A stretch of 64,000 nt of DNA, taken from Macrostomum lignano. Taxonomy: Eukaryota. Shown piece after piece: positions 1 to 64,000 of this stretch. A model generated the notes under the pieces. That model did not search any database. It saw only the letters and a program-made list of their open reading frames with translations, and was not told where the DNA came from. The first letter of the stretch is position 1. Each line of letters starts with the position of its first letter. Both the position numbers and the translations under genes were made by a program. The stretch lies in NCBI GenBank assembly GCA_002269645.1, contig NIVC01000040.1, forward strand, positions 806,001 through 870,000, given 5' to 3'.

Positions 1-175
1 CACTCTACTCCTCTTAACTACACTCTACTCCCCCCAGCTACACTCTACTCCTCTCAACTACACTCTACTCCCCCCAGCTACACTCTACTCCTCTTAACTA
101 CACTCTACTCCTCCCAACTGCACCCTTACTTTCCTCTCAACTACACTCTACTACTCTCAACTATATTTTACTCAA
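1..175. repeat. ~20-bp minisatellite (CACTCTACTC-N7-CTA), truncated by window start
   Basis: Repeated cactctactc...cta units visible directly. Confidence 0.9.
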
Positions 176-1776
176 AGCAACTTTAATAATATACACACTT
201 ACGATTGAACAGTAAAAAAAATACAGTTATCAAAACCGTGAACGCTGGTCTGGGCATCTGTTGCCAATTAGCTTCTTTTATTAGGCAAAATTGTCTTCTT
301 CCACCCAAGTCAAGATGAAAAGAGCCTTTTCGCTTTGTTGGTACAAGCTGTATATTAACAGCAAAAATGTTAATATTGAGATTTTTTAGACATTTAGACA
401 ATTAGTGTTTTGCAATATTCTATGGTTAAAACCAAAGTGCTTTATTTTTATCACATCGTATCCTTGGTGCTGGCGCCCCTTGGTGCTGGCGCCCCTTGAT
501 TAATATCTTTGATTAATATTGCATTGCACGACAGGAGTATAATATATATTCAGCCTAGTGACAGTAAGTAAGGGATAATTGCTACGTCGAATCCCCGATA
601 ATTAGAAGTTTTTGTAACTATCATTTTTTACGAATCGGTGATTTTTTATGTACTTTTCACATGACCGAAGCCAAAAGTTAGTCAGTCAGACAGTCACTGG
701 CACTGCTCAGCAACTTCCTGACAAGGGAGCTTGGAGCTTGGAGCATTGTGCAGAGCATGCCAGAGGAAACCCTAATTACATGGTCGAAAAGAACGCTCCC
801 TGTCTTGCCCTAACCACGACTAATTCTAAAGTTAGCGAAACAAATATAGAAACGACTGTATACTGCATTAATCGAATTATAAACATTGCGCTTATATCTC
901 GCAAAGAGAGTTTCCAAAATTTCTGGCGGCACAGCACAAGACAAGGCAATAATAGTCATGGCAAGCAGCAAAAGGAAAAAGGCACCCTTGGGCTGTGGCC
1001 TAGATGCCTCTTTGGATTGGACCGAGGGCCCGAATCGTGCGCGTGTGCCGTGCGTTTTCTGTCTGTGAGGAGAGGACGGGAGAGGAGGAAAGGAAAAAAA
1101 CTGGGCCGCCTGGCTGCCAGTCAACCCACGGCCCAAGCTTTACTTCAGGTTCAACTGTTCAGGGAGCAGAACACAATCCAGTCGGCAAAGCCTGTCCAAA
1201 AATATTGTGTTGTGCAAAAGTTAAAACTCTCCACCTCCTCTCCCTCTCCCCTCAGCATGGATTGGATTGAAACCGGCGCTACCCTGGCGCGTATGTACAT
1301 TCTAGCGGTGGGGAATCACGTGATCAAATTGTACACTAATCCATTGTACAGTGTCAGATAGAGTTTGGAAAAGGGAGAGAGGGAAAGAGAGAAAAGAGGG
1401 GGTGGCGGGGCGCAGTGCTAGCAGGCAACATACACATAACAGATTCTACTTGCCCTTAGTCCACTATCTCACACACGAACACTCCGCCTGCTGACTGAAT
1501 ATATTTTGGCACTGCATTTAAAACACAGAAACTCTTAAATTCATTGGGCTGGCAAAGAAGGCCGCCCCTCGGGCAAGATATAATAAATAAAGCGCTTTAC
1601 TTTTTCAAAGCACATCAAACGAAGTTCTGTGCATTTGTCTGCTTACTCTTGTGCTTAGACAAATTTTCGACTAGTAAGACTGAAGGAAACGAGAACAGCA
1701 CTGAAGATTGAAGTTTTAACAATTCTGTCGTTGACTTTAGACATATAGCTTTATTTTAATATTATTAATTATTACA

Positions 1777-4700
1777 ATGACGCTAGCAACAACTTGTCGT
1801 CGACTGCTGACTCCGGCGGCAACCGCCTTGCGTCGATACTATTCGCCAATTTCTGATTCGCCTCGCAATCGAGTGGCTATTCTGGGCGCCTGCGGCGGCC
1901 TCGGCCAGCCATTGTCACTAATAATGAAGCGCTCGGAATATATTGCCGAATTGGCGCTATACGACAAATTGGACACCGCCGGCTTGTGCGCCGATCTTAG
2001 TCACATCTCGACTAAGGCGGCGATCAAGGGCTACCAGGGTAGCGATCAGCTAGGCGACTGCCTGACTGGCTGCAGCGTGGTGCTCATGATTGCTGGGATT
2101 CGGAGGTGAGGTCGACTAGATTTATATAATTGTTATTGTTACCATAGCTCGTCTATGAACCATCCCTCCAAACAATCGGCCTCGCCGCCTCGGCCTCTAT
2201 ATGATTAGTCTATGACCGATTAATCAAACGCCAAATCTCCCTCTATGACCCACTAATCAAACAGCCCAATCTTCCTTTCTATGACCTGACCGATTTAGCC
2301 AGCACCCCAATCTCTATGACCCATTTAACCAACACCCAATCTCCCTCTATAACCCATTAATCAAACAGCATAATTTCCCTCTATGACCCACAAATCAAAC
2401 AGCCCATGCAATCTCCCTCTATGACCCACTTAGCCAACACCCCAATATCCCTCTATGACCCACTTAGCAACACCCCAATCTCCCTCTATGACCCATTTAG
2501 CCAACACCCCAATCTCCCTCTATGACCCATTTAGCCAACACCCCAATCTCCCTCTATGACCATTTAGCCAACACCCCAATCTCCCTCTATGACCATTTAG
2601 CCAACACCCCAATCTCCCTCTATGACCCATTTAGCCAACACCCCAATCTCCCTCTATGACCCACTTAGCCAACACCCCAATCTCCCCCTATGACCCGCTT
2701 AGCCAACACCCCAATCTCCGTCTATGACCCATTTAACCAACACCCCATTCTCCCTCTATGACCCACTTTGCCAACACCCCAATCTCCCTCTATGACCCAC
2801 TTAGCCAACACCCCAATCTCCCTCTATGACCCACTTAGCCAACACCCCAATCTCCCTCTATGACCCATTTAACCAACACCCCAATCTCCCTCTATGACCC
2901 ACTTAGCCAACACCCCAATCTCCCTCTATGACCAACTTAGCAACACCCCAATCTCCCTCTATGACCCATTTAGCCAACACCCCAATCTCCCTTTAACCCA
3001 TTTAGCCAACACCCCAATCTCCCTTTAACCCATTTAGCCAACACCCCAATCTCCCTCTATGACCATTTAGCCAACACCCCAATCTCCCTCTATGACCCAC
3101 TTAGCCAACACCCCAATCTCCCTCTATGACCCGCTTAGCCAACACCCCGACCCCAATCTCCCTCTATGACCCATTTAACCAACACCCCAATCTCCCTCTA
3201 TGACCCATTTAACCAACACCCCAATCTCCCTCTATGACCCACTTAGCCAACACCCCAATCTCCCTCTATGACCCACTTAGCCAACACCCCAATCTCCCTT
3301 TATGACCCATTTAGCCAACACCCCAATCTCCCTTTATGACCCATTTAGCCAACACCCCAATCTCCCTCTATGACCCACTTAGCCAACACCCCAATCTCCC
3401 TCTATGACCCATTTAGCCAACACCCCAGCCAATCTCCCTCTATGACCCATGTAGCCAACACCCCAATTTCCCTTATGACCCCTTCCACAAAAATAACAAT
3501 CTAGCACGCGTAAATGATAATTATTGAAATGTGAAATCCCAACTCTACCACTTGATATCAATCACATCACACCCCTGTCAGGCAGCCGGGCATGCACCGT
3601 GACAGCCTATTCCAACAGAACGCCACCATTGTTGCCGAGCTAACAGACGCCGTTGCTAAGCACTGCCCGAAGGCCCAGCTATGCATACTCACCAATCCTA
3701 TTAATAGCAACGTGCCCCTAGCTGCTGAGATTCTCAAGCACCGAGGGGTGCACGATCCGCGTCGCTTGTACGGCATCACTACTGTTGACTCTGTGCGAGC
3801 TGACGTAGTCTATGCCAAATTAACTGGTCACCCGCTTGACAAGGTTTGAGCATGGGAATTTATTAGGGATCTATCATCTTCATCAATGTCCTCTGAAGCT
3901 TCCTCTAGGAGCAGTGAAATCCCATTCCTAATTTCACTATCTTCATCTCGACCCAGCTTCCTGCTGTGAGCAGTTGAGATCCCATCTATCTACCTCATTT
4001 TCATCTCGATCCATTTCAGCTTCCTCTGTGAGCAGTTGAAATCCATCTATCTGCCTCATCTTTGTCTCAATCCCTTCAGCTTCCTCTGTGAGCAACTGAA
4101 ATCCCATTTATCTGCCTCATCTTTATCTCGATCCCTTCAGCTTCCTCTGTGAGCAACTGAAATCCCGTCTATCTGCCTCATCTTTATCTCGATCCATTTC
4201 AGCTTCCTCTGTGAGCAGTTGAAATCCCATCTATCTGCCTCATCTTTATCTCGATCCCTTCAGCTTCCTCTGTGAGCAGTTGAAATCCCCTCTATCTGCC
4301 TCATCTTCATCCCGATCCATTTCAGCTTCCTCTGTCTGTGAGCAGTTAAGATCCCATCTATCTGCCTCAGCTCCACTCTGATCCCTTCCAGCTTCCTCTG
4401 TTAGGTTAGATCCCATCTATCTTCCTCATTGCCAATCTGATCCCTTACAGCTTCCTCTGTCAGGTTAGATCCCATCTATTTGCCTCATCTCCACTCTGAT
4501 CCCTTTTCAGCTTCCTCTGTAAGCAATTGAAATCCCATCCTTAACTTCATCCCAATCCAGCTTCCTGTGTTCCGGGAGATGTCATCTACATCATTTATAT
4601 CGATCCCTAACCCCCAATCCAGGTGAGCGTGCCCGTACTAGGCGGTCACAGCGGCCACAGTCTGGTGCCGGCCTTCAGCCAGGCCCAGCCAGCCAGCCGC

Positions 4701-5075
4701 CTGTCACCCGAAGATGTCCGCCGCCTCACTGAATACGTACGCGGCGCCGCCGACGCCATCGTCGCTGTGAAAGCCGGCGGCGGTTCAGCGACGCTCTCCG
4801 TAGCCGCCGCCGCTCATCGTTTCGTCAACTCGGTGCTGCTAGCCCTGGACGGCCGGCAGAACATTATTGAATCGGCTTTTGTCGAGTCCGACGCCATGCC
4901 CGACCTGCCATTCTTCTCCTGCCCGTTGCTGCTTGGCCAGAACGGCGTCGAACGAAATTTAGGCGTCGGCCAACTGTCCGAGTACGAGGCCGAACTGATG
5001 AAAGCGGCCGTGGCCGAGCTTCGAGTCCAGATTGAAAAGGGCCAGGAATTTGGCTTGGCCTGGGCAAAGCGATGA
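1777..5075 (+). CDS. MDH2: Mitochondrial-type malate dehydrogenase, 3 exons, ~347 aa
   Basis: join(1777..2105,3582..3843,4623..5075); GT-AG introns keep frame. Arg-rich presequence, VAILGACGGLGQPLSL, spliced GIRRQPGMHRDSLF (cf. VPRKPGMTRDDLF), TNPINS, DSVRA, GGHSG, GSATLS motifs. Confidence 0.95.
2230..3480. repeat. ~34-bp minisatellite in MDH intron 1
   Basis: Unit CCCCAATCTCCCTCTATGACCCATTTAGCCAACA in tandem. Confidence 0.95.
3890..4570. repeat. ~60-62-bp minisatellite in MDH intron 2
   Basis: Unit ~CAGCTTCCTCTGTGAGCAGTTGAAATCCCATCTATCTGCCTCATCTTTATCTCGATCCCTT. Confidence 0.9.
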
Positions 5076-5227
5076 TTTATTTATATATTTATGAATATAC
5101 ATATTGATTTAGTTTAGATCTAATTTTCATAGTCTAGCGGGTGCGGTGATTGAACTAATAGATCCATACATTCGCCCGTGTGTAAATGCTGGACTGAATG
5201 AACTGAGCTAGACCGACTCCTGCTCTC

Positions 5228-5740
5228 ATTCTTACCCCTCACCCCCACTCCGTCTCCCTTACCCCTCACCCCCACTGTCTCCCTTACCCCTCACCCCCAC
5301 TCCGTCTCCCTTACCCCTCCCCCCACTCCGTCTCCCTTACCCCTCACCCCCACTCCGTCTCCCTTACCCCTCACCCCCACTCTGTCTCCCTTACCCCTCA
5401 CCCCCACTCTGTCTCCCTTACCCCTCACCCCCACTCCGTCTCCCTTACCCCTCACCCCCACTCTGTCTCCCTTACCCCTCACCCCCACTCTGTCTCCCTT
5501 ACTCCTCACCCCCACTGTCTCCCTTACCCCTCACCCCACTCCGTCTCCCTTACCCCTCACCCCCACTCCGTCTCCCTTACCCTCACCCCCACTCCGTCTC
5601 CCTTACCCCTCACCCCCACTCCGTCTCCCTTACCCCTCACCCCCACTCTGTCTCCCTTACCCCTCACCCCCACTCCGTCTCCCTTACCCCTCACCCCCAC
5701 TCTGTCTCCCTTACTCCTCACCCCCACTGTCTCCCTTACG
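5228..5740. repeat. ~27-bp C-rich minisatellite
   Basis: Unit CCCCCACTCCGTCTCCCTTACCCCTCA. Confidence 0.95.
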
Positions 5741-6599
5741 CCTCAATCTGGCACCAATATCATCCCAGTGTCGCTATTTAGAATTAAATTACGTGCTTGA
5801 ACAGAATTTGTCAATGAAGCCAACGACTTATTTTTCTTTGAAGCTTTTCAACACGAATTAATCCGATTGGGTAAAAAATTTCTTAAATTATAACAGTTAT
5901 TTTAACTCAAAAACCAATTCGTACAAGTTTTTTTGCTGCTTTGAAATCGTCGGTCCCCTTTTATTTTCTCAGTTGTTCAATTCAAAAATGTTTTTACTTT
6001 ATCTCACTTCTCCCTTATCTAACTACCTAGCTACTGCAGTGACTCATAATAATGCGGCCTTTATCTGTTATAATCAACTATATTCTCAAACTGCTAACAG
6101 TGGTATGTGTGTGTTTGTGTGTGTGTATCCACCGTCAAAAAAATCTTTTTATGGGGCTAAATCGTGTGATCTGTGAACATTAAAAACTCAACTGTTTACT
6201 AATTTATAAGGTTTTCATGTTCTGCGATTTACTACTAACTTGATAAAACCGTAGTAAGTAGCAAGCTTCGCTTCAGGGTTACGTCTTCTGCAAGTCTAAA
6301 AAACACGGCATTAGTAGCAACTACAATTTTGAATCAATCTACGAGTATCTTTGAACAGCCTGGCAACGAGTTTGTTTATCTTAGATACGGTGCATTTTTA
6401 AATCAGTCTAAAATGTACCAGCTTGTTCAAGGTATTGTGACCCAAACAGTCGGCCCCAAATACACATGTAATGAATTGTATTAGAAACATTGAGAGATGT
6501 AATGTCTCTCCGTTGCAGTACCAACTCAATTTTTGTCTATTTTTATTTTTATTTTTGTCGATTCACCAGCGCGATAAGCCGACAGTATCAATTAAAATT

Positions 6600-7395
6600 C
6601 TCCTTCTACCAGTTAAAAATCTCCCTCATTCAATTAAGAATCTCCCACTGCCAGTTAAAATTCTCCCTCTGCCAGTTAAGAATCTCCCTGTCAATTAAGA
6701 ATCTCCCTCTGCCAATTAAAATTCTCCCTCTGCCAATTAAGAATCTCCCTCTGATAGTTAAGAAGCTCTCTATACTGATCAATATACTTATCCAAGAATC
6801 GCCCCCAACGCCAGTCCAAGCATCGCCCCAATGCCAGTCCAAGCATCGCCCCAATGCCATTCATAGAATCATCCCAATGCCATTCATAGAATCGCCCCAA
6901 TGCCAGTCAAAGAATCGCCCCAATTCCATTAATAGAATCGCCCCAATGCCAGTCAAAGAATCGCCCCAATGCCTTTCATAGAATCATCCCAATGCCATTC
7001 ATAGAATCGCCCCAGTGCCAGTCAAAGAATCGCCCCAATGCCATTCATAGAATCGCCCCAATGCCAGTCAAAGAATCGCCCCAATGCCTTTCATATAATC
7101 GCCCTAATGCCATTCATATTATCGCCCCAATGCCAGTCCAAGAATCGCTCCAATGCCATTCATAGAATCGCCGCAATGCCTTTCATAGAATCGCCCCAAT
7201 GCCAGTCATAGAATCGCCCCAATGCCAGTCCAAGAATCGCTCCAATGCCATTCATAGAATCGCCGCAATGCCTTTCATAGAATCGCCCCATTGCCAGTCA
7301 TAGAATCGCCCCAATGCCAGTCATAGAATCGCCCCAATGCCAGTCATAGAATCGCCCCAATGCCAGTCATAGAATCGCCCCAATGCCAGTCCAAG
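6600..7395. repeat. Two abutting related minisatellites (~21 bp and ~23 bp)
   Basis: TTAAGAATCTCCCTCTGCCA-like units (6600-6760), then GAATCGCCCCAATGCCAGTCATA-like units (6790-7395). Confidence 0.9.
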
Positions 7396-7640
7396 TTTCG
7401 GTTCAATGTATTTTTTTCAATTATATGCATAGCTCGTTTAGTCGGAAAAGCTGTGAAAAAGTACGAGTTTTTTTTAATTCGTTACAAAAAACACTTAATT
7501 ATGAGCGCTAAATATAATAACGGTCAGCTTAAGATGTGTAAAATCATTTGTTTCTTTTTTCCAGGTATCAATTTTTATTGGCGATTAGGCAATGCACTTT
7601 AACGCGCGGTTGCCTAGCTCTCCCACGTCCGAAATTCGAG

Positions 7641-8465
7641 CTAAACGAGCGGGTCGGAGCACTGGCAGACCACCGGGAAGCTGTCCGTGTCCGGATAGTC
7701 GGACAGCTTGCGCTGAAGCAGCACGCCGGCATTCTCGGCGGCCAAATTGTTGTTCGGCTGGTCGGCGTCCCACACGGCCGACCGAACTGGCAGCCGCGGC
7801 GGGCTGGGACCAGCGCAGGGATGCCAGTGCCAGCCGCCGGCAGGCTCAGAGGAGTTCGGCAGCTGGACGGCGCCAGTCCAAACCGGGTTGCCGATGGCGC
7901 CGCCGTAGATGACCAACGCCGATTCGATGTCGTCGTCGTTGTCCAGCTGAGCCGGTCTGGTCAATTCGCCGTCAGCTAAGCACCTGGCCGCCTGCGTGGA
8001 CCAGTTTCCAACGGAGGTGTATAGTTTGTACTTGTAGCCATGGTAACCGCCGGTCGTGTTAGCGGCTACTCGATAATCAGGCGGACAAGTCGCGCCGGCT
8101 CGAATGTACACGGTGACGTTGATGGCCTCAGTGGGCAACTCGCCGACTGTGCAGTTTGATCTGCGGACTGCGGCGCTGCAGCGGCTCCACGCGTAGAGGC
8201 TGCACCGACCGCGGGCGGCATCGAAACTGAACGCCCTACAGTCGGCCTGCGCTGAGCAGGCCACGGCACAGGGTCGCTCGTCGGAGTAGACAGCCGCCAG
8301 CCGTCTGATGTACTCGGAGGCCACGCACAGCAGCGGCAGACGGACGGGGCTGTAGATTTTGCCGCCGGCATCGCGGCTGTTGCAGCTGCTGGCTGTTTCC
8401 ATGGCAACTAGAGTCGCTAGTAGAGCGGTAAGCATTAGCGACATTTTTAACGATGACGCTCTCAT
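7641..8465 (-). CDS. Secreted PAN/Apple + C-type lectin-like protein, intronless, 274 aa
   Basis: N-terminal hydrophobic signal; PAN pattern CAVAC...CRAFSF...CSLY; CTL pattern W...C...VWTG...WHW...W...QPNN...EN...LSD...VVCQ; AATAAA follows the stop on the minus strand. Confidence 0.8.
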   Translation of the reverse strand: MRASSLKMSLMLTALLATLVAMETASSCNSRDAGGKIYSPVRLPLLCVASEYIRRLAAVYSDERPCAVACSAQADCRAFSFDAARGRCSLYAWSRCSAAVRRSNCTVGELPTEAINVTVYIRAGATCPPDYRVAANTTGGYHGYKYKLYTSVGNWSTQAARCLADGELTRPAQLDNDDDIESALVIYGGAIGNPVWTGAVQLPNSSEPAGGWHWHPCAGPSPPRLPVRSAVWDADQPNNNLAAENAGVLLQRKLSDYPDTDSFPVVCQCSDPLV

Positions 8466-9084
8466 TTTCGACGTGTCAACTTTACAAGAATAAACGTCGT
8501 CTTTGCGTTTTATTGCTTTAATGTTTGCCCAGACCCAGCAGCTTTTATAGTATTGCGGAACTAAACTGAGTGTGAACAGCAGACGCTAGTGACATGCAAG
8601 GGGATATTGTCTCTGAGAAGCTCTTCTATATTACATTGTAATTGTTGGCACTGCTGTAGTTTAGCTTCGGTAAAGAGAGAACCGGGGTAGCTGTATAAAG
8701 AATAGAAGCTTCTGAGTAGCGTTTGATAAGTTTTGAGCAAGCAACGAATGCATGCAAGTTGTTTGCCCAGCTTGCCTGCTAATGTGTGTGTAGTCCGTGT
8801 GTAGTTTACCGCGAGCTGCCTAACAAACAGTTGAGCAACAGAGTAGATCCAGATAGATCCAGAGCCCTGCATGTGTCTCACGTGAAACTCTATGCCCAAG
8901 CTGAGTGCCTCATGCTAATTGTATTTGCGAAACTGAGGAAGATTTACCTACAGTGTATAGTCAATAAACAGGTGTATAATGATACATGTACATGTGTATT
9001 TATGGGTAGCATTATCAGGTGGAGCTTCTATCAATATGCGTATTGAAATATAGCAGAGGTAGTAACAGCTATACATCAAATGGT

Positions 9085-9310
9085 ACACCTTAATTTTACC
9101 TCTTATTTTGAACAAACTCCCTTTTTATTCAAACCAAGCGAAACATCTATCTAGACACTGATGCAGTGATGAATGCATGTCCTTGTGACATTGTGCTTGC
9201 AGAAATTCAATTATGACAAACACCCTGAAGTCTTTATCAGTGTCTGAATTTGATGTTCCGCTTGTTTGAATGCAAAGGAAGTTTGTTCAAAATAGGAGGT
9301 AAAAGGGTGT
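9085..9310. mobile_element. Foldback/MITE-like element with ~60-bp imperfect terminal inverted repeats
   Basis: Left ACACCTTAATTTTACCTCTTATTTTGAACAAACTCC...AAGCGAAACATC pairs with right GATGTTCCGCTTG...GTTTGTTCAAAATAGGAGGTAAAAGGGTGT; inner AGACACTGAT/ATCAGTGTCT is also inverted. No clear TSD. Confidence 0.65.
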
Positions 9311-9498
9311 CGAATTAAACTAATACTTCTAGACTAGACTGTTAAGCTAATTTACGAGCTAGATTATTTAACTACCTATAAATAGAATCCGCTCAAGATC
9401 AATTTCGATTGGGAGTGCTTACAAAAATAAATAAATTTCTATAAAAGAGTTGAAATTGTAACATGTCACCCCTGATTGGTTTCGCGCCGTGTTCACAG

Positions 9499-10983
9499 TT
9501 AAACAAGCGCAGGCAGCAGCATCAACAGCAGCTGTACAGCAGCGAGCATGATCGACAGTTGCCCAGCTGATGCGGACATGACAAACTTGGAGGCCAACGC
9601 CACAGCGCCGCTGCCATTAGCCTGGCAGGCCATGGCCTCGCAGGCCCGCAGCACCCGCTTCTGCTGCTGTTGCTCCATCAGCTGCGGCTGCAACCCCAGG
9701 CTGGGCATCAGAAAGTCCACGAACAGCTGAAACGAAGCTTCCGGCTTCTCAATCGGGGTGCTGTGACCCGCGCCAGACACCGACCTGTACCGAATGGTGA
9801 AGGCGTTCAAGGACGTCTCGGAGCCGCCCACCTGAACGGAAGCGGCGCCGAACATGCACTGGCAGTAGTACCAGGAGTAGCGGTTGCCCTGTAGCGGCCA
9901 GGTCATATTGTCGACGAAGCCCGCCGTGGCCAGGTAAGGCAACAGGTAGTCTAGATTGCCATTGTACAGCAGTACATCAATGTTGCTCCTGTTGAGCAGC
10001 AGTAGCTGATGGGTCAGGGCCTCATTGCGGAAATCGTAGCTTGTGAAGATGCGGCCGCTGCAGATGTGGTAGCGCTTGGCCTGAGGCGACACGCCCAAAG
10101 CGCGACGCACGTCCGGCCTCTGCAGGTAGTGCTCCATGGCGGTGGTGTTCAAACACCTGTACGAGTCGTTGTAGCCCAGGATGTTGTGATGGCAGAGGCT
10201 CTCAACGTTGTACTCATTGAAAGTCGGATCGGGATCTTTGAACTGTTTCTCAGTCACGGGCATCAGACCCATGAAGTAGGCGAACTCGGCCCTGGCTGCT
10301 AGCATCGCCTCCCGACCCATAAAGTAGCCGTTGCCAATGGCGACGCCTCGAAGTCGAAGGCCGTCTGGTCTTGACAACCGTTCATCTGCCAGAAGCGCCT
10401 CGGCCAGCAGCGGCAGGTAGACTCCGGCGTAGCTCTCGCCGGTCAGGTAGAAGTTCCTGGCCCGATACTCTGGGAACAACAGCAGGAACTGACGCAGCGC
10501 AAGGATGTTGTCGCGAGTGGTGCTCCCATCGTTCCAGCGAAATTTGCTGGACGTCCGGGCCTTGCCGTAGCTAAAGCCGACACCTGCCGGCGATTCCAGG
10601 TAGAGCATGTTGGCCACACGGTTCCAGGCCCAGGGATTGTGCACCAGCTGGGCCCGGTCGTTCACCAGGAACGGCCCATTGGTGGTCAGCAGGCCGCCGA
10701 TGGACGAGCAACCGGGGCCGCCGTTCAACCACAGGACCAGCGGCGCCTCTTCCGGCGGCTTCTCCGAGCTCTCCACCAGCCAGTAGAACAAGCGGCTGTT
10801 CGACTGCTCAGCCGCCTGCAGATAGCCGGAGTATTGGCCAAACCGTGGGCCCATCGTCGGCTGGCCTGGCAGGTTGACGATGCGGTGCCTCTGAGCACTG
10901 CATGGTTGCGACATCAGCGATAGCGACATCGTCAACCACAGCAACAGCAGCTGGAGATTGTGGCGGCTCAGATGAAGTGCCAT
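9499..10983 (-). CDS. Serine carboxypeptidase, family S10 (cathepsin A-like), intronless, 494 aa
   Basis: Signal peptide; WLNGGPGCSS, LESPAGVGFSY, GESYAG (catalytic Ser), YNGNLD (Asp), GAGH (His); hydrophobic C-terminal tail. Confidence 0.95.
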   Translation of the reverse strand: MALHLSRHNLQLLLLWLTMSLSLMSQPCSAQRHRIVNLPGQPTMGPRFGQYSGYLQAAEQSNSRLFYWLVESSEKPPEEAPLVLWLNGGPGCSSIGGLLTTNGPFLVNDRAQLVHNPWAWNRVANMLYLESPAGVGFSYGKARTSSKFRWNDGSTTRDNILALRQFLLLFPEYRARNFYLTGESYAGVYLPLLAEALLADERLSRPDGLRLRGVAIGNGYFMGREAMLAARAEFAYFMGLMPVTEKQFKDPDPTFNEYNVESLCHHNILGYNDSYRCLNTTAMEHYLQRPDVRRALGVSPQAKRYHICSGRIFTSYDFRNEALTHQLLLLNRSNIDVLLYNGNLDYLLPYLATAGFVDNMTWPLQGNRYSWYYCQCMFGAASVQVGGSETSLNAFTIRYRSVSGAGHSTPIEKPEASFQLFVDFLMPSLGLQPQLMEQQQQKRVLRACEAMACQANGSGAVALASKFVMSASAGQLSIMLAAVQLLLMLLPALV

Positions 10984-12859
10984 CTGTATCCTCTGGGAGA
11001 TTTGGTTGATCTCGAGTCGTCCTCGTCTTCTTCTTAAGCCGATGTTTTTGCGTATTGGCGAATCAGGCAGCCTTTTTTAAATTTATGTACCCGTGTATGT
11101 TGGCTGGCCTATTTTCTCCAAACTTTCGAACTTGGTTGGGTTGCAGGCCGGAACGAGGAGGCGAGGGAAGGCAGTAAATTCTGGCAGTTTTTCAAGAGCC
11201 AACCCAAAATCTCGAAGGTTTTTATTGCGCCGCGCGATCAACTCCCCTCGAGGAGAGGAGAAGAAGGAAAAAATTATAGAAGAAATAGAGCGGCAGGAGA
11301 TGCGGATGTCATTCTCCTCCGCTTTCTATACGGACTGCAGCTTCGCCTGGATCTGCTTCTCGCATTGGAATCGAATAGCGGAGAGAACCTGGGGCGAGTC
11401 TCCCGGGGTGTCCAAATAATGCGCTGCTTCCTGCTTGTGTTGCTGCTTGCTGGCCAGCTTCTTGAAGACTAGCCGACTGTGGGGGGGGGGCGACTTCATA
11501 TCCCGATCCCGTTGTTGGCGCAATAAAATATGATGGGGAAATTTGAGGGGGGTAGAGTTATCCACCCTCTACAAGAACGAATCCTGACCCCGGCGCGCTT
11601 CTCGCTCACTGCGCGGTCGAGTGCACGCTTGAATGGCTCTTCATCCAGAGTTTTGGAGTGCCGCTCCGGGAGCTAGCGAAGTCCAGGGAGTCGGGCCGCT
11701 GCGAAATCCGAGAATAGGGAGGGCATATAGCGAGAGATGGAAGGCCTCCAGGGGCGCCCGTCCGATTTTTCGATTGGCACACGCGCGCAGCAAGATTGGA
11801 ACAGGGGCGATGAAGACTCTCTCTACCAAAGGCGAGCCCAACCTGCCTAGTTGCTGCGGCCCCTGCGTCAGCCGCCCTGCCAATTCTCTGTCATCACTTT
11901 GGCCCGAGGGCCGCTTCGGAATAAGGGAATTAATCGTTCCGCGTCCCAGCAGGGGTGCGGCCGCCAAACTTGGTTGATGATCCCAATTTTTCTCAGCAAC
12001 CCAATTGCCTCGGGCCGGCGCGCGCAGGTTTGCCCATTTTTTTCTTATAATAATTCGATCGTCTGCCATCAGGAAGAGACCGCGCGGCAGCCGTTAGTTG
12101 ATTTGCGCGCAACACCAGGGCGGGTTGGGGGAAACATTGCGCCAGACTGGCCGCAACATAAATCCCTAGCTATGCAATCGGGCAGAAGTGCAACGAGAAC
12201 AAGCCCTGGCGCACACTTCCACCATCGGAGGACGTCACCGCGATAGTCTGTGAACGCCCGAAGACTCAGCTGCGTGCGCTTATAAAACAGCCACTATTTA
12301 TATGTAGGTGCAGGACGGCCCCAGAAACCGGTCACGCCCAGCAACTATAAGAGACATCTATCGGTGTAATTTACAATTGTTCTCTGCTCCGCGACCTGTG
12401 CACTTGTACGGCCCCTTACGCTTGATTGACTTGCTTATTTCAATTTTGTGGTTCTCTCTCTCGCACAGATTTTGAATCGTGAGCCGTGTAGCCCTGCTCA
12501 GTCAGCCAAGCAGCCCGCTTTACCTTGTCAATTATGCATTGCAGGTTGAAGTTCTTGAGCTGCTTGCAACTATTGTAGTAACAAGGAATGGATGATCTTT
12601 AATGTTTAATTAAACATCGATGTTTTTATATTGACCTCAGCTCCCTATAGCTGCGGTTTCGTTAGGCCTGAGTGATTTTACAACGTGAGCGTGTCGAGAC
12701 GGCGAGTTGTGCCCCGTAAAACATTCTCTCATTAAAAAAGTCTGGAGTTTGTTTTGGCTTTATATATCTGGCACTATCGCTAAGAAGATACAACGCTGTA
12801 GAGCTGCTTTGACACTGTCTATAGCTCATATAGTTTAATTATACTCATAGCGCCCTACA

Positions 12860-13722
12860 ATGGCCCTGACTCTGCCTCTGGCGTCAGATCCGGCGTCAGA
12901 ACCGGCTGTCAAGTCGCCTTCTAGTCCAGCGACAACGCCGCACCACCAGCCGCAGCAGCAGCAGCCTCCACCGTCGCCAGCAAATTTGACGTCTCAACCC
13001 GAAGAGATTGGCTCCAACCCTTTCTTAGACGCATTCTTCGCGGTTGACAAAGACCATAGCGAGTCCATCACATCCGAGGAACTGTCGGATTACATGTCCA
13101 ATTCTCAGTTTGAGAACAACTTTGGAGAGGTAACTGTATACGCTTAAAGTTGTAAAATTACTTTACTGAGGTTACATTAAGAAGCTACATGAATGTTACG
13201 CCTAAATTCGACATCATTCTTCCGCTCAGAAATGGATGAAGCTCTTTGACGAAGACGCTGATGGTACGATCACTCTGGAAGAGTACTGCAACGTACTTGG
13301 TCTCAACCCGAAACAGGCGTAAGTCAACTTGGTTTGCTAACGTGTTACATCTGATGCTGGGTTTTGAATATATTAAAATGAATGCATCACTTAGGAGAGT
13401 CTATCGCGACAAGAAAGTCAGAGCCGCCTGCCTAAAAGAGAACCGATTGCCCGAAGACGTCGCCTGCATTTCGGCCAGTATGCAGTTGGAGACGCAGTTA
13501 GACGTAATTGAAGTATTTCGCGAGGCTCAGCGTCGCAGTCAGCAGGCCAGAGACATTGCGGCCTACATGAAAACCCAGCTGGATCAGCAGTTTGGTCGCC
13601 TGTGGCACATTGTGCTGCTGACTGGACAGTACTGGGCCAGCTACAGTCACGAGCCGGGGATGGCGCTATTCTTCAAATCCAACAAGTTCATCGTGATGGC
13701 CTGGCGAACGCCCGGCATTTAG
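12860..13722 (+). CDS. EF-hand + dynein-light-chain domain protein (TAL/tegument-antigen-like), ~228 aa
   Basis: join(12860..13129,13230..13318,13395..13722), phases 0 and 2 consistent. EF hands DKDHSESITSEEL and DEDADGTITLEEY; DLC-like AAYMKTQLDQQFGRLWHIVL...YSHEPG...FF. Confidence 0.9.
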
Positions 13723-13789
13723 GGGCTGTTGTTTCAGTAAGAATGAGTCAGGATAGATTGTGGCTGAGTCAGGGTGTGTTAAGGTCAAG

Positions 13790-13950
13790 GTTGAAGGTCA
13801 GTCAGGATGGGTTAAGGTGAGTCAGGATGAGTTAAGGTGAGTCAGGGTGAGTTAAGGTGAGTCAGGATGAGTTAAGGTGAGTCAGGATGAGTTAAGGTGA
13901 GTCAGGATGGGTTAAGGTGAGTCAGGATGAGTTAAGGTGAGTCAGGATGA
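13790..13950. repeat. 20-bp minisatellite GTTAAGGTGAGTCAGGATGA
   Basis: About 8 tandem copies 3' of the TAL gene. Confidence 0.9.
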
Positions 13951-14787
13951 GTCTGACTGAGTCTATGTTGAGGGTGTTCACTCGAATGCAACAGAAGAGT
14001 ATAGTCACTTTAGGCAGCCACAATACTCTGAATAAACTTTTTTATACAGAAGTTTTATCCAAACTTTACCTGCACCAATTAAAGCGCACTGATAAGCAAC
14101 CAATTTTTATTTTTAATTAAACCCTTAATCTTAAAGTACATGCCAACATCTTATAAAATAATTTTTGCAATAATTCTTTTCTTGTAAATAAATGTAAATT
14201 AAGGCGGCTCTGTGCTTATTGATGCTTGCCTGGAGTCCAGAGGTTTATTATTTTGCTCTTAGCTAATCTAGCATCTTACCATACAGTTTCTTAAACCGAT
14301 TCCTTTAATCGATTGGTTTTGAGTAAGTTGGTGATAAAATTTAAAACTGCGATTGTCAAAGCAACCAATCTAAAATCAGTTAATTATATGAAGCAGAAAA
14401 TCATCACATAAAAAATTAGGATTTACAAAACATAGCCAGGAAACAGTAAGTAGGTAATATTAATATTGTAGTTGCAACTATTTAAATAAATGATAACAGT
14501 ACGTTAGGAAAATATTCTTATAAGTATTAATCATTTTAATAAGGCCATATAAATAACTAATTAAATAGCCGCAAGCAGACGGTCGGAAGTTCACATTAAC
14601 GTCGTTTGCAGCGACAACAAAATTTTAGTTGGTTTCTTTCCTGGTTGAATTTTACCCAATTTGTAGTGAAGATTTTGTACAAACTAGCACCCAATGTGGA
14701 GGGATTTTCGGTCGGGTCCAGGGGTGGGTCAGAAGCAGGTCAAGACAGGTCACAAGTCAGAAGTCACGCGTAGTGGGGTCAGGTCAG

Positions 14788-16432
14788 TCACACTCGTCGC
14801 TTGATGCCGAAATCCTCGAAGTCCAGCATGGCGTCTTCCTCCTTGGATACGTGCAGGATTCTTCGTTGCAGGCCGATGCTGGCCGGCTTAAAGTTCTCTC
14901 CGTCGTTGGCCTCCTTGATGGATTTGACGGCTTCCACGGTCTGAGGAATTTTTTCAATTGGTTTTGGTTGCATTTCGTAAAAAACCATAAACATTTAATG
15001 TCAGGTATACTCTACTGACAAAAGTAGAAATAAAAACATTTTTCGAGAATTTTGTAAAAATCTATAGATGTTTCATGCAAGAGATACTCTACTGACAAAA
15101 GTAGAAATAAAAACATTTTTCGAGAATTTTTGTAAAAATCTATAGATGTTTCATGCAAGAGATACTCTACTGAAGAAAGTAGAAAGGAAAACATTTTTCG
15201 ATAATTTTTGTACGAACAGTAAACATAAAAGCATTTTACACATTTTAAGTTTTGCGTAGGGTAAGTTATGTGAGCTTTTTCTCACCCAGTCGAAGACGGC
15301 GAATGCGGCCGGACTCTGCAGGGCCATCTCGCGCCTGTCGATGCCGCTGAGAATCTGCTGACTGCGCGCGGCGATGCGCGGATCAACGCTGGTAGCGTCG
15401 AAGCCACCGTTGGCGAGGCGCTCGACGCCCTTCAGCAGCGGCTGGCAGCGCTTCCATTTCTGGAAGGAATTCATTGAAATGGGGGCGCTTGCTGTCAGTG
15501 AGGAGAGCTTCATCACTGATTTGAAGAGGGAGAATCTGCAGTGCGCATTTCGATATTAAACTAATTGCATTTCATTTGCTTCCCGAATTCCCTCTATTTC
15601 TCTCTTTAATCCATTTCTCTACCAGAATTCCCTCCATTTCTCTTCTAGAATTCCCTCCATTTCTCTACTAGAATTCCCTCCATTTCTCTACTAGAATTCC
15701 CTCCATTTCTCTACTAGAATTCCCTCCATTTCTCTACCGGAATTCCCTCCATTTCTCTACTAGAATTCCCTCCATTTCTCTACTAGAATTCCCTCCATTT
15801 CTCTACCGGAATTCCCTCCATTTCTCTACTAGAATTCCCTCCATTTCTCTACCGGAATTTCCTCCATTTCTCTACTAGAATTTCCTCCATTTCTCTACTA
15901 GAATTTCCTCCATTTCTCTACTAGAATTCCCTCCATTTCTCTACCGGAATTCCCTCCATTTCTTTACCGGATTTCCCCCCATTTCTCTACCGGAATTCCC
16001 TTTATCTTCGCATGGCGAGTCCCAAGCCTGCTGCTGCTGCCAGTCAAACGCTCACCCTAGTCCGTTTCTCATAGTTGCCAGCCAGCAGCAGCAGGGCCTG
16101 CACAGTTTTGTGCACCGACTCCACCGGTCGCTGGTAGGCCCGAAGCTCCAACAGACTGCGCGCTGTCATCATCGACTGCTGCTGTTGCTTCTTTTGCATG
16201 TCAACGCTGTTCAACTTCCGTTCGCGTTCGATCAGCTCGTCAGCTTCTTCCAGCTCGGAGCGCAGCATCAGCCGCTGATTGTCTGTCAGACTCTCCGACT
16301 TCACCTGCTCCACCAGCTGGGTCAGCCGGCCGACACTGCGATACTTCTTCGACCGGCTGATGGCCGAGCGGAGGACTGCGGAGTATGAGCAGGTCTTGCT
16401 GCAGATTGGCTGACAGACAGTCAGACAGACAG

Positions 16433-16527
<95 letters not shown>

Positions 16528-16530
16528 GGC

Positions 16531-16622
<92 letters not shown>

Positions 16623-19600
16623 GGACAGACAGACAGACGGGCAGACAGACGGACAGACAGACGGGCAGACTCACTTTTCCGCTGCTCCAGAGCGTGCAGC
16701 GTCAGCTTGGCTTCCTTGAGCTTCTTCACCTCGCGCTCCTTCAGCATGATCCGCTCGGCGGCGGCCTCGGTCTCGGTGATGGCATCGCCAATTCTGTCGG
16801 CGTTGCGCGGCTTGGCCAGCAGGGCGGAGTCGAGCTCGGCGAAGCGCAGCTTCAGCTGCTCCCGCCGCGGCGAAGTCTTGGAACCTCCGGCGCCCTGATG
16901 TTTGGCCGTTGGCTGGCCTCTGCCCTGCGATTGTTCGATAGAGAAAAAAGCCATCACCTGAGATTTAAACTTTAAAAGCTTTTCTCGTAAAACTGTCTGA
17001 AGAATAAAAAGCTACTCACAGTAGTCACTGCTCTACCGGGCGACACACCACCAGAAGGCCGAGGCGATCTGACGGGCGGAAGCGTTTTCTGCTTCGAAGA
17101 ATGAAAAGCAGCAACTGGCTGCTCCTGTTGCTGCTTTGTTGGCTTCCTTTCATCTTTAGCGGCTTGTGCCTCGTCAGCTGCGAAAGCTGCCGGTTGATCC
17201 TCCTCGGCTGGGGCAGCTTCCGGTTGAGCCTCCTCGGCTGGGGCAGCATCCGGTTGAGCCTCCTCGGCTGGGGCAGCATCCGGTTGAGCCTCCTCGGCTG
17301 GGGCAGCATCCGGTTGAGCCTCCTCGGCTGGGGCAGCTTCCGGTTGAGCCTCATCAGCCACTGGCTGCGCATCCTCGGCTGGGGCAGCATCCGGTTGAGC
17401 CTCCTCGGCTGGGGCAGCTTCCGGTTGAGCCTCATCAGCCACTGGCTGCGCATCCTCGGCTGGGGTAGCTCCCGGTTGAGCCTCCTCGGCTGGGGCAGCT
17501 TCCGGTTGAGCTTCATCAGCCACTGGCTGCGCATCATCGGCTGGGGTAGCTCCCGGTTGAGCCTCCTCGGCTGGGGCAGCTTCCGGTTGAGCTTCATCAG
17601 CCACTGGCTGCGCATCATCGACTGGAGCAGCTTCCGGTTGAGCCTCCTCGGCTGGGGCAGCTTCCGGTTGAGCTTCATCAGCCACTGGCTGCGCATCATC
17701 GACTGGAGCAGCTTCCGGTTGAGCCTCCTCGGCTGGGGCAGGTTCCGGTTGAGCCTCCTCGGCTGGGGCAGCTTCCGGTTGAGCATCGTCGGCTGGGGCA
17801 GCTTCCGGTTGAGCCTCATCAGCCACTGGCTGCGCATCCTCGGCTGTGGTAGCTTCCGGTTGAGCATCGTCGGCTGGGGCAGCTTCCGGTTGAGCCTCAT
17901 CAGCCACTGGCTGCGCATCCTCGGCTGTGGTAGCTTCCGGTTGAGCCTCATCAACCACTGGCTGCGCATCCTCGGCTGGGGTAGCTTCCGGTTGAGCCTC
18001 ATCTGCTGGAGCAGCTTCCGGTTGAGTTTCATCGGCTGGGGTAGCTTCCGGTTGAGCCTCATCAACCACTGGCTGCGCATCCTCGGCTGGGGCAGCTTCC
18101 GGTTGAGCTTCATCAGCCACTGGCTGCGCATCATCGGCTGGAGCAGCTTCCAGTTGAGCCTCCTCGGCTGGGGCAGGTTCCGGTTGAGCCTCCTCGGCTT
18201 GAGCAGCTTCCGGTTGAGCATCGTCGGCTGGACCACCTTCCGGTTGAGCCTCATCGGTAGAGGCAGCCTCCGTTTTAGCCTCATCGGTAGAGGCAGCCTC
18301 CGGTTTAGCCTCATCGGTAGAGGCAGCCTCCGGTTTAGCCTCATCGGTAGAGGCAGCTTCCGGTTGAGCTTCAAAGACTTGAGCAGCTTCCGCTTGATCC
18401 TCACCAGCCACTGGCTGCGCATCCTCGGCTGGGGTAGCTTCCAGTTGAGCCTCATCTGCTGGAGCAGCTTCCGGTTGAGTCTCCTCGGCTGGGGTAGCTT
18501 CCGGTTTAGCCTCATCAGCCACTGGCTGCGCATCCTCGGCTTGAGTAGCTTCCGGTTGAGCCTTCTCAGCTGGTGCAGCTTCCGGTTGAGCCTCATCGGC
18601 CGGGGTAGTTTCCTGTTGAGCCTCCTTGGCTGGGGCAGCTTCCGGTTGAGCCTCATCGGCTGGAGAAACTTCCGGTTGAGCCTCCTCGGCTTGAGCAGCT
18701 TTTGGTTGAGCTTCATCGGTAGAGGCAGCTTCCGGTTGAACCTCATCGGTAGAGGCAGCTTCCGGTTGAGCCTCATCGGCTAGAGAAACTTCCGGTTGAG
18801 CCTCCTCGACTTGAGCAGCTTCCGGTTGAGCCTCATCGGCTGGGGCTGCTTTCGGTTGAGCTTTTTCTATTGGGGCAGCTTCCGGTTGTGCCTCATCAGC
18901 CACTGGCTGCGCACCCTCGGCTTGGGTAGCTTCCGGTAGAGCCTCGTCAGCTGGGCCAGCTTCTGGTTGAGCCTCATCAGCTGGGGCAGTTTCCGGTTGA
19001 GCCTCCTCGGCTTGAGCAGCTTCCGGTTGAGCCTCATCGGTAGAGGCAGCTTCCGGTTTAGCCTCATCGGTAGAGGCGGCTTCCGGTTTAACCTCATCGG
19101 CAGAGGCAGTTTCCGGTTTAGCCTCATCGGTAGAGGCAGCTTCCGGTTTAGCCTCATCGGTAGAGACAGCTTCCGGTTTAGTCTCATCGGCAGAGGCAGC
19201 TTCCGGTTTAGCCTCATCGGTAGAGGCAGCTTCCGGTTTAGCCTCATCGGTAGAGGCAGCTTCCGGTTTAGCCTCATCGGCAGAGGCAGCTTCCGGTTTA
19301 GCCTCATCGGTAGAGGCAGCTTCCGGTTTAGCCTCATCGGCAGAGGCAGCTTCCGGTTGAGCTTCATAGACTTGGACTGCTTCCGCTTGATCCTCATCAG
19401 CCACTGGCTGCGCATCCTCGGCTGGAGTAGTTTCCGGTTGAGCCTCATCAGCCACTGGCTGCGTATCCTCGGCTGGGGCGGCTTCCGGTTGAGCCTCATC
19501 AGCCACTGGCTGCGCATCCTCGGCTGGAGTAGTTTCCGGTTGAGCCTCATCAGCCACTGGCTGCGTATCCTCGGCCGGGGCGGCTTCCGGTTGAGCCTCA

Positions 19601-21011
19601 TCAGCCACTGGCTGCGCATCCTCGGCTGGGGCAGCTTCCGGTTGAGCCTCATCGGCGGGAGAAACTTCCAGTTGAGCTTCCTCGGCTTGAGCAGCTTTTG
19701 GTTGAGCCTCATCGGTAGGGGCAGCTTCCGGTTTAGCCTCATCGGTAGAGGCAGCTTCCGGTTGAACTTCATAGACTTGGGCAGCTTCCGCTTGATCCTC
19801 ACCAGCCACTGGCTGCGCATCCTCGGCTGGGGCAGCTTCCGGTTGAGCATCATTAGCGGAGGCAGCTTCTGGTTTAGGCTCATCGGTTGAGGCAGTTTCT
19901 CGTTGAGCCTCATCAGCAACTGGCTGCGCATCCTCGGCTGGGGCAGCTTCCGGTTTAGCTTCTTCGGTTGAGGCATCTTCTAGTTTAGCCTCCTTGGTCA
20001 AGGCAGCTTCTGGTTGAACCTCATCAGCTTGTGAAGCTTCTTGCGCTTGAGCCTCATCGGCTTGAGCAGGTTCTTCTGGTTGAGTGTCATCGGCTTGAGC
20101 AGCTTCCTTTTGAGCATCATCGGATTGAGCAGCTTCCGGTTGAGTCTCATTAGCTTGATCAGCTTCCGGTTGAGCATCTTCAGCTGGGGAATCATTCTGT
20201 TGTGCCTTGTGCTCTTGATCAGCTTCTACTTTAGTTTTATCAGCTTGAGCAGCTTCTTTTTGTTGAGTGTCATCGCCTTGAGCAGCTTTCAGTTGAGCAT
20301 CGTCGGCTGGAGCAGCTTCCGGTTGAGCATTGTCGGCTGGAGCAGCTTCCGGTTGAGCATTGTCGGCTGGAGCAGCTTCTGGTTGAGCATCGTCGGCTGG
20401 AGCAGCTTCTGGTTGAGCATCGTCGGCTTGAGCAGCTTCTAATTGCTTAGTCCCTCCAAGGGGCTCCGCAGCTGGTTCAGGTGCCGTGTCCTGTCTTACT
20501 GGCACTTTGTCGCCATCGCTGCGACCGTTCTTAGGGCTCTGTTGAAGGATGAAAAAGTTTGGAAGTGACAAATATGTTTATAGTCGAGTACATCGATAGG
20601 CTCGTACTATGGAGTAGACATTGGCGAGCTTGTATGTGCTCAGGAGTCAGCGGAGACGATGTCGCTGAAGGCATTTTACCGGGGTGCCCACGGCCCTTTT
20701 GTACTCGTAATAACAATTATTATTATTATTATGCTAGTAATTCATTGTTTGGTAACGCTGTAAGACTCAGCAATGAAAGATTCAGTTATGAAATGTTCTG
20801 AGCACAAGTATTCAACTTCATACGGTTATAATTGTGCAAATTTGGCTACAGAATTCACGCTTGCCAGAAGGTGACCTATTGAAGTTAGTGTTAAAGCGCT
20901 TGCAAACTTGCCATGTCGGTAATGCATTTTTCAGAGAAAACCAGCAATGAAAGCCAAGCAACTCACCGCCGCCCGCTGCTCAGCAGCCAACTCAGTCGAG
21001 GCTTCTGTCAT
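14788..21011 (-). CDS. ~1486-aa protein: ~1100-aa acidic Ala/Glu/Pro/Gln/Asp repeat + helical region + C-terminal module resembling the dynein stalk microtubule-binding domain
   Basis: complement(join(14788..14940,15286..15459,16056..16375,16675..16924,17020..20538,20967..21011)); all introns GT-AG and frame-consistent (4461 nt). Exon 1 MTEASTELAAEQRAA|gtgagt. Repeat units EAQPEAAPAD/DAQPVAD. Spliced C-terminus SLLELRAYQRPVESVHKTVQALLLLAG...KWKRCQPLLK...FDATSVDPRIAARSQQIL...SPAAFAVFDWTV. Confidence 0.8.
15008..15200. repeat. ~77-bp tandem repeat, ~2.5 copies (intronic)
   Basis: TACTCTACTGACAAAAGTAGAAATAAAAACATTTTTCG recurs at 15008, 15085 and 15163. Confidence 0.9.
15590..15990. repeat. 23-bp minisatellite GAATTCCCTCCATTTCTCTACTA (intronic)
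   Basis: Direct tandem copies. Confidence 0.95.
16420..16668. repeat. (CAGA)n microsatellite filling intron 3 of the acidic-repeat gene
   Basis: Direct observation. Confidence 0.95.
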
Positions 21012-22491
21012 CTCGTGACTTCGGGGTGACTGACCCTACTGGCTCGCGTTTTTAACTTTTTGACTCGAACGAAAGTCTGTTGCTAGCTATGGCTAACCAA
21101 CTCGCTCTGAGTCTGAGACCGCCGGAATTTATCAGCTGCCACCCACTTTATTGTCTCTCTCTCTCTTCACTATGACAACGGCTGGCCAAGACGAATATTG
21201 AGTCGGGTGTTCTTCATTTATCTTTACTGGACTTTCTCTCTATCTCTCTCTCTCTCTCTAGCTGAGATTAGACAACTAAACTAACAAGTTCAGACCCAGC
21301 AAAGAATCGACAGCAACACAGTTTGTTCGCAAGTGCAGGTTAATAGAGAGAAAGACACGATTAAGAGACCAAAAAAACACACGCAGCAATGCTTGGTTGC
21401 GTTCACTCCTTGCCAACCAGCGCCTCGCACGTCGAGCAGGGGGGTGGAGTTGGCGGTTTCCATAGCAACCGGTGTGAAGCGGCGAGTGACGTTTCTGTGT
21501 CATAATCATATCTTTGCCAATCTAGCCTAGCAGTCTCTCTCCCCCAGTGTGGTTAGGGTGCGAGACCGCTGTTTCATAATGAATATCTGGCAGTTTCTGC
21601 TGGGCAAAAAGGCTTACATGTATTCTGGCAGTCAAAGTTCGCTTGTTAAATATTTGTTCTTGGAAAATATTCTTTAGAATAAAAACTGGAACGTTGTTAC
21701 AAAGCGTTGCGCTTCTCTAAGTAAACTTGGTTTGTTTTCAGATGTTGCGGGTGTACGCGTATAGGGAATGGCTTTAGAATGTATTATATATTTTCTAACA
21801 TGAAGCAGTATAACTAACTATACCGGTAGGTATAAGGATAAAGCGGTAATTTTATTCGGTTATGCATGCACACTCAACAGTTTCTTGGTGGTTGATTTAC
21901 AATAATTCTATACGTGTAGGTTCGATCTTTTATGCGGTCAGAGGGGTCGTGGGCAACGATGCCCAATAGTTATTTATGACTTATAATAAACAATTAAATA
22001 ATTGAGGCGGAAGGCCTTTTAGTTCGATAGATGGTATGGCAGCCAAGATGTTGCACTGCATTGCGCGTATATTTATACAAGTGAAGGGCAGAGGGAGGTG
22101 CGCACATGTGGCGTGGCGTGATTGGCTACGCCAACCCCCCTGGCTTAGCGAGCCGGCTAGCTTGGCGCGCACCCACCCCACCTCAGCTAGACAGAGGCGG
22201 GGGGGTTTCCAGTGCGGCTGCACTGGTGCTGCCGGTCGCGTAGTCTGGCCGCCACATAATAATGTTATTAAAGTATTAGTTTACTAAGTTATTATATACT
22301 ATACTAAATATAACAAATATTAATAATAACTTCATAAAGAATGTTAATAATAAGATAATGCTGACTACTAAAAGAATACTTAATTATAATAAAAGTAATA
22401 TTTGATACAAAAGATATCTAATATAAGTTGTCATGACTACAGATAGAATTAACGCAGTTCCGCGGACCCCTTAAAGACATTGTATACAGTT

Positions 22492-25400
22492 CTATAATTT
22501 GGCATTGTTGGACCTCGTCTTGCCAATTCCGGTCCGTAATTTTGAACTGGCAACGGAGGCGCCGCTAATGCTGCCAGTCTCCGAGTCGGAATTGTACTTG
22601 GCGTCCTCCGCGGGCGTCACGCCCAGGATGCGGGCCTGCTGTCGCACGCTGGCCGGCTTGAACCGGTCCGGCGGGGTGGCTCGCTCTATTGTTGCAACAG
22701 TTTTCACGCCCTGTGTGGATGCAAATATAAGATTAAGGCGTATCTCAACTGTCTTTGCTAAGGCCCGTGCCGATCTTGAACTTGAAAATGCTGGCAATAA
22801 ATATTCGAAATATTTTTTTATCCTTTTGGTAAAGAAACAAAAATTTTCTGAATTTCTGAATACTAAACTAACAAACCCGGAGAAAATTCACGAATCCTGA
22901 ATTAACAAACGCTGAGAAAATAAACAAATTCTAAATTAAAAATACTCGGCAGAAAATTCACGAACTCTAAATAACAAACGCAGAGAAAATTCAGAAACCT
23001 TAAATTACAAACTCCGAGACATTTCACGAATCCTAAATTAACTACTATGAAGGAAATCACGAATCCTACATTAACAAACCCGGAAAAAACTCACGAATCT
23101 TGAATTTAAAAAATTCAGAGGAATTAACAAACACGAAAGTAACGTCTTGAAGCTGCGAAGCCTTCGTTCCTTACCCATTCATAGAAAGCGAAGGCGGCAG
23201 CACTGCGCTGTTCAACCTCTTGAGCGTCGATGCCGTCTAGGATCTGCTTGCTTCTGGCAGCGATGCGCGGATCGACGCGGGTCACGTCCAGCGCGTCCAT
23301 GTCGTGCAGGATGGTGCGGAGCAGCGGCTGGCAGCGCTTCCATTTCTGTCTTTTGGGAAACGGGTGGATATAGTTTCAAACCGGTTCTTTTGGGGCAGTA
23401 CATAATAATTTGTTTACCGAGAAGCAGAGAAGAACACATGCAAAAACGTTAAATTGACAAGTCAAGTTTAGAGGCCTGATCTATTTAGGTCTGTCAGAAC
23501 TTGCATGAGGATATGTAACACATTTTGGATGCAGGATCTGTATGAGCTGTAGGTTTCGTAGGACTTTAAGAATCTGTATGACCTGTAGGATTTCGTACGG
23601 TCTGAGGGATCTGTATGACCTGTAGGATTCGTTAGGACTCGAAGGATCTGTATGACCTGAAGTATTCGTTAGGACTCGAAGGATCTGTATGACCTGTAGT
23701 ATTCGTTAGGACTCGAAGGATCTGTATGACCTGTAGGATTTCGTAGGACTCGAAGGATCTGTATGACCTGTAGGATTCGTTAGGACTCGAAGGATCTGTT
23801 TGACCTGTAGGATTTCTTAGGATCTGAGTGACTCTAAATTAGTATCTAAAGAATCAGTCGAATCCCTCGATTTCTTAAAGGACCAAAAGTGAACAACAGT
23901 AAAAACTGGCCGCCAACTCGCCCTAGTCCGCTTCTCGTAGTGTCCGGCCAGCAGCAGCACAGCCTGCACGGCACCGTGGACCGCGTCCTGCGGACTGGAG
24001 TACCGTCTGAGCTCTGTGAGGCTACGCGAGTTCGCTCCCAGTCGGTGCCGCGGCTGCCTCGCGCGCCGATTGTAACGCCACATAGCCTGTCGAGCTGCCG
24101 TCGCCTCCGCCGATACCAGCTTGGCCGCAACCGACGTCTTTGACATCGACGTAGCCGAAATTGAGGTCAGACCGAGATCGTCGAGCTCGCTTAGTAGGCG
24201 ACGAAGCCGATGAACATCAGTCTGTTCGACAGCGCGCTGCAGATCTACATGTAAAAGCGTAGAACGTTTCAGAAGTGTCCCGAATCTATGATTATTATCC
24301 ATTTGGTAGCTAAATACGCGACGCAAAAATATACGTGGAAAGCTAAATTTACCTACTGAATCCAAGTGCACGATTAATTTAGCTGAGTTGCTAACAGGAA
24401 CCAATTAGCCAAGGGACCCAATGGCGTACGCAGGAATTTTAATTGGACGGAGCGCCCCAATTTTTCAGTGTCTGGTTTGACACCCCGATCTTCTAGGTGG
24501 GCGCCTCTGTCTCTTGGTGGGCGCCCCTGTCTTTTGGTGGGTGTCCCTGTCTCTTGGTGGGTGTCCCTGTCTCTTGGTGGGTGTCCCTGTCTCTTGGTGG
24601 GTGTCCCTGTCTCTTGGTGGGTGTCCCTGTCTCTTGGTGGGTGTCCCTGTCTCTTGGTGGGTGTCCCTGTCTCTTGGTGGGTGTCCCTGTCTCTTGGTGG
24701 GCGCCCCTGTCTTTTGGTGGGTGTCCCTGCCTCTTGATGGGTGTCCCTGTCTCTTGGTGGGCGCCCCTGTCTCTTAGTGGGCACCCCTGTCTCTTAGTGG
24801 GCGTCCTTGTCTCTTGGTGGGCGCCCCTGTCTCTTGGTGGGCGCCCCTGTCTCTTGGTTGGCGTTAATCAATGTTAATTTAAAAGTGTTAAAATCTAATA
24901 TTTCTAAACATTAGAAATACCAAATCAGCCTCGGCCTCGGCCATCTCGCCGCCATGTCGCCGTCGTTCCCAACCTCGAGGGCGCCAGGCCACGCGGAGCA
25001 GCTCGACACGTTCAACTGTCTCCTTGACCGTATCGACAGGCACATACAGTTCCGCGGCAGTTGTCGCTTTGTACGGCTCGCCAAAGACGTCTTTGGACGC
25101 GCCTGACGCTGCCGACTCCACCAGACGCTGCCAGTTCGGCTGCGGCTGCTGCCGCCAGGCGGCTCCGTCGGCGTCGTCGGCGCCGCAGTCGGCTGCCACC
25201 AAGAACTGACAGACGGGCCGGTCGCGCAGACGCAACACCAGAGCGAATTGGCCGCCGCCGGCCGGTGCGTAAAAATGTACACCGAGTCTGGACAGGTAGG
25301 CCGTGCCGGGAGGGGTCAGACGATCACCCTGCTGGTAGACACGGCAGGTGAGCCTCAGGTAGCCATCACCGTCAATGTGCATCAATGCGACGGCCGCTTC

Positions 25401-28400
25401 ACCATTTGATGCCGATAGTTCACCGTTGGCAATGTCGCAGCCGAGCTCTAGACTGCCACCTGTAGCGGTGTTTCTCGTCGATATGTAACTGTGATTTCGT
25501 AGTGTGGTCGTCATTAAAGATACTCTCTAGAGTATTGTGAGAATTGTGGTCTAATTGGTACTGATCTAGCTGTAGGAACTGTGGTCTAATTGGTACTGAT
25601 CTAGCTGTAGGAACTGTGGTCTAATTGGTACTGATCTAGCTGTGGGAACTGTGGTCTAATTGGTACTGATCTAGCTGTGGGAACTGTGGTCTAATTGGTA
25701 CTGATCTAGCTGTGGGAACTGTGGTCTAATTGATACTGATCTAGCTGTAGGAACTGTGGTCTAATTGGTACTGATCTAGCTGTGGGAACTGTGGTCTAAT
25801 TGGTACTGATCTAGCTGTGGGAACTGTGGTCTAATTGATACTGATCTAGCTGTGGGAACTGTGGTCTAATTGGTACTGATCTAGCTGTGGGAACTGTGGT
25901 CTAATTGATACTGATCTAGCTGTAGGAACTGTGGTCTAATTGGTACTGATCTAGCTGTGGGAACTGTGGTCTAATTGGTACTGATCTAGCTGTGGGAACT
26001 GTGGTCTAATTGATACTGATCTAGCTGTAGGAACTGTGGTCTAATTGGTACTGATCTAGCTGTGGGAACTGTGGTCTAATTGGTACTGATCTAGCTGTGG
26101 GAACTGTGGTCTAATTGGTACTGATCTAGCTGTGGGAACTGTGGTCTAATTGATACTGATCTAGCTGTGGGAACTGTGGTCTAATTGGTACTGATCTAGC
26201 TGTGGGAACTGTGGTCTAATTGGTACTGATCTAGCTGTGGGAACTGTGGTCTAATTGATACTGATCTAGCTGTAGGAACTGTGGTCTAATTGGTACTGAT
26301 CTAGCTGTGGGAACTGTGGTCTAATTGGTACTGATCTAGCTGTGGGAACTGTGGTCTAATTGATACTGATCTAGCTGTAGGAACTGTGGTCTAATTGATA
26401 CTGATCTAGCTGTGGGAACTGTGGTCTAATTGATACTGATCTAGCTGTGGGAACTGTGGTCTAATTGATACTGATCTAGCTGTGGGAACTGTGGTCTAAT
26501 TGATACTGATCTAGCTGTAGGAACTGTGGTCTAATTGGTACTGATCTAGCTGTGGGAACTGTGGTCTAATTGGTACTGATCTAGCTGTGGGAACTGTGGT
26601 CTAATTGGTACTGATCTAGCTGTGGGAACTGTGGTCTAATTGGTACTGATCTAGCTGTGGGAACTGTGGTCTAATTGATACTGATCTAGCTGTAGGAACT
26701 GTGGTCTAATTGGTACTGATCTAGCTGTGGGAACTGTGGTCTAATTGGTACTGATCTAGCTGTGGGAACTGTGGTCTAATTGATACTGATCTAGCTGTAG
26801 GAACTGTGGTCTAATTGGTACTGATCTAGCTGTGGGAACTGTGGTCTAATTGGTACTGATCTAGCTGTGGGAACTGTGGTCTAATTGGTACTGATCTAGC
26901 TGTGGGAACTGTGGTCTAATTGATACTGATCTAGCTGTGGGAACTGTGGTCTAATTGGTACTGATCTAGCTGTGGGAACTGTGGTCTAATTGGTACTGAT
27001 CTAGCTGTGGGAACTGTGGTCTAATTGATACTGATCTAGCTGTAGGAACTGTGGTCTAATTGGTACTGATCTAGCTGTGGGAACTGTGGTCTAATTGGTA
27101 CTGATCTAGCTGTGGGAACTGTGGTCTAATTGATACTGATCTAGCTGTAGGAACTGTGGTCTAATTGATACTGATCTAGCTGTGGGAACTGTGGTCTAAT
27201 TGATACTGATCTAGCTGTGGGAACTGTGGTCTAATTGATACTGATCTAGCTGTGGGAACTGTGGTCTAATTGGTACTGATCTAGCTGTGGGAACTGTGGT
27301 CTAATTGATACTGATCTAGCTGTGGGAACTGTGGTCTAATTGGTACTGATCTAGCTGTGGGAACTGTGGTCTAATTGGTACTGATCTAGCTGTGGGAACT
27401 GTGGTCTAATTGATACTGATCTAGCTGTGGGAACTGTGGTCTAATTGGTACTGATCTAGCTGTGGGAACTGTGGTCTAATTGATACTGATCTAGCTGTGG
27501 GAACTGTGGTCTAATTGGTACTGATCTAGCTGTGGGAACTGTGGTCTAATTGATACTGATCTAGCTGTAGGAACTGTGGTCTAATTGGTACTGATCTAGC
27601 TGTGGGAACTGTGGTCTAGTTGTAGGGTCAGAAGGGTCAAACCTGAACTGTCACTCCTGGGCGGTCCAAACTCGGACAGCTCGCCAGACGGGAACCCGCA
27701 ACCGCCGTCGCCGCTCCCGCACCCTACTGGGCAATGCAGCACAAAGCCGACAAAGCAATCGTCATATTGATAGTCATCGTCTTCCGTTAACAGCCGAATC
27801 TCCAAGTAGAATTTGCCTGGCCAAGGCGGCTCCACCTTGAATTTCAGCACGCCGTCGCGATCGGTGCGAATTGGCCGGCTGACGCTGCAGTCGCCCGGCT
27901 GACGGCCGTCGATGGTGTTCGACAGACAGCGAAGGACGCTCGTGTAGCGACAGGACAGGTGACGCCTTTGATGAGTCTCTCGTAGCTCCAACTCGAGCAG
28001 CTCGCCCGGCCGGCCAAGGACAACATTCCACGGCCAGTTAAGGACGGCTAATCGGCCAGAGTGGCGCTCGAACTCCCCAGCCGTGCCACCGGCGAGGTAA
28101 ACGGGCATCCGGTCGAACTCCGACTTGGTGAGCGGTCGGGCGAGCAGCTGCCAGACGGCTGGTGAATCGGTACTTTTATCGTCGCTATTAGCATCAAGCT
28201 GGCAGGGCAGGTGGGTGATGACGAACTGCTCCGGGTCGGTCAGGAAGAAGAACTCCCTGGAGTCTGTGTCGGCCGCCATCGCCGCCCAGTCAATGTCAAC
28301 CAGTCGCCATTCGCCTCGCACAAAACAGGCAAACCAGCTGCCGCCCACCGGGGTGCGAAAGCCGGGGGCCAAGCCGGCACCCTTCTTGTACCCGAGAACT

Positions 28401-31041
28401 CGTTGGAACGGAATGCCAGCCTCGCTGCGTGGGTATGCGAAAGTTGATTTTCTACTTAGTCCCTTTTCATATTACCGATTCCAGAACCAGAATTGGTTCG
28501 GAATTCCAAGAAAAACAGCAGTATAACTATTTAACTCTGTTAATATTTGACTGCCTTAACAACCTCCCTTAGCACAATTTTTCACTTTCTTCGTGGCGAT
28601 TGTCATTCAATAATATAAACTTTATAGCACGTATCTCCCTCTAGTTATGGAGACAAAAAGTTATACTTCACAAATTGGTTCTGGTTCTGGAACCAGAATA
28701 AGCAATATGAAAAGGCCCTTAGTCTGATGATCAAACAGCTATTTTAAGCATTTCCATAATCTTAAACTGAAGTCACGTGCACAAGACTATCAGTGATTTG
28801 CGTCTAGATCAAGCACGTTAATTACCAACCTGAGCAGTTTGGCAAACACCTCAGAGTGTCTGTCCTCTCCCGTGGAGCCAGTCGATTCCTCCATCCGTCG
28901 CAGAGTCCGATAGACCGGCATTTGAAGTTCCGACTCCGTCTTGACGAGTCTCCCAGGCCTGTTGCTGACTGCGCACACAAACCCGAACGCCGCTCTCAAT
29001 CGTTCGAGGTCGCCGCTGCATCTTCCGTACAGACGTTGGCACAAGCTTGCCCAGCTGTCATCTGGCTGCGGCAACTCCTCAGCTGACTGAGCGTCAATTG
29101 TCACAATGTCCGCTGGCTGTTTTTGAAACTGCAGTAGCAGCTCAGCCTTGGTGCGCCGCGGCGGGAACGGAGGCGTTGGTGGCTGCCGGACGTCGTCAAG
29201 CTGCTGCTGGTCCTCTCTGGGCGGCTGTCCCAGCTTGCGTTGGCTTGTAGCCAGGCTCTGCGGCGTCGGGTACTGGCCTGACTGCAGCCGCTCACGAACA
29301 GAGCTCCAGTCGTCTAATGCGTAGTCCTGCGGAGATTATTAATTTTTAGACTAATTAGCCTAAAATTACCGATGGAGTCATCAAACAAAAGCAATTTTTA
29401 CTAGATGGTAGCTATTTTTCTAAATCGATTTGAAGGCTGGTTTAAGCAAATCTATTTGATACTTGATGGGAAATGTTTTATAAAGATTAAACCAAATTCC
29501 TCAAAACAATCGTAGCAGCTTTTCATAGTAAAATTAAATTTACACCGTCGTCGAAGTTTACAGTCGTCGAAACTCGACTGAGGACAAGGCACGCCTGAGA
29601 CCCTAAAAAAAAGCCAAAAACGTTCGCTCGCAATGAACCAGAGACATTCACCCAAGATGAAATCAGAGACGTTCCCTCGAGACGAACCAGAGACGTTCCC
29701 TCGAGACGAACCAGAGACGTTCCCTCGAGACGAACCAGAGACGTTCCCTCGAGACGAACCAGAGACGTTCCCTCGAGACGAACCAGAGACGTTCCCTCGA
29801 GACGAACCAGAGACGTTCCCTCGAGACGAACCAGAGACGTTCCCTCGAGACGAACCAGAGACGTTCCCTCGAGACGAACCAGAGACGTTGTCTCGAGACG
29901 AAATCAGAGACGTTGTCTCGAGACGAACCAGAGACATTCACTCGAAACGAAATCAGAGACGTTCACTCGAGACGAACCAGAGACGTTCACTCGAGATAAA
30001 ATCAGAGAGGTTCCCTCGAGACGAAATCAAAGACGTTCACTCGCGATGAACCAGACGATCACCAGACGTTCACTCGAGACGATCACCAGACGTTCACTTA
30101 AGACGAAATCAGAGACGTTCACGTACTCGAGACGAACCAGACGATCGATCACCAGACGTTCACTCGAGACGAACCAGACGATCGATCACCAGACGTTCAC
30201 TCGAGACGAACCAGACGATCGATCACCAGACGTTCAGTCGAGACGATCACCAGACGTTCACTCAAGACGAAATCAGACACGTTCACTCGAGACGACAGAT
30301 AGTGACTCATTCGCTTTCTTGGAAGGAACTACATGTACTGTACATGCATGGGCTAACTTACAACAATGATTAAATCCAGCTTCTAGGATCGATAGTGCTG
30401 GCTTCATGAACCATCTAGCAATCTAGTGACCCCCTTCGGGGCGCGCAATTAGCAAGGAGCAAAAATTATTCATGGAAAACAATTCAAAGGCACATATCCT
30501 TAAGAACCAATTCCTTCTTCAGTTTTCTAAATCAATCTTATTCGAGTAAAGCAAGCATCCTGCAGATAGCAAGCATCCCCCAGATAGCAAGCATCCCCCA
30601 GATAGCAAGCATCCCCCAGATAACAAGTATCCCCCAGATAGCAAGCATTCACCCAGATAGCAAGCACCCCTGGATAGAAAGAATCCCATACATGAAGATA
30701 CATGTAGCCAGTACCCCGTGTCCCAAATAGCAAGTACACCCTGCCCCTCGAGAGCAAGCATCCCCCGATAGTAAACATATACCTGATGATTAGAAAGTCA
30801 AAGGGCCGCTGTACACCCGTGCGAGCGTGTGTGTGAGTGCGGGCCTGTGTACAGTATTGGGGCGCTTGTATGTGCTCTCAGCACTGGTTAATTTCGGGAC
30901 AATGTCGCCAAAGACGTTGAGACGGGGGTGCCTGCAGTCCTACTACAATTATTATCTTTAGTGCGAACTAACCTGCAGCGGAATCTCAGCTTCCGTCGGC
31001 CGGTAATGTCGATAGTAGCTCAGAGTTTCCAGGAAAGACAT
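22492..31041 (-). CDS. Hillarin/LTD-1/KY-like protein (~860 aa): degenerate transglutaminase-like domain, Ig-like domains, C-terminal dynein-MTBD-like module
   Basis: complement(join(22492..22710,23175..23345,23922..~24236,~24921..25459,27643..28424,28830..29326,30973..31041)); phases consistent except the exon 4/5 junction, which is ambiguous (24236 vs 24244 acceptor). Motifs EVFAKLLSEAGIPFQRVLGYKKGAG, SWFACFVRGEWRLVDIDWAA, EFFFLTDPEQFVITHLP, WQLLARP, FKVEPPWPGKFYLEI. Confidence 0.8.
23570..23825. repeat. ~36-bp minisatellite (intronic)
   Basis: GGATCTGTATGACCTGTAGGATTCGTTAGGACTCGAA-like units. Confidence 0.9.
24495..24860. repeat. 20-bp minisatellite GTGTCCCTGTCTCTTGGTGG (intronic)
   Basis: Direct tandem copies. 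Confidence 0.95.
25545..27618. repeat. 35-bp minisatellite, ~59 near-identical copies (intronic)
   Basis: GAACTGTGGTCTAATTG(G/A)TACTGATCTAGCTGT(G/A)G, no spacers. Confidence 0.98.
28459..28718. mobile_element. Tourist/PIF-Harbinger-like MITE (~260 bp) with TTA target-site duplication, in intron
   Basis: TTA|GTCCCTTTTCATATT...AATATGAAAAGGCCC|TTA; 10/12 terminal inverted match plus inverted subterminal CCAGAACCAG/CTGGTTCTGG. Confidence 0.65.
29660..30295. repeat. 24-bp minisatellite GAGACGTTCCCTCGAGACGAACCA decaying into shorter variants (intronic)
   Basis: Direct tandem copies in intron 1 of the hillarin-like gene. Confidence 0.95.
30550..30775. repeat. ~20-bp minisatellite GATAGCAAGCATCCCCCA
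   Basis: Direct tandem copies. Confidence 0.85.
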
Positions 31042-31933
31042 CTCAGAATGCTCTCTCTCGATCGCTCTCTCTCTCTCTCTCTCTCTCACCGAAGTTCTCC
31101 TTCCGTTAGTAGAGTTTTCTAAACATTTTGGTTGCTAAGCATAAACGCCTGACTTAAAAAAATTTAAGTAAGGAGCCACGTGTGTGCATGGCTAAGGAGC
31201 AATGCTAACACGCTCGTACTCACCAGAGCCAGTGAAATTCTTCGCAGATTCTTAGCTGTTCTTAGATTTCTTTGCCTCGGGCCTTCTGAGCCCCTGTAGT
31301 GGCTGCAAGACTGCAGCATAGGGAGGCCGCATTGGCTTATCTGGTTTTAACTTTGCATTTTTCCTTCTCTATACTTGCAGCATTTCGTTAAAAATGTCAC
31401 TTCTCTGTACTCTGCAATGTACAGGCACCAGCTATTTTATACTCTGTATAATAGTATTTAGTGAGTCTTTAGTGATACAAAAGCTTTATCGCCTATTTTC
31501 GTCCAAAATCATGAGAAAGCAATTAAAGTCCATGTCGATGATTTAACAACCAATTAATTAGTGGTGCGAAATTAACAATGGAATTTTGCAGCACCTGTTT
31601 CGCGACGGTGTGACACAAATCAGGGAGCTGTTTTGATATGAATTAGCGCATTTTGTGGCATTATCAAAAGGGATATTGTTGGCTTGTGACACCAATTTAG
31701 GTCTCCAATTATCCTAATGGAATGCAATATCAAAAGAAGCGTTTAAAAGTGCTTTTATCTTTTTAACATTACACGCAAATAGCATTTCAATAAAATCCGA
31801 GTTTGTTGAAATGTTTTGTTAAACACGCCAGGAGACCTAAACTTTTACCAGAAAAAGCAGATCTGCAACAACCATCCAAGGTAAATCACAATTATGATCT
31901 TATAACTATACATGTTAGGTATGTAGGTCAAGG

Positions 31934-34900
31934 TCACATTTTCGACTCAGCTGTAGACGCATTGCCAGATCCTTGATTCGTCAAGTGACCATTGCCTTTT
32001 GCGTGCTCTGCGACCTCCTGTAGCTTCTGTTGCTCCTGCAGCTGCTCATTCTCTGCTTCTGGATCACCGGTCAGAGCCGACTCAACCCGCCTGAGCGCTG
32101 CTATGCCTGTCAGCCAGACATGGGATCGGCAGAACCCTGCCATAGTTGCCAACGCCAGGAAAAAAGCGCTGCACAATAGCCAACCGATGCAGAAGCACTG
32201 GATGCTGAGCGGTTGTAGCAGCAGACTGCACGACAGGCGCACAGCATCGGCGTAAATCTGGTGCAAGCTGCCGCATCGAACTACGGAGCTGAGGAATTTG
32301 GCGCCGATGTGTTTGCCAATCTGCATTGACTCAGCCAGAGTGCCCAACATGATGTGCCGCTTGTATTCCGAGGCCGCCGTCTGCACCCACAGAGTTCGGT
32401 TCAACAGGTACACATCCACAGCCTGCGGTGGGATGACGCAGTTTTTCTTAGAATGCGTTTTCATTTGTGAATCTGGTTTAAATACTCGTTCGAGCTGGGA
32501 CAATGGACTATGGAATTCTGAGGACCCGGTGGAATGCTGAGGACCCGATGAAATGCTGAGGACCCGATAGAATGCTGAGGACCCGATGGAATGCTGAGGC
32601 TCCAATGGAATGCTGAGGACCCGATGGAATGCTGAGGCTCCAATGGAATGCTGAGGACCCGATGGAATGCTGAGGACCCGATGGAATGCTGGGGCTCCAA
32701 TGGAATGCTGAGGACCCGATGGAATGCTGAGGACCCGATGGAATATTGCTCAGGACCCGATGGAATATTGCTGAGGACCGATGGAATGCTTAGGGACCGA
32801 TGGAATGCTCTGAAGATTCGATGGAATGCTGAGGACCCGATGGAATGCTGAGGCTCCAATGGAATGCTGAGGACCCGATGGAATGCTGAGGCTCCAATGG
32901 AATGCTGAGGACCCGATGGAATTCTGAGGACCCGATGGAATGCTGAGGACCCGATGGAATGCAGAGGACCCGATGGAAAGCTCTGAGGACCCGATGGAAT
33001 GCTGAGGACCCGATGGAATGCAGAGGACCCGATGGAAAGCTCTGAGGACCCGATGGAATGCTGAGGACCCGATGGAATGCTGAGGACCCGATGGAATGCT
33101 GAGGACCCGATGGAATGCTTAGGGACCGATGGAATGCTGAGGACCCGATAGAATGCTGAGGACCCGATGGAATGCTGAGGCTCCAATGGAATGCTGAGGA
33201 CCCGATGGAATGCTGAGGACTTCATGGAATGCTGAGGACCCGATGGAATGCTCTGAGGATCCGATGGAAAGCCGAGATTCTAGTCGTTGTCACTTCTAAT
33301 ACAGGTGTATACATGATACTGCTAAATGCTTCATACCTGATTTCGCACAATCACTTCTTCAATGACAGCGTTGACGTCTTTCTCAGATTCCAGAGTCAGC
33401 ATCATGCCGCCGACCTCGTTAGCGTAGCGTCGCAAGTAGTCGACCGCAAGCAGACTACGGGCTGCGTTTCGAGAATTCATCGTCGACAACTGTTTGACGC
33501 TACTCTCCGATTCTGGCAGCAGTTTGTCCACGCGCTCGTTGAGTCGGCTGAACTCATTTAGCTGGACCTCGAGCTCTGCTGCCGAGACTGCTCGAGGCTT
33601 GAGCCTTCGTTGTAACTCGACGAAATCGGTGGACGTGTAGGTGCGAAAGAACGGCTTGAGGTTCTGCAGGTCCTCCGTTACTTTCTCGTCGCGCAGCTGG
33701 TCCAAGTTGACTGTCTGCATCTCTCTGATCAGAATGGCGAGTCCTTTGGCCTGGAACTGCTTAGTCTCGGCTGTCTTATCCAACACTGCTTCATCGATGT
33801 ATCGATCGGCCCCCAATGCAGTTAGCAGTGGCAGATTGCTTTTGCACGAGTGCTGCAAGGCGTACTGAATCGAACCCACAGCAGTGATGGGGATTTCAGT
33901 GGCGTTCGGATCGCCAGCGCTCCGGGCGCGCAGCTCCTCAAGAACGCCGTTCACTTCCGGCACGAGAAATTCATCCGCCTTGGACTGATTCCCCGACGAC
34001 CGGGTGTCCCACAGGTAGCGACAGGCCTCGGCCTGCACAAAAGCAGTTGCTGTAGACATTGCCGCGTTGAGAACGATGGCCAGTCCAATAAGTATGAAGC
34101 TGCATAGGTACAGGGTTCCAACAAAGTATCTGGTCCGGGAACCAGTTTTTTTGGATTTGAGCACGAACGGGGCAACCCCAGTCGCCAGGGCAATCATCGA
34201 GATGAAGAACAGCATCAGCAGAAACAGGGTGATACCGAATCTCGCACTCTCCGGACCGGACGTCCAGTTGGTGTATTGGCTGGAGAACTGTTTCCGGAGT
34301 TCTCCAAGACCTTCTCTACCTGTGCTAAGCTGAATTTCCATCTCGATTAGCTGCGACTCAATTGAATCGATGAGGAAGGCTGTTGAGTTCAGCTCCCGGT
34401 CAAATACGGCGCTGATGTTAGCGTTCATCTCATCCCCGATACGAAGCTTTTGTCGGCGAATCTCCTGCTGACGAGCTGGCGTGTTACCGCTACCGTCCAG
34501 GGCGCCCACGAGCTGGTAAACTAGCTTCGTGATGTTCTTGGCGTGTGTCTCCAAGCTGCTTGACTTCCTCTCGCCGCTTGACGAAGATGCGTTGACTGTT
34601 TTCCAGTCATTTCGAACTGCCTGCACCGCTAAAACGAGCTGCATTGCTGCCTGGCTATGGTTCGAACACAGGCCGTCGGTACCGTTGTAGTACCTCCGGC
34701 AGGTGTCTTCGTAAGCAAAGAACTGAACGTTCTTCAGATCACTCAGAGCCGACTGCAAAATCTCCATGGCGATGCTGAGATTCTTTCCCGAATAGTAAAA
34801 ATCGCTCATTCGACGAAGCAGCTCGTCGGAGACGGCCAACAGCTGTGCGGCTCCCGTCGACCGTTTGAAGGCGGTCTCGTACGCGACCTGAGCTCGAGAC

Positions 34901-35526
34901 TTGAGCTGGTCGGTGAGTCGCTGAGCCTCTAGAATCACCGGGGCTGCCTCCGAGTGAATCTGGTCGCCGAGACCGGCCATGAAGGCATCCACCTTGCCCA
35001 GTAGGCGGTCCACGCTGCTCGACAGGCTGTCCTCCTTGTGCCCGTCAGACCCAGCTGTCAGGCTATGATGCAACCGAAAGTTCGCAGCCGAGGCCAGGAT
35101 CAGCGGCATGAGAGTGACAATCAGCAGCAGCAGGCAGAGCACCGCCAGACTGCAGGACACGGACTTGGCCCGTCCCGACTCCCGAATCTGCCTCCGACGC
35201 AGCGCCGTCATCGACGCGTACGATCCCGGCCTGCTACGCTCCTCCCTGTCGCGTCGGACAGTCCGCCAGGCGCAGCCGAAGATGCACAGACCGAACAGCA
35301 GCATTAGAATCGAGCTGACGCCCGCCAGAATCAGCATTGCCAGGCTGCCACCGGCGAAGACGCGGCCGGGCAGGTCAGCGAGCAGGGCATCGAGAGCGGC
35401 CCCTGTTCCATTGTTCGTCAGCGTCTGCAGCAGGCGTTGCTTGCCAATCAGACGGAACAGACCGCCGTCGAAGGGCCGACCGCTGTTGAATAAAGCGATG
35501 GCAGAGTTGTGGACTGCGGTCTCCAT
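31934..35526 (-). CDS. Prominin-like pentaspan membrane glycoprotein, ~892 aa, 2 coding exons
   Basis: complement(join(31934..32422,33337..35526)), phase 0. TM1-Cys/basic loop-TM2, large loop, TM3-TM4 then QAEACRYL, large loop, CGSLHQIYADAVRLSCSLLLQPL...CIGW TM5. The 5' end may be incomplete. Confidence 0.8.
32515..33270. repeat. ~19-20-bp minisatellite GATGGAATGCTGAGGACCC in prominin intron
   Basis: Direct tandem copies. Confidence 0.95.
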
Positions 35527-36619
35527 ATGCGTTTAGCAATTAGATTTGTGTCTAAAAGCCAGGCTAAAATAAAAGTAAGTTTTTTTCTTTTTAAAATAGA
35601 GACGCGCATCTAGGAGGACTTACACGACATCTTTAGTCTGTTTTCTGCATTCTAATTACAGCCCTAGCGCCAGCCTCTGTCTATCTCTGACCCTTTCTCC
35701 CCGTTGTGTGCGCGTAGACCTTATAATGCACGGAATCGAAGGGTTAAGGCTAATGAGAAATATTCATATATTATCACGCCAGGTTTGAATAAGGCATGCC
35801 ATGCCATATACGGCCAGTGCATTTCTAACGCCCTCGTGATGAGGAGGGGCGGCACAAGAATGCCCCTTGGCGCATTCGAACGCACAGCCACGCTTGTCTG
35901 TCCGACCCCCTCCACCACCCGCTGTTCTCGACAGAGAAGTGTGCGATGTGTGTGTGTGTGTGTCGTGTGTGCATTGAGCTGTCTTAGCTAGTAATGTGCT
36001 TTATCTCTTTCTCAACCCTCTCAGATAGTCTACGAGGGTAATAATACCTCGTGTACAGAGGAACGAACTCGAATTATAACTTGTAATTAGTTTTTCCGAA
36101 CTTCTCGGAGATTTATGGGTTAATTAATAATAATGACGCACGCTTTCTGGGGGGGTTAAAATTAAATTTTTTACTTTTTACCCCAGAAATAAAAACCGCC
36201 CCCGATACCGGAAGGACTCGTTGACCTCCAAAATTACCACTAGCACCTGACGCATACTGGAATTCAGAAATTGCTTGAGCCAGCAAAATAATTTTTGCTT
36301 AACTTTCCCACGCACTTTCCCGCTCATAAAGCAGTTGTTGCATGACCACCTTCTCGTAGTTAAATATCCGGTATGTAGCACCAAAATGAAAAACTTTTAC
36401 TTTCAACTCAGTCACGCAACGCAATGGCAGCTACAATATCCTTTATTAACTCGGACACAGTGTTACAGTATAAATACACCGCTGTATTTGACCGCAAAAT
36501 GTTATCAATTTCAGGAAAGTTCCAGCTGCTTACGCGTCTTGATTTAATCTGGATTTTAATTGACTGTAAGTTGCGAGCGTACAGAACTTTAGGGCGAATT
36601 TTGTAGGAATTTTCAGTCA

Positions 36620-36905
36620 CTCTATCCAGGTGTTGTCAGTGTCTATCCAGGTGTTGTCAGTGTCTCTATCCAGGTGTTGTCAGTGTCTCTATCCAGGTGT
36701 TGTCAGTGTCTCTATCCAGGTGTTGTCAGTGTCTATCCAGGTGTTGTCAGTGTCTCTACCCAGGTGTTGTCAGTGTCTCTCTCCAGGTGTTGTCAGTTTC
36801 TATCCAGGTGTTGTCAGTGTCTCCATCCAGGTGTTGTCAGTGTCTCTATCTAGGTGTTGTCAGTGTCTCTATCCAGGTGTTGTCAGTGTCTCTATCCAGG
36901 TGTTG
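36620..36905. repeat. ~22-24-bp minisatellite CTCTATCCAGGTGTTGTCAGTGT
   Basis: Direct tandem copies. Confidence 0.95.
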
Positions 36906-37059
36906 ACTCTAAATCTAACAGGATGCTGTCAATCCCTCTAACAAGGTGTTCCTTTGTCCTGTTTAGTTTTCCCTGCAACTAGTGTTGTCAGGGCCTTTCT
37001 GTATATCAGTATGTTCTTAAAAAACCTTACAGGCTTAGTAAAGACTCAACTCAAACGAA

Positions 37060-38918
37060 ATGGCGCTCCGGCCAACACTAGCTTTGCTCCTAGGCCTGTC
37101 ATCTGTGCTCACTCTATCAACCGCTGTACCCAGCGACTGGATTGAGTACACTCCGGGCACGTGTAATATCGTTATCTCCTCGCCGCACGGCGGCTCCAAG
37201 CGGGTGTCCGAAATCCCGGACGACCGAACCGACGGCTGCTTGGACGGTGGCAACGTCTGCCAATGGGAGAAAGACTGCAGCCCGGCCGACGGCAGCAAGT
37301 GCAGGGCCAGCACCTTCAGGGACTCTTACACACAAGAGGCAGGTTACCTGTGGCTAATGGTCAGCAAGGATGCTAAAGGATACTACTCGTAGCTCATATT
37401 TCGAAGGACTTTAGAGTTCTGCATACAGACACTATTTTAAGTGTCTTCGTGAAAAACGAGCATTTAAAGTACACGATGTCGTTCCACTGTAGATTGCGGC
37501 CATGGTTGTGCAGCACCTTAGCGAGACTTACGGTTGTCAGCCACACTTTGTCCGGTCCAACGTGCACCGCAGCAAGATGGACCCCAATAGGGAGCCCGCC
37601 GAAGGCACACAGGGAGATCCTGTCGCTCTGGAGGCCTGGAAGAAGTACCACGACGAGTTCATGTCGTCGGCGGTGGCCGCCGTTCGATCTCAGTGGGTCA
37701 AAGGTCTGGTCTTCGACATCCACGGCCAGACGCATGCTGAGCAGTGGACTGAGCTGGGATACCTGTGCGTTGCATTGTTGCTTTTATAAACTTCTATTTA
37801 GACTCACATCCACTGAGAATGCAGTTTGTGTCTCTAGACATGCACAAACATCCACTGAGAATGCAGTATGTGTGTCTCTAGACATGCACAAACATCCACT
37901 GAGAATGCAGTATGTGTGTCTCTAGACATGCACAAACATCCACTGAGAATGCAGTATGTGTGTCTCTAGACATGCACAAACATCCACTGAGAATGCAGTT
38001 TGTCTCTAGACATGCACAAACATCCACTGAGAATGCAGTATGTGTGTCTCTAGACATGCACAAACATCCACTGAGAATGCAGTTTGTGTCTCTAGACATG
38101 CACAAACATCCACTGAGAATGCAGTATGTGTGTCTCTAGACATGCACTAACATCCACTGAGAATGCAGTATGTGTGTCTCTAGACATGCACTAACATCCA
38201 CTGAGAATGCAGTGTGTGTGTCTCTAGACATGCACTAACATCCACTGAGAATGCAGTTTGTGTCTCTAGACATGCATTAACATCCACTGAGAATGCAGTA
38301 TGTGTGTCTCTAGACATGCACTAACATCCACTGAGAATGCAGTATGTGTGTCTCTAGACATGCACTAACGTCCACTGAGAATGCAGTTTGTGTCTCTAGA
38401 CATGCACAAACATCCACTGAGAATGCAGTATGTGTGTCTAGACATGCACTAACATCCACTGAGAATGCAGTGTGTGTCTCTAGACACACAAACATCCACA
38501 GAGAATGCCCAACACTGAATTCTCAATCAACCCTTGGCGTAGAGTCTCCGGTTACCGACTGGACAACACTCCCAGCGACCTCGCTAGCAGCAGCATCCGT
38601 GGTCTGTGGAGCCGCAGCGGCGCCGACTCTGCTGCCACCAGCAGCCTGCTGACCGGAGCCAAGAGCCTCGGTTCTATGCTGGAGAAGCGAGGCCAGAAGG
38701 TGGTGCCTGGACCGACGTACCCGTCACCGAACGGCGGCAACTATTTCAGCGGCGGCTACATTGTCGAACGGTACGGCTCGCTGGCCTCCGGAGAGGTCGA
38801 CTCCATCCAGGTGGAAATTCCGCGGGAAATCCGATTCGACTCTGCCCGAAGGGCCGCCTTTGCCGCCGATCTGGCCTCTTCGATTGACGAGTTTCGAAAG
38901 TCGAATGGCTACGCCTGA
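37060..38918 (+). CDS. Secreted N-formylglutamate-amidohydrolase-like (Zn-exopeptidase fold) protein, ~308 aa
   Basis: join(37060..37338,37493..37764,38543..38918); intron 1 GC-AG, intron 2 GT-AG phase 2. Signal peptide; ISSPHGG, D-x-YTQE, HRSKMDPNR, FDIHGQ, ELGY, SGGY, IQVEIP motifs. Confidence 0.8.
37800..38500. repeat. 44-bp minisatellite in intron 2
   Basis: CATCCACTGAGAATGCAGTATGTGTGTCTCTAGACATGCACAAA units. Confidence 0.95.
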
Positions 38919-39202
38919 GACCGGATGAGCACGAGTATCTCTTGGCGATGTTGGAGAACCATGGTGAAGGGATTTCGAAGAAAGAACTCAAAATAAATTA
39001 AATAGATGATGGATAAATGTTCCAGCATATATCGGATCATTTTTCTTTGCTTTATCATTTATATTTTTTAGTCGCGACTGTACTAAAACAAAGAGTTTAG
39101 AAGAAAAGCAGAGCACAGAGTAACAGTCACAGCTAGTTACAAAACAAGTTAGTGGCAAAAAGGAGAGTCTGCTGTCTTCTAGAAGAAGCAAAACATAAAT
39201 TT

Positions 39203-39473
39203 TTAAAACTCAATCTCGCGCAGCAGTTCCGCTTTGCTTTCAACGATGTCTTTGAGCCATTTCTCACGGAATCTGGTCTCGCCAGGTCGGTGCACGAGCC
39301 GGTTCGTCTCGAATACGTAAAATACATCCACTAAGTGGTCCTGGGTGGGGGAAAATGATAGATAGATAGATTTATTGATTGGTTAGTGGCTTGATTGACT
39401 GATTGATTGACTGATTGATTGATTGATTGATTAATTGATTGATGGATTGATTGACTGACTGATTGATTGATTA

Positions 39474-39532
<59 letters not shown>

Positions 39533-39533
39533 A

Positions 39534-39583
<50 letters not shown>

Positions 39584-41096
39584 GGATGGACTGATTGACT
39601 GACTGATAGATTGATTGATTGATTGATTGACTGACTGATTGATTAATAAATTGATTGATTGACTGATTGATTGATTAATTAATTGATTGATTGATTGATT
39701 GATAGATTGATTAATCGATAGATAGATTGATTGATTGATGGACTGATTGACTGACTGATAGATTTATTGATTGATTGTTTGATTGACTGACTGATTGATT
39801 AATTAATTGATTTACTGACTGATTGATTAATTGATTGATTGACTGACTGATTGATTGATTGACTGACTGATTGATTAATCGATTGATTGATTGATTAATT
39901 GATTGATTGATTGACTGATTGATTAATCGATTGATTGATTGATTAATTGATTGATTGACTGACTGATTGATTGACTGACTGATTGATTAATTGATTTATT
40001 GATTGATTAATTGATTGATTGATTGACTAATTGATTGACTGACTGATTGATTGACTGATTGATTGATTGATTGATTACTTGATTGATTGACTGACTGATT
40101 GATTGGTTGATTAATTGATTGATCGATGGGTTGATTGGTTGATTAACTGACTGACTGACTGATTGATTGATTGACTGACAGGCAGCTACTCACGGCAGGC
40201 TTGATCCTGGACACAGAGAAGGTGAAGTACACGCAGGCGGTGGCCCTGGGCACCGGCTTCCGTCTAGTCGGCACACTCCAGCGCACCCGGAACCGGTGCC
40301 GGCTGTCAAACTCGGCCGCGTCCTCGCCCAGGTAGTCGATGCAAAAAAGCCAGCTGGCGTCGAACTCCCAGGTTTCCTGAGCGAAAAAAATCCCATTCGT
40401 AAATAACTGTACGCGCAAAATCAATAAACAAAGAGGGCTGAAAGATATCGTTCTGTCAGAACGCACTATAGTGTTTTATTTGAAGGCCTAATTCGTAGAA
40501 AGCTGCACTGGATTTCTTACAAAGAGATGTAAGAATTTATGCGACGGTAAATTTGTTGTATTGCCAGTGCTTTTGGTATGCTTTTTAGAGAACGCATAGT
40601 GATAAACTGGGTTCGGCCATAGACAAATCGGTCAAGAGAAATAAAAAATCCAGCTCATTTCTAAGAAAATCAAGGTTACTGATTTTCTGGTACAGTTGTC
40701 CATGAAGTAGGCCTTCAAAAAACTTTTTTTCCATTTTAACACGAATGAAACTTTAAGATGTCTTTGTCAATCAATTGAATGAATAGCCTCTCAGTTGATT
40801 TTTCTCAGAGAGGAGCTGCTCACCCGAATGAACTGCTCAATCTTGGCCTCGGCCCTGTCCACGGAGAATTCGCCAATCCTCAGCCAGTCAATGTCTGGCA
40901 CCGGCTGCTCCGGGTACTGGCTCAGGTAAGTACCGCCGCGTTTCTTAATGGCCGAAGCCTCTCTGGAGAGCCCGGGCACCGTGGCGACGCCTTCAACTGC
41001 GTTGTCGGTGACCTCGGCGAGCTGCTGGACGGCGAAATCGATGGCCTGATCAACCAGGTAGTTCGCCTGGCCCAAATACGCGTCGTCGGCGTCCAT
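39203..41096 (-). CDS. AKAP14: A-kinase anchoring protein 14 (AKAP28 family), ~197 aa
   Basis: complement(join(39203..39340,40194..40376,40824..41096)), all phase 0. IDWLRIGEFSV, RWSVPTRRKPVPRATACVYF, LVHRPGETRFREKWLKDIVESK. Confidence 0.9.
39355..40178. repeat. (GATT/GACT)n microsatellite in AKAP14 intron 2
   Basis: Direct observation. Confidence 0.95.
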
Positions 41097-42464
41097 TTTT
41101 TTATTTATTTAATTTTATTGTTTGCGTGCGAACTGCACTACATGAATTGATAGTTTAAGTAGTGCAGCGTGAATAATTCGAGTATTTTACGAAAAACACA
41201 AATAATTATGAGTTGGGTGTATGCTCTGAAAAAAACCATTTTTGATGAAGAAATTCAATAAAACAAAATAGTTTAACAATGCAAAGAAAAACTTTGCTAT
41301 TAAAACGTTTTTATTAGCCTTTCAGCTGGTCTAGTGCTAAAAAATTATTAAGGATAGAATTGAGATTACTGATTGGTTGGGATTTTAATTCAGAGTGTGA
41401 GATTCCCAACTGAGACAACATCGATTGTTCGTAGATATGGGCCGAGTTTGCGTGTAAAAGTTTTGTTATTCTTGTAAATCAGCAATAAAAAAATTCAACA
41501 AATTGTCTTAAGCGTCAAAAGCGTAAGCAATATTTTTAAAAAGCTGGAGCTTCTATAAAAAATTGAAATTTCGAAAATCATCAAGGAAGCCGAATTCAAA
41601 ATCTCAGTTCAGCTCTGTTGGAGCAAAATGTGTTCCATAATATCCATGAAGAGAACATTAACAAAAGGAATTATTGTCGAAATATGTGACATTAACTGGG
41701 TATTCGAGATCGCTCTCGAGGCTAAATTGTCCAGCAGTGCAAGAATAACAAACTGGCGTCAAGGTCATAGTGCTTCTGGAAGTGCCGGGAACTACTTGAC
41801 AGGAAGCCTTGTAAGCTGAACTTGCTTGTGCAGTCTTCAATTATAAAATATATCGCATAAATCATTGATTGATAGGCGGACTCATAGCTTGATTAATATC
41901 CATAATACAAGACTGTAAGCGTAACGCTGTAAAACGATTTAAAGCGAAAATTCTACTAGGACAAAATGTTGCCACCTGGTTGCTAGGGCGATTTTCCGGG
42001 TAACATAAATTAATACAATCAGCACTTGATTAGGTTAGAAAAGCGTGGTACTTATTAGCAATTACTACAGACTATTAATATGGAGGAGTGGCAAGGTTAA
42101 CACGCACCGATTACATCGCGTGCAGGGCGTGATTGATGCGGGCCGGTTGCTAGGGGCGCTGAAACTGGTTGCTAGGCTAGTAGGGGAAGGCTTTGAAGAA
42201 GAGAACGGAAGCTGCGCCCCCCCCCCCTGCGTGAATTTTAGCTGGTTGGAGACGATGAGATTCAGTGCAGCAACTTGAGAACCCGCAGTTGAAACTGGCC
42301 TACACAACTGTGAGCACTCAAACTCTGTGCAACTATGGCTAGAAAATATAGAAGAAAGGGAACTCAGCTACGTCAGAAATCCCACTCATGGGCCGGATTA
42401 GGAAAATCTAGAGTTAACTACAACACGAACAAATCAATTCAAAAGCATGTTTTACAAGCTGTGG

Positions 42465-43030
42465 CAATGGTCTGTTTTCAGTTCAAACCACAGATCGAAA
42501 ATGTACATCCAGCACAACCCACCCCATTCTGCAGTCGGTCTGTCTTCAGTTCAAACCACAGATCGAAAATGTACATCCAGCACAACCCACCCCATTCTGC
42601 AGTCGGTCTGTCTTCAGTTCAAACCACAGATCGAAAATGTACATCCAGCACAACCCACCCCATTCTGCAGTCGGTCTGTCTTCAGTTCAAACACAGATCG
42701 AAAATGTACATCCAGCACAACCCACCCCATTCTGCAGTCGGTCTGTCTTCAGTTCAAACCACAGATCGATAATGTACATCCAGCACAACCCACCCCATTC
42801 TGCAGTCGGTCTGTCTTCAGTTCAAACCACAGATCGATAATGTACATCCAGCACAACCCACCCCATTCTGCAGTCGGTCTGTCTTCAGTTCAAACCACAG
42901 ATCGAAAATGTACATCCAGCACAATTCACCCTATTCTGCAGTCGGTCTGTCTTCAGTTCAAACCACAGATCGATGATGTACATAAAACACACCCACCCCA
43001 TTCTGAAGTCGGTCTGTCTTCAGTTCAGTC
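42465..43030. repeat. 68-bp minisatellite, ~8 copies
   Basis: CAGATCGAAAATGTACATCCAGC... recurs at 42491, 42559 and onward. Confidence 0.95.
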
Positions 43031-43247
43031 CACCCCATTTGAACACATGTCTACGGCAACAAAGAATACTTGAAAATTCACAAAAGTTGACAGAAAAGTA
43101 CAAAGCATAAAAAGCAAACACAGATTAAACATAGCGACGTGAATTTCTATGTAAGCAAGAGACAAAACTTCTCCACTAAGAACTTGACAGTTTTAGTTTA
43201 ATATCCTTTGTTCAATTGAAAGGCCCAACGTGAAACTCCGGTGTTTC

Positions 43248-46200
43248 TCATTCCTTTTTCAGCTGTTCAGGGGCATTGTCATCGTCCGCAGATCGCTGCT
43301 GCTCCTGCTGCTGTTCCTGCTGACGCTCAGTCGACTGCTTGCCGTCGTCTTTCCGTCGGCCCGACTGGCTCTCCGAGGACCGAGTCTGCGTCTTCTCCTG
43401 ACAGAGTGACAGAGTGACAGAGTTAGAGTGACAGGATTGGCTTGCGAATCTTTGGATTTGGGCGAGACTGACTAAAATTTGGAATAGATACTTTAATTTG
43501 AGATTTTAGATTTCGGCGTGAAAGATTTCAAACTGGGCATCTTGGTGACCTTTAGATGTGACAAATCTTTTTGTCACAGATTTGGCTGTAACAGACTTGG
43601 ATGTGTGACAGACGTGGGAGTGTGACAGAATTGGCTGTGACCGACTTAAGAACGTGAGAGACTTAGGTGTGTGAAAGACTTATTTGTGCGACTGACTTAG
43701 GTGTGTGACAGACTTGGGTGTGTGACAGACTTGGGTGTGTGACAGACTTGGGTGTGTAACAGACTTGGGTGTGTGACAGACTTGGGTGTGTGACAGACTT
43801 GGGTGTGTGACAGACTTGGGTGTGTGACAGACTTGGGTGTGTGACAGACTTGGGTGTGTGACTGATTCAATTTGACGAACCCAGAACAGAACCAGAACAT
43901 AATTCTAAATCGTTACAAAATAACAGAAACATTAAATTTTGCTTTTTCTAAACTCATCAATACTGCATGTTATGCTATGCTAATGACAGTATGTAATGTC
44001 CAGTATGTCAAGTATCTGACTTTCTCTCTCTTAGTTTCACTGCCTACAATAAGAAGCTGTTTGTTTAACTATTGTGCAGTTATAATGTTTAACTTTGCTG
44101 CTGTCAAGTTCTTCTTGAGCAAACTTTCATGCGACCGGGTATTTTTTACGTATTACGCGCTCAAACAAAGAGATGGAGCAGGAGTTGCTAGTGGCACAGT
44201 AGTTATGAGAGCAGTGGCTTTTGCTGCTATGAGGGAAAATATCTGGTTACCACTGGCAACCATTATACGCTTATAGAAACTTTATAGTATGCTTGAAGTA
44301 GGATGATGAGCTTTATAGGGAAGCAGTTTGCGATTTTTATGAACCTTTGGGATTTTTATTTTGTTTGCCTTTTTCATCTATTTTGTTTGACTGTTCTCTC
44401 ACACTTTGATGTCTCAGGCTCCAAGTCTGTTCCCCTCTGTCCCCTCTGCTGCCCTCTGTCCCCCTCTGCTGCCCTCTGTCCCCCTCTGTTCCCCTCTGCT
44501 GCCCCATGTTCCCCTCTGCTGCCCTCTGTCCCCCTCTGCCGCCCTCTGTCCCCCTCTGCTGCCCTCTGCTGTCCCCCTCTGCTGCCCTCTGTCCCCCTCT
44601 GCTGTCCTCTGCTGTCCCCCTCTGCTGCCCTCTGTCCCCCTCTGCTGCCCTCTGCTGTCCCCCTCTGCTGCCCTCTGTCCCCCTCTGCTGCCCTCTGCTG
44701 TCCCCCTCTGCTGCCCTCTGTCCCCCTCTGCTGCCCTCTGCTGTCCCCCTCTGCTGCCCTCTGTCCCCCTCTGCTGCCCTCTGCTGTCCCCCTCTGCTGC
44801 CCTCTGTCCCCCTCTGCTGCCCTCTGCTGTCCCCCTCTGCTGCCCTCTGTCCCCCTCTGCTGCCCTCTGCTGTCCCCCTCTGCTGCCCTCTGTCCCCCTC
44901 TGCTTTCCTCTGTCCCCCTCTGCTGCCCTCTATCCCCCTCTGTCCCCCTCTGCTGCCCTCTGTCCCCCTCTGCTGCCCTCTGTCCCCCTCTGCTGCCCTC
45001 TGTCCCCCTCTGCTGCCCTCTGTCTCCCTCTGCTGCCCTCTGTCCCCCTCTGCTTTCCTCTGTCCCCTCTGCTGCCCTCTGTCCCCCTCTGTTCCCCTCT
45101 GCTGTCTGTTACCCCCCCCCTGTTCCCCCTCTCTGCTACCTCTGTTCTGAGTTCTGAAATGAATGTGGGGGCCGCTCACGAATTGAACCAGCTGGTCAAG
45201 GAGTCAGGTAGCAACTAGATTGATTAATGATTAAAATATTATACGAATTATCTCGTTCACCTTTTCCCACCAGCCCTTGGGAAAGCGGCTGATGTTGTCC
45301 ATGTAGCTGAGGTTCATCTGCCAGTCTTTCTTCCAGTCCAGCTCGCTGGGGCCCATGGACTTTTGCAGGATTCGCTCCATCATAGCTTTGTTCTCGCGCG
45401 TCACCCGCAGCAGCTCGCGTTGACGCCTCGATCGGTTCAAGCTGCGGTTGTCATGCGGACGGGGATAAAAGGATTGAACAGCTATTGAAATTTATTGAGA
45501 GCAAACAAATCGTAAAGATTAGAAACATGTATGAAGCCTCTTAATTGAGTTAACATGCTCCCAAAATCCCAAAGCCCCGATGGCTAAACCGATGAACAAC
45601 ATCCATTAAACTAACCTGTCATAAACCGCATTCAAATCCAGCACTGGCTACTTGAGCTATATGGCCCTTGAAAGTTGGCAGAAAAAGACAGACTGCAACT
45701 GTGGAAGATGCGGTCTGTGAAACAAGTGCCAAATAGGAGAATTGTAAGCTTTTATTGGGAGACCCGTGTCTCTATATTTCTAGGAAGGCTACCAGCATTT
45801 TCGAGGTTAAGCAGAACTGACTGCGGTTAGTACAAAGGCACAATTAAATTAATAATTAGTATTAATTTTAATCCTGACCTCTTGGTCATGTAGTTGTTGA
45901 CATTGTCAATTCGACCGCCAGTTCGCATAATCATGGACATCTTCTCCAGCAGGATCCGGTTGTCGCGTTCAATAATGGCCAGCCGCTCCTCTTCTAGCTG
46001 AAGCTTCTTCGGCTTCAGGTGCAGATGGATGTAGGTCTGCGGCGGCTTGGTGTCCACCATGGCTTTCACCCGCTTCAACTGTGCGCATGAGGCGGGTATA
46101 GGAATTATGAATGCAGCATTTAGTTCGAAATACTGTGTCTCTTACAGTAAAAATGAATAGATTTAATATCGGCCTAACTTCTTTGCTTCTAAGTTTGGCA

Positions 46201-46821
46201 TGGCATAAGACAATAAAACAATTGAAAATCTGACTTAAAACCATTTAAAGGCTTTGGTAAATAATGGAAAAAATAGTACACTGTGAATCACAAAATACTA
46301 AAACAGCTTCAAAGCCAAAGGTCCTGCACATTATTTTAGGCTTTTTATGACTACTACTAGTCTACTGTTATTTTTTTCTGTTGTAAAAGTAAAAAAGTAA
46401 AATCAGTTACTTATTAAGAATAAATATACAAATAAATAAATTTCACAGTTGAATTTACAAAAAATAATTGAGTTTTAGAAAACATTTTATTTAACATTTA
46501 ACATTTAACATTATTTAACTAGGCTAAATATTAACTTTTATACAACTCAACACAAGTGATAAAAATGACTCGGCAACATTATGATTTTATAGTTATGCAC
46601 GCAAAAAAGTCATTTTATGTGAAAAAGTTAAAAAATTTGTTGGTTTACTAGCTTTGACTCGTGTTTTTATTCTTAAAATTCCGTTTCATGGCTCTATCCT
46701 CAATCCAAAAGAAATTATTTACCTCTTCTCTGTGACGTTTGTATGCAGCTTCATCATACTGCATCTGCAGCAGACGATTTTGGCAGGGAAGAACAGAATA
46801 ATAGTAACGATGACGCTGCAT
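43248..46821 (-). CDS. CFAP97D2: CFAP97 domain-containing protein (CFAP97D2/hemingway family), ~209 aa
   Basis: complement(join(43248..43397,45261..45441,45879..46078,46723..46821)), phases 0/2/0. VDTKPPQTYIHLHLKPKKLQLEEERLAIIERDNRILLEKM, SLNRSRRQRELLRVTREN. Confidence 0.88.
43560..43862. repeat. 17-bp minisatellite GACTTGGGTGTGTGACA (intronic)
   Basis: Direct tandem copies, degenerate toward 43560. Confidence 0.9.
44425..45140. repeat. C-rich compound repeat (CCCTCTG/CTG/TCC modules), intronic
   Basis: Direct observation. Confidence 0.95.
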
Positions 46822-48879
46822 TCTGAAGCACAGGCAACAACAAAGTTCAAAACACAACTAAAATACTTAAGCCCCGCTACTGCTCCTAAATTGCGACAAG
46901 CGTATAAGTTAAATTAGTGCTAAAATGCTGTCCATCGTTACGGAACGAATTTGTTATAATGCTCCGTAACTAAGCTTCAAAACTCACTCAGACTCTTGAA
47001 TAATAATGTTTTAATGAATTTAAGCAAAGAGCTAGTTTAAATTATCTTCAAAATAGATATCACTTTATTTTCTGTTGTGACGTTTTTGAAATTTGTTAAC
47101 TCATCTTTCCCGAGTATTAGGATTTTTTTGAAATCAAAAATGCAAATGCTATCAAATGCGGTATTAGTATAGACCTCACTATTAGTATTCTACTCTGGCA
47201 AAAACTATGAACGACGTGACTTGTTAATTGATCAGCAGATCAGGCTACAAGCTACGTTTCAGTTACTGTTTCTAGAATAAACGAAAAAACTCAAAATATT
47301 CAAACAGGGATCGTATGTATATGAATAACCCTAAGGTCTAACCCGAAGCCTGTGAGTCAGCATCAAAACATCATATATTCTTGAGACTTGAACTTTTTAT
47401 TATAAAAAATTCTCTTTCTCACCACAATTAGCTAAATCAATTTAAGAGCATGAATGAAAGTTAAGGTGCGTTATAAAAAGCACACGCACATAATTATAGC
47501 TAGCTAGTTGAAAGATAACTTCTAACTGATTGAGTCAATTGGTATTAGTGTATTTTGATAGCCAGGTCAAAAAAAGCAGAAAAAACTGACTAAAAAACAA
47601 ATTAAAAATGTGGCAGTAGCTATCAACCGTGTACATTTGAATTATCAAAGCAGCACAGAACAACATCAAAATTGACAAAAAAATTAAAGGTATATAATTT
47701 ATTATTTACGTATCTGTGTACAAGATATACAGAAATTTATTACTATTACTTCTATTCAAGAAAATATACGATGAAAACTTCACACCTATCTAAAATTTCT
47801 GCCTGCAGTAGCAGCAAGCCTACTTAAAAAAGTCCGCTAATTTAAAGTAAAGACAATTAAAAGGTTAATAAAATAGCCGACGAAAACAATCCATAAGCAT
47901 CGCCCAGCCAAAAAACAACAAGCACAAAATTCACAAAAAGTATAAAATCGCTGACGTTTATCAAGACTGTTACATAAAGCATTGATCTAAAAAGATGTAC
48001 GAAACACTTACATAACTAAAGCGCCTTTGTGGTCGCAAAATTTGTGATAAAAATTTTTACTAAATGAAAGTTGAATTACCTAAATTTATAGGATTAACAG
48101 AAATACAATGCTGTAGAAGTTTTAAGTTTAAGTTCGTATGATGATGACGCAATCAAAAAGTAAAGAAGCGATAACTTTAAGCTATACTCATGTGCAACTG
48201 CCGAATTCTGCAACAAGCAGGGTATAGCGAAACAGATCTTGACAACGAATAACAAATGAATGATAACCAGTTACTAAAATTATCCTATAATTTACATGTA
48301 TATTAAATAAGTCCATTTCACAATGTCGATTCACATTTGTCTCTTATGACAATAGCTACAAGAAAAAAAGCTATACAACAGTTGGTATATAATACTAATC
48401 CATATAGCTATACTAAATTATAGCTAAAATCATACTAGATGCGAAATTGACACAGGAGTATAATTAAACTAGATATAGCAGCTATTGTATAAAAATCATG
48501 AATTATTCATTACTACAGCGGCGACAGCATAAATGAATTATAAAATTTATAAAGTACTAAATCTATTTAAAGAATCATAAATTTATAGTTTCTCTATTAA
48601 AATAACAGAAATCGAGCTAATTGGCCCTTATAAAAATGGCGACAGTGTGCCATGCAGCTGGCAGGCAATATTCCCTAATCCACTGTCTCTGTGCAACAAT
48701 CCAAAGATAAAAGTACAGGACTTCGATAATAAAATGAAGCGACGTTGTAAATAAAAAGATCAATTCGCATTTTATAGCCCTTTTACCAGTAGTCTATGCA
48801 GTATATACGAAAGTCTTTGAGAGACAATTAATAACTGGAAATTCATGGGTCTACGTCAATCCACTGCCAAAAGTTTGAC

Positions 48880-49097
48880 CACCTAACCTAACCCTAACCT
48901 AAACCCTAAACCTTAACCTAAAACCTTATTCTTCAGTCCAAACTTGAAAGCTAACCTAACCCCAAACCTAAACCTAAACCCAAACCTTAAACCCTAGTAG
49001 TAAACCCTAGATCTAAGCACTAACCCTAAGCTTTAAACCTAAACCTAAAATCTAATTCCTAAACCCTAATCTAAACTCAAACCTAAACCCTAACCCA
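48880..49097. repeat. Degenerate telomere-like (CCCTAA/CCTAAA)n interstitial tract
   Basis: cctaaccctaacctaaaccctaaacc... over ~220 bp. Confidence 0.8.
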
Positions 49098-49339
49098 AAT
49101 CGTCGGCAGTCAGTTGTGGTGCTCCCAACGGTTGGTAGACGATTATAAATTGAATAATCTGTTGCAATTGTCTGCTCGTCTCTCAATGGAGTTTCTCAGT
49201 CAGAAATGCGCGTGCTGTCTATGGCCCAACCTGTTTCTACTCTATATGCTTTCAACTTCAGATTTCTGTTTCCTAACTCTGCATGACATAAGACAATGCT
49301 GCTGAGCAAACTTTTGTTTACATGTAGTTAGCTCAAGGC

Positions 49340-51428
49340 TTAAACAGGCGTTGCGGCTGACGTTCCAGCTGAGTGTGCAGTAGCAGTAGCCATCGAGCTG
49401 CCGCCGCCGCCGCCGCCGCCGCCGTCAGCGCCTCGACAGGTCAGACTAACAGAGCGGACAAAGTGAAAATCGGCAGTGCGACAATGCGGACACGCCAGCG
49501 GCTGCGAGAATTGGGAAAACGCCGTCGGCAGATCGCCAGGCTCCGTGACCAGCGGCCGCCGGCAGTGGCTGCACAGAAGTCGCTCCGGGCAGCAGGGCGA
49601 ACAGGCGAGTACGTCGAATGTGTAAATTCCGCCAACTAGCAGGTGCGAGCCGTCCCAGGTGCGCTGACAGTAGCGGCAGCGGCTATGCAACTGCGGCTGT
49701 CTGGTACGGCAGGCGCAGTGCAGACAGACGGCGTGCAGGAAGCCCTTTCCGCACGCCGGACCGTCCGAGCTCTGGTGCCGCACCGGGCTGAGAAAGAACG
49801 TCCCGTCAATGAGCGGGAAATGATCGTACACGGGCATCTGATGGCCGCAAAGGACGCAGGGAACTTGCGGACTCCTACAAGCGGTTAGGGTGGTGAGCAC
49901 CAACGACTTAAGCTCGTCATTCTCGGTCGAGCTGTCGTCCTCAGTGACGATGTGGAATTTGTTCTGCTTGCTCCTCGGCAGAACTTTCAAGCTGTCGAAG
50001 TTGTCCAGCCGGCGGCGGAATATGTTGCCGCGGTTGCGCAGCTGGTGCTGCAGGGCCGGCGCAGCGGGCGGCGGCTGTTGCGAGTAGACCAAGGAGGTGA
50101 ATGGCACCGTTGAAGTCTCGGATCTTGTCGGGCTCAGACTGAACGCGGCGCCGAAGCCGCCGTGGCTTGACGAATTGCTGAGGTTCCGCAGTCTTTTATT
50201 AAGCATGTCTGTCGGACTGTTGTAGGAGCCGACGCCGACGCCACCGCTGCTGCCCATGAGGTAGTAGCCATTGTTGGACCCAGCTGTCTGCTGCTGACGT
50301 CTACGGCCGATCAACTGCGGCTGCGAGGCGGCTGTCGCAGATCCCGGACGCGACTGATCTCTCACCAGCTGGCCCTTGCCGCAGGGGCAACGGAGGAGCT
50401 TCTGTTGATCGCCACGAACTGACTGAGTTGGCGACATTGCAGATGCAGACTTTTGATGACTGCCGCTGGCGGCTGAGCGCTCCCACCGGTTGAGACAGTC
50501 CAAATGGGCCCACAGAACTGCATTCGGTATTCAAAGTATTCTTGAATATTCTTCTATTCTTCTATTCAATATTCTTCTATTCAAAGTATTCTGCCCATTC
50601 CGCTGTCACATACAAGCGAGCTATGCAATACTGTACGAAGGGACGCACTCATACACACGCTCACACAGGGTGTACAGCGTCCAGCTGACTTTCTAATCGT
50701 CAGGCATGTACACTCTCTGTAGATGTACGTGTTGCCTGTGGGTAATCTACGGTGTGGATGAGTTGTCTGTTGTTAAATCTACGATATGGATGAGTTGTCT
50801 ATGGGTAGTCTACGCTGTGGATGAGTTGTCTATGGGTAGTCTACGCTGTGGATGAGTTGTCTATGGGTAGTCTACGCTGTGGATGAGTTGTCTATGGGTA
50901 GTCTACGCTGTGGATGAGTTGTCTATGGGTAGTCTACGCTGTGGATGAGTTGTCTATGGGTAGTCTACGCTGTGGATGAGTTGTCTATGGGTAGTCTACG
51001 CTGTGGATGAGTTGTTTATGGGTAATCTACGCTGTGGATGAGTTGTCTATGGGTAGTCTACGTCTAGTACCTAGTAGCGTGGAAATTAAGCCAATTGTAT
51101 CAGAGAAGAGCTCACCCTGACCGCAGGAGTGCCCCGAGCACACCAGTTTAACAGCGTCTTGACACTCCTCCGGATCCGAGATGATGGCCGAATTCTGTCT
51201 GGTCTGATTCGGCGGCAGCAGATGGGAATCGACGGAGTGCAGACAGCAGGTCACGCTGCTCAGCTGATGATTATGATAATGATGATGCTGGTTGTGATGA
51301 TGATTGGTGTTGAGACCGTTCTCGACCGCCCTCTGAGCATCCTGCAGCTTGCCCGCTGGCCTGAATCGATAGGCTGTCATTCCTCCAGAGCCGCTGCTGT
51401 TGCTGCGAGGCTGCAGGGAGGTGGACAT
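49340..51428 (-). CDS. HECA: Headcase-like protein, ~496 aa, 2 exons
   Basis: complement(join(49340..50517,51116..51428)), phase 1. DAVKLVCSGHSCGQVLWAHLDCLNRWE, CPCGKGQLVRD, CVLC...YDHFPLIDGTFFLSP, WDGSHLLVGGIYTFDV, CPHC...FHFVR. Confidence 0.9.
50750..51062. repeat. 31-bp minisatellite in headcase intron
   Basis: GTGGATGAGTTGTCTATGGGTAGTCTACGCT units. Confidence 0.95.
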
Positions 51429-52039
51429 TGCCTCGGTGACTTTTGAGTAAAACAATCAGTGACTGAAGTATGGTATGCCGTTGAAAACAAAGTAGCAGAG
51501 CCCGCTAAACGGCCGTAGACTTTCGGACGCGGCTTTTGTAAAAAAACAGAGAAAGAGAGACCGAAATGTGGTGCAGTTGTAGTTAGCCTGTGTGTGGCTC
51601 TTCGTCGAGGGGGTGTGGGCGAAGCAACAGAGGGAGTGAGAGAGAGAGAGAGAGGTGAGAGGGGCATTGTAGACAAGACAGAGTATTAAGAGCTCTAACC
51701 CGCCTGGCTTTCTCGCCTTCAGTGCACATTTGCATTCAGTACAGCCGGCCTTGCCCACTGTCTTCATGAACTTTTAGTACGCGCACTGGACGCATGTGCA
51801 TGGGGCTATCGTTGCTGTAGTGGGGGGGGAGAGAAATGACGAGTGGAAGAGAAAAACAGCTCGTAGAGACGCAAAAAATAGCCAAAAAATGTACACTGTG
51901 TGTACGCAGACACAGCAGCGCTGTGTTCAATCCCGACTTCCTCGCTTCCTCCAACGATTGCACTAAAGCTACTTCGGTACACGCAATAAGGAAGGCGCGT
52001 GACAATTCATAAGGACATTTGAACTAGTGGGGATTCATA

Positions 52040-52415
<376 letters not shown>

Positions 52416-53024
52416 ACGCCCTATGACATGACAAAGAAGATGCAACTGAAAATTACTTCAAAGGCAAAGCCAACTGAAAGCCAAATGCCCCAATTACAGG
52501 GGACTCGCGGCAAGAGGTCCCAAGTCCTCATTATCCAGGTCTGCCATCAAAAACTTCAGCTCATAATTTCAGGTTGTCTGCCGGTGGCCCGCACCATGTA
52601 CTTGTCTATCAGGTTGACTGTATGATGAGAAAATTGCAGAGTCCCTGCTGAGCTCTCTGCTGCTCTCTGTCTGATCCGACTGAAGAAGTTTGAACGAAAC
52701 GGTGCACTATATGAGGTCAATTGAGACAGCTGTGAAGCTGGATAATTTCTCAATCTTTCTCTCCATCTGTCTTCTAAGCCTGTCATTCTAGAGTTAGTTG
52801 CTTCTCAGGAATTTTCTAGTGACTTTCGGAGTCCTTTGCGGCTGAATTTCAGGTTTATAATTTTTTTCTGAGAAAGTACCCGGCAAAAATTTTAATCGTT
52901 GCGGTGAATAAATTCAAAACACGCATTTAGTCTACTCTTAGTAGCACGAGTACAAGCTGTTTAGCTCTATGTGTTATAATTAGCTGTCATGGATAGGAAA
53001 AAATTAAAATTAAGTAAAACTGGC

Positions 53025-53335
53025 GCCACTCGTGACAAATCTGGCGCCTCTTGAAATTAATCTGGCGTCATTAGGATAAATCTGGCGCCATTTGAGAGGA
53101 ATCTAGCGCCACTTGGAATAAATTTCATGGAATCAATCTGGCGCCACATGGAATAAATCTGGAACCACATGAAATAAATCTGGCGCCACATGTAATAAAA
53201 CTGGCGCCAGTCGAGATAAATCTGGCGCCACATGAAATAAATCTGGCTTGTGGCGCCATATTTGGTACGACTCTGGCGCCATATGAAATAAATTTGGAAT
53301 GAATCTGGCGCCACTTAGGATAAACATGGTGCCTT
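53025..53335. repeat. Degenerate ~21-bp repeat containing ATCTGGCGCCA
   Basis: About 13 CTGGCGCC cores with variable spacers. Confidence 0.8.
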
Positions 53336-53952
53336 TCATAAACATGTAGGTTCAGTTGACATTAAAACAGCGTTGCAAAAGCAGAAGTACTGCATATACA
53401 GTACCTGATAAACTGTGGAACAGTTGACTTCAGGTAATTATAAAAATGCAGTCAATAAGGTTTGCCTAAGGAAAACTACCTGATCCATATGAGATATACC
53501 TCCATACTGCCATATACATGCAGGTATCTAAGCCTTTCTCTAATAAGCAGAGACGAAAAGCAGTGTTCTCTACAGAACACTATTTTATAGAGGGTTATGC
53601 AAGCCCCAAACAAACAATTTATGAAATAAATTGTCCATTTTTTCTCCATCGGCTCCGAGCGAGCTCGTCTGCCTTGAGTTGAATTTTGTGTAAATCTTAA
53701 ATAGAGCTTGCTATGTCAAACTCTTGCTCATTTAGAGGCAAACCTCTCTTGCTGTTGGAGAGTATAAAACCGTTAGAGCAGACTCATAGCCAGGGAGAGA
53801 GGGGCTGCAGTATTCGGCTGTTTTTATATCTCTTTCTCTTATCTCTGTTTGAGCACCGAATACTATTAAGAGATTGAAATAAACACTCTGCTCATTTGTT
53901 TTAAGTTTTTGATTATAAGGGTTTTATTATATATGGCATTAGACCATTAGAC

Positions 53953-56900
53953 ATGCCGGAGCTTGAAAGAAGCTCGACCACTGTTGCTGCTGCTGCTGGC
54001 TGCTCAACTAACGGAAGAGGAGAGGAGTTGATCAGACGATCCATCACCAAGATGGACTGGTGAGTTGCTGAGTGAATGGAGGTGAGTTGCTGAGTGAATG
54101 GAGGTGAGTTGCTGAGTGAATGGACTGGTGAGTTGCTGAGTGAATGGACTGGTGAGTTGTTGAGTGAATGGAGGTGAGTTGCTGAGTGAATGGACTGGTG
54201 AGTTGCTGAGTGAATGGAGGTTAGTTGCTGAGTGAATGGAGGTGAGTTGCTGAGTGAATGGACTGGTGAGTTGCTGAGTGAATGGAGGTGAGTTGCTGAG
54301 TGAATGGACTGGTGAGTTGCTGAGTGAATGGAGGTGAGTTGCTGAGTGAATGGAGGTGAGTTGCTGAGTGAATGGAGGTGAGTTGCTGAGTGAATGGAGG
54401 TGAGTTGCTGAGTGAATGGAGGTGAGTTTCTGAGTGAATGGAGGTGAGTTGCTGAGTGAATGGGGGTGAGTTGCTGAGTGGATGATGATGATTGCTGAGT
54501 GAAAAGAGGTGAGTTGCTGAGTAAATGATGGCAATCGAGACGTCAGGTAGATATTGAAGAGATATTGAGTGGATAGTTGTGAGATACTGACCGGATAGCA
54601 GTGACGATGCTGAGAAGATGGTGCTTAGATGCTGTGCTGAGCATCAAAACCTTAGATTATATTTTTGTATTCTGTGGCGGTATTGGCCAGCACTAGCGCA
54701 TACAACCCTGGATAAATCACAACGCACGGAAGTTTTTGCACTGAGACGTCAAGAAGCCTCACCTATGAGGGCAGCTCAGCGTAATTAAGTTTAATAAAAA
54801 ATGATGGAGACGGACTCACATCTGACGGTTGTGTAGAGGACCTGCAGTTGGTGGGCTCTATAGGTTCTTAGTTACAATAGCACTTGTGACGCCTTAGGCC
54901 GCTCAAAGCTGCACTGACGGACTGAATCGGTCAATACCAATTGTTGGCGGGGGAGCTTGGGAAGGATTGGCCTCATGGGATTTAACTGTACAGTGTACTC
55001 TCCCATCTTCCAGTCTCACCTCATCCTATATAGAGCCTCATCATTGGTATGGGCGCACACGTTTAAAGTTAAGACACGCAAGTCCGCGAGTCAGTCAGTC
55101 AGGCTTCATTAAAAACATTACTAGCTACTATAAGCCAAGCTGGTACGCGGCTAGCTGACTGTATTGTATAGATGAGTGTAACGATAATTTCATTACGCAT
55201 CTCTACTATCAATAGTTAAGTAGCCTACAGTTGATTTGTTACCGGACCAGCTCCCGGTAGATTAAGGCTTTTGTTGAACCAATCTAAAGAGATTGTGCGG
55301 TTGCTTCCGGGATTGAAGGCGGAGAGGCGGAGGCGGAGGTAGAGGAAGACCAGACAATCTGTCTGGTCCGCCTCTTCTGTCAAGAGCAACGCCGCCAAGG
55401 TATTTAAACTCAAACTGAGCCAGAATTTCGACATGACCAATCCGCAAGCAAGACCTGTCACTGACACTGATAACATCAACAATACTAGTAGTAGCACTGG
55501 TTCGTTTCTACAGTATCTAGTCGAGCTATTCGATTTTGAGGAGACCGGCCGGCTGTTATCTGAGTGCGAAAGGCAGTGAGTAATAACGACATAAGGCTTG
55601 TCGCGTGTGCACAAAAACTGTTATTCATGCTTTTGATACATTTAGGAGGCAGACCGAATGTTAATTTTTTTCCGTGCGTTGCAAAAAAGGCACAACTAAG
55701 CTAAGAATGATATATTACTAAAAAAATAAGAAGTCGACACGTTTCAGAGTGCGCAGTAAATTCTAGCTCAGCATTGACTTTTAAGTGACGCAACGCGACG
55801 CAGAGCTGGGCTGGGTGAGGAGGGATTGGGAAGAGCGGAGGGCGAAGATCGGATCGATTGAAGCTTCCGCCCGGTTTTCATTGCTTTTTTCAAGCATTTT
55901 TTAATATCAGAATGGTTGGCCAGGTGAAAGACGTTGGTTGAAAGACACTGCTTCTTTCCAAGAAACGTTATAGTCTCGCGCCCTTCTACTTGAGTAGTCA
56001 TTGATCTTTCTGCAAGTGGGTGCTAAAGAGAGTCGGCGGACTGAGTGCGTAAGATGTTTCACTACAGACAACCAGTTGAACCTTCTGCACAAAAGTAGAA
56101 GACACGAAGTAGACAAGTGAATTTGCGGCATCAAAGTATTTTGGGTGATTAAAAAAGTTCGAAAGTTTGAAATTTCACCCCGCAACAACCGCAGGCTGAG
56201 CACTGCCCGGCTGACTCTGCAGCTCAACGAAGAGGAGCGACGACGAGCTGCCTGTCTCGGCAAGCTGCAGTACCTGCAGACCCGGCTGACAGCATTCGAG
56301 CAGAGGAATCAGCTTCATCAGCAACATACTGAGCCTTCGATATCGGCTCAACCTCCAACGCCGTCTTCGTGTCAATCAACGCAAAAGCCGCAGCATCAGC
56401 AGCAACCGGAGCTGCTGAGATCAGCCACCGGAATGCGCCTGACTCCCAGCACGCACCTGCTAGCCCAGCAGGAGCGCGATCGGGATATTCAACAGCGCCG
56501 TCGTCGCCGGGTTGGTCGCCAGCTACCGTCGACGATGAGCGGCGCGCCGCTACTCGGCCGGTCGCTGCAGCAGGCGGCCGCCGCCGGCAGTGAGAGGTCG
56601 GCCAACTCAGCTGGCGAAGCCTCGCTGCCAGCACAGACTACCGAGATCACTGCAAGCCGACAAGCTGCTCTGCCGCCTCCGGCACCGCCGCCTCCTCCGG
56701 CAACAACGCCGCAACCGCCGCCGCTGCCAGAGTCAGTGACTCGATCTGCCGGCTTCTACAAGCTGGGCTTCGCGCCTGGTGAACGGGGCGCCGCGGCGCC
56801 GCCTCTCGACGGTCGGCTAGACGGCCAACGGGCCAGCCTGCAGCGACAGCGGCAACGGCATCGAAGGAACGGCGGGGACAGCGGCGGCGGCGGCTTTTCT

Positions 56901-57074
56901 TATCTGGACGGTCAAGCGAAGCGATTCCTGAAGGTGACAGCCTCGTCATCGGGGCACCAGCATCAGCAGAGGCAGCCGCCGGATTCAATAGCCGTTCGGC
57001 TGGCAATGCGAGACTACGAGCGCACCTTTCTGCAGCCGCGGAATCCGGTCAACTCACCCGAACCGGACGCTTAA
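53953..57074 (+). CDS. Uncharacterised 2-exon protein (~328 aa): N-terminal coiled coil, Gln/Pro/Ala-rich body
   Basis: join(53953..54059,56195..57074): ...ATG GAC TG|gtgagt ... caaccgcag|G CTG gives MPELERSS...ITKMDWLSTARLTLQLNEEERRRAAC...; GC-rich codon usage; AATAAA after stop. Extra exons not excluded. Confidence 0.6.
54052..54530 (+). repeat. 22/24-bp minisatellite containing a 5' splice-site consensus in every unit
   Basis: Units TGAGTTGCTGAGTGAATGGA(CT)GG; begins at the exon 1/intron junction. Confidence 0.92.
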
Positions 57075-57628
57075 CGACACAGCATTGCTTGAATCATTTC
57101 GTATATGTTTACCAATGGCCTTACTCTACTTTTCAAAACAAAATAATAAATACAAAGAATAAACGAAGAAAACAATTCTCAATTAATATTTGACAGCTAT
57201 TTGGAATCTGTAGCTGATTAATTATACTCTGAATATATATTTAAGTATGAGCAGTACAAGCGTGTTAGAATTAGAAGATAGAAGAGAAGAGAAAAAGAAT
57301 GAACTGTGTATTCAGTAATAAAAATTAGGCAAAACCAATTCAAATAATATACATCAGATGGCGGGAGCTTACTAGCTACTTGCAAATTTGATAGCATAGT
57401 GTAAATATTGTGTCAAATAATCGGTATCACTTTTAGATTTCAGTCTTTTTATAATATATATAAAATTTTAGGTCAACCAGTGTCCAATTTTTGTTTTCGT
57501 CTTGCTAAATAACTGACGGCTTGAATGTACATTCATTCAAATGTACATTCGCGGGGGTAGGAGTGAAGGAGGATGAGGTGGATGGGTAGAAAGTCAGAGA
57601 TCGAAGGCTCAGCCAATCAAAACGCGCC

Positions 57629-60600
57629 TCACTCGGAGCCAGTCTGCAACAGATTCAACGCCTGAACCAAATAGTCTATGGCAGTTTTGGCATCCTGATA
57701 CTGCAGTGCCGAGCCGGCGAATTTGCACAGCTTGCCAGCTTTAGTATACTGATCCATGCTCAGGTTTGAGTGGGGGGCGCCAGCCTGTATGCGACTGCCG
57801 GGAGCCGGCATCGACGAAGTGCCAGACGCCGCGGCGGCGGGAGCGGCAGCTTGCTGCTGGGGCGGAGTTGCTGGCCTCTGTGGCGGCGGCGGTTGCGACG
57901 GCTGCTGCGGTGGCGGCTGCTGCGAGGGCGGCAAGTTGAACCCAGCAGCCGGTGCAGCAGCAGCCGCGGAGGCGCCGCCGCCCAGCTGACTCATGTCTGG
58001 CGCTTCCTCGCCGCCCTCCTCGCCGCCCAACGGCCCGGCGTGCGGAGTTTCGCCATTCTTCCGGCACTGAGTAATGTACAGAGCCTTCCATTTGGCGTAT
58101 TTGCGACACTTTTCAAGCTCTTCGCCAACTGTGCCAAACGATTGTAAAACGTCGAGAAGCACGCCGGCAGTGTAGAACGATTTAACAGTTGTCGGGCCGA
58201 AATCGCCAGATCTGTCGCGATTATCGGCAAAAGCAAACAATTGCAAAGCCTTGTTCTCGACAGCCGCTTGGCCAACAACACTATCGGGCGTGAACACCTC
58301 CGGATTGGTGCGGGACAGCTCGGTTTTGCTTGACTCCAGCTGACCCATTAGGCTTGTGAGGAATTGGCGAGCGTCGGGACTGCGCTTGTCAATAGACATG
58401 CCCTTCTCTAGGGCGTGCAGGCGGCCTACAATTAGGATTGGATAGACAATCACTAGTGCGAAATATTCAATTCAGACTACTGAGAAAAGTAGACGAATAA
58501 AAGTTTGATTTGTAAAAGTTTTTGCTTAGCCCAACTGTTGTCATATGATTTAAAAAAGCAAACTAGATAATAATAAAATTCTTAGCATTGATGCTTCATT
58601 AAACAAAACAAAAATTAAATCAGTGTACTACAGTAATAAATAATTAATATAGCCAATAGCTAATTAATAAAAAAGCAAGTATAGGCTCTAGGTTTTTTAA
58701 TCTTGTTTTTTTTGAAGTTTTTTCTATTAAAGGCAAGGGCTATATGAGCTATATTACCCTGGCACACCTTTTAGTAGAATTTTTAAATAGCTAGCAAGAG
58801 GCAGTACTACCCATTCTGCTGATTCCCTTAAGCAGGCACATAAGTATAATATGCCTAGTCATATGTAAATAGGTACACACACAAAATATACAATGGTCCT
58901 AACTTATACGCTCGTAGTTGAAACTATAAGGCTCAAATGGTAGGACAAATATTCAGAATACTTGCAATTGGATCTAATTGACCAAATATTCAATTTGAAT
59001 TAGCATTGGAAAGTTGACAATCTGAATACTAAATAATTGCTTTGATATGGAATGAATATTAGGAACAAGTTAAGAGTAAAGTATTGATGCTATCCTGTGG
59101 CTTTTAAATGAAGGGAAGGAATTACAGTTAGTTGTGCTCTGAGGAAAGGCAGAGGGATTACCCGGATTAGAGGTATAACAATTTAGCACATTGAGTTAAG
59201 ATTTTATAAGGCTTTAAGAGTGGAGAACTGAGAAGTTTGAGTTTGAAGTGTTGAGAGTGCTAAGGGTTGTGGACTTGTTGCTTATAAATGAAGGGGGAAT
59301 TAAGGATACAGCATGTGGCATGTGTTAAGGAAAGGCAGGGATACTTGAGCAATTACAAGCAAGTTGTGTTTAGATTTGAGGCTTTAAAGGAAGTGAAGCA
59401 TTAGGAATTGAATTGAACATACATTTGGGGGTGCTGTTTCTTACAAACTTGGAGGGGTGGGATTGGCATTTGGTCTAGACATATTTTTAGTGAATAAGAA
59501 GTAAAGATGATGGCCTATTGGTTAAAGGCTGTCAAAGGGATATTATTCATTGAAATATTCATATTTGGTATTATTTGGTATTCAAATTGGTTCTATTAGA
59601 TATTTGAATTGAAATGAATTGGTTCCAAAATTTTATCTTGTCACATCTCTATAACAAAGTGATATAAGCTGAAAATTTTGCCTGATTTTGGGCTAGGCAA
59701 AAATTTTATATTATGCTAATATTATCCTCCAGATTGCTCCTACTTATTCCCTGAAAAAAAGTATTTTGAGATATTTTTGCATGTGCTATTGCATATATTG
59801 GACATTTTTTTATTTTTCCCAATGTCTAAAGCAAAAGTAAATGGTTAAAATAGTCTAAATCCCAATATTAGTAAGTCTTAGGAGGTCAAAGACAGAATTT
59901 GCATGCAACTTTAGTAGCAACCACAACTACGTCCAATTCTATTTATTCAAATAAAATAAAAAGTAAAAAATATAGACTGAACTTAAATTATATTATAAAT
60001 GCTTTACTAATTACCACCTCCTAAAAAGACAGAAAAATGCTACTAAATTTGCACTAGACCCTTTGAATTTATGCATTTGTACCATTTTCACACTTGGAGC
60101 AAATTAGTACCTGAATCATACATTCATACCACTGATTGGTTTGTAATAAGAAGGTAAATTACTATCTAGTTAACTGTCATAAGATAGTGGCTATACTTAG
60201 GAAGGTATCAAATATACATAGGCCTAGGAATATATTTTAGCCTTTTTTAGAATATAGGCCAGTAGCAAAGCTAAAATACAATTATAAATCTTTCTTCTTT
60301 TGAGTCTTACCATTTTACCTAAGCCTTATTGATAATTGTAATTTAAGTTTCCTGTTTCTAAATTAGTTCTACTACATCTTTTAGACTCTTTTAAAACTCT
60401 TTCAAAACTCTCTTTTAGACTCTTCTTTTAGACTTTCTAGTTAGACTCCTAGGCCTAGGGTGTTGGAACCTCTCATTGCCATATATAGTGTTATATATCT
60501 AACAAGTTGTTTCCTACTACAAAGATGCACATTTTTAAATAAAATTTTATTATAGAGAATTAGGGCCTACTATGAAATCTATAGACTATAGTAGCTATTT

Positions 60601-60797
60601 GACATGAGTAGGCCTAATGACTTAAAATGGAAAAAGCAAAATAATAAGCAAATTAAATTACTAAGCCAAATCCTGAAAAAAAACAGAAACAAACACTTAC
60701 AGTAATATGCCACTATTGGATCTCGACTCTCGATTTCTGTAGCCGTTTTAAGGAAAATATTTATTCCCTTTAGTGATGGTGGCGTTGCTTGTGCCAT
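57629..60797 (-). CDS. VTA1: Vacuolar protein sorting-associated VTA1/LIP5, ~297 aa
   Basis: complement(join(57629..58425,60701..60797)), phase 1 (YYT|GC). RDPIVAYYCRLHA, KSFYTAGVLLDVL, KYAKWKALYI, KLCKFAGSALQYQDAKTAIDYL. Confidence 0.95.
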
Positions 60798-61242
60798 GAA
60801 AAGAATTGATAATAGAATAAGGCACTGTAGTTATAAGAAATGATTGTAGGAAAAATGTAGATAGGAAAGAACTGTTTTAAATTTTAACTTTGATTTGTTG
60901 TTTATGTTACTTTATTAGCTAGCTTAATCGATTGCTTGGTTCCTGAAGCCTGGTTGTATCTCAAAGCATTAAGAAATATGCAAACTCTAACGATAATTTT
61001 TGCTTCGGGGTTGTAGTGGTTTCCTGGATTTATTGAACCTTTAAAAAGTTAAAGAAACGCATTTTCCATCAAAACTCGAATAAGCTAAGCCAAGAAGACC
61101 AGAATTTATAATTATATCCTCAAACATGCAAAACAGTTATAACTACATAGGATTGATAACGTCTCGAAAGTCAAAACGTAATTTTTTATACTGTTGTATT
61201 TCCTTGGGTCTCTATTTTAAAAAACCGAAAGTTTTTGGCAGT

Positions 61243-61593
61243 CAGCCTCTTCGAACCGGTTCGACGCTTTTCATATCGATGGTTCGAAAACAGAATCAGT
61301 TCAAGAACATGGTTCTGGTTCTAGAATATGGTTCGAGAAATTTTCTTGAACCGTTGTATCTTACACTTTAACAGTAAAATATATTTGAAATCGTCAATTT
61401 TTTATTATTGTTATATAATTATTCCGTTTTTTTTGTCATATCCATGCAAGAGGAAACAAAGTCAAAGAACGACAAAATTAAATTGTAAAGATTGTCAAAC
61501 ATAAATGGGTTTGAAGCTCATCATTTCACACTGGTTCTGGTTCTACAACTCGAATTTATTCTGGTTCTAGAACCGATTGCCGTGAAGAGGCTC
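61243..61593. mobile_element. Possible degenerate MITE related to the 28459 element
   Basis: GCCTCTTC ... GAAGAGGC inverted ends, right end followed by TTA, internal GGTTCTGGTTCTAGAA motifs; left TSD not seen. Confidence 0.35.
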
Positions 61594-61784
61594 TTAGTCG
61601 GATAGTCGTTCGATCGAAAATACCGTAAAAAATTTCAGACGCTCTTTCAAATACCTTACTTATACAAATATCGTACCTCGTATTCATCACTATATAAAAA
61701 TAATCAACCTTTTGAACAAATATTAAATACATCTCGAATCATATTGGCAAAACAGGCTCTTTTGCCTGATCGAAACTTACTATA

Positions 61785-61793
61785 ATACTACTA

Positions 61794-61842
<49 letters not shown>

Positions 61843-61867
61843 ACTACTACTACAACTACTACAACTT

Positions 61868-61918
<51 letters not shown>

Positions 61919-61953
61919 ACTACTACTACAACTACTACAACAACTACTACTAC
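61785..61953. repeat. (CTA)n microsatellite
   Basis: Direct observation. Confidence 0.95.
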
Positions 61954-61990
61954 TCAGGGACAACTTTATACCGACAGGCGTATGGCCGGT

Positions 61991-62013
61991 GGGCCGCAGT
62001 TTGCCGACCCCTG
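61991..62013 (-). mobile_element. Isolated hAT (Charlie/Buster-type) terminal sequence
   Basis: Reverse complement reads CAGGGGTCGGCAAACTGCGGCCC, a typical hAT end; partner end only vestigial (CAGGGACAA at ~61955). Confidence 0.5.
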
Positions 62014-62284
62014 GCTTTAGGGCAAAGATCAGACTCCTGTAAAAAGCTGAAAGCTAGTTTAACGTTGTGATCGGGGCTATTAAAATTTGGTTTTATACAA
62101 AAATATACTTGATGAAAAAACTATAGGTTTATTAAACATGAGTATTAATAAGGAAATGTAGACGTAGAACACCAAAAGACAGACAATTAGAGATTACATG
62201 GCACATTTGGCCGTATGAATAAAGTGAGTAGCTGCTCAAACTCCGAAAGTTCTAGTAGCAATGTCCAACACTATTTTGGTTTTC

Positions 62285-62650
62285 GGACTTATGATATTTC
62301 GGGTTTGAGATATTTTGGGTCTACGATGAGCAATGCTATTTCGGTTTTCGGAGTTGTGATGTTTCGGGTTATGATATTTCGGGTCTATGATATTTCGGGT
62401 CTATGATATTTCTTCGGGTCTATGATATTTCGGGTTTATGATATTTCGGGTTTGTGATATTTCGGGTTTATGATATTTGGGGTCTATGATATTTCGGGTT
62501 TATGATATTTCGTGTTTATGATATTTCGTGTTTATGATATTTCGGGTCTATGATATTTCGGGTTTATGATATTTCGTGTTTATGATATTTCGGGTCTATG
62601 ATATTTCGGGTTTATGATATTTCGGGTCTATGATATTTCGGGTTTGTGAT
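62285..62650. repeat. 16-bp minisatellite GATATTTCGGGT(C/T)TAT
   Basis: Direct tandem copies. Confidence 0.92.
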
Positions 62651-62812
62651 GGCGACCCAAAATAACTGGAGGCTGGAACAGCTGATAAATGGCTGCTAAC
62701 CGAGTCAAAGTATAATGAATGAAATCCGGTCAAAACGCTTTGTTTCCGTGAACCGTGAACCGCGCGCTATGGCAAGAACTCAAGGACTTCAACGTAAAGA
62801 ACATGCAATCAT

Positions 62813-63520
62813 TAGGGAATACCAGATCCCGAGTTTTGCCAATCCCGGGATCCCGGGACTGAAAAGGTTTCTAATCTTTGTTGGTGCAATTTTGGTTTAC
62901 GAAGCCATCTAACCGGATTTTAATGGCTTTCATTGATAAAAGTAGAACAGATTTTGCAAGTAAGAAACTGACAGTGAGCCCTGATTTGGAGTGTGATGTA
63001 CGGGCTGGCGAAACAGACGTGTTTTTTACATGCCAGTATCAGCTCAGGAAAATCACACTTGATTGTGATTGTGATGCCACCTGGGGAATGATAGCCTACA
63101 GACCATGGCCCGAGGTACTGATGCCAGAGTAGAATGGGATCAGACCTCAACCTCCCAGGGGCACCTGCCCTAGATGGAGAATTATTGGTAGCTAATTGGT
63201 TGTGGTCCGAATGCAAGGTCCCACTGTTCTAATCCCAACTACGGCAAAGGAATTTTGAAGGTAGGGTCTGCTTAAAGTTGCAGCACTATAGCTTTCTACT
63301 CACCAGCCTACAGGCTGAAATGATAAGAAATGAAATCAAACGAGAACAACAGGGTTATGATTTTCACCTGACAAGTATCTCAGCTGCAGATACTACTATT
63401 CGAGAATAAATTATTGAGTTATTGCAAAGCGGGATCGGAATCCCGATGGTCAATCCCGGGATTTTCGAAAAACCCCGGGGATTAATAGGCCTTTTCAAAA
63501 TCCCGGGATTGTATTCCCTA
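62813..63520. mobile_element. Non-autonomous hAT-type element (708 bp) with near-perfect 8-bp TSD
   Basis: gcaatcat|TAGGGAATAC...GTATTCCCTA|gcaaacat (TSD 7/8); clustered subterminal ATCCCG/CGGGAT motifs at both ends. Confidence 0.75.
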
Positions 63521-64000
63521 GCAAACATAACTGATGCGGGCTGGGAGTGACTAAAGCCTATCAAGGATGAAAAAATCCGGACACAGCAGATTGTTTCTGT
63601 AGTGGCGCACGAACTTGGAAAAGACTTCCAACAATGAGGAAAATAGTTGGAGCTCGAGGGGATTTCACAGCATAAGAACACGCGCATTTAGGCAAAATGG
63701 CTGAACCTCAATTGAACTAGCCTTGCAAAAATTAGAAATCAAAGAGAATGTGACTGACCGCGAGCCTAGCAAAAAAAGTGGTGGGGACGAGGCTTGTAAA
63801 TTTCTGAACACCAGGTCAGGCTGGGGGGCAGGATGGAACGCATCGTGGTTGGGACTTCTTAGCGGAACGGCCGGAGGGAGAGAGCAAAGGGCAAACAATT
63901 GGAGAGCACGAGCAAAACATCCTACCGCTCCTACCGAACCAGGTCGTAAGGATGGGCAACTTACGAGGTACGAGTTTATTTGGAAACCATTCGAAAAACT

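What the first reader, a model, noticed from the sequence alone, without database searches (positions are those of the whole stretch)
14788..21011. Giant acidic-repeat protein carrying a stand-alone dynein-stalk-like microtubule-binding module
Seen: one 3.5-kb exon encodes ~1100 aa of 10-aa (EAQPEAAPAD) and 7-aa (DAQPVAD) units with almost no aromatic or Cys residues. It is spliced in frame to a helical region and to SLLELRAYQRPVESVHKTVQALLLLAG..W...FDATSVDPRIAARSQQIL...SPAAFAVFDW. Established: the dynein MTBD pattern is roughly L-x-E-[VIL]-R-S...PP..V..[AV]-[LV]E.[IV]C.LLG...W...F....I.......V...S.A...[LM]..W. Inference: a motor-less MTBD fused to a long polyanionic disordered arm is the architecture of a MAP with a projection/spacer domain, possibly organising ciliary or sperm microtubule arrays. 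I know of no description of such a protein.
Basis: partly seen in the sequence, partly recalled or inferred. Interest (0 to 1): 0.75.

Follow-up and report, generated by a model that had tools for sequence, protein, structure and literature searches.

The report
Motor-less dynein-type microtubule-binding protein, acidic arm
A flatworm (Macrostomum lignano) gene joins a roughly 1170-residue, strongly acidic, disordered repeat arm to a small C-terminal domain that is a true relative of dynein's microtubule-binding head; that head belongs to a widespread, apparently undescribed family of motor-less copies usually found at the end of hillarin/KY-type proteins.

Summary
On the minus strand, 21011-14788, six exons with canonical GT-AG borders give a 1497-aa protein. 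Exon 2 (20538-17020) has 1173 codons of 10- and 7-residue acidic units, with net charge -272, no Cys and no Met.

The acidic frame has no stop, although 386 of its codons lie one substitution from one. The basic frame used by database models has 9 stops. No transcript evidence was available.

The MTBD reading is supported, but only through a chain of relatives:
- The protein's own tail hits nothing in Pfam or PDB.
- A profile of it and two paralogs finds 213 proteins, mostly hillarin/KY-like proteins carrying the module at their C-terminus.
- Profiles of those modules hit only dynein heavy-chain microtubule-binding domains in PDB (E down to 8e-14, or 1.6e-11 for a KY-only profile).
- An AlphaFold model (pLDDT 93) has dynein microtubule-binding domains as its top 19 Foldseek hits.

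There is no AAA ring and no long stalk. An intact KY-plus-module paralog lies just upstream, so this gene is probably a partial tandem duplicate whose KY part was replaced by the repeat arm.

Microtubule binding and any role in cilia or sperm are untested. The module is not unique to this protein. I rate it a new variant of a known kind.

The parts
20967..21011 (-). Putative exon 1: ATG plus 14 codons (MTEASTELAAEQRAA), followed by a GTGAGT donor.
   Evidence: Read directly from the sequence. It is in phase with exon 2, but there is no transcript support. It is needed because the acidic frame has no Met.
17020..20538 (-). Exon 2: 1173 codons forming the polyanionic Ala/Glu/Pro/Gln/Asp-rich arm (10-residue EAQPEAAPAD-type and 7-residue DAQPVAD-type units). 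Net charge is -272.
   Evidence: The frame has 0 stops despite 386 stop-prone codons, and simulations show this is unlikely without selection.
17164..20439 (-). Core tandem-repeat array inside exon 2. Period is 30 nt, with higher-order periods of 51, 81, 111 and 171 nt.
   Evidence: Tandem Repeats Finder.
16675..16957 (-). Exon 3: start of the basic helical linker (…REQLKLRFAELDSALLAK…LKEAKLTLHALEQRK). An alternative in-frame acceptor lies at 16925, 11 codons downstream.
   Evidence: The exon is homologous to the end of the Ala-rich exon of the paralog in L001.
16412..16670 (-). (GACA)n microsatellite filling intron 3.
16056..16375 (-). Exon 4: the rest of the helical linker, then MTBD-like helices H1-H2 starting at 16163 (ARSLLELRAYQRPVESVHKTVQALLLLAGNYEKRTR).
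   Evidence: The intron position after YEKRTR is shared with gene B and with the NCBI model P0004.
15610..16001 (-). 23-nt minisatellite inside intron 4.
15286..15459 (-). Exon 5: MTBD-like helices H3 to H6 (KWKRCQPLLKG…SPAAFAVFDW), including the invariant basic cluster KRTRKWKR that spans the exon 4/5 junction.
   Evidence: The model confidence (pLDDT) is 96-98 across this stretch.
14788..14940 (-). Exon 6: end of H6, the family-specific C-terminal tail (…FKPASIGLQRRILHVSKEEDAMLDFEDF…) and the stop codon at 14790-14788.
   Evidence: The tail motif is shared with KY-like members P0007 and P0010.
22492..29311 (-). Context: tandem paralog 'gene B'. It has KY/transglutaminase-like exons (about 29311-24888), then MTBD-like exons (about 24250-23922, 23345-23175 and 22710-22492).
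   Evidence: tblastn, ORFs and sequence. The Ig-like_KY match is weak.

Best explanation
**What it is.** The locus encodes a cytoplasmic, non-motor protein of about 1500 residues built from three parts.
- A very long, Pro-rich, polyanionic arm of about 1170 residues (net charge about -270). It is inferred to be intrinsically disordered.
- A basic helical linker of about 165 residues.
[quoted passage not shown] It is followed by a short conserved tail in place of the return strand of the dynein stalk.

**Where it came from.** The head domain belongs to a family of motor-less MTBD modules that normally end hillarin/KY-like (transglutaminase-like plus Ig-like_KY) proteins. This gene is a tandem partial duplicate of such a gene. 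The KY part is absent, and an Ala/Glu-rich linker has expanded into the repeat arm.

**How it most likely works (inferred, not shown).** The basic head (net +7, with the invariant KRTRKWKR cluster at the start of helix H3) docks on the acidic microtubule lattice as dynein's head does, without any ATP-driven release. The acidic arm then projects outward as an entropic and electrostatic brush that spaces or shields microtubules. That is MAP-like behaviour.
For: **Gene model and frame.**
- All six exons join in frame with canonical splice sites.
- The acidic frame is uniquely stop-free, and simulations show this needs selection.
- The intron positions of exons 4-6 are shared with gene B and with the NCBI-annotated paralog P0004.

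**Family membership of the module.**
- Profile A1 finds 213 proteins at E<=1e-3.
- The module is C-terminal in 128 of 160 proteins.
- 45 of 65 long hits are KY-like, and some are named hillarin-like.
- A1 against the KY-only profile A3 gives hhalign probability 99.9% and E 2e-33.

**Homology to dynein.**
- Profile A2 gives 85 PDB hits at E<=1, and every one of the 60 listed is a dynein heavy chain. The best is 8e-14 and covers helices H1-H6.
- The KY-only profile A3 gives 61 hits, all dynein, with the best at 1.6e-11.
- Pfam MT matches 17 of 52 modules. No other family matches more than 2.

**Fold.**
- The AlphaFold model has pLDDT 93.3 and pTM 0.84 with the expected helix pattern.
- The top 19 Foldseek hits are dynein MTBD or stalk structures. 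6rzb_C has probability 1.00 and target-normalised TM-score 0.64. The weaker first model gave the same picture.

**Charge layout.** Arm -272, linker +9, head +7.

**Origin.** A KY-plus-module paralog lies immediately upstream. The paralog in L001 has an Ala/Glu-rich linker in the equivalent position.
Against: - The protein's own tail gives no Pfam MT hit and no PDB hit. The three-member M. lignano profile alone does not reach dynein either. The link is therefore transitive, and this subfamily is divergent; for example, the PP motif has become RP.
- Foldseek E-values are modest (0.009 or higher), with TM-scores of 0.5-0.64.
- There is no long antiparallel stalk, and in dynein the stalk sets the head's affinity state.
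- A -270 arm could repel the acidic microtubule surface or mask the basic head.
- No transcript, protein, localisation or binding data were available.
- Exon 1 is unsupported.
- Public gene models use a different frame and a different exon 2/3 junction.
- pN/pS among the repeat copies does not separate the acidic frame from the basic one.
Confidence: 0.55

Rival explanations
1. The head is an MTBD-derived fold that no longer binds microtubules. It has been re-used as a docking domain for another partner, such as another cytoskeletal filament or a membrane-cortex protein. The acidic arm would then serve another role, such as binding cations or basic proteins, or acting as a spring.
For: - The M. 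lignano subfamily is too divergent to hit dynein or Pfam MT on its own.
- There is no stalk to set a high-affinity registry.
- The same module sits on very different proteins, including CLCA/VWA, mucin-like and GAF plus EF-hand proteins. This suits a general adaptor domain.
- The first Foldseek run also hit a radial-spoke chain, 7jtk_C.
Against: - The fold and core motifs of the whole MTBD are retained, and all nearly invariant family residues are present.
- The head is strongly basic, with an invariant KRTRKWKR cluster at H3. A tubulin-facing surface would be expected to look like this.
- All listed PDB sequence hits are microtubule-binding heads.
Confidence: 0.25
2. The giant acidic arm is not part of the protein. 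Either the repeat is an expanded minisatellite read in another frame or mostly spliced out, as in the public models of 323-428 aa, or exon 2 and exons 3-6 belong to different transcripts.
For: - Public models P0001, P0002, P0003 and P0162 use the basic frame and a GLLV|GRGQ junction.
- The window is crowded with minisatellites: 49 Tandem Repeats Finder rows in 64 kb.
- The acidic frame has no Met, so it depends on an unverified exon 1.
- pN/pS among the repeats does not favour the acidic frame.
Against: - The basic frame carries 9 stops. Model P0001 leaves that frame 6 codons before one of them and skips 2.8 kb, which looks like a predictor's workaround.
- The acidic frame has 0 stops despite having the larger number of stop-prone codons, and it is very unlikely to stay open by chance.
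- Its GTGAGT donor matches the other four donors of the gene. It is in phase with both candidate acceptors of exon 3.
- Paralogs carry Ala/Glu-rich linkers at the same place.
Confidence: 0.12
3. The gene is a decaying partial duplicate (a pseudogene) of a KY-plus-module gene and has no function of its own.
For: - It lacks the KY part.
- It sits next to a full paralog.
- Related copies show possible defects: a GC donor in gene B and a 1-nt frame break in L001.
Against: - All six exons are intact with consensus splice sites.
- All nearly invariant family residues are kept.
- Near-identical copies exist: P0002 is 99% identical over the same C-terminal region, and P0162 carries the same region with repeat-derived sequence upstream.
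- The 3.5-kb open frame is maintained.
Confidence: 0.08

Closest known systems
Dynein heavy-chain microtubule-binding domain (Pfam MT PF12777; PDB 3ERR, 6RZB, 6KJN, 6RZA)
   Same: - It is a six-helix head with the same order of conserved positions (E/R in H1, P before H2, LLG, W at H3, S.A..F/Y.W in H6).
- Family profiles match it at E 1e-11 to 1e-14.
- The predicted fold superposes on it.
   Different: - There is no AAA+ ring and no long CC1/CC2 antiparallel stalk.
- The domain ends the protein and is followed by a roughly 40-residue conserved tail.
- The M. lignano copies are too divergent for a direct hit.
- Nothing couples binding to nucleotide hydrolysis.
Hillarin / KY-like proteins (Transglut_core plus Ig-like_KY) of molluscs, annelids and flatworms, including window gene B, P0004 and P0007
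   Same: - The C-terminal module and its tail motif (F.PAS…Q..IL.V..EED) are shared.
- The helical linker and the intron positions are shared.
- hhalign gives probability 99.9%.
   Different: - This gene has no transglutaminase-like core and no Ig-like_KY domain.
- The KY part is replaced by the 1173-codon acidic repeat exon.
Classical MAPs with a projection domain (MAP2/tau, MAP1B) and the charged sidearms of neurofilament H and M (from general knowledge, not tested here)
   Same: The architecture is the same: a small basic filament-binding part plus a long, charged, disordered arm thought to space filaments.
   Different: - The binding part is an unrelated fold (a folded dynein-type head rather than tau repeats).
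- The arm is far more acidic and is made of near-perfect short repeats.
PEVK-type and other Pro/Glu-rich entropic-spring segments (from general knowledge)
   Same: It is a Pro/Glu/Ala-rich, low-complexity repeat with almost no hydrophobic or aromatic residues.
   Different: There is no sequence relation. The context differs too, because it is not embedded in an Ig/Fn3 chain.

Membership tests
Dynein MTBD fold (Pfam MT, PF12777) | Significant sequence similarity to dynein MTBDs | tested here: inconclusive
   - Not met directly: there is no Pfam MT hit or PDB hit for the protein itself or for the three-member profile A1.
- Met transitively: A1 against the KY-family profile gives E 2e-33, and the family profiles against dynein give 1.6e-11 to 8e-14 with only dynein hits.
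- Pfam MT matches 17 of 52 modules.
Dynein MTBD fold (Pfam MT, PF12777) | Compact bundle of six short helices, H1-H6 | tested here: met
   - The AlphaFold model has pLDDT 93.3 with helices at 26-33, 40-52, 63-80, 88-98, 103-109 and 111-130.
- The top 19 Foldseek hits against PDB are dynein MTBD or stalk structures, with probability up to 1.00 and TM-score up to 0.64, although E-values are 0.009 or higher.
Dynein MTBD fold (Pfam MT, PF12777) | Head carried on a long antiparallel coiled-coil stalk (CC1/CC2) | tested here: not met
   Only 48 residues follow the conserved Trp of H6, before the stop codon. The model shows a short helix and then two small helices, not a return strand.
Dynein heavy chain | AAA+ motor ring in the same polypeptide | tested here: not met
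   There are no AAA or dynein-motor Pfam hits in the tail. The remaining 1188 residues are exon 1 and the repeat arm.
Dynein MTBD fold (Pfam MT, PF12777) | Binds microtubules at the tubulin intradimer interface (PMC6629372) | not testable with these tools
   Only indirect evidence exists: the head is basic, with net charge +7, pI 10.1 and an invariant KRTRKWKR cluster.
Hillarin / KY-like proteins | Transglutaminase-like core (PF01841) | tested here: not met
   Absent from this gene. Present in relatives P0007, P0009, P0010 and P0021.
Hillarin / KY-like proteins | Ig-like_KY domains (PF23265) | tested here: not met
   Absent from this gene. Present in relatives, weakly in window gene B and in L001.
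Hillarin / KY-like proteins | C-terminal MTBD-like module with its conserved tail | tested here: met
   -.
- All nearly invariant residues (E31, Y35, P38, G54, W63, W119) are present in this protein.
MAP with a projection domain (a functional class) | Long disordered arm attached to a microtubule-binding part, and decoration of microtubules | not testable with these tools
   The architecture fits. Disorder is inferred from composition only, and binding is untested.

The most novel reading that the evidence does not exclude
Motor-less copies of the dynein microtubule-binding head form an old, widespread and essentially undescribed domain class. They tether many kinds of non-motor proteins to microtubules in organisms from a chytrid and a glaucophyte to amphioxus and lophotrochozoans. 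The carriers include hillarin/KY transglutaminase-like, CLCA/VWA, mucin-like and GAF plus EF-hand proteins. The M. lignano gene would be a lineage-specific derivative that turns this tether into a giant polyanionic brush on microtubules.
Probability: 0.4. Interest if true: 0.75.

Novelty: new variant of a known kind. Interest (0 to 1): 0.6.

Why it matters
- **For dynein.** The dynein microtubule-binding head is normally discussed only as the tip of a motor whose affinity is set through the stalk. A family of stalk-less, motor-less copies would show what the head does as a passive tether. It would also offer a natural 'locked' version for structural work.
- **For hillarin/KY-type proteins.** Their cellular role is poorly understood. 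A microtubule-docking end would be a concrete, testable property.
- **For this gene.** It adds an extreme case: a -270-charge arm on a basic head. This is a simple system for testing how charged brushes space or protect microtubules.
- **For annotation.** The public models of this gene appear to read the repeat exon in the wrong frame.

Tried and rejected
- **Direct hmmscan and phmmer of the 317-aa tail** against Pfam and PDB gave nothing relevant. The same was true for the four database homologs.
- **The three-member profile A1 against PDB** gave no dynein hit. A deeper family profile was needed.
- **Mismatch counts by codon position among repeat copies** first seemed to favour the acidic frame, with position 3 > position 1 > position 2. 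A Nei-Gojobori style pN/pS then gave similar or lower values for the basic frame. I dropped this argument and used stop-codon avoidance instead.
- **The look-up of encoding contigs for P0003** found nothing, so DNA from the other M. lignano copies of this gene (P0002, P0003, P0162) could not be compared.
- **A word-indexed search with the KY-only profile** returned only 17 short, mostly unnamed fragments. It did not settle whether characterised hillarins carry the module.
- **Literature searches** for MTBD-like domains, hillarin, kyphoscoliosis peptidase with MTBD, and PF12777 found no description of a motor-less MTBD. The searched library is incomplete.
- **A signal-peptide or secreted reading of the acidic arm** was rejected by eye. 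The N-terminus (MTEASTELAAEQRAASPKNG…) is not hydrophobic.
- **Circularity in the profile.** I considered that the dynein hits might come from dynein fragments included in profile A2. I excluded this by rebuilding the profile from KY-verified proteins only.
Full report
**Observation.** The feature lies on the minus strand. A 1199-codon open frame (16972-20571) encodes Ala/Glu/Pro/Gln/Asp-rich repeats. Reading the sequence gives six exons: 21011-20967, 20538-17020, 16957-16675, 16375-16056, 15459-15286 and 14940-14788. Each intron begins with GTGAG and ends with AG, and the joined frame of 4494 nt gives 1497 aa.

Exon 2 has 1173 codons, with 5 aromatic residues, no Cys, no Met and a net charge of -272. 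Tandem Repeats Finder reports an array at 17164-20439 with period 30 and sub-periods 51, 81, 111 and 171, all multiples of three.

**Organism and existing models.** The tail is 100% identical to a Macrostomum lignano UniProt entry (P0001). It is 99% and 88% identical to P0002 and P0003, and a 53% paralog (P0004) comes from the NCBI assembly. P0003 and another relative (P0006) are auto-named 'MT domain-containing protein'.

These public models are only 323-428 aa long. They read the repeat in a basic frame (MRLNRKLP…), skip about 2.8 kb of it, and join GLLV|GRGQ.

**Which frame is real.**
- Mismatch counts among repeat copies first looked like a coding signature for the acidic frame. A pN/pS calculation did not separate the acidic and basic frames, so I set that argument aside.
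- Stop avoidance does separate them. The acidic frame has 0 stops in 1173 codons although 386 codons are one substitution from a stop. The basic frame has 9 stops, and the other four frames have 7-119.
- With 5% further substitutions drawn from the array's own spectrum, the acidic frame stays open in 0.7% of 300 trials. With 10% it stays open in none.
- The public model P0001 leaves the basic frame 6 codons before one of its stops. This looks like a predictor's workaround for a frame that has no ATG of its own.
- The GTGAGT donor at 17019 matches the other donors of the gene. It is in phase with both possible acceptors of exon 3, at 16958 and 16925.
- Exon 1 and the exon 2/3 junction still lack transcript support.

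**Exons 3-6.** The intron positions after YEKRTR and after the conserved Trp are the same in this gene, in window gene B and in the NCBI model P0004. The exon 3/4 junction lies within one base of the paralog's.

**What the tail is.**
- On its own, the tail hits nothing relevant in Pfam or PDB.
- A profile of this protein, gene B and P0004 (alignment A1) was searched against 1.84 billion representative proteins. It found 213 proteins at E<=1e-3 and 38 at E<=1e-10.
- The module is within 60 residues of the C-terminus in 128 of 160 proteins.
- 45 of the 65 hits of at least 600 aa carry transglutaminase-like and Ig-like_KY domains.
- The source names include 'hillarin-like' (Argopecten, Pecten) and 'KY-like immunoglobulin-like domain-containing' (Patella, Helobdella, Pinctada), together with M. 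lignano transglutaminase-like proteins.
- Other carriers are amphioxus CLCA/VWA and mucin-like proteins, a chytrid protein, a Cyanophora protein and a GAF plus EF-hand protein.

**Link to dynein.**
- A profile of 52 modules (A2) matches 85 distinct PDB sequences at E<=1. All 60 listed are dynein heavy chains. The best is 8e-14, and the alignment runs across the whole head.
- To exclude circularity, I rebuilt the profile from 33 modules of KY-verified proteins only (A3). It still hits 61 PDB sequences at E<=1e-3, all dynein heavy chains, with the best at 1.6e-11.
- A1 against A3 gives hhalign probability 99.9% and E 2e-33.
- A1 alone does not reach dynein, so the link for this protein is transitive.
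- Pfam MT (PF12777) is the only family that recurs among the 52 modules: 17 members match, with the best at 1.7e-5.

**Structure.**
- With three sequences, AlphaFold gave pLDDT 75.5. With the 52-sequence alignment it gave pLDDT 93.3 and pTM 0.84. The helix pattern is that of CC1, H1-H6 and a short following helix.
- In both Foldseek runs against PDB the leading hits were dynein MTBD or stalk structures. With the better model, the top 19 are all dynein, 6rzb_C has probability 1.00 and target-normalised TM-score 0.64, and the best E-value is 0.009. The E-values are weak, but the ranking is unambiguous.
- The dynein head is described as six short helices on an antiparallel CC1/CC2 stalk, binding at the tubulin intradimer interface (PMC6629372). 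Here only 48 residues follow the conserved Trp, and they form a family-specific tail (F.PAS…Q..IL.V..EED), not a return strand. 'Stalk-like' is therefore not supported, while 'MTBD-like head' is.

**Origin.**
- Immediately upstream on the same strand lies gene B. It has KY-like exons (about 29311-24888) followed by MTBD-like exons ending at 22492.
- In the paralog locus L001, KY-like exons, an Ala/Glu-rich helical exon and the module follow each other. Another KY gene at that locus ends in the same tail exon.
- No KY-like sequence is found between 14788 and 22492.
- The simplest reading is a tandem partial duplication that kept the linker and the module. The Ala/Glu-rich linker then expanded into the repeat exon.

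**Mechanism (inferred).** The head is basic (net +7, pI 10.1), with a KRTRKWKR cluster that is invariant in the three paralogs. The linker is basic (+9) and the arm is -272. The most likely function is passive docking on microtubules, with the arm acting as a charged, disordered projection.

The rival explanations are:
- an MTBD-derived adaptor for another partner;
- an arm that is not translated as proposed;
- a decaying duplicate.

None of these can be excluded without experiments.

**Novelty.** Searches for MTBD-like domains, hillarin, kyphoscoliosis peptidase with MTBD, and PF12777 found no description of a motor-less MTBD. The library is partial, however, and UniProt's automatic names show that the similarity has been picked up by machine. 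The domain and the MAP-like layout are both known kinds. The combination, and the wider motor-less family, appear to be new variants.

Noticed in passing
window 13246-13722 (+): This ORF matches dynein light chain type 1 (LC8 family, PF01221, E 3e-15). It is convergent with the 3' end of the MTBD-like gene, about 1 kb away.
   Followed up: partly
window 22492-29311 (-): Tandem paralog 'gene B': a KY/transglutaminase-like gene ending in the same MTBD-like module. The exon ending at 23922 is followed by GC instead of GT, which is either a rare GC-AG intron or a damaged donor.
   Followed up: partly
window 25536-27622, and the whole window: A 35-nt minisatellite (59.6 copies, 97% matches) fills an intron of gene B. 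Tandem Repeats Finder lists 49 rows in 64 kb, most with periods that are not multiples of three. Several sit inside introns of the two genes.
   Followed up: no
window 17025-20195 (-), basic frame: Public M. lignano models (P0001, P0002, P0003, P0162) translate the repeat exon in a basic frame that has 9 stops, and they remove about 2.8 kb as an intron. This is probably a mis-annotation.
   Followed up: yes
L001 about 9960-9990 and 822-1052: At the paralog locus, the frame breaks by one base between …TEAQLAL and VREDLRLAREAIQ. This is either an assembly error or a pseudogene, and the NCBI model P0004 is marked partial. A second KY gene at that locus ends in the same tail exon.
   Followed up: partly
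proteins P0088, P0040, P0062, P0112 and P0133 (not in the window): The MTBD-like module also ends amphioxus CLCA/VWA and mucin-like proteins, a chytrid protein and a Cyanophora protein, and it sits inside a GAF plus EF-hand protein. The first Foldseek run also hit radial-spoke chain 7jtk_C.
   Followed up: partly
window 4623-5075 (+), 7641-8465 (-), 9499-10983 (-), 49340-50503 (-), 57629-58453 (-): Ordinary neighbouring genes: the C-terminal part of a malate/lactate dehydrogenase, a PAN-domain secreted protein, a serine carboxypeptidase S10, Headcase and Vta1.
   Followed up: partly
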